Below are positions 1-64,000 of a stretch of DNA of 64,000 nt, piece after piece. Numbering within the stretch: the first letter of the stretch is position 1; the number at the start of each line of letters is the position of its first letter. The translations under genes and the position numbers were made by a program. The DNA is from Promethearchaeota archaeon (GTDB lineage: Archaea; Asgardarchaeota; Lokiarchaeia; Sigyniarchaeales; SOKP01). The stretch covers positions 32,001-96,000 of the forward strand of contig JBHLLU010000001.1 of the NCBI GenBank assembly GCA_048938895.1. The letters are read 5' to 3'. The notes below the pieces were generated by a model. The model saw nothing but the letters and a program-made list of their open reading frames with translations. It did not search any database and was not told where the DNA came from.

Positions 1-1010
1 GTTTAATTCCTGCTACGGCAGATGATATTAAAAATGGACCTGCGAGTGGAGGTTCAGCTATAAAAGCTGGTTTTCAAGCAATTGCATCTGGGTTGAGTGA
101 AATTGTCTTAGTAGTTGGCGGTGAAAAAATGACTCATATCACTACTCCTGGTTATATTACTTCTAACATTGCTACTTTAACTCATCCAGAAGCAGAAAGA
201 CCCCATGGTGTTTCACTTCCTTCTTTTGCAGGATTATTAACGCGAGCCTATCTTGAAAAATATAATGCAAAGATAGATTGGATTTCTGATATTGCTATTA
301 AAAATCATAAAAATGGAGCATTAAATCCAAACGCTCACTTTCAACGAACAATCGAAGAAATCATGAAAAGCGCTATTCAAAAAGGTAGAGGAAATTGGAA
401 CAGCATTTATGATTTTCTTGAAGATGATAAAGTGAATCCAATTATTGCAGACCCTTTAAGACTTTTTCACATATGTCCAATTTCAGATGGCGCTGCAGCC
501 TTGGTTCTTTGTAATGCTGAAAAAGCACGAGAGTTTTGTGATACTCCAATTCAAATTTCGGGTATTGGACAGGCAACAGATACTCATATAGTTTTTGAAC
601 GTGAAGACCTCACAACACTAAAAGCATTAAGAATATGCTCTGATCAAGCATATAAAATGGCAAAAAAAACTCCTGATAATATAGATGTAGCAGAATTACA
701 TGATGCTTTCGAAATTCTTGAGGCAGTTCAATCAGAAGATATTGGCTTTTTTAAAAAAGGAGAAGGAGCTAAAGCAGCTCATGAAGGGCAAACTGAAATC
801 GGAGGAAAAATACCTATAAATCCCTCTGGGGGATTGAAGGCAAGAGGACATCCTCTTGGAGCTACAGGGGTTGCACAGGTGGTTGAGCTGGTTTGGCAAT
901 TACGAGGGGAAGCAGGAAAAAGGCAAGTTAATGGAGCTAATACAGGAATTACCTGTAATTTTGGAGGATTTGGCAATAATATTATTTCAATTTTAGTGGA
1001 ACAAATGTAG
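1..1010 (+). CDS. Thiolase-superfamily protein (SCP2/archaeal type), 5'-truncated by window edge
   Basis: Frame is open from base 3 (LIPATADDIKNGPASGGSAIKAG...). Thiolase motifs ISDGAAA, ELHDAF, NPSGGLKARGHPLGATG. The usual nucleophilic Cys position (xxCASG) reads GPASG. Confidence 0.85.
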   Translation, partial: LIPATADDIKNGPASGGSAIKAGFQAIASGLSEIVLVVGGEKMTHITTPGYITSNIATLTHPEAERPHGVSLPSFAGLLTRAYLEKYNAKIDWISDIAIKNHKNGALNPNAHFQRTIEEIMKSAIQKGRGNWNSIYDFLEDDKVNPIIADPLRLFHICPISDGAAALVLCNAEKAREFCDTPIQISGIGQATDTHIVFEREDLTTLKALRICSDQAYKMAKKTPDNIDVAELHDAFEILEAVQSEDIGFFKKGEGAKAAHEGQTEIGGKIPINPSGGLKARGHPLGATGVAQVVELVWQLRGEAGKRQVNGANTGITCNFGGFGNNIISILVEQM

Positions 1011-1137
1011 TGGAAGATATCAATTTAATTATCAAATTAAAGCTATATTCTAGAATAGAAATCACTTTTTCTAATATTTCATATTTCTAAATCAATTCAC
1101 GAAAAATTCAAATAAAGTTAGCCTTTTTATCTGTATT

Positions 1138-2928
1138 ATGGATGAAGATCTCATTAAGTGGGATTTAAGCGATTTATATAAAGATATTAATGATCCTCAA
1201 ATTGATAGAGATAGTGAAGCTATAAATAATGCTACTGAAGAATTTAATAGAAACGTAAAAGGTAAGTTAAAAAATCCCTCACTTACTTCAAAGCAATTAT
1301 TAAGCTGGTACAAAGAATATGAAAATATCTCTGAGCAGCTATTTAATTTAAATCTATATTCACGTCTAATATATTCAATAAATACATTGGATGATAATAT
1401 TAAATCATTTCGGGCAAAGATCGAGGATTTTGAGGTCAAAATTCGAGAAAAATTATTATTTTTCAATTTAGAATTAAATTTCATTTCAGATGAAAAATTT
1501 AGTGAATTAATGGATGATAAGGAATTAATTAATTATCAGCATGCCCTAAAATTTAATCGACTGAAAAAGCAGCATCAACTTTCAGAAAAAGAAGAGCAAA
1601 TAATATTAATGAAAGATATTACAGGTGCTAGTGGATTTGTTAAGCTTTATAATGAATTGAAAAGCAGTTTCATTTTCGATTTTGAAGTAGACGGGAAGAT
1701 AGAAAAGTTAACAGAAGCAGAATTATTCTCTTTCATGTTTCAGAAGAATAAGGACCTTCGATATAAAGCTTTAAGTCAAATTGTATCTGAATATGAGAAA
1801 AATGAACTAGTTTTTACTCATGTCTTCAATAACACCTTGAAAAGTTGGGATTTAGAATGTAAAAAAAGGAATTATAAATCTCCAGTATCAAGAAGAAACC
1901 TTGAAAATGAAGTAAGTGATAAAAGTGTAGAAATTTTAGGAGAAGTCACCACTAAAAGTTACCATATTGTTGAGAAATACTATAATTTGAAGAAAAGAAT
2001 ACTAAATCTTCCCAAACTGCATATGTCAGACATTTATGTCCCTATAGGTGAAATAACAAAAGAATACTCATATAATGATGCAATTGAACTTATAAAGACA
2101 GCTGATCAGAAATTCTATCCCGAATTTAAGAAAATTATAGAGAAAATGGTTTCGTCTGACCATATAGATGCTACACCCCGAAGAGGTAAAAATAGGGGTG
2201 CGTTTTGTGCTAATGGGAAATTGAAGCACTACCCCTTTGTTTTTGTAAATTTTACTGGTAATGTCGATTCACTAAGGGCATTATCCCATGAACTCGGGCA
2301 CGCATTTCATGCTTATTATAACTTAAAATCGCAGAATTTCATAAACATAGGAATTTCATTGGTTGTGGCTGAAATTGCTTCTGTATTTAATGAAATATTA
2401 GTATTTGACTATTTGATGAGTATGGATCTAACTAAAGAGGAGAAAATTTCCTTATTGTGTAATTTTATCGAATCAAAATTTAGTACTTCCCATAGACAAA
2501 ATGCTTTTTATAGATTTGAGAGAGAAATTCATAGCCTAATAGAGAACAAATTACCCTCAACTGAAGAAATTAGGATCGCATTCGCAAAAGAAATGGAGCT
2601 AATGTTTGGCAATTCAATTAGTAACATTAGAGAAGAATACGCAAGTTATTGTTTTGTTGTTCCCCATTTTCTAGAAGTACCTTTTTATGTTTACGCCTAC
2701 AACATGTCTAATCTTTTAGTGATCTCAATTTATCAGCTATACATTGAGCAAAAAGAGGAATTTATCCCAAAATTTATCAAACTACTTTCTATTGGAGGAT
2801 CAATGACTCCGGAAGAAATGTTAACCGAGATTGGAATTGATCTAAGGGATTCTTCATTTTGGCAAAAAGGAATCAATTTCCTATCTGGTAAAATAGATGA
2901 GTTAGAGCAATTAGTAAAGGAAAATTAA
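1138..2928 (+). CDS. pepF: Oligoendopeptidase F (peptidase M3B)
   Basis: N-terminal WDLSDLY, GKNRGAFC, zinc motif HELGHAFH, downstream AEIASVFNE and PHF..PFYVYAY; 596 aa. Confidence 0.88.
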   Translation: MDEDLIKWDLSDLYKDINDPQIDRDSEAINNATEEFNRNVKGKLKNPSLTSKQLLSWYKEYENISEQLFNLNLYSRLIYSINTLDDNIKSFRAKIEDFEVKIREKLLFFNLELNFISDEKFSELMDDKELINYQHALKFNRLKKQHQLSEKEEQIILMKDITGASGFVKLYNELKSSFIFDFEVDGKIEKLTEAELFSFMFQKNKDLRYKALSQIVSEYEKNELVFTHVFNNTLKSWDLECKKRNYKSPVSRRNLENEVSDKSVEILGEVTTKSYHIVEKYYNLKKRILNLPKLHMSDIYVPIGEITKEYSYNDAIELIKTADQKFYPEFKKIIEKMVSSDHIDATPRRGKNRGAFCANGKLKHYPFVFVNFTGNVDSLRALSHELGHAFHAYYNLKSQNFINIGISLVVAEIASVFNEILVFDYLMSMDLTKEEKISLLCNFIESKFSTSHRQNAFYRFEREIHSLIENKLPSTEEIRIAFAKEMELMFGNSISNIREEYASYCFVVPHFLEVPFYVYAYNMSNLLVISIYQLYIEQKEEFIPKFIKLLSIGGSMTPEEMLTEIGIDLRDSSFWQKGINFLSGKIDELEQLVKEN

Positions 2929-2935
2929 GTCAATA

Positions 2936-3601
2936 TTAATTGATCACTTTAAATTGAAGTTCTGTGCCATCTTTATCAAAACATTTAATATTATTTAACC
3001 TATATGGAAATCCTATGATAAAGTGAAATCTTAATCCTTTAAATATACTATTTAAATCTTGTAGTGAAGGGTGTAAAGTCCCAGAAGGATGTGAATGAAT
3101 AGTTCCTTGATAGTAGCGATTTGTAGGAAGTCTATTTATATAAAATACTCCTGAACTTCTTGATGTAACTGCACCTGGAGGCAATATAAATTCCGTGAAT
3201 ATATTTCTATCCATTTTTAGGATTCCTAAAAATTCTTTTGGATGATGTGCTCGGCATAAAGCTAAAATCCCTTCTAATAAGTCTCTTTTTATATAAACTA
3301 TGTTTGATTGTAGACTCTCTAAAATAAAAATAATTTCGTCAATAACTTTTATGATAGAATAAGTTTTTTCCAGTTTCCAATTGTTTAAAGATGAAACATC
3401 ATTCTTTAACTTTTTATAAACTTTTCCAGATTGATTAATTATCTTTAATTTTGGTCTTTTAGGATAATTAGAATAATCAATTTCTAAAATAATTCCCGTA
3501 ATTAATTCGATTTTAATATGAGTAATTTGGTTATTTACAATTACTGTATTTGGAAAATGTTCTACAATATTTTGATATTGTTTCTCAATTTCTTCACTCA
3601 T
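2936..3601 (-). CDS. JAB/MPN+ (JAMM) metalloisopeptidase fused to an N-terminal UBC/UEV/RWD-like domain
   Basis: C-terminal half has HPKE...HSHPSGxxxPSxxD (JAMM). N-terminal ~95 aa has NYPKRPK and SSLNNW..SIIKVIDEI, resembling UBC-fold signatures, without a catalytic Cys. Confidence 0.75.
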   Translation of the reverse strand: MSEEIEKQYQNIVEHFPNTVIVNNQITHIKIELITGIILEIDYSNYPKRPKLKIINQSGKVYKKLKNDVSSLNNWKLEKTYSIIKVIDEIIFILESLQSNIVYIKRDLLEGILALCRAHHPKEFLGILKMDRNIFTEFILPPGAVTSRSSGVFYINRLPTNRYYQGTIHSHPSGTLHPSLQDLNSIFKGLRFHFIIGFPYRLNNIKCFDKDGTELQFKVIN

Positions 3602-3678
3602 TATAAAGAAAAAAATTCGACTTTAAATGAATTTTTTCTTTTTAGAATACTTTTACGTTAAAAAAATATAAAAATAAA

Positions 3679-4440
3679 TTAAGTTCTTCTATGAATTATC
3701 GTTCTTATTCTTGTTACATCATCTATTGTTAAATTGCGTTTCATATTTTTTTGCTCAAATCGCATATACCCTTTATGATTAATTCCTTGGCATAGATATT
3801 TTTTTGAGTCATCAAGGATAACTTCTTTTCCAAAAATTTGAGAGTGTTCATTGTATTCTTGAATTAAGGTCTTTATCACCATTAAATTATTTTCTGTAAT
3901 TGGAGAATAATATTTATTTGCATAAAAGCATATTTTTTTAGCAAATTTATCAATAGAAACTGGCTTCTTTAGTACATCTTTTATAGATACTGACTTGGAA
4001 CTTAAGCCTTCTGGCATTTTTTTACTTGAATTATTTAAATTTACACCTATACCGATCAAAATATAATTTACTTGAGAGCTTACTATATAATCAATTAATA
4101 TTCCTGCGAGTTTTTTATTTTCATATAAGATATCATTTGGCCACTTAATTTGTGTTTTTAAATTATACTCATTTTCAATAACAAACCTTATTAATGTTGC
4201 AGTAAAAAAATGAAACAATGCTAATTGCGACTTACTCAAAGATGACGTTGATGCTCCAAGAGTAGCCCAAAAACCCCCTTCTGGAGAATACCAATCGTTC
4301 TGCTTTCTTCCACGACCCTTTGATTGTGTTTTTGCAATTAAAAGAAGAGATGAATAATAATCATATTTAAGGTAATCCATTATACTATCTTGGGTAGAAG
4401 TGGTTTGATTAATGTGGATGATCTTTATTTTTTGAAACAT
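3679..4440 (-). CDS. birA: Biotin--[acetyl-CoA carboxylase] ligase (no N-terminal HTH)
   Basis: QSKGRGR..W.SP, IKWPNDI, KKLAGIL, IGIGVN motifs; adjacent to carboxylase genes. Confidence 0.92.
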   Translation of the reverse strand: MFQKIKIIHINQTTSTQDSIMDYLKYDYYSSLLLIAKTQSKGRGRKQNDWYSPEGGFWATLGASTSSLSKSQLALFHFFTATLIRFVIENEYNLKTQIKWPNDILYENKKLAGILIDYIVSSQVNYILIGIGVNLNNSSKKMPEGLSSKSVSIKDVLKKPVSIDKFAKKICFYANKYYSPITENNLMVIKTLIQEYNEHSQIFGKEVILDDSKKYLCQGINHKGYMRFEQKNMKRNLTIDDVTRIRTIIHRRT

Positions 4441-4836
4441 GGGTCAATGTTAAATCCTGCTTAAAAGAGAAATTAATGCAATAAATATGGCGATTAATAT
4501 AAATTGTTTCTATATTAAATTATCTGATTTTTTATCATACAAATTCCCATCTCAATATGAATGCACAGTATGAATATATATAAAATCTATCAACTTTCAA
4601 AATGAAACTTTTAGTGAAAGCTTGTTGAAATTTGAAAATAACGAAAAGATTTAATGATACCTTAATTATCTTCCCATAAAATATTTGATTATTGAATTAT
4701 TAAAAAATTGAAGAATTTTTAACAAAATATGGTTAAATCTGTAATACTATTAATAGTGTGTATTCAAGTATAAATTTTATAAATATACTTTTGATAAAAA
4801 TAATAACTTGTTTATTTAAATAAATATCAGATTATT

Positions 4837-6408
4837 ATGACATTGAAAGATGAGAAATCTAATGATAACTTTGAAATAGCAGAAAAGTTGCAAGAGCTTA
4901 GAAATGAGTCTAAGTTAGGGGGTGGAAAAGATAGAATTGATCTTCAACATAAAAAGGGCAAATTAACTGCCCGAGAAAGAATTGAATTGTTAATAGATTA
5001 CGGTTCGTTTAATGAAATTGACTCATTTGTTAAACATCAATCTAATAATTTTGATTTAGTAGATAAGAAATTTCTCGGGGATGGAGTAATTACCGGTTAT
5101 GGTACAATAGAAGGAAGAAAAGTTTTTATTTATAGTCAAGATTTTACTGTGTTAGGGGGAACCATAGGGAAAGCTCATGCTCAAAAAATATGTAAAGTTA
5201 TGAAATTTGCTCTAAAAATGGGTTGCCCAATTATCGGTTTAATAGATTCGGGAGGAGCACGTATACAAGAAGGAGTAAATGCTTTAGATGGATTAGCAGA
5301 AATTTTTTATCAAAATGTTAGAGCATCTGGGGTCATTCCTCAGATTTCTGTTATATTAGGCATTTCTGCTGGGGGAGCTGCTTATAGCCCCGCATTAACA
5401 GATTTTATAATTATGGGTGGAAAGAATACTTCTATGTTTATTACAGGACCCGAAGTGATAAACTCGGTAACTGGTGAAAATGTCACTTTTTCAGAATTAG
5501 GAGGTTCTAAAATTCATTCGTCTGTCTCTGGTGTGTGTCATAAGGCTCTAGACACTGAAGAGGAAGCAATAGAATTCACAAAAAAATTATTATCATATTT
5601 ACCCTCAAATAATTTAGATGATGTCCCTCATTGTTTAGAAGAAATTCAAGTAGATGATGCCTATTTATTGGATCGATTGGTGCCAGAGGATGAAAATGAA
5701 CCTTATGATATGAAAAAGGTAATAGATGTAATAGTAGATCAAAATTCTTTTTTAGAACTATATCCTGAGTGGGCAAAGAATATTGTAATTGGGTTTGGGA
5801 GAATAGAGAATCAAACTGTGGGTCTAATAGCAAATCAGCCTATGTTCCTTAGTGGTGCTCTAGACTACAATGCCTCAGATAAGGCTACAAGATTTATTAG
5901 GTTTTGTGATGCATTTAACATACCTCTCCTTACATTAGTAGATGTTCCGGGTTTTTTGCCAGGAGTGAAACAAGAATATTCTGGAATTATTAGGCATGGA
6001 GCTAAAATGCTTTTTGCATATTCGGAAGCAACGGTATTAAAAATCACTGTCATTATACGAAAGGCATATGGTGGAGCTTATATTGTGATGAGTTCAAAAC
6101 AATTAGGATCTGATGTTAATATAGCCTGGAAATCAGCTCAAATTGCTGTAATGGGTGCTGAGGGTGCGTGTAAGATTTTATTTCGTAATCATTTGAATGA
6201 AGTTGAAGATCCCGATATTCTATTAAAAGATTTTAGTGAGAAATATAAGAGAGAATTTTCAAATCCTTTCCGAGTCGCAGAAAGAGGACAAGTGGATAAG
6301 GTTATCTTTCCACATGAAACTCGAAATGAAATTATTAAAAGTCTGAAATTTTTTGAATCAAAACGGAAACTGCCTCCTCGAAGAAAACATGGGATTTCTC
6401 CAGTTTAA
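4837..6408 (+). CDS. Acyl-CoA (acetyl/propionyl-CoA) carboxylase carboxyltransferase subunit
   Basis: GKLTARERI, QDFTVLGG, DSGGARIQEG, VDVPGFLPG, RKAYGGAY; PccB/AccD family; 523 aa. Confidence 0.93.
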   Translation: MTLKDEKSNDNFEIAEKLQELRNESKLGGGKDRIDLQHKKGKLTARERIELLIDYGSFNEIDSFVKHQSNNFDLVDKKFLGDGVITGYGTIEGRKVFIYSQDFTVLGGTIGKAHAQKICKVMKFALKMGCPIIGLIDSGGARIQEGVNALDGLAEIFYQNVRASGVIPQISVILGISAGGAAYSPALTDFIIMGGKNTSMFITGPEVINSVTGENVTFSELGGSKIHSSVSGVCHKALDTEEEAIEFTKKLLSYLPSNNLDDVPHCLEEIQVDDAYLLDRLVPEDENEPYDMKKVIDVIVDQNSFLELYPEWAKNIVIGFGRIENQTVGLIANQPMFLSGALDYNASDKATRFIRFCDAFNIPLLTLVDVPGFLPGVKQEYSGIIRHGAKMLFAYSEATVLKITVIIRKAYGGAYIVMSSKQLGSDVNIAWKSAQIAVMGAEGACKILFRNHLNEVEDPDILLKDFSEKYKREFSNPFRVAERGQVDKVIFPHETRNEIIKSLKFFESKRKLPPRRKHGISPV

Positions 6409-6428
6409 ATTACAAACAGTCGATACAT

Positions 6429-9400
6429 ATGAAAAAGAAAGAAAACATCCAAAAAATTTTCAAAAACAAAATTCCTGTTTGGGGCTATTCACCTAAAGGA
6501 GTAACTGATCCCTCACTTTCAATTCAATTATGTCAAGCCGGGGGAATTGGATTAATTGATTTGGAAGGTCTTAATCAAGATCAATGTCAAAATCAAATTG
6601 ATAAACTTTTTTCATCTTTGACTTCCGATCATTTATGGGGTATTCGAATTTCTAATCACAACCTTTTAAATACCCTCAACTTTCGAGATGTTATCCCGAT
6701 TATCGTTTGTGCTTTCTCCCCAAATAAAGATGATATTCAAAGTATGCAAAAAAATTCAAAATTACTTCTTTCTGAAGTCTCATACTTAGAAGAAGCTTAT
6801 GAAACTGCAGAATGGTCAGATTTGTTTCTTGTAAAGGGTCACGAGGCGGGAGGGATTGTTGGCACTAAGAATAGTTTTATACTTATTCAAGAATTTCAGA
6901 AAGCTGGCCTTTCCTTCATTATTCAAGGTGGTTTTGGAGTTTATAATGTATGTTCAGCTTTTATTGGGGGTGCTATAGGTGTTGTATTAGAAAGCCAGTT
7001 ATATTTACTCCCTGAATGCCCGTTGAGTCCAGATTTTAAGAATTACATTAAAACTATTGATGAAAATGATTTCTATATTGTGCAAGAAACGTCTCGATAT
7101 AATTACCGTTTAATTGGTAAATTAGCTAATAAATCAATCCGTACAATAAAGAGTTTTGAACAAAAAAACTATTCAAACGTAAATAATGATTTCGATACTA
7201 ATTACTTAACTCGTAAAGATGATTTTCATCAAGTAATTAAGAAGTTTATAGATAAATTTCCTCTTTATTCTGATTCAGATCCAAAGCATTCATTCTTACC
7301 AAGCGATCATGGTATATGTTTTGCTAATTTCATTTTGACTAAATTTCAGAATTTAGAGAATTTCCTTACGAATATAATTAATATTATTACTAATCAAATT
7401 AAAAATTGTATAAACAATTGGCCATTTACCAAGAATTCTGAGTTTGCGACAAAGTTAGGCATAAAATATCCAATTATTCAGGGACCAATGGCAAATATTT
7501 CTGATAATTTGTCTTTTGCGAGAAAAATATCAAATAATGGAGCCCTCCCTATTTTAGCGCTAGGAGGACTATTACCGGACGAAACATCTGAGCTGTTATC
7601 AAACTGTAATGCTGAAAAATTATCAGAGAATCCATATGGTTGTGGTATCATAGGTTTAGATGCCGTGAAACCTCGTAGAGATGAACATCTTAGATGTATT
7701 TCAAAATTTGGTCCTGAAATTATCTTAATTGCTGCGGGTACAATTGATCTTGGCGTTCAGGTTAAAAATTCAGGTAATATAGTTTTAATCCATACACCTG
7801 CATTATCTATGTTTAAAGAGGCATTAAAAAGAAATCTTAATTACATGATATTAGAAGGTAATGAGTGTGGGGGGCATGTTGGAACACTTTCCTCTTTCAC
7901 TCTCTGGGAACATGTTTTAGAATATATGGATATAGAACGAAAGAATTTTATACAGAAAGTAAATATAATTTTTGCAGGGGGGATAATTAATGGGGTAAGT
8001 TCAGCAATGCTAGCAGGAATGATATCTAATCATTTAGATATAATCACTCCAGGTATCCAGATGGGAACTGCTTATCTTTTAAGTGAAGAAATTGTTACAA
8101 CTAAGGCATTATCCCCTGTTTATCAAGAATTACTTTTAAATAATACATTTACAAATGTTATTGGTGTTACTGTAAATACTCGAGCTAGAGTAATCCCTTC
8201 GGAATTTTCGCTTTATACTATTAAAAATGAGTATTTACGTAAATCAAATGGAATTTCTTTATCCCAAAGAAAGAAATTGTATGAAGAAGACAATTTAGGT
8301 GCTCTTAGAATTGCTTCTAGAGCTGAGATTTGGAACGAGAATCATGAAAAAGTGAGTGGGACGTCTCAATTTATACCGATCTCAACTGAAGAACAATTAA
8401 CCAAAGGTGTTTTTATGACAGGTGATTCAATTTCCCTGCAAAAAACAATTAGAAGTATCCCTCAAATTCATTCTGATATAATTGAAGAAGGTTTGAAATT
8501 TATCAGAAAAAACTCAAATTATATTTTAAAAGAGACGTTAGGTCGTGTGCCTATGAATAAAGAAAAATACTTAAAAAAAATACAATCTATCGGAAATAAA
8601 ATAGCTATTGTAGGAATGGGTGGTTTGTTTCCAGATGCCGAAAACATTCCACAATTTTGGGACAACATCATTAGCAAAAAATATTCAATTACGACAGTCC
8701 CAAAAGATAGATGGGATTCTGATATATTTTATGATAGTGATCATTCCATTCCTGATAAAACATATACAAAGATCGGTGGATTTGTGAAAAAATTTGAATT
8801 TAAATCTATTAAGTATAGAATTCCTCCTAAAATGGCGGATAGGATGGATTTAGTTCAGAAGTGGGCAATAATTACTGCAGAAGAAGCTTTAATTGATGCT
8901 GGTTATCCTATTGATGGGAAAAAACGATTATCTATAGCTACTATTGTTGGTAACTCTTCAGGAGGAGATACGCAGCGTATTAGCAACAAACGGATATTAT
9001 TTAACGAAATTAAATATAGATTAAATGAAGCAAGTTCCCAAATGATTTTAAAACCTGAAGAAAAAGAAAATCTTCTTAAATTCCTCGAAAGTAAAATTAT
9101 TAATCATATTCCTGTGATTAATGAGGATACGATGCCTGGTGAATTGGCAAACATAATTGCAGGAAGAGTAGCAAACGTGTTTAATTTAACTGGTAAGAGC
9201 ATGACTACTGATGCTGCATGTGCTTCAAGTTTAGCTGCGATTGACACAGCAGTAAACGGATTATTAGTCAAGGATTATGATACAGTTCTTGTAGGAGGGG
9301 TTGATAGTTCGATGGACCCTCAAACATATATTAAATTCTGTAAGATAGGTGCCTTGTCTGAAGATGGTACTTATCCTTTTGATTCTCGTGCAAATGGATT

Positions 9401-12400
9401 TGTCATGGGCGAGGGTGCAGGATTTATAGTTTTAAAGCGACTTGAAGATGCTTTACATGATAAGAATAAAATCTATGCGATTATTAGTGGATTTGGAGGG
9501 TCTTCAGATGGAAAAGGAAAAGGTATAACTGCACCTAATCCTGAGGGACAAAGATTAGCTATTGAGAGAACCCTGGAAAATACTAATTTAAGCCCTTCAG
9601 ACATTCAATACCTTGAGTGCCATGGAACATCAACTATTGTTGGTGATGCCACCGAATTAAGTGTATTAAGCCAAATTTTTTCTGATCGAAATGTAAATCA
9701 AAAACTTGCATTAGGCTCAATAAAAAGTCAAATAGGGCATCTTAAAAGTGCAGCAGGTATAGCTAGTATTATTAAAACGGTATTAGCGTTATATAATAAA
9801 ATCATACCTCCATCCATTAACGTTTCAAATTTAAATCCCACAATAAATTGGGAAAATGCTCCTTATTATGTGAATACGGAACCAACTAAATGGTCAACAC
9901 CTGAAAATGGAATAAGAAGAGCAGGAGTTTCCTCATTTGGATTTGGAGGTACAAATTATCATGTAATCTTAGAAGAATTTTTACCACATCTATACACAAA
10001 TGTCTTAACTGAAAGAGCTGAGGATTTTCCGTTATGTGAAGAATTAATGTATAAACAATTTGAATCTCATCAAGACAATTCTATTATTCCTTCTTCCACT
10101 GATCTATGTTTTTTATTTAGTGGTCAAGGAAGCCAATATGTTGGGATGACTCGAGAGTTATATGAAAAATATCAAGTGGTTAAAAATACACTTAATAAAG
10201 CAAATGATATATGTAAAGAGTTTGGTAGTTTTAATTTATTAAAAATCATTTTTGGGGATAATAATTTATCTCAAGAAGAAAACTCAGATAAGTTAAAACA
10301 GACAGAATTTACTCAACCAGCTATCTATTCAGTTGAGATGGCTTTAGTTAATCTATTTAAATCAAAAGGGATTACCCCAGGGATTGTTGGAGGGCATAGT
10401 TTAGGAGAATTCGCAGCTTTAGTCACAGCAGGAGTATTAAGTTTTGAGGATGGATTGAAAACAGTAATTAGAAGAGGAATTTCAATGTCTGAATTACCTC
10501 CTGGTGTTCAATGCACCATGGCAGCGATATTTACATCACCAGATATAGTTGAGAAAACCCTTAATGAGTTATCTAATGAAGATGTCTCCATTTCAAATTA
10601 TAACTCTACTTCTCAGACGGTTATATCTGGTGAAATTTCTGCAGTCGAATCTATTATGGATGCATTTTCAAAGAAAGAAATTCGAGCAATAAGATTAAAT
10701 GTTTCGAATGCATTTCATTCTAAGTATGTAGCCCACGCTGAGGAAAAATTAAAAGACTTTTTAAAAACAATTGAATTTAAATCCCCTCAAATTCCAGTCT
10801 TTAGTAACGTGACGGGAAAGGTATATCCTAATGATCCTGATAAGATAAAATCAATCTTACTTAAACAGATAACCTCTCCCGTTAGATGGGTTGACGAAGT
10901 ATTAAATATGTATCAAAAAGGAGGAAGAAAATTCTTAGAATTAGGACCAAAAAAAGCTCTTTTCTTTTTTACCAAAGATATCTTGAAAAAGTATAAAGAT
11001 ATTGAGGTTAATTTTACTCTTTCACCAAAATCTTCAGAGAAAGATCATATTCAAAAAGTTTTTGATAGGTTCTCAGCTTTAGAATCAATCAGTCAAAAAG
11101 AAAGAGTTGAAATTGAGTATCCTTCCATTAAAGATAAGAAAATAAAAATATCGAGACAAGCAGAATCATCCATTATAAAGAGAGATACTTTAAGATCGAA
11201 TGAATATTTATCTAAAATTGTGCAACTTCCATCATTTAAGGATTTTCTAGAAGAACAAAAGGTTTCTCTATCTTCTGCTTTGATGGAAGGATTTTATAAA
11301 TATCTTGAGAAGAATAGTACTTCTATTGATAATCAATTTAATAAGGGTGATATAGATTCTACTCCCATTGTAATCACGGGTGTAGGTATTGGGCTTCCTG
11401 GCAAAAATCGTAAAGTTTTTGATGATAAAAATGTAGATGATATTTTAGATGGAATAAACTTAATCGATTTGGTAAGTACAGAATCTCAAAATCAATTGCT
11501 CCAAAAAAAAATCATACGTTTGGAAAAATCTCCGAATGGTAATGCAAAATTTGTTTCTGTAGATGACATTTCTAATGTAATTCACCTAGCAGGACAACTT
11601 GGAGAATTCAATCCCAATGAAGATTACCATCTAAATCCTAAGTTGTTGAATGCCTTAGATATCACATTTCAAATGGCAATCTGTGCAGGATACGATGCAC
11701 TTAAGGATTCAGGTATTCCATTAGTCCGCAGTACCATTAAAACTTCAACAGGAAAGACTTTGAGTGGAGATTGGATATTACCAGAATCATTACAGGATGA
11801 CACTGGCATAATTTTTGCATCCGCTTTCCCAGGATACGATAATTTTGTTGAAGAATTCCGGAAATATTCTAATTTTGATTGTGATCAGAAAAAGTCTATT
11901 GAAGAAAATGATAAAAATTTTAATCGTTCATTTTTGTTCAGAGTGTTATCTATGGGGCATTCTCAGTTTGCTCAATTAATAAAAGCAAAAGGTCCAAATA
12001 CCTCTACGAATGCTGCATGTGCCTCTACTCCTCAAGCTATAGGTATTGCTGAAGATTGGATACGCAATGGAAGATGTAAACGAGTCATTGTGATTACAGC
12101 AGACAATGTAACAAGTCGTAACCTTTTTCAATGGATAGGTGCAGGTTTTATTGCTAGCGGAGCCGCTACAACTAAAAATCGATGGGAAGATGCTGTACTT
12201 CCATTTGGAGAAGGAAGGAATGGAATTATTTTAGGTGCTGGTGCTAGTGCATTCGTAATCGAACAGCAGATGGAAGCTGAAGCTCGAGGTGTTAAACCAA
12301 TTGTTGAAATATTAGGTTCATATTTCGCAAATAGTGCCTTTCATGGTACCCGATTAGATAAAGATCATATTTCTCAAAAACTCGAAGAATTTATACAAAA

Positions 12401-15400
12401 GATTGAGAGAACATATGATATTACTAGAGAAGAATTGGCAAAGGAAGGAATGTTTGTGAGTCATGAAACTTACTCTCCAGCCCGAGGAGGAAGTGCTGAA
12501 TCGGAATTGATTGCTTTAAGAAACACGTTTGGAAATTATGCTCAAGATATGGTTATTATCAACACGAAAGGATATACTGGTCATGCAATGGGGGCTGGAA
12601 TTGAAGAAGCTGTCGCTATCAAGTCACTTGAAAAAGGGAAAATCCCACCAATAGCAAATTTGAATAGAATTGACCCAAATTATTCAAATTTCAACTTTTC
12701 AGCTGGAATAAATGAAAGGAAGAAATATGCTTTACGTTTTGCTGCAGGATTTGGATCTCAATTAGCAATTGTTCTATTTCGTCTAAAGTCATTCAATAAC
12801 CGTTTTGCAAATCCAAATTACCAAAAATGGCTTCAAAGCATAGGTGGAGACGAAAAATTAATATTTATCGATGGAAGACTTCTAAAAATGAAAACTGAAC
12901 GTGTTCCCCTCAAAAAAGCTACTATCTTTTCTACAGAAACAACTGAAAGTTCCCAGAAAGTAATTCCTTCTGGAACAAGTGAAATTCTGAATGAGATCAA
13001 ATACATAATTAGTTTAAAAACTGGGTATGATCCAGCTGATATTGATGATACATTCGATTTAGAGGAAGATCTAGGAATTGATACTGTAAAACAGGCAGAA
13101 ATATTTGGTGAAATTAAAAAAAAATGGGATATTGAAGTGGATGATTCATTTAATTTAGCAGATTATCGCACAATTAATGAAATTGTCCAAATGTTGAATG
13201 ATTTCTTAAGGGTAGATCTTATAACTGAAAATGATTTTTCTTGTCTCAATGAATTTTCGCTTGAAAAAGAATTAATAAATATAATTTCTGAAAAGACAGG
13301 ATATGATATTGAAGACATCGACATTGAATTTGATTTAGAGGAGGATCTTGGGATTGATACAGTAAAACAAGCTGAGATATTTGGGGCGCTTCGGAGTAAT
13401 TTGAACATCCCAGAGGACACTGAAATCAATCTATTAGGATTAGGAAGTATTAAAAATATAATTCAAAAAATACAAGTATTAATGAGTGACAAGATTATTG
13501 ATGGAAAATTAACTCAAAATATCTATACTCCTATTGAAGTACCTGATGACATAAAACAAATAAATAATTTAGTAAAAAAAATTATTGCAGAAAAAACAGG
13601 GTATGACCTTAATGACATTGATGACTTATATGACTTAGAGGAAGACTTGGGAATTGATACAGTGAAACAGGCCGAAATCTTCGGAGAATTACGTAATCAT
13701 TACAAACTAGAAGATTCCATTGAGATTAACATATCTGAAATTCGCACTCCAAATGATATTACTCAATTTATAATGCAATATTTCAATGAGAAATCCAAAA
13801 TCGTTGAAAAAGACTTAGGAACGACTGGAAGCGTAGATAAAGTTCAAGAAGAGATAAAAGAGGAAAAACAAGATAGTATTTATGTTTCACAAGTTGTCCC
13901 CTCTCAAATTTTTAAATTAGAAACCCCAGAAATAGATTTGAAATATAAAAGTACGGATACTTTACTCCTTAATATTAATTTAGGGTTATCAAATTACGGA
14001 AAATTGATAAAAAGTTTTGAAAACTATGGCTTAAAAATTCAAGTATTAAATGTTAATAGTGATGAAAATTTTTCTAGTGATCTTAACAATAAAAAACATG
14101 ATTCTCTATTCAATACTGATTTTAAAATACTTCTATTGGTCACTCCAGATAATAATCAATACACTATAGATGATAGTTTAAGCATCTTTGATAATCTATT
14201 CCTTATTTTTCAATCATTAAATTTATCAATAATCGAAAGAATATTAGTGCTTTCTCCAGAAACTACTTTTGGTTGGGAAGAAGGAGCCAATCCTCTTTCT
14301 GCTAGTATAAGTGCCTTTATAAAAACAATAAATCGCGAATTTAAAATTCCGATTAAACTAATTTCTTCAAAGAATCTAAGTAAAATTTCTCAGGAGTTTC
14401 TTACTTGGGATACTGTTGAAGAAGTTTCCTATGTAGATAATTTTCGTTATACATTATTAAGACAGAAAATTGAGGTACTCCCAGAACAGAATCCTTTATC
14501 AATAACGGAAGAAGATGTATTATTGGTCACTGGAGGTGCACAAGGAATCACTTTTGCATGCATCGATGAATTAACAAACTATACTAAACCACAGTTAATT
14601 CTTATGGGACTAGCTTCTTACGAAAATTCATTGAACGAATATTTAAATTATACTCCAGAAATGTTGAATGAGAAAAAGCTAGAATTGGTTAACAAGTTGA
14701 AATCTGAACATAAAAGAGTAACTCCTGTCATGATAAATAAAGAATGGAAAAATTTTCTCGACAAACTAGATACTCTAAGAAATATTGAAAAATTGAGAAG
14801 TAAAGGTCTTAAAGTGCAATATTTTGCGGGGGATATTACCGATGATGAATTTGTAAGCACTACACTCCAAAAAAGTTATAAACAAAATAAAAATCCAATA
14901 ACAATTGTTATCCATGGAGCTGGAATTGAAGAATCAAAAAATTTCTTAAATAAAAAATTAAATGTGGCTCATAAAGTTGTTGATGTCAAAGTTGGAGGAT
15001 TTTCAAATATTCTGAAGCATATAAAGCTTCAAGATGTTAAATATTTCATAGCCTTCTGTTCAGTTGCAGGTCGTTATGGAAATCAAGGACAAATAGATTA
15101 TGCTTTTGCAAATTCTTATTTATCTCGGTTAGCTTGGAAATTCAATCAAGATAAAATTCCTTTTCTTATTTTTGATTGGACTGCTTGGGCTGACATTGGA
15201 ATGGCAACTCAGGGTTCGACTCTTCAAATTCTTACTCAAGCAGGTGTTAGGCCTGTCCCATCCAAAACTGGTGTTAAAATATTTACAAAGTTAGTACTAA
15301 ATAATTTTACTGGTGAATACGTCATTGCTGGAGAATTAGGAATATTTGAGGAGAAGCTTCGTATAGAGGAGGTTATTAGCAAGTTAGAATATCCTATGTT

Positions 15401-16973
15401 AGAGAGAATTAATTATCAGTCAGCTCGTATTATTGGATACAACACAATTGATTCTAAATTCGATGTATATCTTCTAGATCACCAAATTCAACGGAAACCA
15501 GTATTTCCAGGAGTAATGGTTTTAGAAACATTTGCAGAATTTTATCATCGAATGTTTGATAAACCATTAACCTCAATCTCTAATGTAAATTTTCTTACGC
15601 CCTTGAAAATCCCAATAGATAAAACTATTAATATAGAACTAATTTTTAATAAATCTAATAACGAAATTTCTTTCCAATCAAAGACTTTTCCCACTATCTT
15701 GAAAGGAAAACCTCTTGTTAAAGAACGTTTCAATGCTAAGTTCAATGAACCTACAAATGAGCTGAAGTGGAAAAAAGAATCTATTTCGGAGCCGTTAATA
15801 TCACTACTCGAGAAAACCGAAATTTATGAGCTTTTCTTTCATGGACCAAAATTTCAGGTTTTAAAAGAAGTTATTCAATTAGAAAAAGAAAAAATTGTTA
15901 CGATGGTTGACTTACCTACAGCCCCTCTTATTAATAATAAGGAGGATCAATTTCAAATTAAACCTTTGATACTTGAAAGTGTTTTTCAAACCGCTGCACT
16001 TTTTGATTTTATAATTAATGGTTATCTTTCACTTCCCTCTAAAATTTCAATCTTGAAAATATTATCAAATCAAAAGCCTAAATATATAGTCGCTAAATTT
16101 TTAAAGAGGGATGATGAGAAATCTTATTACAATTCAGTAGTGCTAAGTGAAGATCAAGAAATAATAGTAATAATGGAAAATTTAGAAATTATCCATGCAC
16201 CAATGGCAAAAAATATCTCTCCTAATCTATCTAATTATTTAGGTACATTAAAGGAGTATTATCACCTTAAAAATAACATAAATAAGCATGAGATTCATGT
16301 CCTTCCTATCACAAAGATACATAATTTATATCAAACCAATCCTAAATTTTTGGATTATTACCTTACTGAACAAGAAATAGATAACTCCAAGCGTTTTAGA
16401 AATTTAAAAAGAAAAATCGAATATTTTTCTGGAATCATCGCAGCAAAAGAATTGTATTTTAGAAATTCGTACAAGCGTGAGTCTTATCACGATATTGAAA
16501 TTCAAAAAGATGATAAAGGTAAACCATTTTATTTTTCAAATAAATTGAATCAAATTATTCCGCTTAATCTTTCAATTAGTCATTCAAACGAATTTTCAGT
16601 TGCAATTAATGGTAAAAATTTGGTTGGTATTGATCTAGAGATAATTGAATTCCGATCATCTTCATTTTACAAAGAGGTATTTACTGAATTAGAGAGAAAT
16701 GCTATTTCAGAAGATAATCAATTAGGAACAATTTACTGGACAGCTAAAGAAGCCTTCTCAAAAGCAATAGGGGAGGGTTTTAATATTAATTTTAAAGATT
16801 TTGAATTGAAATACGAGGAAAAGCACAAAAAATTCACAATATCATTCAAAAATGAAAAATCTGAATTCAATGATAATCTTAGATCTTTACAATTGGGAGT
16901 TGATTATACCAAGAAGTATGTTTTATCATATTGCGAGTTGAAACCATTTAAAGAAATTCCAACAATCCAGTGA
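6429..16973 (+). CDS. Giant type I iterative PKS/FAS (Pfa-like): 2x FMN TIM-barrel ER-like, KS, AT, second KS, 3x ACP, KR, DH, PPTase
   Basis: ER/NMO-like motifs KGHEAGG, IIQGPMA, EGNECGGH, AGGI. KS1 DAACASS/ECHGTST/IGHLKSAAG (~8600-9980). AT FSGQG/GHSLG/AFHS (~10100-11030). KS2 NAACAST/SHET/TGHAMG (~11360-12790). Three DLGIDTVKQAE ACP repeats (~12980-13790). KR TGGAQGI/GQIDYAFAN. DH LLDHQIQRKPVFPG/FHGPKFQ. PPTase SISHS/VGIDLE/WTAKEAFSKA. Confidence 0.93.
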   Translation: MKKKENIQKIFKNKIPVWGYSPKGVTDPSLSIQLCQAGGIGLIDLEGLNQDQCQNQIDKLFSSLTSDHLWGIRISNHNLLNTLNFRDVIPIIVCAFSPNKDDIQSMQKNSKLLLSEVSYLEEAYETAEWSDLFLVKGHEAGGIVGTKNSFILIQEFQKAGLSFIIQGGFGVYNVCSAFIGGAIGVVLESQLYLLPECPLSPDFKNYIKTIDENDFYIVQETSRYNYRLIGKLANKSIRTIKSFEQKNYSNVNNDFDTNYLTRKDDFHQVIKKFIDKFPLYSDSDPKHSFLPSDHGICFANFILTKFQNLENFLTNIINIITNQIKNCINNWPFTKNSEFATKLGIKYPIIQGPMANISDNLSFARKISNNGALPILALGGLLPDETSELLSNCNAEKLSENPYGCGIIGLDAVKPRRDEHLRCISKFGPEIILIAAGTIDLGVQVKNSGNIVLIHTPALSMFKEALKRNLNYMILEGNECGGHVGTLSSFTLWEHVLEYMDIERKNFIQKVNIIFAGGIINGVSSAMLAGMISNHLDIITPGIQMGTAYLLSEEIVTTKALSPVYQELLLNNTFTNVIGVTVNTRARVIPSEFSLYTIKNEYLRKSNGISLSQRKKLYEEDNLGALRIASRAEIWNENHEKVSGTSQFIPISTEEQLTKGVFMTGDSISLQKTIRSIPQIHSDIIEEGLKFIRKNSNYILKETLGRVPMNKEKYLKKIQSIGNKIAIVGMGGLFPDAENIPQFWDNIISKKYSITTVPKDRWDSDIFYDSDHSIPDKTYTKIGGFVKKFEFKSIKYRIPPKMADRMDLVQKWAIITAEEALIDAGYPIDGKKRLSIATIVGNSSGGDTQRISNKRILFNEIKYRLNEASSQMILKPEEKENLLKFLESKIINHIPVINEDTMPGELANIIAGRVANVFNLTGKSMTTDAACASSLAAIDTAVNGLLVKDYDTVLVGGVDSSMDPQTYIKFCKIGALSEDGTYPFDSRANGFVMGEGAGFIVLKRLEDALHDKNKIYAIISGFGGSSDGKGKGITAPNPEGQRLAIERTLENTNLSPSDIQYLECHGTSTIVGDATELSVLSQIFSDRNVNQKLALGSIKSQIGHLKSAAGIASIIKTVLALYNKIIPPSINVSNLNPTINWENAPYYVNTEPTKWSTPENGIRRAGVSSFGFGGTNYHVILEEFLPHLYTNVLTERAEDFPLCEELMYKQFESHQDNSIIPSSTDLCFLFSGQGSQYVGMTRELYEKYQVVKNTLNKANDICKEFGSFNLLKIIFGDNNLSQEENSDKLKQTEFTQPAIYSVEMALVNLFKSKGITPGIVGGHSLGEFAALVTAGVLSFEDGLKTVIRRGISMSELPPGVQCTMAAIFTSPDIVEKTLNELSNEDVSISNYNSTSQTVISGEISAVESIMDAFSKKEIRAIRLNVSNAFHSKYVAHAEEKLKDFLKTIEFKSPQIPVFSNVTGKVYPNDPDKIKSILLKQITSPVRWVDEVLNMYQKGGRKFLELGPKKALFFFTKDILKKYKDIEVNFTLSPKSSEKDHIQKVFDRFSALESISQKERVEIEYPSIKDKKIKISRQAESSIIKRDTLRSNEYLSKIVQLPSFKDFLEEQKVSLSSALMEGFYKYLEKNSTSIDNQFNKGDIDSTPIVITGVGIGLPGKNRKVFDDKNVDDILDGINLIDLVSTESQNQLLQKKIIRLEKSPNGNAKFVSVDDISNVIHLAGQLGEFNPNEDYHLNPKLLNALDITFQMAICAGYDALKDSGIPLVRSTIKTSTGKTLSGDWILPESLQDDTGIIFASAFPGYDNFVEEFRKYSNFDCDQKKSIEENDKNFNRSFLFRVLSMGHSQFAQLIKAKGPNTSTNAACASTPQAIGIAEDWIRNGRCKRVIVITADNVTSRNLFQWIGAGFIASGAATTKNRWEDAVLPFGEGRNGIILGAGASAFVIEQQMEAEARGVKPIVEILGSYFANSAFHGTRLDKDHISQKLEEFIQKIERTYDITREELAKEGMFVSHETYSPARGGSAESELIALRNTFGNYAQDMVIINTKGYTGHAMGAGIEEAVAIKSLEKGKIPPIANLNRIDPNYSNFNFSAGINERKKYALRFAAGFGSQLAIVLFRLKSFNNRFANPNYQKWLQSIGGDEKLIFIDGRLLKMKTERVPLKKATIFSTETTESSQKVIPSGTSEILNEIKYIISLKTGYDPADIDDTFDLEEDLGIDTVKQAEIFGEIKKKWDIEVDDSFNLADYRTINEIVQMLNDFLRVDLITENDFSCLNEFSLEKELINIISEKTGYDIEDIDIEFDLEEDLGIDTVKQAEIFGALRSNLNIPEDTEINLLGLGSIKNIIQKIQVLMSDKIIDGKLTQNIYTPIEVPDDIKQINNLVKKIIAEKTGYDLNDIDDLYDLEEDLGIDTVKQAEIFGELRNHYKLEDSIEINISEIRTPNDITQFIMQYFNEKSKIVEKDLGTTGSVDKVQEEIKEEKQDSIYVSQVVPSQIFKLETPEIDLKYKSTDTLLLNINLGLSNYGKLIKSFENYGLKIQVLNVNSDENFSSDLNNKKHDSLFNTDFKILLLVTPDNNQYTIDDSLSIFDNLFLIFQSLNLSIIERILVLSPETTFGWEEGANPLSASISAFIKTINREFKIPIKLISSKNLSKISQEFLTWDTVEEVSYVDNFRYTLLRQKIEVLPEQNPLSITEEDVLLVTGGAQGITFACIDELTNYTKPQLILMGLASYENSLNEYLNYTPEMLNEKKLELVNKLKSEHKRVTPVMINKEWKNFLDKLDTLRNIEKLRSKGLKVQYFAGDITDDEFVSTTLQKSYKQNKNPITIVIHGAGIEESKNFLNKKLNVAHKVVDVKVGGFSNILKHIKLQDVKYFIAFCSVAGRYGNQGQIDYAFANSYLSRLAWKFNQDKIPFLIFDWTAWADIGMATQGSTLQILTQAGVRPVPSKTGVKIFTKLVLNNFTGEYVIAGELGIFEEKLRIEEVISKLEYPMLERINYQSARIIGYNTIDSKFDVYLLDHQIQRKPVFPGVMVLETFAEFYHRMFDKPLTSISNVNFLTPLKIPIDKTINIELIFNKSNNEISFQSKTFPTILKGKPLVKERFNAKFNEPTNELKWKKESISEPLISLLEKTEIYELFFHGPKFQVLKEVIQLEKEKIVTMVDLPTAPLINNKEDQFQIKPLILESVFQTAALFDFIINGYLSLPSKISILKILSNQKPKYIVAKFLKRDDEKSYYNSVVLSEDQEIIVIMENLEIIHAPMAKNISPNLSNYLGTLKEYYHLKNNINKHEIHVLPITKIHNLYQTNPKFLDYYLTEQEIDNSKRFRNLKRKIEYFSGIIAAKELYFRNSYKRESYHDIEIQKDDKGKPFYFSNKLNQIIPLNLSISHSNEFSVAINGKNLVGIDLEIIEFRSSSFYKEVFTELERNAISEDNQLGTIYWTAKEAFSKAIGEGFNINFKDFELKYEEKHKKFTISFKNEKSEFNDNLRSLQLGVDYTKKYVLSYCELKPFKEIPTIQ
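12980..13790 (+). repeat. Three tandem ACP-domain repeats inside the PKS
   Basis: Repeated I(S/A)xKTGYD...DLEEDLGIDTVKQAEIFG units spaced about 276 and 300 nt apart, diverged at synonymous sites. Confidence 0.9.
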
Positions 16974-17761
16974 TAGTAATGAGAAAAGAAGTGATTGAAG
17001 TAGAAGTTCGATCTGAAATTCTGCAAGGAGTACTCTATTTACCTGATGAAAAAGATCCAAAAATTAGTGAATGTAATCCATTTCCAATCGTGATTCGTGT
17101 TAATGGAATGCCTGGTAAATCTCCCGAAGAAGATGAAACGAGATTTGCCCATCTTTTTGTTAACAATGAATTTGCTTATTTCACTTATGATCACCAAGGT
17201 GTGAGGAAAAGTACCGGTATTTTTACTTATTATGACGCTCAAGCAAATATCGAAAATGTAATAAATCAGTTAGTGCATCATCCTGAGATGAATCCTATTA
17301 AAATTGGCCTGTTAGGAGAAAGTTTTGGGGGTGCAATGGCTTTTTGCCATACTGTAAGAGATAAACGTGTTAAATGTCTTGCTATACGTTCTCCTGTTTT
17401 TGATACAGAAATTATTCCAAAGAATCCTCTTTTTAAATTTTTCATCAAAGCATTAACACGTAATAAAAAAATGCGATTTCCCGAAGGAGATCTCAAAAAA
17501 AAGTATGCTGAACAAACAAGACAATATAATCCCAATAGATTAGCGGATAAATTAGCAAAACCTTTCTATCTGATTGCAGGAAATAAGGATGTTTTATTTC
17601 CAGAATCTGGTTTTCATCAACTCTTTAATAAAGTCAAGTCTGAAAATAAAAAAATTGAAATAATTGATGGAGCTGATCATAACTTTACAGATAAAAATCA
17701 TTTTCACCTAATGCGTAAAAATATTATTGATTTCTTTAGATTTCATCTTATAGTAAATTAA
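16970..17761 (+). CDS. Alpha/beta-hydrolase, probable thioesterase/release enzyme for the PKS
   Basis: Nucleophile elbow GESFGG, acid GNKD, His in GADHNF. Start overlaps or abuts the PKS stop (GTGA; alternative ATG at 16979). Confidence 0.8.
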   Translation: MIVMRKEVIEVEVRSEILQGVLYLPDEKDPKISECNPFPIVIRVNGMPGKSPEEDETRFAHLFVNNEFAYFTYDHQGVRKSTGIFTYYDAQANIENVINQLVHHPEMNPIKIGLLGESFGGAMAFCHTVRDKRVKCLAIRSPVFDTEIIPKNPLFKFFIKALTRNKKMRFPEGDLKKKYAEQTRQYNPNRLADKLAKPFYLIAGNKDVLFPESGFHQLFNKVKSENKKIEIIDGADHNFTDKNHFHLMRKNIIDFFRFHLIVN

Positions 17762-17773
17762 ATTGAAATTAGG

Positions 17774-18271
17774 ATGCCGAAAAAAGTTAAATTTCGAGGA
17801 AGGAATTATATAGTTACTCCATTAGATAATGGGAAAATAAAAGTAGATGACCATATTTATGCCCCGGTAGTCATTCAAGAAACAGAGAATTTATTTCGAG
17901 TAACATTTGAAGATTGTCAGTTTAATTTGGAATTTATAAACGGGGTTTTATATTTAGAGGGTGAAGAAATCGATATTGAAATTAAACCATATTTAAAATC
18001 AGTAGATAATAACTATGAAAGCCCACAAATCACGGACGTAATTATAAAAGCTCCTATTCCAGGGAAAATATTAGAAATCCACGTCGAAGAGGAGGAATAT
18101 ATCGAAAAGGAACAGTTATTATTAATTTTAGAAGCAATGAAAATGAAAAATCGAATATTGTCTCCAAGAAAAGGGAAGATAATCCAAATATTAGTGAATG
18201 AAGGGGATATCGTTGGACAAGATCAAAAGTTAATTAAAATTGAAAGTAGAAATAATGTAAAGGGTATATAA
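17774..18271 (+). CDS. accB: Biotin carboxyl carrier protein
   Basis: IKAPIPG and EAMKM biotinylation motif. Confidence 0.9.
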   Translation: MPKKVKFRGRNYIVTPLDNGKIKVDDHIYAPVVIQETENLFRVTFEDCQFNLEFINGVLYLEGEEIDIEIKPYLKSVDNNYESPQITDVIIKAPIPGKILEIHVEEEEYIEKEQLLLILEAMKMKNRILSPRKGKIIQILVNEGDIVGQDQKLIKIESRNNVKGI

Positions 18272-18292
18272 TCATTGATTTATTATTTTTTT

Positions 18293-19774
18293 TTAACGTA
18301 TTTGCTCTATTTTAGCGACATCTCGCCATTTATTTGATTTTTTCTTTTGTGTTTCTTCAGGTTGAGTTGATAATTTAAATTGCTTAAATAATTGAAAAAC
18401 TGCTGCCAATTTTTTTCTTTCTAAATCTTTTAAATTATTAGCAATGTTTGTTTTATTTAAGAAATCAGTTGATAAATCTCCCTTTCTAAATTCACGAGAA
18501 TCTACTATTACTTTATGTAAATCTAAATTCGTTTTTATTCCTGAAATAACTAATTCTTTTAGGGTATGTTTAGAGAGATTGATTGCCCTTTTTCGATTTC
18601 TACCCCACACCACCAATTTCCCTATCAATGAGTCAAAATCATGAGGAACTACATAATTAGGGTACAAATAACTATCAAAACGCACTTTTGGTCCCCCTGG
18701 TATGATTAAATTTGTAATTTTTCCATGTTGGGGAAAGAATGAATTATATGGATCTTCAGCATTTATCCTATATTCTATAGCATGTCCATGTAATGAGATT
18801 TCCTCTTGAATATAATTTAATGGTTTATTTGAGGCAATGCTTATTTGTTCCTCAACCAAATCTATTCCTGTTACCATTTCTGTAACAACATGTTCTACTT
18901 GGATTCTTGGATTTACTTCATTAAAATAGATATTACCCTCCTTCCATAGAAATTCTGCTGTTCCCACATTTGAATAATTTAATTCACGAGCTAACTGACA
19001 AGTTTTATCTCCTAATTTAGAGATTTCATCCCTTGTTAAAAATGAGGGTGCTTCCTCAATAAGTTTTTGATGAGATCGTTGGATAGTACATTCCCGATCT
19101 CCTAAATATATAATATTACCAAAATTATCTCCAATAAATTGAATTTCTACATGACGAGGTGCCATAATAGACTTTTCAATAAAAACTTCATTGCGACCAA
19201 AAAACTTTGATCCCATTTCTTGACAACCTTGGAGTGCAATGCCCATTTCTTCTTCAGATTCAACAATTTCCATTCCTCGACCACCACCTCCAAAGGCTGC
19301 TTTTATTATTACAGGATATCCGATCTTATCTGCTATTAATTTAGCTTCCTCTAAACTACGAATAAATCCATCTGAACCAGGTAAAACGGGTAAACCGACA
19401 CTTTTTGCTAGGATTTTTGCTTTAATTTTATTACCTAAAAATTCAATGGTATTTGGGCTTGGACCGATAAAAATCTTACCAAGATTAATAATTTGTTTTG
19501 CAAATTCTGCATTTTCGCTCAAAAAACCATATCCTGGATGGATTGCATCTGCATCACACCGTTTAATTATTTCAACTAGTTTTGAGATGTTAAGATATGT
19601 ACCCTGAATTGATTCATCTCCTAAATTATATGCCTCATCTGCCATTTTTACGTGAAGAGAGTTTTTGTCTGACTCAGAAAAAATTGCTATTGATTTAATC
19701 TCTTTTGATCGACATGCTCTGATAACTCTAACTGCAATCTCTCCACGATTAGCAATTAAGACAGATTTGATCAT
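18293..19774 (-). CDS. accC: Biotin carboxylase (ATP-grasp)
   Basis: LIANRGEIA, HPGYGFLSENA, KAAFGGGGRG, RECTIQR, EVNPRIQVEH, RINAED; start placed at ATG 19774. Confidence 0.93.
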   Translation of the reverse strand: MIKSVLIANRGEIAVRVIRACRSKEIKSIAIFSESDKNSLHVKMADEAYNLGDESIQGTYLNISKLVEIIKRCDADAIHPGYGFLSENAEFAKQIINLGKIFIGPSPNTIEFLGNKIKAKILAKSVGLPVLPGSDGFIRSLEEAKLIADKIGYPVIIKAAFGGGGRGMEIVESEEEMGIALQGCQEMGSKFFGRNEVFIEKSIMAPRHVEIQFIGDNFGNIIYLGDRECTIQRSHQKLIEEAPSFLTRDEISKLGDKTCQLARELNYSNVGTAEFLWKEGNIYFNEVNPRIQVEHVVTEMVTGIDLVEEQISIASNKPLNYIQEEISLHGHAIEYRINAEDPYNSFFPQHGKITNLIIPGGPKVRFDSYLYPNYVVPHDFDSLIGKLVVWGRNRKRAINLSKHTLKELVISGIKTNLDLHKVIVDSREFRKGDLSTDFLNKTNIANNLKDLERKKLAAVFQLFKQFKLSTQPEETQKKKSNKWRDVAKIEQIR

Positions 19775-20026
19775 ACAACACAATAATGAAAGCTAATTAT
19801 TATAGCTATGCTATTAATTAAATAAACAAGTATTTTATTAAAAAATATCATTTTTTTTAATATTTGAGGAAACGATTTTAACGATTTTAAATTTTAAGTT
19901 ATTTTCTATGGGAGGATCTTTAACATCAGAAGAAATATTATCTGAAATCAGAATCCTTAAAGGTCCCTCATTCTGGTAAAAAGGAATTAATTACTCATCT
20001 GATTAAATATATAATTTAGAACAGTT

Positions 20027-21223
20027 TTATATTGATTTTCTTATTTGAAGTAATAATAAACCTACTATTAATACTAATGCTCCTGAGCTTATCATGGTGG
20101 AAAATCCCCCATACATATCTATTGACAGACCGAATAACCATATTATTACAGCACCCCCAAATAACCCATTGTGCAGAAAGCTTATAGCAGAAAGAACACT
20201 TGCTCTTTCTAATGAAGAGATGAGTTTGTTAGAGTAACTTTCCTCTAGTAATAATGCAAACTCAGTATTGATTGAAAAGAGAATTAGAAAAATCACTAAT
20301 AGATACCAAATATTCATAAAAGCGATGATAAAGAAAAGACCACCTTGAAATAAAATAATCAAATATAAACTACCAGTAGTTCCTAGTTTTTGTTCAATTT
20401 TACTCACAAAATATGAAGCAAACGCACTGATACCAACTATTATGGTAAATATTATCCCAATAATTGATGGAATTATATCAACTAATTTTAAATGAGCCTG
20501 ACTGAATACATCCCAGTAAGATTCAGCGAAGACATTTGCGATTAAAAAGAAAAATGCTAACCAGAGGAGTTGCTTATTTCTGAATATGTATTGTAAACTT
20601 TTTTTCATATTGCGAGTTAGTATCCTAAAATTGTATTTTTGACTAGATTTAAAAGGCTCTCTAATCATTGCTATAATTAAGAGAGAAAGACTGATTGTTA
20701 TAAACCAAACCCAATAAGGTAATTGAGGTCTAATAACAAATAGAAAACTTCCAAGTGGCATACCTAAAAGATTTGATATTAAAGAAAATGCATTAATACG
20801 TCCACTTATTTTCAAAAATTCATCTTCCCTCTCAAGTTCTTTCATTGTGTCAAATAATAAAGCTGATTTTGCTCCTGATTTAAATGAAAATTCAAGACCA
20901 CTTAAAATTCCTGCTATAACAATAGTTATGATTCCTCCCGAACTCAAATTTAAAAGTAAAATCATTAATAAAGTAAATGAATTTGCAATAAAAACTGTCC
21001 ATTTTCTACCAATCATATCGGCTAAACTACCACTTGGTAAATCTGTTAAAACAATTGCAATTGAGGTACAAGCTTCAAATATTCCAATAGCCGTAAAATT
21101 GAAGCCCAAATACTGAAAAAATAGAATATAAATTGCACTAATTACTCCAAAATTATAGAATACACTAGAAAGTCCAATTTACCAGATATTTGATTTTAAA
21201 TAGATAGAAGAGTCTGAAGACAT
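20027..21223 (-). pseudogene. MFS transporter interrupted by an in-frame TAA at codon 15
   Basis: ATG at 21223 gives MSSDSSIYLKSNIW*IGLSSVFYNFGVISAIYILFFQYLGFNF..., continuous with the 360-aa ORF. Stop at 21179-21181. MFS motif A GSLADMIGRK and many hydrophobic segments. Confidence 0.7.
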
Positions 21224-21244
21224 ATGGCAAGGGATCTTTTTATT

Positions 21245-23140
21245 TTACTCTTCTAATTGTTCAATTTCTAAGATGAAAAGATTCGCAATGGTAATCCATT
21301 TCTGTTTTGTTTCCGTATCTAGAGAACTTTTTTCTATTAACTTCATCCCTTCTGTAAGGTACTCGACTGTTCGTTCTAGATCTTTAAGTTCTTTATAACA
21401 AATTCCAAGTTTAATATAGGTTTGAGGAATATACCATTCCTCACTTGCTAATTCTATTGCTGTTAAAAATTCTTCTATAGCATTTTCATACTCTTCAAAA
21501 TACATCAGGATTTCTCCATAAGTATCATGATACATCCCGTTATTGGGAAAGGTCTCTACAAGTTTCGAAATTATGGCAAGGGATTCATCCTTTCTATCCA
21601 AATATTGGAGCCAATAAGCTTTATAACTGATAAGGTCATTCTTTTTTGGATATTTTTCTATTAATTCATCAATAATTTCTAATCCTGCATTTATCTCCTG
21701 CATTCTTCTCAAAACAGATGCCTTTTTCATCCCAATATCAAGTTCTTCTTCTGGGAAAATTTCTAACATTTCATCTAATAGGCTTAAGACCTCATCGAAT
21801 TGATTATAATAGATCAAAATTCTAATTTTTGAATGATATAAGTCAAGATTCTCAGGATCGGATTTAATTTGTTTATCGATTTTCCTAATCTCTTCTATGT
21901 AGTCTTCCTGTAAATCTTCAATAGTTTTAGTTTGAAAAATATCTATCATATCCTGCCAAATAATTCCTTCTAATTTATCATAAGTCTCTTTTAATTCTAC
22001 TTTTGCTTCAATCTTATACGCTAAATAGTTAATGTACTGAGGTAAGAATTTGCGTAATGACTCCTTTAAGTCCTCATGGAACAATAAGCTACAAATATCT
22101 TCTAATATTTCATTTATAGTATTTCTTATATTAAGTGGTCTCGAAAACAATTTATTCAAATAGGTAAATTTAGTGATATAATCTTCTGTTATAGCTCTTA
22201 ACATTATTTCCAGTCTTTCACCCTCCTGAAAATAATAAATCAAATCTCCTGATGAAATTTTGAAAAATTTAATTGGAAAAATTTGATTTTCAATGATCTC
22301 GTCTATATAATAATTTAATTTCGATTCTTTAATTTTAAAAGTTCTTGAAAAGTCTTCTGGAGAGATATAATCAGGATACTGACTTGGATGGTTAATTGAG
22401 ACAAAGAGTAAAATCTTATCGAAATCCTCTTCATTCGTTAGCATTGATTCAACTCTAGTATAATCTAATTTTAACATATTATTTAAAAAGCGAAATTGTA
22501 CATCCTCATCTGAAATATCATATCGTTCGAAAAATTTGATAGTTTTTATAGTTATCTCTTCAATTCTCTTGCTTTCTTCTTCCAATATCGATTGCTTATC
22601 CAAGTCATAATTTTCTAACATCCTAGAATATTCTAATTTACCCGAACGGGTAATTCTGTATTTCTTTTCCTCTTTCTCTATAATTCCTTTATCAAGTAAC
22701 AAATTTATATTCTTAGATAAAGAGGATTGATTTATAGAAAGTGGTTCTGCCAAGAAATCAGCCCATTTGCAATAATTATTATTATAAACCATCCAAAGAA
22801 TCCAATGATCATAATTTCTTCTTCTTTTAATTATTGTAGGAGGATAGCTTAAGGATCTTTTTTTCCCTTTCGATTGAGAAAGTTCAAGATACCTCTTTCT
22901 GCCCTCTGAAGTAATTTTATAATGACCTCTAGAAATATTTTCTACATGACCCCTTCCCTTTAAAAGAGAGAGATATTTTGATAATGTTGATAATCTAAGC
23001 TCAAGTGGTTCTTGAGTGAAATCGGCCCACTCGCATTCATCATTGTTATACACCATCCATAGAATGATATGCTCAAAATTTTTTTTCTCTATTACTGGAG
23101 GTTTATAAATCTCCTTAGGAGGATAATTTACTTTGCTCAT
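21245..23140 (-). CDS. Tandem winged-HTH + C-terminal TPR protein (putative transcription regulator), copy 1
   Basis: Two internal repeats YPP..H.ILWMVYNN..C.WADF..PL.....LSK.L.LL..KG......Y.IT..G+ (wHTH-like). C-terminal TPR-like helices (YHDTYGEILM, YIKLGICY). Confidence 0.8.
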   Translation of the reverse strand: MSKVNYPPKEIYKPPVIEKKNFEHIILWMVYNNDECEWADFTQEPLELRLSTLSKYLSLLKGRGHVENISRGHYKITSEGRKRYLELSQSKGKKRSLSYPPTIIKRRRNYDHWILWMVYNNNYCKWADFLAEPLSINQSSLSKNINLLLDKGIIEKEEKKYRITRSGKLEYSRMLENYDLDKQSILEEESKRIEEITIKTIKFFERYDISDEDVQFRFLNNMLKLDYTRVESMLTNEEDFDKILLFVSINHPSQYPDYISPEDFSRTFKIKESKLNYYIDEIIENQIFPIKFFKISSGDLIYYFQEGERLEIMLRAITEDYITKFTYLNKLFSRPLNIRNTINEILEDICSLLFHEDLKESLRKFLPQYINYLAYKIEAKVELKETYDKLEGIIWQDMIDIFQTKTIEDLQEDYIEEIRKIDKQIKSDPENLDLYHSKIRILIYYNQFDEVLSLLDEMLEIFPEEELDIGMKKASVLRRMQEINAGLEIIDELIEKYPKKNDLISYKAYWLQYLDRKDESLAIISKLVETFPNNGMYHDTYGEILMYFEEYENAIEEFLTAIELASEEWYIPQTYIKLGICYKELKDLERTVEYLTEGMKLIEKSSLDTETKQKWITIANLFILEIEQLEE

Positions 23141-23190
23141 ATATAGTATTAAAACATTTGACTATTTAAATTTCGCGAGCTTTTTTTAAA

Positions 23191-23233
23191 ATTCGAACTT
23201 CATTCGAAGTTTTTTTTCTAAAACTAAATATAG
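23191..23233 (+). promoter_or_regulatory. Operator+promoter copy A: AACTTC-N4-GAAGTT palindrome, 8 nt, then AAAACTAAATATAG (BRE/TATA-like)
   Basis: ATTCGAACTTCATTCGAAGTT-ttttttct-AAAACTAAATATAG; perfect inverted repeat; same spacing in three other copies. Confidence 0.75.
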
Positions 23234-23284
23234 AATTTTTGATATGTTATAATTATAAAAAAACCAAAAAAAAGGTATGAAAAA

Positions 23285-23365
23285 ATGACAAATAAGAAAG
23301 AAGAAACATTGGCTGATTATATTTTACATCCAAAGAAATATGCTTATGGATTAAAAGATCTTTAA
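23285..23365 (+). CDS. Unannotated 26-aa micro-protein MTNKKEETLADYILHPKKYAYGLKDL (family P)
   Basis: AGGT SD-like site upstream and T-tract downstream; clear paralog at 28784-28879. Confidence 0.75.
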   Translation: MTNKKEETLADYILHPKKYAYGLKDL

Positions 23366-23418
23366 ATATTTTTTTTTAATTATTATTTTTTAATAAACTC
23401 ATAAAGAGGTAAGAGAAA

Positions 23419-23496
23419 ATGAATAAAAAAGGAAAAAAGACAAATAAAATAATTATTAAATGCAATACACCTCATCAGAGATTTATAATTTTTTAA
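23419..23496 (+). CDS. Putative 25-aa basic micro-protein MNKKGKKTNKIIIKCNTPHQRFIIF
   Basis: GAGGT SD about 8 nt upstream and T-rich tail; same layout as neighbouring micro-ORFs; no homolog confirmed. Confidence 0.45.
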   Translation: MNKKGKKTNKIIIKCNTPHQRFIIF

Positions 23497-23547
23497 TTTC
23501 ATATTTTTATCAGGCTTACTACCAGATTTTTCATTTCCATATTAAAG

Positions 23548-23575
23548 CCTCCTAGTAGCCTACATTACTAGGAGG
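23548..23575. repeat. Perfect 10-bp inverted repeat CCTCCTAGTA-gcctacat-TACTAGGAGG
   Basis: Read directly; GC-rich hairpin in an AT-rich intergenic region. Confidence 0.8.
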
Positions 23576-23611
23576 TAAAATTTTATCAAAAACTTCTATA
23601 CTTCCCCATTG

Positions 23612-23654
23612 ATTCGAACTTAGATTGAAGTTAATAGAATAAAACTAAATATAG
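23612..23654 (+). promoter_or_regulatory. Operator+promoter copy B
   Basis: ATTCGAACTTAGATTGAAGTT-aatagaat-AAAACTAAATATAG; identical TATA block and spacing to copy A. Confidence 0.75.
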
Positions 23655-23705
23655 GTAACTAACAATACTAATATTAACAAAAAAAAGAAACAAGGTTAGA
23701 AAAAA

Positions 23706-23786
23706 ATGAAAAAAACCGCACAGAAAGGATTAATAAAAATAAATAGTTATGGTCAGAATCATCTTCTGCGAGATTTGCTTAAATAA
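23706..23786 (+). CDS. Putative 26-aa micro-protein MKKTAQKGLIKINSYGQNHLLRDLLK (family Q)
   Basis: ATG lies the same distance after the TATA block as in copy A (about 52 nt); AGGT SD-like site; T-tract after stop; weak similarity to 28626-28724. Confidence 0.55.
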   Translation: MKKTAQKGLIKINSYGQNHLLRDLLK

Positions 23787-23886
23787 TTTTTTTTCAATTC
23801 TAATTTTTATATCTAATTTGTATAATACATGCTCTAAATCCTTATTACATAAATTTGTATAATATTCTTTTTGATAGTATTAAGCT

Positions 23887-23926
23887 AAAATTTTATATTA
23901 CAGTAAATCTAATCTACTATTAATTA
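23887..23926 (+). promoter_or_regulatory. Conserved promoter of GTPase gene, copy 1
   Basis: AAAATTTTATATTA-N6-ATCT-N-ATCT-N4-TTAATTA, matched at 29060-29099. Confidence 0.6.
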
Positions 23927-23966
23927 GATAGTGATAATGTATAATATTTTTCTCTAAATAGAAATA

Positions 23967-24521
23967 ATGACCGATGCTCAAAAATTTCGATTTAAAATTT
24001 CAGTAATAGGCGATGGGCAAGTTGGTAAGACATCCTTAATTAAGAAATTTACACAAGGAACGTTTGAAAAAGATTATGTAAAAACAATTGGAGCCCAATT
24101 CTCTAAATTTGATAAAGAAATCGAAGGAGATGAAATACGGTTGATCTTTTGGGATATTGCGGGTCAGGATGATTTTCTTTTCCTAAGACCCTCATTTTAC
24201 AAGGATAGTGGTGCTGCAATTATTGTTTTTAGCCTTGAAGATAATGATCTTGGTAATCGAAGCTTCGAACATGTACTTAATTGGCATGAGAATTTGAAAA
24301 AATTTTGTGGGGATATACCTATCATCTTATTTGCTAATAAAGTGGATCTCATTGATGAGGAAAATTTTAATGACTCTGAAATTCAAGAAATGGTCAAAGA
24401 AAATAATTTTCTCGGATATTATTTAACTTCTGCAAAAACCGGAGAAAATGTTCATGATGCGTTCAATACCCTTATAGAAAAACTATATTATAAATCTAAA
24501 GCATTAACTAAGGACTTATAA
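23967..24521 (+). CDS. Rab/Ras-like small GTPase
   Basis: G1 GDGQVGKT, G2 YVKTIG, G3 WDIAGQ, G4 NKVD, G5 SAKTG; no C-terminal Cys. Confidence 0.93.
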   Translation: MTDAQKFRFKISVIGDGQVGKTSLIKKFTQGTFEKDYVKTIGAQFSKFDKEIEGDEIRLIFWDIAGQDDFLFLRPSFYKDSGAAIIVFSLEDNDLGNRSFEHVLNWHENLKKFCGDIPIILFANKVDLIDEENFNDSEIQEMVKENNFLGYYLTSAKTGENVHDAFNTLIEKLYYKSKALTKDL

Positions 24522-24533
24522 ATCATTTATATG

Positions 24534-27065
24534 TTAAAAATCAACATCTAGTTGAGCAATATCAGCCATGTAAAGATTCACTATAGCTAGCCACCTCTTT
24601 TTTGTGTCTAAATCACAAAAGCATTTATTAGTGTATTCTTGTCCTTTACTGAGATTTTCAAGTGCTAAGTCAAATTTTTCAAGTTCCTTATAACATATTC
24701 CTAACTTAATAAAAGTCTGATTAATATACCATTCATCACCTGCTAATTCTATTGTCTTTAAAAATTCATTAGCCGCTTTTTCATACTCTTCAAAATTCAT
24801 TAATATTTCTCCATATGTGTCATGATATATCCCCATATCAGGATTGTTCTTTATGAGCTCTTCTATTGTATCTAGGACCAATTCCTTCTCATCCAGATAC
24901 TGTAACCAATAAACTTTATTAAGCATAAGATTGTTATCATTCGGATATTTTTCAAGTAAACTATTTATAATTTCTAAACCGGCTTCAATATTTTTCATTT
25001 CTTTAAGTATGTATGCTTTTTTGATTTTAAGGTTTCTTTCTCCCTCAGGAAACTCAGTAATCAATTTATCTAAGATTATAATGATATCATCGAATTGGTC
25101 AAAATATAATAGGATTCGAATTTTAGAATTATGGAAATCTAGATTGCTAGGATTTAATTTTAGTGCCTGTTCAATTGATTCTAACGCTTCATCATATCGA
25201 TCGAGCTCTAGTAGGACTGTAGTTTTTAGGTGATATAAGTGTGCTTTAATAATATTATTTGACTCTAATTCAATCGCTTTCTCAATATAACTTATCCCAT
25301 CTTCTTTTTCTGCTATTTCTTTATTAAAATCATAAATTTTATTATAACCAAGTACAAACCCTTTTAATCCATAAGAGAGAGCACTTTTAAGGAACGTCTC
25401 CGTTGCTTTATCAGCCATTCTCAACGCATTTTCTATATCCCCCAAAACAATATATGAAAATCCTAAAACAAAAAGACCAGAAATATAGATTTCATCTTCT
25501 TCGGAAACAGAGGATAAATCAATCTTACCTTCCAATAATTCTGTTGTTTCATTATTACGATTCAAGTGGCATAGAATTAGACTTTTAATAATATTAAGAT
25601 CTAAGTCTTTTATTTTCGATTTAGAAGTACCAAAAACCTTTTCTAAATCTACTAACCTCAATGATTTATTATATTCTTCAGATTGGATATACTGTTGGAT
25701 CTTGAAATTTAGTTTTTCTAGTTTGAAAAATGGTTTAAAATACGGTTGTAAAACCTCTAATATTGACTTATCTAAATAATAATTCATTTCACTCTCACTT
25801 ATAAATTGGTATTGACTTTTAGAGATATCAGCTTGTAAAATTTCGGGTATATTTTGCCATATAATACCTTCTAATTTGTCAGCAACACCCATTAATTTCT
25901 TTTCCTTTTCAATTTTATATGCCAAATAATTTATATATTCTGGTAGAAATTTTCTTAAAGAGCTTTTTAATCCTTCATTGAATATATTTTGGCATGCTTC
26001 TTCTAGAATCGCATTTACAGTGGAACTCATATTTAATGGAAGTATTAATTCTGACGAACTTTCAAAAAGTTTGTTTAGATATGTAAATTTTGTGATATGT
26101 TCTTCTGTAATAACTTGAAGCATCTTTTCTAATTTTTCATCAGATTGAAAATAATAAAATTTATCAGGAGGAACAGTTAATTTAAAAAATTTTATAGGAT
26201 AGATCTGATTTTCTACTATTTCATCAATATAATAATCAAGTGTTGTTTGCTTAATCCTATATTTTTCTGAGAATTCCTTAGATGAGATATATGCCGGAAA
26301 CTCATTTGGGTGATTAATAGCAAGAAAAAGTAATATTTTCCTAAAGTTGTCTTCATCTTTTAATACAGACTTAATTTTTTCATATTCTAATCTTAAGACA
26401 CTGTTAAGAAATCGGAATTGAATATTCCTCTCTCTGATCTGAAAGCTATCAATAAATTTTGTAGTTTTTTGGGTAATATCAGCAATCCTTTTAATTTCTT
26501 CTTCAAGTATCGATTGTCTATCTAAGTTATAAAAAGTCAACATTTTTGAATACTGTGTTTTACCAGGTCGCGTAATCCTATATTCTTTATTTTCTTTTGT
26601 TACAAATCCTTTATCCATTAACAAGTTCATATTCTTTGATAATGAAGATTGATTTATCGAAAGTGGTTCTTCAAGAAAATCTGCCCATTTACAATAATTA
26701 TTATTATAAACCATCCATAAGATTGTATGATCATAATTTCTTCTTTCAAGAATAACTTTAGGAGGATAACTTAATTTTCTTTTCCCTTTTTTTGTTTGGC
26801 TTAATTCATAATATCTTTCTCTTCCTTTAGATGTAATCTTATATTCATTGAACTGGCTTTTTAAAATATAACCTTCGCGCTTCAGTTTACCCAAATAAAT
26901 TGATAATGTTGATTTATTTATTTTTTCTTTTAAATCTCCCCAGGAACATGCATCATTGTTACTTAATATCCAAAGTACGATGTATTCATAATTGGGCTTA
27001 CCGATAATAGGATTTAAAATCTCCTCCGGGGGATAATTACAAGAAGTACCCAAATCGTTTACCAT
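24534..27065 (-). CDS. Tandem winged-HTH + TPR protein, copy 2 (longer TPR region)
   Basis: Paralog of 21245-23140 (shared ILWMVYNNNYCKWADFL.EPLSINQSSLSKN, YINYLAYKIE, YHDTYGEILM) with about 210 extra residues, mostly TPR-like. Confidence 0.8.
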   Translation of the reverse strand: MVNDLGTSCNYPPEEILNPIIGKPNYEYIVLWILSNNDACSWGDLKEKINKSTLSIYLGKLKREGYILKSQFNEYKITSKGRERYYELSQTKKGKRKLSYPPKVILERRNYDHTILWMVYNNNYCKWADFLEEPLSINQSSLSKNMNLLMDKGFVTKENKEYRITRPGKTQYSKMLTFYNLDRQSILEEEIKRIADITQKTTKFIDSFQIRERNIQFRFLNSVLRLEYEKIKSVLKDEDNFRKILLFLAINHPNEFPAYISSKEFSEKYRIKQTTLDYYIDEIVENQIYPIKFFKLTVPPDKFYYFQSDEKLEKMLQVITEEHITKFTYLNKLFESSSELILPLNMSSTVNAILEEACQNIFNEGLKSSLRKFLPEYINYLAYKIEKEKKLMGVADKLEGIIWQNIPEILQADISKSQYQFISESEMNYYLDKSILEVLQPYFKPFFKLEKLNFKIQQYIQSEEYNKSLRLVDLEKVFGTSKSKIKDLDLNIIKSLILCHLNRNNETTELLEGKIDLSSVSEEDEIYISGLFVLGFSYIVLGDIENALRMADKATETFLKSALSYGLKGFVLGYNKIYDFNKEIAEKEDGISYIEKAIELESNNIIKAHLYHLKTTVLLELDRYDEALESIEQALKLNPSNLDFHNSKIRILLYFDQFDDIIIILDKLITEFPEGERNLKIKKAYILKEMKNIEAGLEIINSLLEKYPNDNNLMLNKVYWLQYLDEKELVLDTIEELIKNNPDMGIYHDTYGEILMNFEEYEKAANEFLKTIELAGDEWYINQTFIKLGICYKELEKFDLALENLSKGQEYTNKCFCDLDTKKRWLAIVNLYMADIAQLDVDF

Positions 27066-27216
27066 CAAAAAATCTTTTCTTATAATTAGTATATACGACA
27101 GGTTTATTTATATATTTTGATCAAAACTCTAATTAGAGTTAAATAAATGCTACTATTAATGGATTATATAAAAGGGGAATAGAATTAAAATGTGGGTATT
27201 ATCTAAAAAAATCTAG

Positions 27217-27254
27217 AACTTCATTTGGAGTTCCTTTAAATGAACTAAAAAGTA
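27217..27254 (+). promoter_or_regulatory. Operator+promoter copy C
   Basis: AACTTC-attt-GGAGTT-cctttaaa-TGAACTAAAAAGTA; same 4-nt and 8-nt spacers. Confidence 0.6.
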
Positions 27255-27374
27255 ACCGCTAAATTCTTAAAAAAAGCTTAAATTTTAATGTATTTTCAAT
27301 TTTAAGCTGGCCCATATAAAAATCTTCTGTTTTTGAAATCCTTAAAAATAAATTTCACTATAATTTAATTGATA

Positions 27375-27695
27375 ATGGCAAGCTTTACTTCTAGAGCTCA
27401 TTTAAGCGATTTTAAATATGCAGTTAAAATAATATCTGATTGTAGAGATAATTGGCTTCAGGATCAATTTCCAAATATTGACCAATTATTGTATGATTAT
27501 GGTTTAATAGATATTACTGGCAAAATTCAAGATTTTAAATCATATTACCAATTCAGAGATGCTCTTGATCATTTAACAGATTATAATTTCATTCGGATTT
27601 TCATCGATTCTAGATCAATTCCTCGAATTTACCAAGGAGGAAGAGAGATTCCAAATAACTTTACTTTTGATGATTACTGGTCAAGAAATGATTAA
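27375..27695 (+). CDS. Hypothetical protein (~106 aa)
   Basis: ORF downstream of operator copy C; no recognisable motif. Confidence 0.55.
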   Translation: MASFTSRAHLSDFKYAVKIISDCRDNWLQDQFPNIDQLLYDYGLIDITGKIQDFKSYYQFRDALDHLTDYNFIRIFIDSRSIPRIYQGGREIPNNFTFDDYWSRND

Positions 27696-27834
27696 TTCTT
27701 AGTTTAACAATTTTTCAAAAATATTGAAATTTTACCTTTTTGTATATAATCCAATTCTACTTCTAAGATCCAAACTCATATTAAACATCAATATCTTAGG
27801 TAATTGGATGTTTAAACATCTAAAACTAATCTTG

Positions 27835-27872
27835 GACTCCTTTTGAACTTCGTGAGCTTAAACTATAAATGA
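27835..27872 (+). promoter_or_regulatory. Operator+promoter copy D (degenerate)
   Basis: GACTCC-tttt-GAACTT-cgtgagct-TAAACTATAAATGA; same spacers, and the ATG at 27924 is again about 52 nt downstream. Confidence 0.55.
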
Positions 27873-27923
27873 AACCTTGGGTTAAGTAATCTTAGCAATA
27901 AAAAAAGAGAGTGATAATGAGAA

Positions 27924-28181
27924 ATGACACAAATAATTGCAAAGGAAGATACTCCTGTTGAACTTGAAGATTTACATATAATTCTGGCGAAACGCAAATT
28001 GAAACTTAAAACCAAGATCACTGAAGAAACTAAAAAACAACAATGCGAACTGTATGAATTATTTAAAGAATTTAATCCAAACTACTTTGAAGAAGCAATT
28101 CCAGTCAAAAATGCACTTGATAAGCTTTATACTTCAGATATCAAATTCAGATCTACATTCGATTTTTCTAGGATGTACTAA
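27924..28181 (+). CDS. Hypothetical protein (85 aa)
   Basis: GAGTGA SD-like site; follows promoter D. Confidence 0.6.
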   Translation: MTQIIAKEDTPVELEDLHIILAKRKLKLKTKITEETKKQQCELYELFKEFNPNYFEEAIPVKNALDKLYTSDIKFRSTFDFSRMY

Positions 28182-28215
28182 TATATTTGAATTAAAATTG
28201 AGAGGTGGTTGAAAT

Positions 28216-28479
28216 ATGGTTCAAGTATATATTAAGAAAAATGAATTGGAAAAACCGTATAAAATTGAAGAAATAATAATATATGAAGAACTCCCTGCTG
28301 AAAAGGAAGAGTATAGGGTAACAAGAGTCAAAGCAGAGGAGAAACCAGTTAAAAAAGCTTTGCGTAGGCTCATAGAGAAAGCAAAGTATAATCCGAAATA
28401 TATAGAAGAAACTTTTCTTATGGAAAAATTGAGAAGAGATATTCATAAGAATTATTATCGAAACTACGGAATCTACTAA
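28216..28479 (+). CDS. Hypothetical highly charged protein (87 aa)
   Basis: GAGGTG SD upstream; K/E-rich ORF co-oriented with neighbours. Confidence 0.65.
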   Translation: MVQVYIKKNELEKPYKIEEIIIYEELPAEKEEYRVTRVKAEEKPVKKALRRLIEKAKYNPKYIEETFLMEKLRRDIHKNYYRNYGIY

Positions 28480-28553
28480 AAATCGTTTTATTCTCATCAC
28501 GCTGATTCAATTCATCCGACAAGCCGAAGTAGTAAAGTCAGGGAGAAATCAGG

Positions 28554-28580
28554 GGAGGGGGATCTTTAAAATCCCCCTCC
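28554..28580. repeat. Perfect 10-bp inverted repeat GGAGGGGGAT-ctttaaa-ATCCCCCTCC
   Basis: Read directly; ends a GC-richer intergenic patch at 28495-28580. Confidence 0.8.
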
Positions 28581-28625
28581 ATTACAAAAAATTTGATATA
28601 TATTAAAATAAAAAAAGGAGGGCGA

Positions 28626-28724
28626 ATGAAAATGAAAAAGAAAAAATTGGAGAGAATTGAAAGGATTAAGATAAGGAACGATCTTGAAGAGCATAAGCTC
28701 CTAATTAATCGTATAATTAAATGA
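28626..28724 (+). CDS. Putative 30-32-aa micro-protein MKMKKKKLERIERIKIRNDLEEHKLLINRIIK (family Q?)
   Basis: GGAGGG SD at 28617-28622, T-tract after stop, weak similarity to 23706-23786 (basic N-terminus, IKI, H.LL, C-terminal hydrophobic-hydrophobic-K). Confidence 0.55.
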   Translation: MKMKKKKLERIERIKIRNDLEEHKLLINRIIK

Positions 28725-28783
28725 TTAATTTTTTCACATTTTTGAAAAATTATATATATACATTTAAATTAGAGGTAAAAAAA

Positions 28784-28879
28784 ATGCCAAAAAAGAAAGA
28801 AAAAGCATTGGATGCTACATTAACAGATTTGCTTTTAAATCCAAAGAAATATAAATTTGGATTAAAAGACCTACACTAA
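28784..28879 (+). CDS. Unannotated 31-aa micro-protein MPKKKEKALDATLTDLLLNPKKYKFGLKDLH (family P)
   Basis: GAGGT SD and T-tract terminator; shares KKE..TL.D..L.PKKY..GLKDL with 23285-23365. Confidence 0.75.
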   Translation: MPKKKEKALDATLTDLLLNPKKYKFGLKDLH

Positions 28880-29059
28880 AAAAATTTTTTTTTTATATTT
28901 ACTTTTAATGAATTAAGGATTAAGTATTTATGACAATCTTGTCAACGTTTAAATATTAGTATAAGGAGGCATAAGCCTAATAAATATTCGGGGAAATTTA
29001 TAGAAATAGAACTTCTTTAACTATTTCTTACAGTTTCCAGTAATAATTCGTTATAAACC

Positions 29060-29099
29060 AAAATTTTATATTAAAAAATATCTGATCTTAGTTTAATTA
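29060..29099 (+). promoter_or_regulatory. Conserved promoter of GTPase gene, copy 2
   Basis: AAAATTTTATATTA-N6-ATCT-N-ATCT-N4-TTAATTA, matched at 23887-23926. Confidence 0.6.
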
Positions 29100-29149
29100 C
29101 TTATTTTTTATAAAGAATATATTCCAAGTAATTTTCCCCTAAAAGATCT

Positions 29150-29713
29150 ATGAGTGAAGACGGGCGTAGGTTTAGGTTTAAAATAACGGTAATCGGAGAT
29201 GGTAGAGTAGGAAAGACTACTCTTATTAGGAGGTACACTCAAGGATCATTTAAAAAGGATTATGTTAAGACAATTGGGGCACAATTTTCAGTATATGATA
29301 ATGAAATTGGAGGAGATAAAGTCCGACTAATATTTTGGGATATTGCGGGACAAGATACGTTTCACTTCTTAAGACCTTCATTTTTTAGCAATAGTAAAGG
29401 AGCAATTATTGTATATAGTCTTGAAGACAATAAACACGGACATGATAGTTTTGACCACATCTCAATTTGGGATGAAGATATAAAAAAACACTGTGGTGAG
29501 ATTCCTGTTGTTTTATTTGCAAACAAAGTAGATTTAGTGGATGAATCTAATATAGATCAATCCGTCCTAAAAGAAATTGTCGAGGAGAATGGTTATCTTG
29601 GATATTATATAACTTCAGCAAAAACAGGAAAGGGAGTGTTTACAGCTTTCAATATTTTAATAGAAAATTTGTATAAATCGTCCAAAGCATTATCTCTTGA
29701 ATTACAAGATTAG
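29150..29713 (+). CDS. Rab/Ras-like small GTPase
   Basis: GDGRVGKT, YVKTIG, WDIAGQ, NKVD, SAKTG. Confidence 0.93.
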   Translation: MSEDGRRFRFKITVIGDGRVGKTTLIRRYTQGSFKKDYVKTIGAQFSVYDNEIGGDKVRLIFWDIAGQDTFHFLRPSFFSNSKGAIIVYSLEDNKHGHDSFDHISIWDEDIKKHCGEIPVVLFANKVDLVDESNIDQSVLKEIVEENGYLGYYITSAKTGKGVFTAFNILIENLYKSSKALSLELQD

Positions 29714-29866
29714 AATAGAACCAAAACTATTTCTTTCTTATTTCAAATTGTATATATTAGACTTACTAGACTTTTTATTCAAAAGCTTTATAATGTTTTA
29801 TACCTAGATTATGTTCATAAAATATTTTTTTAAAAACTTCATATTCCGAATTTCCAAGAAAAATTT

Positions 29867-30418
29867 ATGAAGGATATAAGTTTTGTTTTTAAAATTGTTG
29901 TTATAGGGGATGGAAGAGTAGGGAAAACTACACTAATTCAAAAATTTACAAAAAGCACCTTTAAGGAAGAATATATAAAAACAATTGGTGCCGATCTCTC
30001 AAATTACGATTATGTAATTGACAACGACAAAATTAGACTTCAATTCTGGGATATTGCAGGGCAAGATAAGTTTCATTTCTTACGTCCTTCATTTTTTAAC
30101 AAAAGTAGAGCAGGAATTATTGTTTATAGCCTTGAGGACAATAAACTTGGTCAAGAGAGTTTTAAGAATATCCCAAATTGGTATGCTGAAATCAAGAAAT
30201 ATTGTGGGGATATCCCAATTATTATTTTTGCTAATAAGGCAGATTTAGTAGAGTTTTCTCAAGTAGATGAAACCCCTATCCAAGAATTTGTTAAGGAAAA
30301 TAAATTGCTTGGTTATAAAATTACATCAGCTAAAACAGGAGAGGGAGTCATTGATGCTTTTAATACAATTATCAAAAATTTGTATGATAAATTTAAATCT
30401 CTTTCCGAAAATAGTTAA
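29867..30418 (+). CDS. Rab/Ras-like small GTPase
   Basis: GDGRVGKT, YIKTIG, WDIAGQ, NKAD, SAKTG. Confidence 0.93.
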   Translation: MKDISFVFKIVVIGDGRVGKTTLIQKFTKSTFKEEYIKTIGADLSNYDYVIDNDKIRLQFWDIAGQDKFHFLRPSFFNKSRAGIIVYSLEDNKLGQESFKNIPNWYAEIKKYCGDIPIIIFANKADLVEFSQVDETPIQEFVKENKLLGYKITSAKTGEGVIDAFNTIIKNLYDKFKSLSENS

Positions 30419-30553
30419 TTTTTTCTTAAATCTTTATCATTTTCATGCATTTTTCCAAAAAATACTATCATCGAATGCAATCCTTTATATATATAAAAAA
30501 ATAATATCAATTAATTTCAAATTAATTTTGTGCGAAATCAAAGAGGTGCTATT

Positions 30554-30784
30554 ATGGTAAATATTGAAATTGACGTCGTTAATAAACCTACAAATAGATT
30601 CAGAATTGAGCAGTATTTTGGGACACCAGTTGCTAATGAAATATTTCAATGTCTTCAACAACATATTGGTTTGTCTGCATCACAAGCAGAAGCACAACTA
30701 AGAGCTTCAATCCAAAGAACAGCAAATGCTATAGCAAAGGAAGATGAAATTATCACAATTATGGGATTTATAACTGTAGGTTAA
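30554..30784 (+). CDS. 76-aa small protein ending MGFITVG, candidate RiPP precursor 1
   Basis: GAGGTG SD before ATG 30554; paralog of 30853-31086; upstream of a B12-rSAM gene. Confidence 0.75.
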   Translation: MVNIEIDVVNKPTNRFRIEQYFGTPVANEIFQCLQQHIGLSASQAEAQLRASIQRTANAIAKEDEIITIMGFITVG

Positions 30785-30852
30785 AAATCCTTTATAAAAG
30801 GTTGAAAATATTAATCTAATTAAAATTAAGTACACTTCAATGAGGTGTTGAA

Positions 30853-31086
30853 ATGTCAATCAACGCAGATAAAGTAAAGAAAAAATCAAATAGAAAAAGA
30901 CTTGATAGATTCTTCGGCAGAGATAAAGCACAAACGATTATAGATTGCTTACAAGATTGTGTAAATCAAGGGAAATCAAGTGCTGATATGGGGGATTGTG
31001 TAAAAAATTGTCTTATCCAAAAAGGATTCAGCGCGTCTAAAGCCGATGAAGCAGTCAGTCTCATGGGTTTCATAACAGTAGGTTAA
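30853..31086 (+). CDS. 77-aa small protein with two CxxxC motifs ending MGFITVG, candidate RiPP precursor 2
   Basis: GAGGTG SD; shared pattern D.V.K..NR.R....FG...A..I..CLQ ... DE....MGFITVG. Confidence 0.78.
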   Translation: MSINADKVKKKSNRKRLDRFFGRDKAQTIIDCLQDCVNQGKSSADMGDCVKNCLIQKGFSASKADEAVSLMGFITVG

Positions 31087-31140
31087 AGGAAGAAGTTATT
31101 ATCTAATTTTTTTCATATAATTTTTCTAAAGTGGCTTATC

Positions 31141-33378
31141 TTGATCCCTGAATCTATAGATTTATTAATGATTTTTCCTTCAGGAGGGGATATTTATCAA
31201 ACAAATTTCAATCACCACCTAGGAACAGCATATATAATAGGTTATGTAAGGAAACATGGATTTAAAGCTAAACAGTTTTTATCAAACACCCAATATAATG
31301 TTAGAGAATGTGTTAAATCAATTTTCCAATACAATCCAAAAGTAATAGGGTTTACTGTTTATGAAAGCAATTATATGCAATCAGTTTTACTGTCGACTTT
31401 CATAAAAAAAGAAAAGCCTAATATTATTATAATTTTTGGGGGTCCTACTCCGACTATTCACTCTGAATACTTATTAAAACAAGTCAACAGTATTGATCTC
31501 TGTGTAAGACAAGAAGGTGAAGAAACTGTACTTGAAATTTTAAAAGAATTACAGAGTGTCAATTATACTATATCAAGAGCCAATTTTACTGAAATTAAAG
31601 GTATAATCTATAGAATTAAAGATCAAATCTTCAAAAATCCTGATAGTGACTACCTTTATTCAAAAAGACATATTAGGAATTACATTGATAAATATCCCTC
31701 TCCATACCTTTCTGAAATTATCCCTAAAAGTAAAGCTTTTCCCATAGGGATACTTACGGGAAGAGGATGTAATCAGTCTTGTACGTATTGTAACTGTGCT
31801 GTTTTAAGTAAAAAGAACATATATTTTCATTCAATAGGGAGAGTAATTGAAGAACTAGAATTTATTAGTCAACAAGAGAAATTTTCACATCCCATTCCTA
31901 TATATGATGATGCTTTTACAATAATTCCTTCACGAGCGAAAAAAATTTGCGAAACTATCATTGAAAAGGACATAAAAATTCCGTTATTATGTATTACTCG
32001 CTGTGATAAACTAAATGAAGAATTATTAGACCTTATGAAAATGGCAGGTTTCAAATCAATCGGTTTTTCTTTAGAGAGTGCTGTACCGAGAGTATTGAGA
32101 GCTATTGGTAAGGTTAGACCTGTGGATGTTGGCGATCCGCTGGATTTTGATAAAGAAGTTGAATACATTGAGAAATTAAAGCACATGACAAAGTATGCAA
32201 AAGAGATTGGGATGTTTCCTGTCTTTTTAAGTATTATGATTGGACTGCCTGGTGAATCCCTAAAAGATGCACAAAAAACCTTAGAAATGATAAAACAATT
32301 AGAAATTGACTATTATACTCACAATCTACTACATATTTTTAAAGGTACACCTTTATTTCAAGATCATGGCAAATATGGTTACAAAATTACCCCTATGGGT
32401 AAAAATAATCAAGTATTCACGATAAACAATTATCCATTTGATATAACAAAAATACATTTAGCTGACAACTCTACTAAAGAAAGGAATAGTAAGGTTATGG
32501 ATTATGATGTTTTTAATATTATATCTTTAAGATATATTCAAAAAGATTCAGAATCTCTTTTTTTCAAAAACATTATTATTGATAAAGATATAATTGAGCC
32601 CTCGTTAGTAAAATGGATGCAGGATATACTTGCAATTAATGGTATAATTATACATTTATATTCAAGCAAAAAGAATTATTTAAAATTCCATGAAAAAAAC
32701 GAAATGACCCTCTATAACGAATATTCTCCAACTAAAACATACGAATGTTACTATTGGGAAAATTTAGATAGGAGTCAACGATTAAAATCTGGCAGATTGC
32801 TTACTTATGGCGAGAAGGTAGGATTAAATATTGAAGTTAAAAGCACTGGTCTCGCTTTGGAAGAATATAATAAAGGATATAACACTGATTGTTTTATTGG
32901 GGCAAGCAGAACGAAAAATGATTCAGATTCTCTATATAAACTATTCCAAGAAATATCGAATGCGGAAAATAGTTTCAATTATTTATTAGACAATAACGCT
33001 CTCCCTCATTTCCAGAATCTATGTAGATGGATCAAAAATCAGGCAAATTGTGAGAAACTAGAAACAGTTATAGTTGATAAAAATAATTCCATTCGATTTT
33101 GTTGGCATTCAAGTCCAGTAGGAAAAGTTGGAATGCGCTTTTCTGAAATTAAAAGAAAGATAAATGACTTAAAAAAACAAGTAATAAAAATTAGAGGCTG
33201 TTATCAATGTAGTCAAGAACAATCTTGTCAATTATGTTTATCCCCTTTTCCTTTATCATCAAAAGAATATTGTGAGTACAAAATTTCTCAAGATACTAAT
33301 ACACCTGCCAATTTAATAAATGTATTTTATGTGATAAAAGATTTATTTTACAAACCAATTAATCCATATGATTTCTGA
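31141..33378 (+). CDS. Cobalamin-binding radical SAM enzyme with C-terminal SPASM-like Cys cluster
   Basis: B12 domain (LGTAYI, IGFTV, GGPTPT, EGEE); CxxxCxxC = CNQSCTYC; GLPGES; C-terminal RFCW..PVG and CYQCSQEQSCQLC. Confidence 0.85.
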   Translation: MIPESIDLLMIFPSGGDIYQTNFNHHLGTAYIIGYVRKHGFKAKQFLSNTQYNVRECVKSIFQYNPKVIGFTVYESNYMQSVLLSTFIKKEKPNIIIIFGGPTPTIHSEYLLKQVNSIDLCVRQEGEETVLEILKELQSVNYTISRANFTEIKGIIYRIKDQIFKNPDSDYLYSKRHIRNYIDKYPSPYLSEIIPKSKAFPIGILTGRGCNQSCTYCNCAVLSKKNIYFHSIGRVIEELEFISQQEKFSHPIPIYDDAFTIIPSRAKKICETIIEKDIKIPLLCITRCDKLNEELLDLMKMAGFKSIGFSLESAVPRVLRAIGKVRPVDVGDPLDFDKEVEYIEKLKHMTKYAKEIGMFPVFLSIMIGLPGESLKDAQKTLEMIKQLEIDYYTHNLLHIFKGTPLFQDHGKYGYKITPMGKNNQVFTINNYPFDITKIHLADNSTKERNSKVMDYDVFNIISLRYIQKDSESLFFKNIIIDKDIIEPSLVKWMQDILAINGIIIHLYSSKKNYLKFHEKNEMTLYNEYSPTKTYECYYWENLDRSQRLKSGRLLTYGEKVGLNIEVKSTGLALEEYNKGYNTDCFIGASRTKNDSDSLYKLFQEISNAENSFNYLLDNNALPHFQNLCRWIKNQANCEKLETVIVDKNNSIRFCWHSSPVGKVGMRFSEIKRKINDLKKQVIKIRGCYQCSQEQSCQLCLSPFPLSSKEYCEYKISQDTNTPANLINVFYVIKDLFYKPINPYDF

Positions 33379-33481
33379 TTATTGAATTAAACTTTTAAGT
33401 TAGTCTTTCTTCTTTTGTTTCATAAACCTTTAAAAAACACCAAGATTGCTCTGACGTAATTTTTTCTTAAGTAAATAAAAA

Positions 33482-35527
33482 ATGGAATCCATTATTAAAC
33501 CAGAGGAATATCTTCAAGCTGAAGAATTGATTTACCAGGCAAAATTTGATGATGCACTTGAATTGATCTCAAATTTCAAAAGAAGCACAAAAAAAGATTC
33601 TATGGAGTGGCTCTGGGGCTTAATATTAGAGGGAAGAATAAACTGCTATAAAGGTCAATATAAAAGAGCTATAGAAATTGGGAATATTGCTTATCTTCTT
33701 AGCCGAAAATTGGACCTTGTCCTTGAATCAGTGGAAGCTCTTCTAATCAGGGCTCATATAATATATTTAGCTAAAAGAGAAGAAGCTTTTGAAATTATCA
33801 CTTTAGCTGAAAAAATTTTCAATTCGCTTCTTAATGATTCTACGTCTAATTATCCTCGACAAAAAGCAGAAATTCTATTATTAAAATCTGAAATCTATCG
33901 TTCGAGGGGTGAACTTAATGAAGCATTTGAACTAGCTCGAGAATGTTTACTAATACAACAAAATCTAAAAAATAAAATTGATATTTCAAACGTTTATTAT
34001 CACTTAGCAAACCTATATCTTTACAATAGTGATTCTAATTCAGGTTTAGAATACGCATTGAAAAGTTTAACAATTCAAGAAGAACTTGGTTATCAGTCAG
34101 GAATTGCAGGTAGTTTGTACTTAGTAGGTACAAGTTATTTTGTTAGAGGTAACTTTGATCAAGCTTTGAAATTAGGGCGACAAAGTCTAAAGAGCAAAGA
34201 AATTAGCACTCTTACAAAACTCGAAGTATTAGATCTATTAGCAATGGTCTTTTTAGTCACTGGTCAATTAGATAGGGCATTAAAATATCGTAAAAGAGCA
34301 GCTATTATAGCTCAGAAAGAAAACTACGAGGAACAGTATATAATAAGTACTTATGGAATTGCAACAAATTTAAGAGCTAAAGGTGAATTTGATCTGGCTG
34401 TAGATTATCTTAAGAAAAGTTTGAAATTATCTGAAAATACAAATTCTACATTTGGGATAATGGCTTCACTTTTTCATCTAATTCTTACGACTCTTGATAA
34501 CAATAATCCTGAACAAGCTAAATTTTACTTGAGTCAGTTAGAAAAATATTGTGATCAAACAGAGAGTGATGTATTTAAAAATGTATATTTAATTTCAAAA
34601 GCATTAGTGTTAAAAAATAGTGGAAGAATTCGAAATCTTTCAGAAGCAGAAATAATACTGAGGGGGTTTACTGAAAAAGAAATTGAAACACCTCTTATAT
34701 ATCGATTAGCAATGGTCAATTTATGTGAACTTTTCTTAGAAGAACTAAAATTTACAAATAATGTTGAAGTTTTAGAGGATATTATTCCCTTAATTAACAA
34801 AATTTATAAGATTGCAGAGAAACAAAGTGCATATGCTTGGCTGGTGGAAATTAAAATATTGCAGGCAAAAATTTCCTTAATTCAAATGGATTTTGATGCC
34901 GCAGAACAATTATTAACTCAAGCTCAACGAATCGCAGAATTACAAGGTCTCACACTGTTAGCACTAAAAATATCTAGTGAACATGATAATTTACTGAACC
35001 AATTGAGTGAATGGAATAATCTTAAAAAAATAGACGCTCCTATGTCAGAGCGAATAGAGTTAGCTTCTTTTGATGGGGTTGTAGAACGATTACAAGGAAA
35101 AAGCACAATTGATCCTCCTTTAATAACTCCTGAAACTCCTGTATTGCTCCTTATTATTGGTCAGGGTGGATTCCCCTTATTTTCCAATCAATTTGAAGAG
35201 GGACATCAATTTGAAGAAGATCTTCTTAGTGGTTTTTTAGATGCAATTAATTCATTTAGTGGAGAACTTCTTTCTAAACAATTGGATCGTGTTAAATTTG
35301 AAGATTATATGATACTTATGCAAACCGTGGAGAACTTTTCTGTAGGGTATTTATTCAAAGGACAAACTTACATTGCTAAACAAAAATTAACTCAATTTAC
35401 AGAAAGTATTAAGAAAGATTCCACAATATGGCATACCTTAAATGTTTATTTCAACACAAGTCGGGTAGTAAAATTAGAGGATTTACCTTCTCTTCAAGCT
35501 TTAATCTTTAATATTTTTATTAAGTGA
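33482..35527 (+). CDS. TPR-repeat protein with C-terminal longin/roadblock-like domain
   Basis: Multiple TPR-like repeats (e.g. GNFDQALKL, GEFDLAVDYLKKSL). C-terminal LLIIGQGGFPLFS..F...DLLSGFLDAINSFSGEL resembles longin-like domains. Confidence 0.75.
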   Translation: MESIIKPEEYLQAEELIYQAKFDDALELISNFKRSTKKDSMEWLWGLILEGRINCYKGQYKRAIEIGNIAYLLSRKLDLVLESVEALLIRAHIIYLAKREEAFEIITLAEKIFNSLLNDSTSNYPRQKAEILLLKSEIYRSRGELNEAFELARECLLIQQNLKNKIDISNVYYHLANLYLYNSDSNSGLEYALKSLTIQEELGYQSGIAGSLYLVGTSYFVRGNFDQALKLGRQSLKSKEISTLTKLEVLDLLAMVFLVTGQLDRALKYRKRAAIIAQKENYEEQYIISTYGIATNLRAKGEFDLAVDYLKKSLKLSENTNSTFGIMASLFHLILTTLDNNNPEQAKFYLSQLEKYCDQTESDVFKNVYLISKALVLKNSGRIRNLSEAEIILRGFTEKEIETPLIYRLAMVNLCELFLEELKFTNNVEVLEDIIPLINKIYKIAEKQSAYAWLVEIKILQAKISLIQMDFDAAEQLLTQAQRIAELQGLTLLALKISSEHDNLLNQLSEWNNLKKIDAPMSERIELASFDGVVERLQGKSTIDPPLITPETPVLLLIIGQGGFPLFSNQFEEGHQFEEDLLSGFLDAINSFSGELLSKQLDRVKFEDYMILMQTVENFSVGYLFKGQTYIAKQKLTQFTESIKKDSTIWHTLNVYFNTSRVVKLEDLPSLQALIFNIFIK

Positions 35528-35551
35528 AATTGCTTTAGTTCAGGAAAAATT

Positions 35552-36106
35552 TTAGTTCTCCTTTAAAAATTCATAACCTGCATTTAAAGCTTTTAAGTTT
35601 ATTTCTATAAATCGAAGTGGAATAGATTCGGAGATAGATTTTTTAATTGCATTTAATGAAACAAGCTTAGTTTTTTTAATTAAAGCACCCAGCATTATAA
35701 TATTCACCAATTTTAGGTTTTTAAATTCTTGAGCAATACTATTAGCAGGTATTGGAAAGGTCATATCTGTAATATTTTCTAATTTTATCAGATCAGAATT
35801 TATAAATCTTAAACCCGAAGATTTCACCTGATTTGAGTAAAAATTATATGCATCATCACTATAAGCTACTAATATATCAACTTCAGATTCGGTAGGATAA
35901 GACGTTAACTCCCCTTCTGCAATAATTATATCACTTTTTACACGAGTACCTCTTTGCTCAGGACCATATGACTGAGTCTGTATGGCGTTTTTATTATCAT
36001 AAAGAGCTGCTTTACCTAAAATTATACATGATAAAATAACACCCATTCCACCGATTCCACAGAATCGAATGTTAACTTCCCCTTGCTCTTTTCTCCCAGA
36101 ATTCAT
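35552..36106 (-). CDS. korC: 2-oxoacid (2-oxoglutarate):ferredoxin oxidoreductase gamma subunit
   Basis: RFCGIGGMG, QTQSYGPEQRG, NIIMLGA; last gene of the kor operon. Confidence 0.85.
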   Translation of the reverse strand: MNSGRKEQGEVNIRFCGIGGMGVILSCIILGKAALYDNKNAIQTQSYGPEQRGTRVKSDIIIAEGELTSYPTESEVDILVAYSDDAYNFYSNQVKSSGLRFINSDLIKLENITDMTFPIPANSIAQEFKNLKLVNIIMLGALIKKTKLVSLNAIKKSISESIPLRFIEINLKALNAGYEFLKEN

Positions 36107-36953
36107 TTTTACTTGTTTCTTTTAATTTTTTGTATAATTCGTTAAAGGAGGGTTTATCAATATCAACTATTTCCCCAACGATTATTTTTCCTTCATAAGT
36201 ACCTGTGAAAGATTCTTGGTAGTCTTTCAATACACGAGCAGATGTTTCATCTTGTACTTTTTTTGAATATTTTATAGTTTCATCTAAAAAATACCTCAAC
36301 TGTTCTCTTGGATTTTTAAATTGTTTCTTATTTACAGGACAAGCAGAAATAATTTCAATGAATGAAAACCCTTTTTTTTGTAAGGCTTTTTTTATAGATC
36401 TAATCACTTGGAAAGAGTGCGCTGTAGTCCAACGTGCTACATAGACAGCCCCTGCTGCTTTGGCTAAAAACGAGAGATTGAATGCAAATTCAAAATTTTT
36501 ATATCGTGAAGTGCTACTTATTTCTCCTACAGGCGTGGTTGGTGATAATTGTCCTCCAGTCATACCATATGTTTCATTATTAATGCATATTACCAAGATA
36601 TCAAGGTTCCTTCGCACGGCTTGGAGAAAATGGTTTAAACCAATAGCCGCTAGATCTCCATCCCCGCTAAAAACGATTACCTTTAAATCAGGATTGGTGA
36701 CCTTTATACCTGTAGCAAATGCTATAGCACGTCCATGAGTAGTGTGGATTCCATCAGTATCAATATATGCAGGTAATCTGGATGAGCACCCAATTCCAGA
36801 GACAAAGACCAAGTCATTTTTGGAAATGTTTAAGTCATCAATCGCACGAATAGTATAGTTTAAAATTTGACCATTCCCACAACCAGGACAGAACATTGTA
36901 GGCATTAAATCTTTCCTTAAGTATTCATTTAATAATTCAGTCGATGATCTCAT
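36072..36953 (-). CDS. korB: 2-oxoacid:ferredoxin oxidoreductase beta subunit
   Basis: FCPGCG, SGIGCS, HGRA, GDGD...NNETYGMTGGQ (canonical order); start placed at ATG 36953. Confidence 0.9.
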   Translation of the reverse strand: MRSSTELLNEYLRKDLMPTMFCPGCGNGQILNYTIRAIDDLNISKNDLVFVSGIGCSSRLPAYIDTDGIHTTHGRAIAFATGIKVTNPDLKVIVFSGDGDLAAIGLNHFLQAVRRNLDILVICINNETYGMTGGQLSPTTPVGEISSTSRYKNFEFAFNLSFLAKAAGAVYVARWTTAHSFQVIRSIKKALQKKGFSFIEIISACPVNKKQFKNPREQLRYFLDETIKYSKKVQDETSARVLKDYQESFTGTYEGKIIVGEIVDIDKPSFNELYKKLKETSKNEFWEKRARGS

Positions 36954-38133
36954 TACTTTTTTCACCCTCTTTAATTTTTTTAAAAATATCTTCAGGAGAG
37001 GGAATAGCTCCTCCAATTCGACTTATTCTGTCGACATCACAATCCCCAATAGCATGTTCTTTTATTTTATGATATATCTGTCCGAGATTCATCTCTACCA
37101 CAATGAACTTTTTAATTCTTTGAGCCATTTCAGAGACAATATCATGGGGGAAAGGCCATATCGTAATTAATCTTAAATATCCAACTTTTAATCCTTCCTT
37201 ACGTGCTCTTTCAACTGCCATAAGTGTAGTTCTCGAAGATATACCATAGGATACAATAATAATTTCAGCATCTTCAATGTATTTTTCTTCATAAGTAATA
37301 ATATCTTTTCTGTTATCAGCAATTTTTTCATAAAATCTTCTCACGAGTTGTATATGAGTTTTTTCGTCATCTGTGGAGGGATAAGCTTTCCAATCATGAG
37401 TCAATCCTGTTAAATACGTATGATATCCGTTTCCAAATTTATCCATCTCTGGTACTTTTGTAGGATGAGAATAGCCTGTCCTAAAAGGATGATATTTTTC
37501 TTTTTCAATTGTTACTGGTACTCTTTTGACAATATCAACTTCTTTTTGAAAAGGAATAACTAATTTTTCTCTTGTATGAGCTATAGCTGCGTCGGATAAT
37601 ATTATTACTGGAACTCTATATTTATCAGCTAAATTAAAAGCTCTAATGGTCATCCATAAGTTTTCTTGTACACTATTCGGATAGACAGCAATTACATAAT
37701 GATCTCCATGAGTCCCCCAACGTGCTTGCATTATATCTCCTTGTGCTGCTTTTGTGGGTTGACCCGTAGAGGGTCCTGATCTTTGAACATTGACAATTAC
37801 GCAAGGAGTTTCTGTCATACATGCATATCCAATGTTTTCTTGCATGAGAGAAAAGCCAGGACCAGATGTAGCAGTCATTGTTCTATAATTATTCCAGCTT
37901 GCCCCTATTATCGCTGCCAATGAGCTAATTTCATCTTCCATCTGTAAAGAGTATCCATCCTCTAGGATTGGTAAATACTTCATCATCAATTCCAATATCT
38001 CAGTTGCAGGAGTAATTGGATATCCTGCAAAAAATCGACAATTTGCTAACAAAGCCCCATATACTATAGCTTCATTGCCCGTGGCAAATTGTAATTTGGG
38101 TGTTATTAATTCGTTAACTGTTGGACTTTTCAT
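36937..38133 (-). CDS. korA: 2-oxoacid:ferredoxin oxidoreductase alpha subunit
   Basis: GNEA, AGYPITP, MEDEI, TATSGPGFSLM, QRSGPSTG; start placed at ATG 38133. Confidence 0.9.
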   Translation of the reverse strand: MKSPTVNELITPKLQFATGNEAIVYGALLANCRFFAGYPITPATEILELMMKYLPILEDGYSLQMEDEISSLAAIIGASWNNYRTMTATSGPGFSLMQENIGYACMTETPCVIVNVQRSGPSTGQPTKAAQGDIMQARWGTHGDHYVIAVYPNSVQENLWMTIRAFNLADKYRVPVIILSDAAIAHTREKLVIPFQKEVDIVKRVPVTIEKEKYHPFRTGYSHPTKVPEMDKFGNGYHTYLTGLTHDWKAYPSTDDEKTHIQLVRRFYEKIADNRKDIITYEEKYIEDAEIIIVSYGISSRTTLMAVERARKEGLKVGYLRLITIWPFPHDIVSEMAQRIKKFIVVEMNLGQIYHKIKEHAIGDCDVDRISRIGGAIPSPEDIFKKIKEGEKSNEIID

Positions 38134-38137
38134 TTGT

Positions 38138-38344
38138 TCAATCCTCCTCTTCAACAGTTATTGCCATTTCTGGACAAATCAATTCACATTGTTTACATGA
38201 TGTGCAAGATGTTTCATTATCGACTCTAGGTAAGAAATATCCCTTTTTATTCAAGATATCAGATTCAACTAATACTTTTTTTGGGCAAATTTCAATACAA
38301 TATCCACAACCCTTACAATAATCTTCAAGTATTTGTATTGTCAT
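38138..38344 (-). CDS. korD: 2x[4Fe-4S] ferredoxin, delta subunit
   Basis: CKGCGYCIEICP and CTSCKQCELICP. Confidence 0.9.
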   Translation of the reverse strand: MTIQILEDYCKGCGYCIEICPKKVLVESDILNKKGYFLPRVDNETSCTSCKQCELICPEMAITVEEED

Positions 38345-38574
38345 TCAATGCCTCTTTTTTAATGCTCCTAATAGTATTATAAAGAATTTATTAAAATATT
38401 AATCTTTATTCGATCTATTTTATAAGAGTTCCTCCTTAGAAATCTTTATTTTAGAAATTTTTACTAAATAAAATCACCTAAGCTTTTAATGGTTCTTTTT
38501 AAAAGCATAATATGAATTTATTTTTGATAAAACATAATAAATTACTTATATAATCTTGAGATGAGAAATGAAAA

Positions 38575-39453
38575 ATGGATGCTATCGAATTAGAAGAAAA
38601 GATAATATCACTCATAAAGTTAGCAGTATTAGAATTGCCTTCCGATGTCGTTAGGAGCCTTGAGACTGCTTTTAAAAAAGAAACAAACGCTACAGCAAAA
38701 AATCAATTAGAAGCAATTCTTGAGAATGTAAAACTTGCTAAATCTCATTCAATACCAATTTGTCAAGATACAGGAATTCAAATCTTTTTTGTTAACGTTG
38801 GAACGAATTTTCCTCTTATTGGGAAATTGTCGTCAATTATAAGGGATTCAGTTAAAAAAGCTACACCTATAATTCCTTTAAGACCTAATACTGTAAATCC
38901 TTTAACAAATGAAAATCCTGGAGATAATAATGGATTAAGTATCCCATGGATAAATTGGAGGATTAATGAGGGAGATAATTTAGAAATTACAGTTTTCCCG
39001 AAAGGGGGTGGTTCTGAAAATATGTCTCAGTTATCGATGCTTACACCCGGACAAGGAATAAAAGGAATGAAACGCTTTGTAGTTGATACTGTTATAGAAG
39101 CTGGAGCAAAACCTTGCCCACCTACTATAATCGGGATTGGGCTAGGTGGTGGAGCAGATATTAGTATGAAGATTGCAAAGGAACAACTTCTTCGCCCATT
39201 AGGTCAACGTCATACAGATCATAAGATCGCAGAAATTGAATTGGAATTACTTGATGCACTAAATCAAACAGGAATTGGACCTATGGGTTTAGGGGGGAAT
39301 ACTACTGTCTTAGATGTTCATATTGGAACAACTATGAGACATCCGGCTTCATTCCCTGTAGGTCTTGTAATTCAGTGCTGGGCAGCGAGACGAGCATCAG
39401 CAACCATTACTAAAGATGGAAATATGATAATTACATCTCACGAGGTGAATTAA
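38575..39453 (+). CDS. Fe-S fumarate hydratase (two-subunit class I), alpha subunit
   Basis: PICQDTG, KGGGSEN, PCPP, GIGPMGLGG, CWAARR. Confidence 0.88.
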   Translation: MDAIELEEKIISLIKLAVLELPSDVVRSLETAFKKETNATAKNQLEAILENVKLAKSHSIPICQDTGIQIFFVNVGTNFPLIGKLSSIIRDSVKKATPIIPLRPNTVNPLTNENPGDNNGLSIPWINWRINEGDNLEITVFPKGGGSENMSQLSMLTPGQGIKGMKRFVVDTVIEAGAKPCPPTIIGIGLGGGADISMKIAKEQLLRPLGQRHTDHKIAEIELELLDALNQTGIGPMGLGGNTTVLDVHIGTTMRHPASFPVGLVIQCWAARRASATITKDGNMIITSHEVN

Positions 39454-39456
39454 GCT

Positions 39457-40053
39457 ATGGAATATGAATTAACTACACCAATATCTGAAGAAGACATTCG
39501 TAAATTACATGTAAACGATGTTATCTATATTACTGGTACGATATTTACAGCGAGGGATGAAGCACACGAAAGAGCTTTAGAATGGTTTAAAGAAGGAAAA
39601 CAACTACCAATTGATCCACTCGGTTTAGCCGTTTTTCATTGTGGCCCTATTGTTCGTAAAGTCGATGAGGGATGGGAGATGGTTGCCGCTGGTCCAACCA
39701 CGAGTACCAGGATGGAGATGTTTGAAGCTGAGTTTATAGAAGCATTTAAACCTCGCGTAATAATCGGAAAAGGAGGCATGGGTTCTAAAACAGCAGCGGC
39801 TATGGAAAAAATTGGGGCTGTATATGGGGCTCATGTCGGTGGAGCAGCCGTATTAGCTGCAAAGGCTGTGAAAAGGATTATCGATGTATCTTGGTTGGAT
39901 CTCGGTATGCCTGAAGCATTATGGATAATGGAGGTTAATCGGTTTGGGCCGTTAATAGTTGCAATAGACACGTATGGCTCTAATTTATATGAAGAAGTTA
40001 AAAGAAATGTAGGACAAAATCAAATAGAAATCTATAAAAAATTAGGATTTTAA
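39457..40053 (+). CDS. Fe-S fumarate hydratase, beta subunit
   Basis: TARDEAH, HCGP, GPTTSTRM, IGKGGM, LGMPEA. Confidence 0.88.
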   Translation: MEYELTTPISEEDIRKLHVNDVIYITGTIFTARDEAHERALEWFKEGKQLPIDPLGLAVFHCGPIVRKVDEGWEMVAAGPTTSTRMEMFEAEFIEAFKPRVIIGKGGMGSKTAAAMEKIGAVYGAHVGGAAVLAAKAVKRIIDVSWLDLGMPEALWIMEVNRFGPLIVAIDTYGSNLYEEVKRNVGQNQIEIYKKLGF

Positions 40054-40057
40054 TAAT

Positions 40058-41635
40058 TTACTTTAATTTTTCACCACGATAAGAAGCTGCAAGCAAATCT
40101 ATAACGTTCATAACCTTAATATCCAAATTTTTGCGTTTAATTCCATCTGCGATTTGTATGAAACAAAAAGAGCAAGAAGTTGCGATCACATCTGGATTAG
40201 GTTCAGTGAGTATATCTAATTTAATATTCGAAATCTCTTCTGAAAGCTCACGTCGACCTGCTCGTACACCTCCTCCTGCTCCACAACACCTATCACTCTG
40301 CTCTACATCGATGAATTCAATTCCAGGGATTAATCTTAATAACATGCGTGGTTCTTCACTGATTTCCTGGTGACGATTTAAATGGCAAGGATCATGATAA
40401 GTAACCTTTATATCAAGAGGTTTTAAATCTTGAATATTTAGATTTTCTACTCCGATTTCTCTAATAAGGTATTCATTAATATCAAATGGTTCAAATTGAT
40501 ATGGTTTTTTACCTAGTTCATGTAAAACCACAGGCCAATCTTGCTTTATTGTGGACATGCATCCGGGGCAGAGACCTGCGAGTTTATTCACTCCAAGTTT
40601 TTCAAAGTATTCTGTGTTTTTTAATACCATTTCATAAGCTACATCTCGTGAACCTGTACGAAAAGCTACACTCGTACAACACACAAAATCTTTCGGGATA
40701 TACACTTGAATGCGATTTCGCTTTAAAACTTCTATAATATTATGACCTATATGTTGAAGTCTTAAATTTATTAAGCAACCAGGGAAAAAAATCAGTTTGT
40801 CAATAGGATCATTCACTTCAATAACATCTGGGACTTGTTCAGTAAATGGTTTATCAGCTACTTCAACTGCGTATCCGGTACTTTTAATCTGGTCAATAAA
40901 ATTTTGGTGTCCCTCTAAGGGACCCATACCACGTTCTACAGCTCTCGCTCGTAAACTTTCTACTGCGTTTCGTCGTGAATCAATATGTTTAGGGACACAA
41001 ACCTCTTTACATATACCACAACTGGTACAATCATAGAGTCCACTGGTTACGGCAATTTGAACTCGATCACCCTCATCTCTAGGATCAAATTCAAAACTTG
41101 CTAATTCACGCATTGCAATAGGTCCAGAATATTCTTGCTTAGCTGATTCTACTGCTGGACAGGCGGCATAACATGAAAAACATTCAATACAAGATCTAAG
41201 GTTCATAGAGGTGGAAACATCTTCTCTTGCAAGTCTTTCTGGTCGATTTGGAGTTGAAGTTCGTTCTAAATAGGGACGAAGTTTTGATAAACGTTTAAAT
41301 CCTGGACCAAGGTCTACGACGAGATCTCGTATAACTGGGAAGTTTGTTAAAGGTTCTAAAATATAATTTTTTATTGGATTTACAATTGTTCGACATGCAA
41401 GACCAGGAGTACCATTAATGTTAATCGCACATGAACCACATTGTCCTGTTCTACAATTCCAACGAAATGCTAATGTGGAATCTAAGTTTTTAAATATATA
41501 TTGCAATACATCTAAAACACCAGTACGATCTGAATAAGGAATATCATAATCAACGAAGTAGGACTCATCATCTAAATCGGGATTAAAACGAAGAATTTTA
41601 AATTTTACTATCTTTTTCTCAACCATTCTTATCAC
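40058..41635 (-). CDS. tfrB: Thiol:fumarate reductase subunit B (SdhB-like Fe-S domain + CCG domains)
   Basis: CRTGQCGSC (2Fe-2S), CIECFSC..C and CTSCGIC..C, then HdrD-like YHDPCHL and CCGAGG. Confidence 0.85.
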   Translation of the reverse strand: MIRMVEKKIVKFKILRFNPDLDDESYFVDYDIPYSDRTGVLDVLQYIFKNLDSTLAFRWNCRTGQCGSCAININGTPGLACRTIVNPIKNYILEPLTNFPVIRDLVVDLGPGFKRLSKLRPYLERTSTPNRPERLAREDVSTSMNLRSCIECFSCYAACPAVESAKQEYSGPIAMRELASFEFDPRDEGDRVQIAVTSGLYDCTSCGICKEVCVPKHIDSRRNAVESLRARAVERGMGPLEGHQNFIDQIKSTGYAVEVADKPFTEQVPDVIEVNDPIDKLIFFPGCLINLRLQHIGHNIIEVLKRNRIQVYIPKDFVCCTSVAFRTGSRDVAYEMVLKNTEYFEKLGVNKLAGLCPGCMSTIKQDWPVVLHELGKKPYQFEPFDINEYLIREIGVENLNIQDLKPLDIKVTYHDPCHLNRHQEISEEPRMLLRLIPGIEFIDVEQSDRCCGAGGGVRAGRRELSEEISNIKLDILTEPNPDVIATSCSFCFIQIADGIKRKNLDIKVMNVIDLLAASYRGEKLK

Positions 41636-41638
41636 TTC

Positions 41639-43348
41639 CTATGTAGAATTGCTTATCCATGGTGGATTCCATTTAGTTATTAATACGGGTGATTTTTCTA
41701 GCACCATTTGCTGATTTTGGTTTTTGATTATAATATTCGAAAGCCAGTTCGCAGGATCTGCTTTTGGATAATCAGTTCGATAATGAGCTCCTCTCGATTC
41801 TTTACGCATTAATGCTGAACGAACAAGCATTTCACATACAATTAACATATCAAACAATTCTAAGGAACTTACCCATTCTGTATTATATCTAGTTGCCTTG
41901 TTTTTCACCATTAATTGATTTACAACTTGATTTTGTTGCTTTTCAATGAAATTTAATGCAAAAGAGAGATCTTCCTCATTTCTGAATATCCCTGCTTTAT
42001 CCCACATTACTTTTTGAAGTTTAGCTTTTTCTTCAGCTGTGGTTAAACCCTCTTCCCTGTCTAAGATAGCTTTAACTCTATTATATTCTTGATCAATAAT
42101 TTTTCTATCAATTCTTGGAACTGAAACGACTGTAGCATGTTTCGATGCATTTCTTCCAGCTATATGTCCAAATACCTGAGTATCAGCAAGAGCATTACCC
42201 CCAAGACGATTCCCTCCATGTATTCCGCCTACAACTTCACCAGCAGCATATAACCCTTTTAAATTTGTTTCTGACTTATTATTAATCTTAATCCCTCCCA
42301 TCATATGATGAGCAGTTGGTGTAACCTCCATTGGCTCCTTTCGAATGTCAATTCCAATATCAAGAAAGTCTTCTAACATTGTTGGGAGTCGTTCTTCTAT
42401 TATTCTAGCTGGGATGAATGAAATATCTAGATATACTGCGTCATTTTCAGTTCCACGTCCTTCCCGGATCTCAGTTGCAATAGATCGAGCAACTTCGTCC
42501 CGACCGGCTAATTCCATTGAAGTAGGATTATATTTCTTCATAAATCGTTGACCATCTTTATTAAGAAGTATTCCTCCTTCTCCCCTAACACCCTCAGTAA
42601 CAAGGCGTCCCCTAGCTGAGGGAGGTATAGCTGCTCCTGTGGGGTGGAATTGGAATTGTTCCATATCAACCAGCTCAACACCAGCCTTATAAGCCATTGA
42701 ATAACCACTCCCTACATCGGCTTGGGCGTTAGTTGTGGTTTCATAGATTCTTCCTGCACCCCCTGCTGCCATTACTATGGCAGAAGCACGAATGGCTTTA
42801 AAATTTCCTGATTTAATATCAACGATTGTAACTCCAGCTACTCGATTATTATCTCTAAGTAGTGAGGTTGCATAAACTTCATCAATAAGCGTAATTTCTC
42901 GTCTTCTTATCTCATCCGTTAAAGTTGCCAAAATTTCATGACCTGTTCTGTCTCCCGCATAACAAGTTCTTCGATAACTCTGATGTCCAAAAGGTCGTTG
43001 CATAATTAAACCGTCTGGAGTTCGAGAAAATATACCACCAAAATTTTCAAGATCATAAACTCGATCTGGTGCCTCTTTCGCAAGGATTTCAACAAGAGTT
43101 TGATCATTTAAATAAGCTCCCGCGTTCACTGTATCATTTGCATGATATTCCCATGTGTCATCAGGATCTAAATTTGCTAAAGCTGCATTATATCCCCCTT
43201 CAGCCATAACTGTGTGAGCCTTCCCTAATACATCTTTAGTAATGATAAGAACATCTTGATTTAGATCAGATGCTGCTATTGCAGCCCGACATCCTGCTCC
43301 TCCTGCTCCTATAATTAAAACATCAGTATCTATGATTTCAAAAGTCAA
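41639..43348 (-). CDS. tfrA: Thiol:fumarate reductase / succinate dehydrogenase flavoprotein subunit
   Basis: IIGAGGAG, AHTVMAEGG, QFHPT, TEGVRGEGG, HGGNRLGGN, ESRGAH; no membrane-anchor genes nearby. Confidence 0.87.
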   Translation of the reverse strand: MTFEIIDTDVLIIGAGGAGCRAAIAASDLNQDVLIITKDVLGKAHTVMAEGGYNAALANLDPDDTWEYHANDTVNAGAYLNDQTLVEILAKEAPDRVYDLENFGGIFSRTPDGLIMQRPFGHQSYRRTCYAGDRTGHEILATLTDEIRRREITLIDEVYATSLLRDNNRVAGVTIVDIKSGNFKAIRASAIVMAAGGAGRIYETTTNAQADVGSGYSMAYKAGVELVDMEQFQFHPTGAAIPPSARGRLVTEGVRGEGGILLNKDGQRFMKKYNPTSMELAGRDEVARSIATEIREGRGTENDAVYLDISFIPARIIEERLPTMLEDFLDIGIDIRKEPMEVTPTAHHMMGGIKINNKSETNLKGLYAAGEVVGGIHGGNRLGGNALADTQVFGHIAGRNASKHATVVSVPRIDRKIIDQEYNRVKAILDREEGLTTAEEKAKLQKVMWDKAGIFRNEEDLSFALNFIEKQQNQVVNQLMVKNKATRYNTEWVSSLELFDMLIVCEMLVRSALMRKESRGAHYRTDYPKADPANWLSNIIIKNQNQQMVLEKSPVLITKWNPPWISNST

Positions 43349-43802
43349 TTTGATGCCCTCCTAAGTTTGTTGTTTTTATAAAATTAACTGGCGAATCAAG
43401 TTCTATTTTTTCAAGATTAAATTCTTTTTTTATTAACTCAACAATATTTTGAGAAACCCAATCATGAGCTTTTTTCTGTCCTAACTCATAATCTTCAGCC
43501 TCAATATTACGATCAATTCTCATAAAAATATTATATGGTTCATCTTCTGAAAATTCTTTTGAAAGTACCCAGAAAGATTTACTTCCTTCAGGAATATCTA
43601 TCGAACCAGTAATTTCATACCATTCTTTAATTGTCATTTTTCCATGTAATTCTTCATCTTTTCTTACCTTCATCATTTGAACATTCTTTAGAGAAGATAC
43701 CCTCTTTAAACTCGTAAGTAACTTTTCACTTGATTCAATTAAATTAAAGTGTATGATTCTGATTCTTAGATATAAATCAGCTCTAAATATCGGCAATATC
43801 AT
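43338..43802 (-). CDS. Hypothetical protein, first gene of the tfr operon
   Basis: 154-aa ORF overlapping the tfrA start; GAAGGT SD-like site. Confidence 0.6.
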   Translation of the reverse strand: MILPIFRADLYLRIRIIHFNLIESSEKLLTSLKRVSSLKNVQMMKVRKDEELHGKMTIKEWYEITGSIDIPEGSKSFWVLSKEFSEDEPYNIFMRIDRNIEAEDYELGQKKAHDWVSQNIVELIKKEFNLEKIELDSPVNFIKTTNLGGHQIDF

Positions 43803-44019
43803 TTACCTTCCTGTTTTTAAATCAAAACCTAGCAAATAATAGTGTTTAAAGTTTAATACCTTTAAAATTTTTTATTTTATTGATAAAATATTTCCATCGA
43901 ACTAGTGTTTTGATTAAAAGACATTGGTTTATATTTGTAGCAATTTTGTTCCAAACTTAATAAAACTTAATACAAAGAAGTATTTTATAATAACAATCGT
44001 ATAAAAGGATGATATAATA

Positions 44020-44373
44020 TTGGAAAACACGCTTAAAAGTTCTGCAGTAAAATGCAAAAAATGTGGCTACCTACAACATAATTCTCATGTAAGATGTTTG
44101 AGTTGTAAATACACCAAATTTGAAACTATTTATCCCTCGGGGAAATGTAAACTTCTAACTTATACTATTTTGACAGCACCACCCGCTGAATTTAGGAAAA
44201 ATCCTTTTTATGCTCTAGGGATTGTTGAATATGAAAACGGTGTAAAGGCTCTTGGACAATTAAGTACTCAAGAAAATTTAAAAACGGGTATGGAACTAAA
44301 ACCTGTATATACTAAAATCTGCGATGATCTAGATGGAAAAGAAATATATAATTTTATTTTTACACCAGATTGA
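44020..44373 (+). CDS. DUF35 Zn-ribbon/OB-fold protein
   Basis: CKKCG...CLSC then GKxKLLTYT..PP.EF..PFYALGIVE. Confidence 0.85.
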   Translation: MENTLKSSAVKCKKCGYLQHNSHVRCLSCKYTKFETIYPSGKCKLLTYTILTAPPAEFRKNPFYALGIVEYENGVKALGQLSTQENLKTGMELKPVYTKICDDLDGKEIYNFIFTPD

Positions 44374-44470
44374 TTCTATCTAAAGAGGTATTAGGAAAAT
44401 GTTTTCTAATAAAGGAATTGAAAAGATTAAAACGAAACTGGAATTTTAATGAAGCTTCTGAATAAAAAAT

Positions 44471-45904
44471 TTATGTTTTGACTCTTTTATTATACTCTGA
44501 TATTTTTCGTAACAAAGGGATGACTTGGAGTGGATCACTAAAAATAGGAACTTTCCTTTCTGCCAGTTTTGCGGCTACTCGTTCTCTATCTTCTGGTCGA
44601 TTTAACCGTTGAATAATTGGAATAACAGGTTTATTATATTTATGCCCTAAACTAAGACTTTCAATTACGATCGATTCAAAAGAATTGCTATATCTTGATC
44701 GTGTAAAAATTGGTGTTAAATAAAAACTGGGCATATCTATTATTAATCCATCGATATTTTTATCTGATAAAGCAAGATTTAAAACATCATATATAAAACT
44801 TTCAAAAAAGAAATGCGCTGCCATATCTAAAGGATTTTTAGGGCTTGTCCCTGGCAAAATGAATTTAGAATTTAGTTTTTCTTGAATATCGGAACTAAAT
44901 TGAGGTAGATTAAATCCATATTTTTCCAATAGATCTATCATAACTACTCCATATCCACCGCTAACGCTTGCCACTGCTAAATTATTAATTTCAAAATTAC
45001 CATAGCAATCGATAAGGTGAGCTGTATGTAAAAGTTGCTCGAGTGAATCAACTTCTATAAGGTTGTATTGTCTAAAGAATGCTTTCCACAACTTATCATT
45101 ACCTGAAATTGAAGCAGTATGGGTTTTAGCTGCTATTGAACCGCTTTTTGATTGACCCCCTTTAAGACATATAATGGGTTTTTTATTTTGCTCTAAAACT
45201 TTCTTAAGAACATCAATTCTACCATTTTTAATTCCTTCTAAATAGCATAGAATTATATCCGTTTCAGGATCTTCACTTAGAAAATAAATTAAATCCACAG
45301 GATCTAAATCTGCTCCATTTCCAAATGAAAACGCTTTAGAATACTTAATTCCAAAAGCTTTTGCCCCATATATTGATATATTACACATCCCACCTGATTG
45401 TGCAACTAATCCTATATTTCCTGCTGTCATTGGGAATTGTGAACGATAGGCTATCCCCAATTTCGGATAATATAAACCCATTCCATTTGGCCCTAAAATT
45501 CTCACTTTACTTTGAGCCCTTCTTAGCAATTCTTGTTCCAATTTTAACCCTTCCTCGGTTCCGGAATCAGAAAAATCAGAACTAAAAATAGTTACAAGTT
45601 TTACTCCTTTTTCAACACAATCATAGATTACATTTAGTACTTGAGAAGCAGGTACTGTAATCCATGCATAATCAATATCTTCTTTGATTTCTTTTAGAGT
45701 AGACGCTATCAAATCCTTACTGAACCCAGGAATTTCTTTTAAAGTGGGATGGACCGCATAAACATTACCCTTGAAACCCTCCGCATGACTCTTATAGAAG
45801 TAATAATCTCTTTTTTTGGAAGGACCAATTACTGCAATAGTTTTAATATCATTGATAAATGAAATATCTTTTACATCTAAATTTGAATGTCCTACTTCAG
45901 TCAT
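44471..45904 (-). CDS. ADP-forming acyl-CoA synthetase alpha-type subunit (CoA-binding)
   Basis: IAVIGPS, RILGPNGMG, AQSGG, GNGAD, YLEG, phospho-His motif AKTHTAS, NPLD. Confidence 0.85.
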   Translation of the reverse strand: MTEVGHSNLDVKDISFINDIKTIAVIGPSKKRDYYFYKSHAEGFKGNVYAVHPTLKEIPGFSKDLIASTLKEIKEDIDYAWITVPASQVLNVIYDCVEKGVKLVTIFSSDFSDSGTEEGLKLEQELLRRAQSKVRILGPNGMGLYYPKLGIAYRSQFPMTAGNIGLVAQSGGMCNISIYGAKAFGIKYSKAFSFGNGADLDPVDLIYFLSEDPETDIILCYLEGIKNGRIDVLKKVLEQNKKPIICLKGGQSKSGSIAAKTHTASISGNDKLWKAFFRQYNLIEVDSLEQLLHTAHLIDCYGNFEINNLAVASVSGGYGVVMIDLLEKYGFNLPQFSSDIQEKLNSKFILPGTSPKNPLDMAAHFFFESFIYDVLNLALSDKNIDGLIIDMPSFYLTPIFTRSRYSNSFESIVIESLSLGHKYNKPVIPIIQRLNRPEDRERVAAKLAERKVPIFSDPLQVIPLLRKISEYNKRVKT

Positions 45905-46205
45905 TACATAGAAAAATAATTTAATCATTTTATTTTTTCATATTTTAACTATTCCAAAAATGTCTATGGTAAACTTTTTATGCGATGGGATAACCAACCC
46001 ACCTTATCTCTTTTTAGTTATAACAAAAAATGAAAAATTTTAAATAAGAAAGCTTCAAATATTAAATTCAACGAAAGCCTTGAAATTGTTTTTCATTTTC
46101 AAGTATGCTTGTCGATGTTCAAAATATTTCATTTTTTCTGCGGAAACCAATGAATTTTAAAGAACAAAAAACAAATTTTTAAAAAAAAAATGAGTTGATA
46201 AAAAA

Positions 46206-48509
46206 ATGAGAAAAAAACAATTACTTGTACTGCTAATAGTCTTCATCTTTTTAAATGTTGCTAGTCTAACTTTCGTAATCAGTGCAAAAGGCGCAACTAA
46301 CAATAACATACCTACTCCTGAAGAATTATATGCTCAAACCCACGATGGTGATTTAGTTGGAATCGATGGTACAGACCGATTTCGAGGTATACCTTTAATA
46401 ACTGATGTGGAACCAGATAAAGGGAATACTTGGACAGTCCCTGTTATAAATGATTGGACTGGTGGATGGGAATGGATGGATTTTGAGTGTGTTTTGAGTG
46501 ATGAACATGCCAATATCTGGATTGGACTCTGGCCCGATGTTTGGGACGGTGGATTCCAAGATTATTATGATCCTGGATTTGAAGGTTTTGAAGATGATAC
46601 TTGGTATTTTGCCTACCCATGGAGTTCAGAAGGAGCCAACGCTACACTATGGGGTGCTCCTGATCCTGATAATGATGGATGGTATATGACACCAGGCTAC
46701 ATGGATTATATCACAGGGCAAGATTTAATGAATGTTATGGAGGAATTTGAAACTAACATCTATGAAACAGATACTGCTTACTTTGGTATGTATGCTGATC
46801 GACCTGGACCATTAGATGATTATAAGATTCAAATCTTAATATTCAATATTCGAGATGGTCTCTATTATGATCCAATTAATGCTGGTTGGTTTACAGCAGG
46901 ATACTTCTGGTCCTTTGCTAGTGAATATAATGACGCAAATATTTTCCACATGGATACCTATCAATGGTGGAGGAGACAAGGGTATCGAGAAGAACCATTG
47001 CCATTTGGACTCAATCCCCTTTCATATGATTATGAGGGCACATTCGCTCATGAATTTCAACATCTTATCCATTATGATGTAGATTCTAATGAATTATCTT
47101 GGGTCAATGAAGGATGCTCAACATTGGCTGAATGGTTATGCGGATATGGTGCTCCGTATGGGCACATAGGAGATTACTTTTTCTATTACTGGGATGTTTC
47201 GTTGGTACTTTGGGGTACCAGTACATTTACAGGTTTAGGTCACTATGGAGTGGATTTCTTGTGGACATTTTATATGTTTGAACATTATGGTGGAGCCGAT
47301 CTCATATGGAATCTTGTTCATGATCAAGCTAATGGAATCGAGGGATGGCAAAATGCGCTCAAATCGATGGGTATATGGAGAACATTCGATCAAATCTTCC
47401 ATGATTGGTCAATTGCAAACTATATAGATGACACATCATTTGGACGGGGTAGATATGGTTATTATGGTATAGATTTTCCCGACGATTCGGATGGAATAAC
47501 TTTACCAATGATGGTGTATTATTGGAACCTTTGGAATCCTTGGCTTGATACATATGTTGAAGAATATCCTAATTATGGATGGGCATATCCGTTTGGAGGC
47601 ACATTACCATATACTCCGAATTATATCGAATTTCACCCCGAAGATAATGGGTTTATGACAGTTGAATTTGATGGGGATGATATTAGTGGTGTTTTAGCTG
47701 TAAGTGGAGATTATAAATGGTATTCTGAAGGAGATGCATGGGCATACTTCAAATTGGGTCAAATATTTGACATACCTGTTGGAGGTGCAACCTTAAATTT
47801 CATGAATTACTTTGATATTGAAACAGATTGGGATTTTGGTTATGTAGAAGTCCACGATCTTGATACAGATGAGTGGTATACGTTGGCCGGTCTAGGCACA
47901 ACAACTTCAATTGGTTATAATTATATGACCGATAATCCAAACTGTCCAGGCGATATGGATGATTGGGGTATTGAACCTACAGCTTATGTCGATGCTGGAA
48001 GATGGAATGCCTTTACAGGTTCAAGCGGTGGTTGGTATGCTGAATCAATGGATCTCTCTACATTTGCAGGGCATCAAATTGAATTATCCTTTACATACTG
48101 GACTGATCCCTATACACTTGGAGCGGGATGGTATCTCGATGATATTGAAATACCTGAACTTGGTTTCTCTGATGATGTCGAAACCGATACTGCTGGATGG
48201 AGTGTAGGTGGTTTGTGGCACAGAGATAATGTAGTTATTCCAAATAACTTTGATGTAAACTTTATAAACATTTTAGAGTTTTACGACTGGCACGGTGAAT
48301 TAAGAGGATCATTCACTACTATAGACCGAATGTGGGTTAATCCAGATACAGAACAAGGTAAAGAATTTATCTTTTTGACTGACAATAAATATTGGTATTC
48401 ATATTCTGTAATGGTGATTGCTAATCAACCTGGGTTTGAACATACATTTGCAGCTGGTTATGAATTTGTCGCTGACAAATTTAATTGGAAATGGTGTTTT
48501 CACTGTTAA
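46206..48509 (+). CDS. Secreted zinc metalloprotease, immune-inhibitor-A/M6-like
   Basis: Basic-hydrophobic signal peptide; HEFQH...WVNEG zincin motif; C-terminal DIETDWDFGYVEV, DLSTFAG, YWTD, GWYLDDI beta-sandwich motifs. Confidence 0.8.
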   Translation: MRKKQLLVLLIVFIFLNVASLTFVISAKGATNNNIPTPEELYAQTHDGDLVGIDGTDRFRGIPLITDVEPDKGNTWTVPVINDWTGGWEWMDFECVLSDEHANIWIGLWPDVWDGGFQDYYDPGFEGFEDDTWYFAYPWSSEGANATLWGAPDPDNDGWYMTPGYMDYITGQDLMNVMEEFETNIYETDTAYFGMYADRPGPLDDYKIQILIFNIRDGLYYDPINAGWFTAGYFWSFASEYNDANIFHMDTYQWWRRQGYREEPLPFGLNPLSYDYEGTFAHEFQHLIHYDVDSNELSWVNEGCSTLAEWLCGYGAPYGHIGDYFFYYWDVSLVLWGTSTFTGLGHYGVDFLWTFYMFEHYGGADLIWNLVHDQANGIEGWQNALKSMGIWRTFDQIFHDWSIANYIDDTSFGRGRYGYYGIDFPDDSDGITLPMMVYYWNLWNPWLDTYVEEYPNYGWAYPFGGTLPYTPNYIEFHPEDNGFMTVEFDGDDISGVLAVSGDYKWYSEGDAWAYFKLGQIFDIPVGGATLNFMNYFDIETDWDFGYVEVHDLDTDEWYTLAGLGTTTSIGYNYMTDNPNCPGDMDDWGIEPTAYVDAGRWNAFTGSSGGWYAESMDLSTFAGHQIELSFTYWTDPYTLGAGWYLDDIEIPELGFSDDVETDTAGWSVGGLWHRDNVVIPNNFDVNFINILEFYDWHGELRGSFTTIDRMWVNPDTEQGKEFIFLTDNKYWYSYSVMVIANQPGFEHTFAAGYEFVADKFNWKWCFHC

Positions 48510-48741
48510 ACCGTGAACCCTTTTAATTAAAAATTATTTAATTTTTTTTTTTTATTTATTTTCTATCCTAGAAGAATTTTTCTTCAAAAGATTATCTTTC
48601 CAATGAAGAGAAATTTTAAAATGACTGAAAGGTTGTTAAGATTTATCTAGCCTTAACATTTTTAGGTAATTGGCTTCATTAAGATAATTAATACATAAAA
48701 TAATTAACAGATAATAATAAAGAAAAAAAATTCCATACATA

Positions 48742-49242
48742 ATGATGATTCAAAATAATGAAAAGAAAGACAGATCAAATCGTTTAGTGAAATTATTCAA
48801 TACCTTTAAAGGGAAGAATTTGAAGGACTTTCCAGTTCCACCTTTCACGAAATGGCTGAATGGTTCGATTGTTAAAGCGGAATATGGGGAAATCGTCTTA
48901 GAATTTGATATTCGGTCAGAAATGGCAAATCCAACGGGTTTATTGCACGGAGGAATGCAATGTGCTTTAATGGATGATACAATTGGGATGATGACAGCGA
49001 CTCTGGGCTATGAGGGATTCCCAATAAGCATTGATTTTCATGTAGATTATCTAGGAAAAGTAAAAGTGGGGGAAAAAGTAAAAGTAATTGGAAAGATGAT
49101 CAGAGAAGGACGAAATATTATACACGCCGTTGCGGAAATTTATGATATAGGTGGAAAGCTTATATCTACAGGGAATTCAAACCTGTTAAAAACGAGTTTT
49201 GTTCCTGAATATATAGAAAAAGCAGATGAGTTTTCAGAATAA
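48742..49242 (+). CDS. PaaI-family hot-dog thioesterase
   Basis: NPTGLLHGG....LMDD. Confidence 0.88.
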   Translation: MMIQNNEKKDRSNRLVKLFNTFKGKNLKDFPVPPFTKWLNGSIVKAEYGEIVLEFDIRSEMANPTGLLHGGMQCALMDDTIGMMTATLGYEGFPISIDFHVDYLGKVKVGEKVKVIGKMIREGRNIIHAVAEIYDIGGKLISTGNSNLLKTSFVPEYIEKADEFSE

Positions 49243-49281
49243 TGAACAATTGGTTAAAACATTTAAAATACATATTAGATT

Positions 49282-50208
49282 ATGGATAAGAAAAATTTGG
49301 AACTCTTATTGGAAGCGCTTAGGAGAAATAACTCTTCAGGGGCCAATGAGATTGTTAAGGAAGCTCTTAAAATTATAAAAGTTCGATTAGATCTAATAGA
49401 AAATTCAAATATGGATATAACTGAAGAAATTCATTTATTACTTAAGAAAATTATTGACACCAGACCCACTATGGCACCTTTAATTAACGTAGTTGGTTTT
49501 CTCCTTAATAATTTAACTATAATAACGAAGAGATCTTTTGAAAACAAAATTAAACAATTACAAAAGAATCAAATTGAGAAAAATAAAGATCTTGAGCGTA
49601 ACTTTAATAAATTTTTACATGAGAGAAAGAAAGACCTGAAAAAAATTATGCTCATATCATATAGTTCAACTATTTTTAACCTTTTAAAAAAGAATAAAGA
49701 TTTTGAATTAGAACTATTTGTTTTAGAATCTAGACCTCTCTTAGAAGGACGAAAAACTGCGAAATTTCTGTCTAAATATTTTAAAACAACTCTTATTATA
49801 GATGCTGCTATGGGAAAATTCCTAGAACAAACTGACTTAGTTCTAATAGGTACTGATAGTATCTTAAGAGATGGCTCAATAATTAACAAGATTGGCTCAT
49901 ATCCTTTAACAGTATTAAGTAAATTAAAAAATATTGATGTCTTTGTTGTAGGAGATTCTCTTAAATACAACCTTAGAAGTCATTATGGTTATGAGATTTT
50001 AATAGAAGAGAAATTGAGTAGCGAAGTTTTTGATATAAATGAAGATACAAATATAGATGTATTGAATTACTATTTTGAAGTAATTCCCTCAGAGTATATC
50101 TCGGGGATAATTTCTGATTTAGGAATACTAAGTATCCAAGAATTTACAGAAAGGGTGAAAAACCTTCTTCCAATCGAGTGGTTTAAATATTTTATAAATG
50201 ATCATTAA
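49282..50208 (+). CDS. eIF-2B alpha/beta/delta-like (ribose-1,5-bisphosphate isomerase family) protein
   Basis: TRPTMA, ISYSST, ESRPLLEG, GTDSI..DGSIINKIGS. Confidence 0.82.
   Translation: MDKKNLELLLEALRRNNSSGANEIVKEALKIIKVRLDLIENSNMDITEEIHLLLKKIIDTRPTMAPLINVVGFLLNNLTIITKRSFENKIKQLQKNQIEKNKDLERNFNKFLHERKKDLKKIMLISYSSTIFNLLKKNKDFELELFVLESRPLLEGRKTAKFLSKYFKTTLIIDAAMGKFLEQTDLVLIGTDSILRDGSIINKIGSYPLTVLSKLKNIDVFVVGDSLKYNLRSHYGYEILIEEKLSSEVFDINEDTNIDVLNYYFEVIPSEYISGIISDLGILSIQEFTERVKNLLPIEWFKYFINDH
50174..50202 (+). repeat. Left copy of a 29-bp direct repeat (27/29 identical; last 22 bp perfect)
   Basis: TCGAGtgGTTTAAATATTTTATAAATGAT, matching 53106-53134. Confidence 0.85.
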
Positions 50209-50315
50209 TCATCCATTTCGCATAAAGAACTACATTCTATTGACTTTATATATCGTCTTCCATTATAAGTAACCTATGAAATATCAAAAGTGGTGAATGA
50301 ATTATAAAAAAAGAA

Positions 50316-52244
50316 ATGATTGGTACATTTCAAGGAATTCCCATTGAAGGTTTATCTTATCAAACTCCTACACTTTCAGGAATTATGGATATAAAAGGTC
50401 AATTTCGTTATAATGCAGGAGAATCTGTGGTATTCTCAATTGGTAAATTGATTCTTGGAGAAATTATTGGCAAAGAGACGATATCTCTAATCGATATTGT
50501 CCCAGGAGCAGAGAATTCCAGTGATCAACGTGTTATAAATTTATGTGTCTTATTACAGACGCTAAATGAGGAAGGCAATATAAACAAGGGAATTCGAATA
50601 TCAGAAAATGTAGTTACTATTGTTTCAGAATTTAGTGGACAACTGAATTTTAATCAACCTCCTAAAGCATTTCGATCCGATCCTAAATTGAGAGCTTTAG
50701 TAGAAAAATTGAATTCTAAGAAATTATTTCCAGATACTGGCAATTTTGGTATGCGAACCATACGATACCCTTCAGCAGCTCAAGCTAGTTTTGAAGCAAG
50801 TTTAGATCCGAAGCATTTGGAATCAGACTGCCACAAAATCGTAGAAATATCATCAGGTAAAATTAATGGTTATGCTACTAGCAACAATACATTTACATGG
50901 TTAGGTATTCCTTATGCTAAAGCCCCAGTAGGAGATCTGCGTTGGAAACCACCGCAAAAAATTACTTCGTGGGAAGGAGTACTCGATTGCACCCAGTGGG
51001 GAGATCAATGCGGTCAAGGAGATTTGGGACCGGCTAGTTTTGGCAATTTGAGTGAAGATTGTCTGAACCTGAACGTTGTAGCACCCAAAAGTATTGGCAA
51101 CAAGAAATTACCTGTAATGGTCTGGTTTCATGGGGGAGGATTTCATGCCATGTCAGCCAACAATTTTACGTATAATTACACAGCTCTTCCTGCCAAAGGT
51201 GTAATCCTTGTCAGCGTAAATCATCGGCTTGGTCCATTAGGATATATGGCTCATCCAGCATTAACTGCGGAATCAGAGAATGGAGTTTCTGGGAACTATG
51301 GTCAATTGGATTTGATTGCAGCATTGAAATGGGTTAAAGAAAACATTTCCATATTTGGAGGTGATGCTGATTGCGTAACAATTTTTGGTGAATCCGGCGG
51401 TGGTGGTAAAACCTTTTATTTGATCGTTTCTCCCCTTGCCAAAGGACTATTTCATCGAGCAATTATTCAAAGTGGGGTAGGTCTAATAGGTGAACGACAT
51501 ATTCCACGTCTAAACGAGGCTGAAGCCCGAGGAGTGACTCTCGTGGAAAAAATGGGTATTAAGGGCGATAAGGATGTACTTAAAAAAATGAGGGAAAAAC
51601 CCTGGCAGGATATAATAAAAGCTAGTCAAGAGATAAATTTTAACGATATACGTCTAGTTACAATCGATAATTGGTATCTTTTGGATGACCCAGCTTCTGT
51701 GTTTGAACAAAAACGGCATAACGATATACCTATTATTATCGGTGCATGTCGCACAGACATGGCTTATGGAATGATAAAAGGGATTACGGATTGGGCCAGT
51801 TTGATAAGTAAAAACAGTCAATCAAACATATATACTTTTCTTTTTGGACATGTTCCTACAAGATGGCGAAAGGAAGGTGTTGTGGCATTTCATGGAATAG
51901 AAGTTCCATATGTTTTTGGTTGTCATCGAGTAGGCCTAAAAACCCCTACTATGCTGAATCTCTCTAGAACTGGAGGTGCTAAACAACCAGATCCAGGCAT
52001 TGATGAAATGGATGATTATATAGCTAATAAGATGACAGACATGTGGACCCAATTTGCTAAAACAGGTGATCCCAATACAAAAGGAAAAATTACTGATAAG
52101 ACCACATGGAACCCTTACAACAGTGCGAAAGACAATTTTCTTCTTATAAGTGACGATGAGGTCCCTCTGTCGATGGAAACAGGTGTTGCTGAGCACTATG
52201 AACCACCACCGAAAGACACACCCCCATTAATACCGGTTAGATAA
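50316..52244 (+). CDS. Type-B carboxylesterase with an extra N-terminal domain
   Basis: LGIPYAKAPVGDLRW, SEDCLNLNV, WFHGGG, GNYGQLD, FGESGGG (Ser), FHGIE (His). Confidence 0.88.
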   Translation: MIGTFQGIPIEGLSYQTPTLSGIMDIKGQFRYNAGESVVFSIGKLILGEIIGKETISLIDIVPGAENSSDQRVINLCVLLQTLNEEGNINKGIRISENVVTIVSEFSGQLNFNQPPKAFRSDPKLRALVEKLNSKKLFPDTGNFGMRTIRYPSAAQASFEASLDPKHLESDCHKIVEISSGKINGYATSNNTFTWLGIPYAKAPVGDLRWKPPQKITSWEGVLDCTQWGDQCGQGDLGPASFGNLSEDCLNLNVVAPKSIGNKKLPVMVWFHGGGFHAMSANNFTYNYTALPAKGVILVSVNHRLGPLGYMAHPALTAESENGVSGNYGQLDLIAALKWVKENISIFGGDADCVTIFGESGGGGKTFYLIVSPLAKGLFHRAIIQSGVGLIGERHIPRLNEAEARGVTLVEKMGIKGDKDVLKKMREKPWQDIIKASQEINFNDIRLVTIDNWYLLDDPASVFEQKRHNDIPIIIGACRTDMAYGMIKGITDWASLISKNSQSNIYTFLFGHVPTRWRKEGVVAFHGIEVPYVFGCHRVGLKTPTMLNLSRTGGAKQPDPGIDEMDDYIANKMTDMWTQFAKTGDPNTKGKITDKTTWNPYNSAKDNFLLISDDEVPLSMETGVAEHYEPPPKDTPPLIPVR

Positions 52245-52253
52245 GGAGATCGT

Positions 52254-53096
52254 ATGAAAATTAAATCCAATAGAAAACTCCTTTTACAATTTATTAATGA
52301 TTATCTCGAAGCACTCTTGGTTCATGACCACACTCGGTTAAGGTTAGTTGAAAATTATAAGGCTACTGAAAATGGTGACCCCTTGATTTTAGGTGAAGGG
52401 ATATGGCAGACGGTTCGAACTATTATTTTGAGAAAATCGTTTGTAGATGCTTCAGAAAATCAAGCAGGTTTTTGGGGTGTCTTGGAAGAAATTGGGGGCG
52501 AGAAAGCATTGTTTGTGCTTCGTTTAAAAATCATTGATAATAGGATTACAGAAATCGAAACATTGCTCTCGAGAAAAGGTTGTCATCCTTTATTCAGTCC
52601 AGATACAGCGCGAAACAATCCACTTTGGGACATATTAATCCCCGAATCGGATCGATTGACGCGCAAAGAACTTATTAGAATTGCGGACGGATATTTTGAA
52701 GGCATTGAGAAATCGGATGGATCGATTGTTATGTTGCATCCAGATTGTCAACGCAAAGAGAACGGTATTAAAACAACAAATAACTCCAATTTACTAAATT
52801 TCAGCACACAAGCCGGACTTTATCGAATGGATTATATCAAAAAAGTTCGCGAACGACGATATCCTATCGTAGATATTGATAGAGGTATAGTTTGGGGTAT
52901 AGCTGTTTTTGACATACCAGGGACAAATATAAAAAATGAACAATTACCCGATGGTTCTGTACAACAGGAATTGCGTACTAAGCCACGATCTTTATTGCTC
53001 CATGAGATGTTTAAAATCGAAGATGGCTTGATCCGGGATATCAATGCTTTTATGACCAACGCTCCTCTTAACGCCACCCATGGATGGAGTGATTGA
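52254..53096 (+). CDS. Hypothetical protein, possibly two NTF2/SnoaL-like halves
   Basis: Internal similarity (YLEAL..TENG / YFEGI..KENG; LKIIDNRITEIE / FKIEDGLIRDIN); AGGAG SD. Confidence 0.65.
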   Translation: MKIKSNRKLLLQFINDYLEALLVHDHTRLRLVENYKATENGDPLILGEGIWQTVRTIILRKSFVDASENQAGFWGVLEEIGGEKALFVLRLKIIDNRITEIETLLSRKGCHPLFSPDTARNNPLWDILIPESDRLTRKELIRIADGYFEGIEKSDGSIVMLHPDCQRKENGIKTTNNSNLLNFSTQAGLYRMDYIKKVRERRYPIVDIDRGIVWGIAVFDIPGTNIKNEQLPDGSVQQELRTKPRSLLLHEMFKIEDGLIRDINAFMTNAPLNATHGWSD

Positions 53097-53105
53097 ATTT
53101 CATTC

Positions 53106-53134
53106 TCGAGCAGTTTAAATATTTTATAAATGAT
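53106..53134 (+). repeat. Right copy of the 29-bp direct repeat
   Basis: TCGAGcaGTTTAAATATTTTATAAATGAT; continues in frame AAA GAA TTA TGA, overlapping the ATG at 53143. Confidence 0.85.
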
Positions 53135-53142
53135 AAAGAATT

Positions 53143-54390
53143 ATGATTCTTAATAGGAAAGCAACAAAAGATGAAAAATTCAAATCTACTTCTAATAGAA
53201 CGAAAGGTCTTGATAAATTGATAGATGTACAAAATGCATATAGAATCACAGATAGATTAGCCTTTCCCAGACTTATTGGTTCTAAAGGTGAAAAAAAGGC
53301 AATTGAGATAGTAGTTGATGAATTTAAGAATGCAGGGTTTATTTCTGTTAATCGTCAAAAATTTATGACTTCTTTTCATAATTTTATATACTCCCGATAT
53401 ATATTTCTAATACTTGGGACAGGATTGATTTTCTTGGGATTGTCCTATTATATTAATGTTTTTTTAACATTAAGTTTAATCTTTTTATCTCTTTTTATCT
53501 CCTTTAAAGCCCTTCAAACATCTACAAAAATGAAATTAAGTAGAAATAAGAGTAATAATTATGAAACAGAAAATATATGGGTAAATTTGGAAAATAAAAA
53601 TTCCAATAGTAGAGTTGTTTTTATGGCTCATTGGGATTCTAAATCACAAACATTTCCCTCTACTATGCGAGTTATGATATTTTTAATTTTTTCGTTTGGG
53701 GCTCTCCTATTATATTTGATCTTTTTCATTTTAAGCATAATTAAAATTTTTGTCAATTTCAATATACCTATATTAAAAAATGTTTTATTAGATGTTTGTC
53801 TAATAATTGCTCTGATTGGAGGACTCAACTATTTTAATAAAACTGGAAATTTTTCTCCGGGTGCTTTTGATAATGCTGCAGGTGTAGGGGTTATTATAGA
53901 ACTCGCAAGATATTATAAAATAAATCCTCCTCATAATCTTGATTTGACATTTTTTAGTCCTGGTTCAGAAGAGTTAAATTTAGGAGGTGCTATTCGATTT
54001 ATAGAAAAACTGAAAAACCAATTGAGTAAAGATAAAACTTTTTTTATTAATTTGGATTTAATTGGGGGTGCAGAAATAATTAGATTAACTAGTTCATATG
54101 GAATTCCACGAAAAATTTCTTCGAAGAAATTGAATGCGCTATTCAAAGAAAGCGCTAAAGAGAATCAGATAGAAATGAAAGACATTTATTCACCTACAGG
54201 TTCATGGTCTGATTTCATGCCGATTGTACAAGAAGGATTTGAAGCATGTTGGCTAGGTTCTCAACCTGGATTAAAATATGTTCATACAAAGAAAGATAAT
54301 ATGAGTTTAGTATCCAAAGAAGGTCTTAAGAATATTATTACTTTATGTATCGACATTGTTAAGAAATTAGATCTTGAGTTTTGCCAATAA
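53143..54390 (+). CDS. Membrane-embedded M28-family metallopeptidase
   Basis: AHWDS, GAFDNAAG, SEE.NL.G, INLD, SD, VHT..D; four hydrophobic segments. Confidence 0.82.
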   Translation: MILNRKATKDEKFKSTSNRTKGLDKLIDVQNAYRITDRLAFPRLIGSKGEKKAIEIVVDEFKNAGFISVNRQKFMTSFHNFIYSRYIFLILGTGLIFLGLSYYINVFLTLSLIFLSLFISFKALQTSTKMKLSRNKSNNYETENIWVNLENKNSNSRVVFMAHWDSKSQTFPSTMRVMIFLIFSFGALLLYLIFFILSIIKIFVNFNIPILKNVLLDVCLIIALIGGLNYFNKTGNFSPGAFDNAAGVGVIIELARYYKINPPHNLDLTFFSPGSEELNLGGAIRFIEKLKNQLSKDKTFFINLDLIGGAEIIRLTSSYGIPRKISSKKLNALFKESAKENQIEMKDIYSPTGSWSDFMPIVQEGFEACWLGSQPGLKYVHTKKDNMSLVSKEGLKNIITLCIDIVKKLDLEFCQ

Positions 54391-54486
54391 TTAAGCTAAA
54401 CCTATAAAATATTGTATAAAACTTAAATTAGTTTCTAAGATTTATTTTATCGATATTCATTTAAAATAAAATACTAGTTATTGAAA

Positions 54487-55473
54487 ATGTTAACTCCAGA
54501 ACAAGTTAAAAAAGTATTAAAGGATCACGTAATTAACCTACGGTTTCATGCCAGAGGAGGCCAAGGAGGCGTAACAGCATCAAATTTATGTGTAGAAGCT
54601 TTTTACGGCTATGGTGTGTGTCAACCACTTTTTGGTGCCGAAAGGATGGGGTCTCCTACGGAAAGTTATGTAAGGCTCTCTGCTAATGAAGATTTGGTAC
54701 GGTCAAATGAACAAGTTTATGGGCCACATTACGTCTCTGTATTAGATCCTTCGTTATTGGGAGAGATTGATGTTACTGCGGGAATGCCTAGAGGAGGGTG
54801 GTTAATTGTAAACACAGTTTTGAATCAACAAGAGATTCAAGACATTGTTAATCGGCACGATATCAATGTTGCTACTATTGATGCAACGAGAATAGCTCTG
54901 GAGGTTTTAGGTAGAAATATCACGAATACTATTATTTTGGGAGCATTAATCCGTGTTTCTCATATTTTTTCTGTTGAGGAGTTGTCTGATGCAATTGCAA
55001 GAAGATTTAAAGGTGAACTTGCGGGGAAAAACATCCAAGCAATTAAACAGGCAATTGAAGAAACATGCGTTTATGATCTCGGGATTGATGCTGATTATTC
55101 TGTTGATACTAAAGTCCCTTGGCAACAAGTTAAACCAGGACTCCCTGGATACAAAGACCTAGACAAATCTGGAGTCTGGTATTGTGATGAGGATGTCATT
55201 GAGGTTGGAAGCTCTCAAGTAATGACAGGAACGTGGGGAGAGTGGGAAATCATTTGGGATGAGGAAAAGTGTACAGACTGTGCTCAATGTTGGTACATAT
55301 GTCCCGATTTCGCCATAATTAGGGAAAAAGGTGAGGATGGCTTATGGCATATGGCAGGTATAGATAGCTTCCATTGTAAGTCATGCCAGAATTGTTTAAA
55401 AGTATGTCCAGTAGAGGCAATAAGTAAAGAATTAAAACAAGGCCCGGCGTCATGTGCGGTGCCTGAAGAGTAA
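54487..55473 (+). CDS. Pyruvate/2-ketoisovalerate:ferredoxin oxidoreductase gamma subunit fused to delta ferredoxin
   Basis: HARGGQGGVT, FGAERMG, NTIILGA; C-terminal CTDCAQCWYICPD and CKSCQNCLKVCP. Confidence 0.85.
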   Translation: MLTPEQVKKVLKDHVINLRFHARGGQGGVTASNLCVEAFYGYGVCQPLFGAERMGSPTESYVRLSANEDLVRSNEQVYGPHYVSVLDPSLLGEIDVTAGMPRGGWLIVNTVLNQQEIQDIVNRHDINVATIDATRIALEVLGRNITNTIILGALIRVSHIFSVEELSDAIARRFKGELAGKNIQAIKQAIEETCVYDLGIDADYSVDTKVPWQQVKPGLPGYKDLDKSGVWYCDEDVIEVGSSQVMTGTWGEWEIIWDEEKCTDCAQCWYICPDFAIIREKGEDGLWHMAGIDSFHCKSCQNCLKVCPVEAISKELKQGPASCAVPEE

Positions 55474-55486
55474 AGGAGGTAAAAAC

Positions 55487-56716
55487 ATGAGTATTGAACC
55501 AATGAGAATATTTTTTAATGAAATTAAAGAACCAATAGAAACTACCATGATTGGAAATTATGCTGTTGCGGGAGGTGTGACTCAAACCGATCCTGATGTC
55601 ATATGTGCCTTTCCGATAACGCCTCAAACTCAATCAGTTGAAGGATTATCAGATGTAGTTCATCATGGGAGACTTAAAGCAGCCTTCATAAACGTCGAAT
55701 CAGAACTTGCCGCAATAAGTTATTCAACCGCAGCATGTGCTGCGGGAGCAAGAACCTTTACAGCAACAGCATCACAAGGTTATCTGTTAATGACTGAAGC
55801 TTTACCAATGGCAGTGGGGTGGCGAGTCCCTTTAACAATGCTAATTAGCGCTCGAGCGTTTAATGCGCCAAATTTATCAATATGGAATAGTTGGGAATTT
55901 ACCCAAACTAATTCAGAATTGGGTTGGAATTGTTTTGTGTCTGAAAATGTTCAAGAAACCTATGATGCTGCTATATTATCAGTAATGATTTCAGAGGATT
56001 CACTATTCCCAACAATGTTTGTTCATGATGGTTTTATTATTTCACATTCTGTACAGAAATTAACTTTAATTCCCGATGAAATTGTTAGAAAATTAACTCC
56101 CAAGAAACCAAGACACCACATTTCTACAGAAAAACCAGGAACTTGGGGAGGAATTGTAACACCTGATTATTTTATGGAAGGAAGGAAGAGACTTGATGAG
56201 GAAAAACAACCCGTTTTAAGAATAATGAAGAATTCATTTGATGAATTTGCGAAAGCAACTGGACGTCAATATGATCTAATTGAAACATTCAACTTGGATA
56301 ATTCTTCTAAAACAGCTTTTCTCACAATGGGATCTATGTGTGGAAATATTATCAGTTGGATGACAAAAAATAAAGATATTGGACTTATTAAAATAAGAGC
56401 TTATCGTCCGTTTCCTCATGAACAACTGCGAAAAATAGTTGAAGAGCATAACATTGAGAAAATTATTATTTTAGAGAAGTCTGATGCATTAAATGGAATG
56501 TTACCTCCATTTTCAATGTCAATTGCTTCAGCATTATATCCTATTGGCACTCTATTTAGAAGCTTTGTTGTTGGTTTGGGAGGAAGAGATGTTACACGAG
56601 ACGAATTTGCTATTGCTAAAAAGAAAATGGCCACAGTAACAGATATGAAAGGGAAACTTTATATGTATCTCGGTGTGAGAGAAACAAAATCGAATATATT
56701 GGGAGTGGAGTTATAA
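55487..56716 (+). CDS. porA: Pyruvate/2-ketoisovalerate:ferredoxin oxidoreductase alpha subunit
   Basis: GNYAVA, AFPITPQ, VESE, TATASQG, GLGGRD; GGAGGT SD before ATG 55487. Confidence 0.85.
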   Translation: MSIEPMRIFFNEIKEPIETTMIGNYAVAGGVTQTDPDVICAFPITPQTQSVEGLSDVVHHGRLKAAFINVESELAAISYSTAACAAGARTFTATASQGYLLMTEALPMAVGWRVPLTMLISARAFNAPNLSIWNSWEFTQTNSELGWNCFVSENVQETYDAAILSVMISEDSLFPTMFVHDGFIISHSVQKLTLIPDEIVRKLTPKKPRHHISTEKPGTWGGIVTPDYFMEGRKRLDEEKQPVLRIMKNSFDEFAKATGRQYDLIETFNLDNSSKTAFLTMGSMCGNIISWMTKNKDIGLIKIRAYRPFPHEQLRKIVEEHNIEKIIILEKSDALNGMLPPFSMSIASALYPIGTLFRSFVVGLGGRDVTRDEFAIAKKKMATVTDMKGKLYMYLGVRETKSNILGVEL

Positions 56717-56717
56717 A

Positions 56718-57806
56718 ATGTCAGGACCAGAGAGAAATTTAATTAGAATCGAAGATCTCTTGGCGAGAGAAGGAAAGAGTAATGTGTTATTCCTTAATTA
56801 TGATAATGAAGCGTTCATGAATACAGGGATTCAAGAAAGTGGGGGAACTCCCCCATATGCATCAACAACAACAGGCCCCGCAGGAGAGAAAATACCTGGT
56901 AAAGTAGGAGTAAAGCAGGACTTAGTAACACCTTTTGGTTTTTATGGCTCAAATTCATTGTTTTTAGCAACACTCAATCCCGCATATCCCAATGATTTTA
57001 TGGGAAAAATTATTGAAGCTCTAAAAACAAACGGATCTGCATTCGTTCAAGCCTATTCTGATTGTATGAGAGGTTGGAGGCATGCTTCAGAAGATGCTGT
57101 AAAGATCTCAAAACTAGCTACAGATTGTGGTTATTGGCCTCTATATACAATACGTGTGAAGGATGGTATTCCTACATTTTCATACTATCGTGGGTTAGAT
57201 ATTGATAAAGACAAGTTTATTGAGTATCTTAGGTCTATGGGCCGATTTAGACATTTGTTTCGGCCAAAATTCATGGAGAAAGAAATTGATGATATCATTT
57301 ATTATACAGAGCATAGGAATAATAAATTGAAAGCTTTGATCAAAACTTTTGGAGCAGATAAACCTATCGACGTATATAGAGTTAATCGTAAATCTTTAGA
57401 ACCTCAGTCTCATTTGTATCCAGGACATGGTCTATGCCCCGGATGTGGCGCTGGTATGGTTCTAAATCAACTAGCAACAGCTGCTCAAGCCGTAGCAGGT
57501 AATAATATTGTGTATGTAAATAATACATCTTGTACAGAAGTATCCACCTCAAAAGACAATGTAACTTCTTGGAGAGTACCCTGGGTTCATCACCTCTTTG
57601 AATCAGGTGCCACAATAGCAGAAGCAATAAGTACTGCATATAAGATTCGAAAATCCAAAGGTCAATTTGATGGGGAGGTTCCCTATGTGATTCATATAGG
57701 GGGTGATGGCTCAACTTATGATATCGGATTTCAATTCCTGAAAGCAGCTTTAATCAGAACAAGTACTATGGTTGATATGAATATTTACTTAAAAAATCAA
57801 AAGTAA
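56718..57806 (+). CDS. porB: Pyruvate/2-ketoisovalerate:ferredoxin oxidoreductase beta subunit, circularly permuted
   Basis: YDNEAFMNTGIQ.S..TP lies at the N-terminus; PGHGLCPGCG, TSC.EV, FE and GGDG..DIG lie in the C-terminal part. Confidence 0.82.
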   Translation: MSGPERNLIRIEDLLAREGKSNVLFLNYDNEAFMNTGIQESGGTPPYASTTTGPAGEKIPGKVGVKQDLVTPFGFYGSNSLFLATLNPAYPNDFMGKIIEALKTNGSAFVQAYSDCMRGWRHASEDAVKISKLATDCGYWPLYTIRVKDGIPTFSYYRGLDIDKDKFIEYLRSMGRFRHLFRPKFMEKEIDDIIYYTEHRNNKLKALIKTFGADKPIDVYRVNRKSLEPQSHLYPGHGLCPGCGAGMVLNQLATAAQAVAGNNIVYVNNTSCTEVSTSKDNVTSWRVPWVHHLFESGATIAEAISTAYKIRKSKGQFDGEVPYVIHIGGDGSTYDIGFQFLKAALIRTSTMVDMNIYLKNQK

Positions 57807-57847
57807 TTTCTTCTAAATTATTTATTTCTTTTATTCTTATTTTCTTT

Positions 57848-58618
57848 ATGGCAATTAAAATTGAAAAGAATTATCCTGTTTTTACAGTTATAATCGATAA
57901 TCCTGAAGTAAAAAACGCTGTTGATCAACAAACTGCGAATCAATTAGCAGATGCTTTTCGAATATTTGATTCAGATGAGAAAGCCTTAGTTGCTGTTTTA
58001 TGGGGTGCTAATGAAACTTTTTGTTCAGGGGCAAATCTAAAAAGTATTGCCGAGGGAGGGGGAAATCGAAAAGAGAGAGACGGAGATGGTCCAATGGGTC
58101 CAACTAGACTACAATTGTCTAAACCTGTGATTGCTGCTGTAGCAGGATATGCAGTTGCTGGAGGTCTTGAGCTTGCCTTATGGTGTGATATGCGAGTTGT
58201 TGAAAGAAATGCTGTGTTTGGAGTTTTCTGTAGAAGATTTGGAGTACCTTTGATTGATGGTGGGACAGTTCGTCTTCCAAGACTTATTGGATTAAGTAGA
58301 GCTCTTGATATGATTCTTACTGGACGACCAATAAATGCTGAAGAAGCATATGAATGGGGACTTGCTAATAGGATTGTCGAAATTGGTCAATCTAGACATG
58401 AAGCCGAGAAACTTGCTAATGAAATAGCGAATTTTCCTCAAACCTGCATGAGAAATGATCGAATGTCAACTTATAATCAGTTAGGTTTAGACATAAAAAA
58501 AGCAATGAACCAAGAATTTGAATTTGGATTGAAGACCTTGGAAACTGGAGAACATATTCTAGGAAGTAAGACTTTTACACAAGGTAAAGGAAAACATGGA
58601 AGTTTTAATAACAATTAA
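57848..58618 (+). CDS. Enoyl-CoA hydratase/isomerase (crotonase) family
   Basis: FCSGANL, KPVIAAVAGYAVAGGLELAL, GVPLIDGG. Confidence 0.9.
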   Translation: MAIKIEKNYPVFTVIIDNPEVKNAVDQQTANQLADAFRIFDSDEKALVAVLWGANETFCSGANLKSIAEGGGNRKERDGDGPMGPTRLQLSKPVIAAVAGYAVAGGLELALWCDMRVVERNAVFGVFCRRFGVPLIDGGTVRLPRLIGLSRALDMILTGRPINAEEAYEWGLANRIVEIGQSRHEAEKLANEIANFPQTCMRNDRMSTYNQLGLDIKKAMNQEFEFGLKTLETGEHILGSKTFTQGKGKHGSFNNN

Positions 58619-58647
58619 ATAAATTAAAATAATATTGTGGTTCAATC

Positions 58648-59064
58648 ATGATATTTTTTGAAGAATTTAAGGTTAAAACACCAGAAAGAGAAATCCTTCT
58701 TGATATAACACCTGAAATTAGTAAGAGAGTAAGAAATTCAAATATAAAGGAGGGTGTTTGTAGAATTTTTATACCTCATACAACAGCAGGGGTTACAATA
58801 AATGAGAATGCTGATCCTTCCGTAAAAATGGATATTCGTTATTTCTTCGAAAAATTAATTCCGAAGGGTGGAAGATTAGGATACTCTTTTAGACATAGAG
58901 AAGGAAACTCAGATGCTCATATAAAATGCACTCTGACAGGACATACTGTTGAAATCTTGATTCATGAGAAAAAGTTAATGCTTGGAACATGGCAAGGCAT
59001 TTTTTTTGCTGAGTATGATGGCCCCAGAAATAGAAGCGTCTATGTACAAATTCAAGGGGAATAG
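58648..59064 (+). CDS. yjbQ: YjbQ/UPF0047 family protein
   Basis: PHTTAG.TINENADP, HxEGNSDAHIK, LGTWQGI...EYDGPR. Confidence 0.9.
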   Translation: MIFFEEFKVKTPEREILLDITPEISKRVRNSNIKEGVCRIFIPHTTAGVTINENADPSVKMDIRYFFEKLIPKGGRLGYSFRHREGNSDAHIKCTLTGHTVEILIHEKKLMLGTWQGIFFAEYDGPRNRSVYVQIQGE

Positions 59065-59118
59065 GAACATTCATAATCCTTAATTTTGGTTAAATATTAA
59101 AGTTCATAATAAAATTGG

Positions 59119-60195
59119 TTGGTGTTTAAATTGGAATTAGGAATTAACTCATTAGCTAGTTTAGCAAAAATCAAAAAGAACGTGACCAGAAAAAGAATAT
59201 CTAGTTATGATGTTACTGGGGCAAATATGGATAATGTACAAATTGACAGCAAGGGAAAATATGAAATTTGTAATATTGAAAACGCTGGAATAATCAAGCA
59301 TGTTTGGATGACTCTCGCATCAAAAAGCCCAAATTACTTAAGAGAAGTATTAATTAGAATGTGGTGGGATGGAGAAGCAAATCCTTCGGTTGAGTGTCCA
59401 ATTGGTGATTTTTTTGGAGTTGGACATGGAAAAACCGTAAACTTCTGGAGTTTACCATTATCAATGGGGCCTCAAGATGGAAAAGGATTTAATTGTTTCT
59501 TCCCAATGCCTTTCTCCAAGAATGCTAGAATCGAAGTTGAAAATCAAAGTGAGGAAATATTAATTTGCTATTTTTATATTGATTATGAAGAACATGATGA
59601 AATAGATTCCTCTTTTGGTAGATTTCACGCCTCTTGGAACAGATCAAACCCATGTGAAGGTCAAGATTACGAATATTTAATGAAGAGAAATTTAAAATCA
59701 GAAAGATTTACTAAAAAAAATGTAAGTCATGAAAATGATTATTTAGTCTTAGAGGCGGAGGGTGAAGGCCATTTTGTTGGTTGTCATTTGGATATCCATA
59801 ATTTGTTTGAAACTGAAAGATTTAATTGGCCAGGTGAGGGTGATGATTTTATTGAAATCGATGATGGTAAAATTATTCTCTATGGAACAGGGACAGAAGA
59901 CTATTTTTGTGGTTCTTGGTGTCCTACCCAATTTTATTGTTCTCCTTATTTTGGAGTTACTTTACCGGGTGGGAAAAACTGGAGTGGGAAAATCTCTTAT
60001 TATCGTTATCATATTGAAGATCCTGTATATTTTCATAAGAATATTAATGTGAAAATTGAACATGGGCATGCTAATCAACGTTCAGACGACTGGTCTTCAA
60101 CAGCGTATTGGTATCAAACAGAACCTCATAAAACTTTTAAATTATTACTTCCTGTAGATGAGAGATTACCTAGAGAAGAGCCTAAAGAAATATAG
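59119..60195 (+). CDS. DUF2961 / GH172-family glycoside hydrolase
   Basis: SSYD.TG.N.D, PSVECPIGDFFG, GEGDD, GTGTEDYF, YRYHIEDP, IEHGHAN, AYWYQ. Confidence 0.85.
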   Translation: MVFKLELGINSLASLAKIKKNVTRKRISSYDVTGANMDNVQIDSKGKYEICNIENAGIIKHVWMTLASKSPNYLREVLIRMWWDGEANPSVECPIGDFFGVGHGKTVNFWSLPLSMGPQDGKGFNCFFPMPFSKNARIEVENQSEEILICYFYIDYEEHDEIDSSFGRFHASWNRSNPCEGQDYEYLMKRNLKSERFTKKNVSHENDYLVLEAEGEGHFVGCHLDIHNLFETERFNWPGEGDDFIEIDDGKIILYGTGTEDYFCGSWCPTQFYCSPYFGVTLPGGKNWSGKISYYRYHIEDPVYFHKNINVKIEHGHANQRSDDWSSTAYWYQTEPHKTFKLLLPVDERLPREEPKEI

Positions 60196-60204
60196 GATAA
60201 ATAA

Positions 60205-61563
60205 TTATAATCTTTCTATTTTTTCTAATTCTTCCCAATCAAAATCTATTTTAATAAATTTTCTCGAATAAAGATATGCAAATATTAATACCAATGAACC
60301 TATAGGACCCCATATTACATAACCAACAGAATAATCTAAACCTAATTTTGGCAGATCTAACAAAATACCTATCACAAATAACCCAAAAGCCTGAAACAAG
60401 TTTAATATAATACTAGGAAATCCCGTATAAATTCCCGCTTTTAACTCACCAGTTATTTTTTCGTCATCTTCAGCAATATCTGCAAAGATAATACTCGGTA
60501 AAAGAAACCACCCGCCCATACACGCTGCTATTCCAAGAATAAATAAAATTCCAAATATAAAGTAAGTCTCCATTCTTATTGCCCCAAATAGGGTAGTTGG
60601 AAGGAATAAAATACCTACTAAAAAGATATATAGAAGACTCTTTTTCTTTCCGATCTTTTGAATTCTCTTCCTCCATAAAAAGATAAAACCTAAAATACCA
60701 ATCACCATCAATCCTGCAACAATATAGTAATCTGTATCTTCAAATTTAAGAACAATTTCAGTATACTGAAGAACTGTTTGTCCAATCATTATAAAGGCAA
60801 TACTGGCTATCCCTTGCATGAGTGTTACCAAAATAAAATTTTTATTTTTAACTATAACCTTCAAATTTTCAATCATATTTGATCTAATCTTAAAATGAGG
60901 CTCAGTAGGGATAACGATCGCTGCTATTAGAAAGAGTTGTGTTGGCAAAATCGAAAATATTATTACAGCAAATAAAAAATCAGAAGGGATTAGTGTTGGC
61001 TCAATTTTGATTTTTTTAACTGTATCTGTTAAAATTATAAAGGAAAATATAGACATACATGCAGAACCTATTAATGCAAAAATGTTATTATATTGAGAAG
61101 CAAAAGGTCTTTCGTCTGATGTAAACTGTTCTGCCATCCATGACCCATAAGGTGTTGTAATACCATAACTAATATTGAATAAGATATTCCATACTAATAA
61201 CCAAATAAAAGTGGAATTTTGACTATTTATATCTATGACTAAATTCGGTAAAAGTAAAAAGAAGAAAGAAAAGCTTAAAAGTGGGCTGAGTAAGATTAAG
61301 AATGGTTTTCTTCTTCCCCATTTAGTATATTTTACGTCACTTATCCAACCAAATAAAAATTGAGATATCGCAATTGTGATCTTTCCTAAAGCCAAAGCAA
61401 TTCCGATAAGAAATGCTGAATCGATATATGCAAGTTTATAAAGTGAAAACAAGGCAAAATCAGCAAATCCTATAACAATTGAAGTCGACATTCTTGGTAG
61501 TCCATATAAAATTGATCTTCCAAGCAAACTGTTTCCTTTTTTATTTAATACACTTTTAACCAT
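60205..61563 (-). CDS. MFS glycoside-pentoside-hexuronide (GPH/MelB-like) transporter
   Basis: GWISD...KWGRRKPF, ADIAEDDE...G...AG.Y.G; about 12 hydrophobic segments. Confidence 0.85.
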   Translation of the reverse strand: MVKSVLNKKGNSLLGRSILYGLPRMSTSIVIGFADFALFSLYKLAYIDSAFLIGIALALGKITIAISQFLFGWISDVKYTKWGRRKPFLILLSPLLSFSFFFLLLPNLVIDINSQNSTFIWLLVWNILFNISYGITTPYGSWMAEQFTSDERPFASQYNNIFALIGSACMSIFSFIILTDTVKKIKIEPTLIPSDFLFAVIIFSILPTQLFLIAAIVIPTEPHFKIRSNMIENLKVIVKNKNFILVTLMQGIASIAFIMIGQTVLQYTEIVLKFEDTDYYIVAGLMVIGILGFIFLWRKRIQKIGKKKSLLYIFLVGILFLPTTLFGAIRMETYFIFGILFILGIAACMGGWFLLPSIIFADIAEDDEKITGELKAGIYTGFPSIILNLFQAFGLFVIGILLDLPKLGLDYSVGYVIWGPIGSLVLIFAYLYSRKFIKIDFDWEELEKIERL

Positions 61564-61576
61564 AACTATCCCTTGA

Positions 61577-62266
61577 TTATTCTAATGCCTTTTTTATAGC
61601 AGCTCTTGCAAGCATCCTGGTCGAATCCAAGACTGGTAAAGGACAATTATTTGGATCAATCAGTAATGGAATTTCAGTACAACCCAGAACCACGGCATCA
61701 CAACTCTTATCTTTTAGTTTTTGAATTACCTTGTTGATGTACAACCTTGATTTTTCTGAAAACTTTCCATTGACAAGTTCTTCAAATATCAAATTATTTA
61801 TCCTATCTTGATCCATCTCTTCAGGAATTTCATAAGTAATTCTATATTTTTTAAGAGCATCAGGATATATTGAAGAAGCCATGAGATATTTTGTTCCCAA
61901 AATTCCCAAATGCCTAAATTTTCTCTGCTTGGCGCCTTCACCTACTACTTCTGCAATATGCAACCAAGGGATAGGAGATTTAGAAATCATTAGTTTAAAT
62001 GCTTGATGAATTGTATTATCAGGGCAAATTGCAAAATCAGCACCTGCCCTTGCCACAATTTCGGTAGAAGTAAGCATCAATTCCGCTACTTTTTCCCAAT
62101 TTCCATCCCATATATATTGCATATAATCCGAAAAAGGTGGGGTGTGCATCGTTATTTCAGGATGCCTATATTTAAACAGTTTCTCTTGAGCTTCAATACA
62201 GATTGTAGTATAGCATAAAGCTGCTCCCTCAGCACTACAAGCAACAATACCAATATGTTTAACCAA
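61577..62266 (-). CDS. Aspartate/glutamate racemase family protein
   Basis: AGADF...PDNT.H, LGILGTKYLM, VLGCTEIPL, LDST. Confidence 0.85.
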   Translation of the reverse strand: MVKHIGIVACSAEGAALCYTTICIEAQEKLFKYRHPEITMHTPPFSDYMQYIWDGNWEKVAELMLTSTEIVARAGADFAICPDNTIHQAFKLMISKSPIPWLHIAEVVGEGAKQRKFRHLGILGTKYLMASSIYPDALKKYRITYEIPEEMDQDRINNLIFEELVNGKFSEKSRLYINKVIQKLKDKSCDAVVLGCTEIPLLIDPNNCPLPVLDSTRMLARAAIKKALE

Positions 62267-62300
62267 ATTTTACACCTTCTATTATTATATTAAATTTTTT

Positions 62301-63104
62301 TTATAAACCCAATATTTTCCTTGCCTTTAAGGGATCTGCCACCTCTCTCCGTACATGCTTACAAATATCAACATAATTCTTTACAATTTCAGCGTTATTT
62401 CTAGCAGGTTCTCCTTTTTTGATAAATGGGTAATCTTCGGTACCTACTCTTATATTTCCCCCATGAGTAAGGACAAACACCAATAGTTTCATTTGATCCT
62501 CTCCTAATACACTTACAGTATGAACACTATCAGTGGGTATAAATTTTTTTCTATACATATATTCTTGATAATTTGGAGGACTCCATAATCCTCCTGGCCA
62601 ATTAAATAACAAAGTTAAGATGTGTGGTTTTGACCATTCCAATAAACCGCTTTTAATTAAATAATCTAAATTCCAAGAAGAACCTGTATGCCATAGTTCC
62701 CATTCAGGCTTAATATTTGCTTCTTTAAGCTTCATACAATATTCTTCTAATTCCTTTATTGGATGCAAAACTTCAATTATAGTTTTATCATAATGTTCAG
62801 AGTGATGATTTAACATTACAGACATCATATCAGGTTTGGCTTCAAAATCTCCTTTTCGTTGACTAATTGTTTCCCTTGACATACCTGCTTGAATAATAAT
62901 ATCACATCTTTCTCGAATTTTTTTAATAGTTTCAACTTCTTCTCCGCGAGGTAAGTGAACGTGAGCAACAGACGCCCCTGCTTCATAGCATTCTACAACA
63001 TCATCAACCAATTGTTCAGTCTTATTCGCCCAGTTTTTCAATTCAGGATACACTAAAGAATTCGCTGTAGTCACTGTTATGATTATTTTTTGATTATCTT
63101 TCAT
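62301..63104 (-). CDS. Beta-keto acid cleavage enzyme (BKACE/Kce, DUF849) family
   Basis: EAGASVAHVH, IKPEWE, GGNIRVGTED, A.NNAE.V. Confidence 0.82.
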   Translation of the reverse strand: MKDNQKIIITVTTANSLVYPELKNWANKTEQLVDDVVECYEAGASVAHVHLPRGEEVETIKKIRERCDIIIQAGMSRETISQRKGDFEAKPDMMSVMLNHHSEHYDKTIIEVLHPIKELEEYCMKLKEANIKPEWELWHTGSSWNLDYLIKSGLLEWSKPHILTLLFNWPGGLWSPPNYQEYMYRKKFIPTDSVHTVSVLGEDQMKLLVFVLTHGGNIRVGTEDYPFIKKGEPARNNAEIVKNYVDICKHVRREVADPLKARKILGL

Positions 63105-63226
63105 AATTTAATAAATTCTTATGATATCTTCTATTATATAAACTTTATATTTGACAATCTTGGTCATGGCCTTTTCACACCAAATCCCCAATTAATAACC
63201 AGCATTATAATTGAATTTCTTCAGAA

Positions 63227-64000
63227 TTAAACGTATTCTATAGTTGCTGGCGGCTTTTCTGTAACATCGAAATATACGTTTTTTGTTATAGGATTTTTAA
63301 GTAGTTCTGATTTTAAAGTATCTAATAATTCAATCGGCAAATTGGTAACAGATGCAGTTCTCGCATCTTTACTATTAATAGACCTAATTATAACGTCTAA
63401 TTTGCCTAAAGGATTATTTCCTAACTCAAATAAAACTCTTGCAAATCCTTTTATATTAGATCCTTTCTCTATAAGTCTATTATAATTCCATTCTCCTCTT
63501 TCAATTAAAGGGAATTGATAAGTTCTACTTCCCTCAAATAAGCCAGTTACCTTTTGATTGCTAATATCTGCACTCACTGCCGCAAAGACTTGGAATGGTT
63601 CTTGTTCACCATTATCGTTAATTATCATGATTTTTCCATAACTTTCTTTATAAAAATCCTCCACATGAGATTCTACAAGATCATGGACTTTTTTCTCAAA
63701 CTCTAAATTTTCTTCTGAAACTGGACCGATTATTCTTGCGGCTAGAGCTGGGCCTGGAAAAGCTTTCCTGAAAACAAGGTCGTCTGGCATTTCAAGATAA
63801 CTAAGTACTTCTCTGACCTCATGTTTAGTAAGACTTGCTACAGGTTGGATTGTTGCCTTAACATCATATTCGATTTCTACATTATGTTGGCTTTTTACAA
63901 ATCCAGTAATATTTTTATTTTTTAAGGTAAGTTCTTCCTCAAGTGACATTGTTTCTTTTAAATCAGTAATTTTAACTCCAAAACTCTCTTCAATATCTGG
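63227..64000 (-). CDS. guaA: GMP synthase ATP-pyrophosphatase/C-terminal region, 5'-truncated by window edge
   Basis: VKSQHNV, L.K.EVR, RKAFPGPALAARI, S.DARTA, FDVTEKPPATIEY; frame open to base 64000. Confidence 0.82.
   Translation of the reverse strand, partial: PDIEESFGVKITDLKETMSLEEELTLKNKNITGFVKSQHNVEIEYDVKATIQPVASLTKHEVREVLSYLEMPDDLVFRKAFPGPALAARIIGPVSEENLEFEKKVHDLVESHVEDFYKESYGKIMIINDNGEQEPFQVFAAVSADISNQKVTGLFEGSRTYQFPLIERGEWNYNRLIEKGSNIKGFARVLFELGNNPLGKLDVIIRSINSKDARTASVTNLPIELLDTLKSELLKNPITKNVYFDVTEKPPATIEYV

Follow-up and report, generated by a model that had tools for sequence, protein, structure and literature searches.

A pair of genes, found in Loki-type Asgard archaea and also in some anaerobic bacteria, encodes small proteins composed of a helical leader and a variable hydrophobic C-terminal tail, together with a cobalamin-binding radical SAM enzyme, and is kept or lost as a unit among the genomes compared. 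In the 64,000-nucleotide stretch of DNA analysed here (the window), two such small proteins, ORF A and ORF B, precede an enzyme of 745 residues. With moderate confidence, we favour the reading that ORF A and ORF B are precursors, of which the leader is recognised by the adjacent enzyme and the tail is modified, most likely by C-methylation. The first-pass annotation of the window had proposed a precursor-maturase relationship on the basis of the DNA letters; its core is sustained by co-occurrence, adjacency, the leader and tail architecture of the small-protein family and modelled docking of the leader, while its restriction to archaea, its SPASM label and its proposed leader boundary did not hold up equally well. 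The features on which the analysis is based are collected in Table 1.

Table 1. Positions of the small-protein genes, the enzyme domains and neighbouring features in the window
Feature	Position	Strand	Remarks
Two tandem Ras-family small GTPases	29150-29713 and 29867-30418	+	PF00071, E 2e-39 and 2e-42
A+T-rich, TATA-like stretch	30480-30499	+	starts with ATCCTTTATA; read from the sequence
ORF A, precursor-like small protein	30554-30784	+	76 aa from ATG; predicted helical leader, residues ~1-65
ORF A tail, MGFITVG	30761-30781	+	
ORF B, precursor-like small protein	30853-31086	+	77 aa; paralogue of ORF A; twin CxxxC pairs in leader
ORF B tail, MGFITVG	31063-31083	+	
745-aa enzyme	31141-33378	+	TTG start; B12-binding domain, radical SAM core and C-terminal half of 300 residues that matches no recognised family and ends in the 8-cysteine module
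Cobalamin-binding domain	31210-31539	+	residues 24-133; PF02310, E 8.8e-15
Radical SAM core	31753-32292	+	residues 205-384; PF04055, E 1.9e-16
Middle alpha/beta domain	32458-33003	+	residues ~440-621; ends with conserved FNYLL helix (612-616)
Cys-rich C-terminal module	33004-33378	+	residues 622-745
TPR protein	33482-35527	+	681 aa; TPR Pfam matches; ~140-residue C-terminal domain without assigned family

Results and Discussion

Twin small proteins with an identical tail

As had been claimed from the sequence, the two small proteins are divergent paralogues that end in the same heptapeptide, MGFITVG, and lie co-oriented and directly upstream of the enzyme. Identity of 7/7 terminal residues is conspicuous because ORF A and ORF B are only 34% identical overall (BLASTP E 5e-16). 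The tail is encoded by atg gga ttt ata act gta ggt in ORF A and by atg ggt ttc ata aca gta ggt in ORF B, i.e., with exactly the three synonymous differences described earlier, all of them at third positions. A heptapeptide that stays constant under synonymous nucleotide change suggests protein-level selection on the tail, which is counted in favour of the precursor reading; the same heptapeptide is also terminal in the orthologue of locus L026 and in two metagenome representatives (P0128 and P0181).

The sequence GAGGTG is found 5 nt before the ATG of both ORFs. Moreover, the 10-mer ATCCTTTATA, located 66-74 nt 5' of ORF A and ORF B, recurs ahead of ORF B at positions 30787-30796. The TATA-like stretch that it opens ahead of ORF A may serve as a promoter, and recurrence of the 10-mer suggests that this putative promoter was part of the ORF A/B duplication. 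A T7 run at positions 31107-31113, downstream of ORF B, is a putative terminator.

No Pfam or NCBIfam family matched ORF A or ORF B, and 0 of 28 small-protein members matched any of the precursor-peptide families of these databases, yielding only single chance-level matches to unrelated families; weak matches to Vanabin-2, TsoC and RecX were dismissed, being far under the cut-offs. The ESM Atlas model of ORF B (pTM 0.81, pLDDT 0.87) aligns mostly with helical proteins, and its structural neighbours in that resource are generic helical bundles, with no usable feature match. A folded domain of this predicted kind would be unusual for a leader, and would fit a stable partner protein equally well.

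The family profile (A4) matched 138 cluster representatives that share a common N-terminal helical leader motif and have variable hydrophobic C-terminal tails, and the alignment thereby displays the conserved recognition region and variable core that are expected of a RiPP precursor. Tails were counted for 133 of these 138 representatives, leaving out long repeat-like proteins; V, I, P, W, H and F, as well as T, are over-represented in these tails, and K and E under-represented. Glycine is the last residue in 42/133 tails and the pattern aromatic-x-[T/I/V]-hydrophobic-Gly occurs in 25/133, whereas many bacterial tails have no aromatic residue at a fixed position. The 'conserved DE' that had been taken as the boundary between leader and core is kept between the two window paralogues, but not across the family alignment. 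Four proteins (P0121, with 7 stretches, P0177, P0209 and P0253) are long and repeat-like, appear to reuse a similar helical hairpin and were not regarded as precursors. A C-terminal sorting signal was likewise rejected, as the proteins have no N-terminal signal peptide and tails of only 7-15 residues.

Tandem precursor copies were encountered in the window, in G016, G028 and L031, and in locus L053 of Aminicenantes. Three family matches accompany tandem enzyme paralogues in locus L060: one lies directly upstream of the first enzyme, and the other two flank the third, upstream and downstream.

Co-inheritance of the small proteins and the enzyme

A search of 61 related genomes revealed an enzyme orthologue (52-71% identity) in 14 of the 36 genomes of the same genus, and the small-protein profile matched exactly these 14 genomes and the window genome. 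All 18 profile matches are located within 1 kb upstream of the enzyme, on the same contig and the same strand, with 0 matches elsewhere in the ~230 Mb of these genomes; the only two significant matches in the window genome are ORF A and ORF B. Within the genus, co-presence amounts to 14/14 and co-absence to 22/22. The wider comparison comprised 35 clustered loci (the window region and 34 of 39 fetched loci). Of the 35 family loci, 25 were used to build the profile; matches in those 25 are circular, because the same loci went into it. Among the loci that were not used for profile building, 9/10 had a match on the strand of the enzyme, and loci with other B12 radical SAM enzymes had none (0/4). 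One of the 35 family loci, L054, has no small ORF in the 1.5 kb upstream that was examined.

The pairing is not confined to archaea, as the first-pass annotation had supposed: full-length homologues accompanied by the same leader family also occur in Bacteroidales, Aminicenantes and other bacteria. In loci of Bacteroidota, Aminicenantes and Hebobacterum the enzymes are 36-42% identical and the flanking genes unrelated. This cross-phylum pairing contradicts the view that adjacency is no more than synteny inherited among close relatives, with no functional link, as does the presence or absence of the pair as a unit within the genus (14 genomes with and 22 without); although most loci come from one genus-level group, so that kin are not independent, we attach next to no probability to that view. 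A small co-oriented ORF is thus kept with its presumed modifying enzyme across genomes, as is typical of RiPP gene pairs, and joint gain and loss of the small proteins and the enzyme points to what is probably an undescribed tail-modifying system.

A class B radical SAM enzyme with an additional C-terminal half

The assignment of a cobalamin-binding domain and a CxxxCxxC core to the enzyme was confirmed, with Pfam scores above the cut-off for both B12-binding (PF02310, 55 bits vs 32.1) and Radical_SAM (PF04055, 61.2 bits vs 29.5). Homologues of the enzyme number 283 in the survey, and conservation was scored in sets of 14 and of 67 homologues. The cysteines of the C210-x3-C214-x2-C217 motif in the core are invariant in 67 homologues, as are G100, G101, D119, C121, E127 and E128 of the cobalamin domain. 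The enzyme therefore has two sequence features expected of class B radical SAM enzymes, an N-terminal cobalamin-binding Rossmann-type domain and a CxxxCxxC radical SAM core. In agreement, the AF2 model of the whole enzyme (pLDDT 89.1, pTM 0.90) matched CysS, TokK, TsrM, MgmA and OxsB over ~450 columns in a Foldseek search, with E-values from 3e-17 (CysS, 9n1c) to 7e-15, TM by target of 0.46-0.64 and 16-18% identity for CysS, TokK (7kdy), TsrM (6wte) and MgmA (9ccb). As modelled, the N-terminal ~450 residues resemble the class B (cobalamin) radical SAM methylases. The best NCBIfam matches of the enzyme are far below their curated cut-offs, among them the named B12 radical SAM families PhpK (TIGR04479, 102.3 bits vs 600), ApyD (NF050148, 98.7 bits vs 750, E 2.9e-28, the second-best match), HpnJ (TIGR03471, 92 bits vs 577.6) and the RiPP C-methyltransferases (TIGR03975, 60.9 bits vs 281.85); HpnR and a lipid-biosynthesis family are also among the weak matches.

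The C-terminal half is confidently modelled (AF2, residues 440-745, pLDDT 86.9). Its middle domain belongs to no recognisable family, and a structural search with the 440-745 model gave no PDB match to it at E < 0.02. The module that follows contains eight cysteines, C628, C637, C654, C687, C690, C696, C699 and C711, which are invariant in 14 and 67 homologues and include a C687-x2-C690-x5-C696-x2-C699 motif; the order in the model is Cys, Cys, beta-hairpin, Cys, helix, CxxCx5CxxC, Cys. They are the probable ligands of one or two auxiliary Fe-S clusters.

The first-pass annotation had labelled this module SPASM, a domain for which PMC9477430 gives a definition based on seven or eight conserved cysteines located after the barrel. 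The enzyme agrees with this count and has the CxxCx5CxxC motif, but its cysteines lie ~240 residues past the core rather than directly after it. Moreover, the last spacing in canonical SPASM domains is x3, and x2 in the window enzyme, and the SPASM enzymes known to us have no cobalamin domain. SPASM models of Pfam and NCBIfam gave 0 matches in the C-terminus of the window enzyme (146 and 325 residues, E up to 10). Across the family, 5/27 C-termini weakly match the SPASM model TIGR04085 (best E 0.0015) and 4/27 match a radical SAM/SPASM peptide maturase model. A profile of the 27 C-termini retrieved only chance matches (E >= 0.4) from all PDB sequences, hhalign returned a probability of 7.8% when run against five SPASM domains from the window genome, and the 440-745 model had no PDB match at E <= 0.001, with the anSME structure 4k37 at rank 42 (E 0.08, probability 0.63, TM 0.42). 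With motif and cysteines in place and no significant profile or fold match, the SPASM assignment is unproven.

According to one alternative, which we regard as rather unlikely, the same precursors and enzyme are involved, and the tail undergoes a crosslink or rearrangement instead of methylation, for instance formation of a three-residue cyclophane, in which a C-C link joins the conserved aromatic residue to the second residue after it, or an oxidative change at the C-terminal V/I/L/A-Gly that is aided by the auxiliary Fe-S clusters. Eight invariant cysteines in an order and spacing typical of SPASM domains, the weak SPASM-type family matches and the aromatic-x-[T/I/V]-hydrophobic-Gly and Gly-terminal tails would fit such chemistry, and the Foldseek list includes non-methylating B12 enzymes, i.e., OxsB and the B12-fold diol dehydratase AprD4. 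It is opposed by the invariance across the family of the cobalamin domain and its acidic GEGE-type motif, which fits methyl transfer, by the failed or weak SPASM tests, and by the many bacterial tails in which no fixed position is aromatic. Since class B enzymes also catalyse non-methylating reactions, a mass gain of 14 Da is not assured.

A predicted leader-enzyme complex

Complex modelling yielded an ipSAE of 0.67 in three runs, compared to 0.00 for the best of 3 controls; the mark applied is reached by 58/80 solved complexes and by 2/110 mismatched pairs, and the runs agreed in at least 50% of contacts with a partner pLDDT of at least 58. The leader carries a T-x-(K/R)-x-x-(I/L) motif. In the model, leader residues 10-21 and 30-53, which make up its most conserved motif, contact the enzyme C-terminal half at residues 579-583, 612-620 and 721-736, which places the conserved FNYLL helix (612-616) and the C-terminal helix of the Cys-rich module (720-737) against the leader. 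The leader is thus predicted to dock on the enzyme C-terminal domain. The leader docked reproducibly; the tail, which the first-pass annotation had suggested docking into the active site, was not placed with confidence, which counts against the precursor reading, and confident contacts are limited to the folded part.

According to the mechanism that we propose, the first ~60 residues of each precursor would fold into a helical leader, and the core would be a short hydrophobic segment at the C-terminus. The C-terminal half of the enzyme would grip the conserved leader by means of the FNYLL helix, which precedes the 8-cysteine module, and the last helix, after which the tail would be modified in the cobalamin/radical SAM active site. 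Most likely, a methyl group would be added to an unactivated carbon of the conserved [F/W/Y/H]-x-[T/I/V]-[V/I/L/A]-G tail, for instance to the beta-carbon of its aromatic residue or of one that is beta-branched.

Alternatively, the small proteins could be accessory subunits of the enzyme (adaptor, chaperone or regulator) rather than substrates, in which case the enzyme would act on something else, such as a lipid, a cofactor or another protein. Compact helical domains predicted for the small proteins, contacts that are confident for the folded part, and the lack of a protease or exporter are compatible with this, and lipids and small molecules are also substrates of B12 radical SAM enzymes, HpnJ, HpnR and the lipid-biosynthesis family being among the weak matches. 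Nevertheless, a conserved body with a hypervariable tail, and tandem paralogues with different tails, are not expected of such a subunit, and purifying selection in the window paralogues is strongest on the tail rather than on the body; we judge this role to be very unlikely.

Gene neighbourhood

The window neighbours of the pair are two Ras-family GTPases, a TPR protein and 2-oxoacid:ferredoxin oxidoreductase-like ORFs, in line with the earlier statement that no dedicated protease or exporter is adjacent. The leader-removal and export functions looked for in RiPP clusters were not conserved across the 35 clustered loci either, the sole protease seen being an M4 peptidase in the Aminicenantes locus L053. 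The absence of a conserved leader protease or exporter, and of a small ORF at L054, weighs against the precursor reading.

The TPR gene adjoins the enzyme in 25/35 clustered loci. Among the matches listed, a TPR orthologue of at least 48% identity is present in all 14 enzyme-carrying genomes of the genus, compared to a best listed match of 43% in the 22 genomes without the enzyme; the TPR protein is co-inherited with the pair. Its C-terminus appears Roadblock/longin-like (0.83), which is taken as a lead only. GTPase genes are near the enzyme in 19/35 clustered loci and are considered as context of the system, with no claim of membership. More speculatively, and unlikely in our estimation, the product could be a folded intracellular protein with its modified tail as ligand of the co-inherited TPR/longin-like protein, and the enzyme could represent a new three-part class.

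Relation to known systems

The ApyA/ApyD (aminopyruvatide) system is comparable: according to PMC11117315, ApyD is a cobalamin radical SAM enzyme that has its own peptide-recognition part and targets an aromatic residue of a ribosomal precursor, methylating the beta-carbon of a tyrosine that neighbours the C-terminus. The window enzyme is not an ApyD member, because its score of 98.7 bits is far from the cut-off of 750. The partners of ApyD, a P450, an MNIO enzyme and a methyltransferase, are absent from the window system, and the ApyA leader family is unrelated to the window leaders. To our knowledge, ApyD has no 8-cysteine C-terminal module.

The clavusporin system of Streptomyces (MpcA/MpcB/MpcC) offers a second likeness, based on its description: a B12 radical SAM enzyme performs multiple leader-dependent C-methylations on a hydrophobic Val/Ile/Thr/Pro-rich core, as reported in PMC10849626, and the window family tails are also enriched in V, I, P and T. 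The Mpc system requires a separate partner, MpcC, has a dedicated peptidase and transporter, a short leader (removal of the first 17 residues nearly abolished methylation) and an acidic follower in most precursors, and occurs in Actinobacteria. In contrast, the window system has a ~60-residue folded leader and a C-terminal core, recognition is apparently built into the enzyme, and neither a peptidase nor a transporter is conserved with it.

CysS, TokK, TsrM and MgmA share the fold of the first ~450 residues, whereas none of these Foldseek matches covers the C-terminal 300 residues, and the substrates of CysS, TokK and TsrM, MgmA being excepted, are small molecules or carrier-bound intermediates. 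Finally, the SPASM maturases (anSME, CteB, MftC, PqqE, TIGR04085) are similar in the order of eight cysteines and in acting on a neighbouring small ORF, as is proposed for the window enzyme, whereas no SPASM model matches the window enzyme.

Implications

Literature searches retrieved no paper on this small-protein and enzyme family, and we know of no radical SAM-modified ribosomal peptide or protein described from Asgard archaea. If the TPR/longin-like protein were indeed the receptor of the modified tail, it would connect radical-SAM protein modification with the Asgard cassettes of Rab-like GTPases, the product would not be an exported antibiotic-type peptide, and the enzyme class would combine a cobalamin domain, a radical SAM core and a leader-recognising auxiliary-cluster module. 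The leader family that the pair defines is new and the architecture of the enzyme unusual; both are common to Loki-type archaea and anaerobic bacteria, which makes the pair a clean target for new B12 radical chemistry. Moreover, a copy of the system is present in the genome record of the cultured Lokiarchaeum ossiferum (CP104013.1), so that the modified tail could be sought directly in a living member of the Asgard archaea.

Gene organization and putative expression signals

ORF A, ORF B and the B12 radical SAM enzyme constitute three co-oriented genes within 30554-33378 of the plus strand. Both small proteins terminate in the heptapeptide MGFITVG despite an overall identity of 34% (BLASTP E 5e-16), and the 21 nt encoding this tail differ between them at three third codon positions, synonymous in every case, as the first-pass annotation had described. 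Its description of the enzyme as a co-oriented 745-aa protein with a cobalamin-binding domain, a CxxxCxxC motif and a C-terminal CxxCx5CxxC motif likewise agrees with the Pfam matches and the motifs found.

In both small genes GAGGTG is located 5 bases 5' of the ATG, and ATCCTTTATA is encountered upstream inside an A+T-rich TATA-like stretch that represents a putative expression signal; as the identical ATCCTTTATA precedes both genes, their duplication seems to include the expression signals. A T7 run is present downstream of ORF B. An additional 84-87-aa ORF type, 0.5-1 kb 5' of the precursors, is conserved in many Asgard loci, including L033:5148-5402, L036:5163-5420 and L042:5214-5468 in public genomes.

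Features of the window and domains of the enzyme
Feature	Position	Strand	Remarks
MVQV-type ORF, 84-87 aa	28216-28479	+	starts MVQV, basic Y/F tail at end; no Pfam family
Ras/Rab-like small GTPase	29150-29713	+	PF00071, E 2e-39; tandem, directly upstream of precursors
Ras/Rab-like small GTPase	29867-30418	+	PF00071, E 2e-42; tandem, directly upstream of precursors
ORF A	30554-30784	+	76 aa
ORF B	30853-31086	+	77 aa
Enzyme	31141-33378	+	745 aa
B12-binding domain	residues 24-133 of enzyme		Pfam
Radical_SAM domain	residues 205-384 of enzyme		Pfam
TPR protein	33482-35527	+	681 aa; downstream of enzyme
Two overlapping ORFs	35552-37016	-	2-oxoacid:ferredoxin oxidoreductase gamma and beta subunit-like, by sequence

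The small-protein family

An alignment of 28 small proteins from enzyme orthologue loci (A4), none of which matched a Pfam or NCBIfam precursor family, was used as a profile against 1.84 billion representatives (threshold E 0.001), yielding 138 proteins, of which 133 are 60-107 aa long. The family shares a conserved N-terminal part of 55-60 residues, the leader, with a motif approximating T-(I/V)-K-(D/E)-(I/L)-(F/L)-x-x-x-(F/L)-G-x-x-x-A that is followed by two further helices, and the ESM Atlas model of ORF B is compact and confident (pTM 0.81), with mostly helical proteins as structural neighbours. The last 10-15 residues are hydrophobic and clade-variable, V, I, P, W, H and F being over-represented and K and E under-represented; among the 133 representatives, 42 end in Gly and 25 carry the tail pattern [F/W/Y/H]-x-[T/I/V]-[V/I/L/A/F]-G. 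Taken together, the conserved recognition part, the variable core and the occurrence of tandem paralogues match the pattern expected of RiPP precursors.

Cysteines are absent from 62 of the 133 representatives, and two CxxxC pairs occur in the leader of 16, ORF B among them, on seemingly neighbouring helices, where they could bind a metal or act as a disulfide staple; three of these four cysteines have been lost from ORF A. Moreover, the leader profile matches 3-7 tandem segments in the long proteins P0121 (755 aa), P0177 (242 aa), P0209 and P0253; a hydrophobic start resembling a signal peptide is present in P0121 and P0177 at least, and the helical hairpin of the leader may be a reused module.

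Co-occurrence of small proteins and enzyme

Full-length enzyme orthologues (52-71% identity) were found in 14 of 36 same-genus genomes, and a more distant one (44%) in a genome from another genus, with one or two small same-strand ORFs immediately 5' of the enzyme in nearly all orthologue loci. When the A4 profile was run against 61 related genomes, matches were confined to the window genome, where ORF A and ORF B are the sole significant ones, and precisely the 14 enzyme-carrying same-genus genomes. All 18 matches share contig and strand with the enzyme and lie at most 1 kb 5' of it, and none was found away from enzyme loci. The small-protein/enzyme pair behaves like a single unit, jointly present or absent, in a set of genomes that are kin, so that their co-occurrence does not amount to a statistical test.

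The upstream short ORFs that the first-pass annotation proposed to look for beside enzyme homologues were recovered as profile matches on the enzyme's strand in 34 of 35 family loci from named public genomes, a count that is circular for the 25 loci that contributed to the profile; among the 10 loci outside profile building, 9 matched. The exception, L054 from a Desulfobacteraceae MAG, gave no match in the 1.5 kb of upstream sequence available, and L061-L064, four loci where the B12 radical SAM enzyme is a different one, likewise lacked a match.

Taxonomic distribution

Searching a large protein collection with the enzyme returned 283 matches at E <=0.001, the best 120 of which are 484-763 aa long and at least 39% identical. 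Named archaeal records derive from MAGs labelled Promethearchaeota, Thor-, Hermod- and Hodarchaeota, and the complete genome of Lokiarchaeum ossiferum encodes a homologue with 43% identity. Full-length bacterial homologues (36-42% identity) occur in Bacteroidales, Aminicenantes, a Desulfobacteraceae MAG and Hebobacterum, and a small ORF of the same family lies upstream in 6/6 Bacteroidales loci, 2/2 Aminicenantes loci and Hebobacterum. In a quick tree with a midpoint root only, 24 genus-level archaeal enzymes formed a single supported group (SH-aLRT 97), with L. ossiferum as a long branch beside it and the bacterial clades outside.

Individual loci vary in composition. The cultured L. ossiferum (L047, CP104013.1) has a diverged pair, with the small ORF within 5614-5850 (E 8e-5), the enzyme at 5923-8193, and the TPR protein on the 5' rather than the 3' side. 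An Aminicenantes MAG (L060, 3365-10934) carries three full-length enzyme paralogues in tandem and three family small ORFs, one 5' of the first enzyme and one each 5' and 3' of the third, with a class I SAM methyltransferase upstream. L054 contains four B12 radical SAM genes in tandem.

Neighbouring genes

In 25 of the 35 clustered loci the enzyme has the TPR protein as its immediate neighbour. The family of this protein is strongly expanded, a single genome holding many copies: the window genome yields 13 matches at E <=1e-50, and some relatives yield at least 19. Among the listed matches, all 14 enzyme-carrying genomes have an orthologue with 48% identity or more, which adjoins the enzyme in 13; in the remaining genome, G032, the contig of the enzyme comes to an end and the orthologue is on a different contig. 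In the 22 genomes lacking the enzyme, listed matches reach 43% at most. The last 140 residues of the TPR protein form a domain that matches nothing in Pfam and gave a weak Roadblock/longin-like lead only. A divergent winged-helix/TPR protein is likewise a frequent neighbour, as are Ras-family GTPases (GTPase genes at 19 of the 35 clustered loci). TPR proteins flank the pair in 5/6 Bacteroidales loci, a weak indication given how common they are in that group. A few loci also keep the oxidoreductase-like ORF pair beside the TPR gene.

Consistent with the earlier remark that no dedicated protease or exporter is adjacent, neither is conserved across loci; an M4 peptidase is located downstream in a single Aminicenantes locus. 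In 5 Asgard loci, including L030:143-1741, an M3-family oligopeptidase (PF01432) is encoded 4-5 kb 5' of the enzyme; none was seen in window region 24000-40000.

Architecture of the enzyme

Modelled confidently with AlphaFold2 from 67 homologues (pLDDT 89.1, pTM 0.90), the enzyme matches solved cobalamin-dependent radical SAM enzymes over its first ~450 residues, namely CysS (E 3e-17), TokK, TsrM, OxsB and MgmA, the methyl-coenzyme M reductase glutamine methylase; the CxxxCxxC motif corresponds to C210/C214/C217. Since the nearest NCBIfam families (PhpK, ApyD and HpnJ) score 92-102 bits versus cut-offs of 578-750, the enzyme is outside all named NCBIfam families.

No family could be assigned to the C-terminal 300 residues, where in the model an alpha/beta middle domain precedes a module of eight cysteines (C628, C637, C654, C687, C690, C696, C699 and C711), invariant across the 67 homologues. 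Two cysteines, a beta-hairpin, a cysteine, a long helix, CxxCx5CxxC and a final cysteine follow one another, which is the cysteine order of SPASM domains. The SPASM assignment made at first reading fits this order but is not confirmed by profile or fold: SPASM models did not match the window enzyme, TIGR04085 matched the C-termini weakly in only 5/27 relatives, profile-profile comparison with five SPASM domains of the same genome gave 7.8% probability, and residues 440-745, when modelled on their own (pLDDT 86.9), retrieved no PDB structure at E <0.02, with anSME at rank 42 only. As these tests do not confirm membership, the module is designated SPASM-like, membership being unproven.

Modelled leader recognition

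Co-folding of the enzyme with ORF A, each with its own alignment, gave an ipSAE of 0.67 in 3/3 runs (best of three controls, 0.00), with at least 50% shared contacts and a partner pLDDT of at least 58. This value is attained by 58/80 solved complexes and 2/110 mismatched pairs, counts that are only approximate here because own alignments were used. Confident contacts connect leader residues 10-21 and 30-53 with enzyme residues 579-583, 612-620, which open with a conserved FNYLL helix just ahead of the first module cysteine, and 721-736, within the final helix. The model supports a proposed recognition of the leader by the C-terminal half of the enzyme. The tail, whose docking into the active site had initially been suggested as a check, is not confidently placed.

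Proposed chemistry and relation to known systems

In the best reading, the class B radical SAM enzyme would modify the C-terminal tail in a leader-dependent manner, probably by methylation of an unactivated carbon, the default for this fold; crosslinking of the tail or C-terminal oxidative chemistry is a serious rival to methylation. The closest characterised analogues by mode of action are ApyD, described as beta-methylating the tyrosine adjacent to the ApyA C-terminus (PMC11117315), and MpcB/MpcC, described as hypermethylating a clavusporin core rich in Val/Ile/Thr/Pro (PMC10849626). The present system belongs to neither: its leader is long, folded and of a new family, the predicted recognition region and the 8-cysteine module are fused to the enzyme, and it has no peptidase or transporter. 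Full-text literature searches, covering main texts, found no description of this family. The proposed system, in which a B12 radical SAM maturase would act on a ribosomal precursor, is of a kind already known, and it differs from these analogues also in its occurrence in Asgard archaea.
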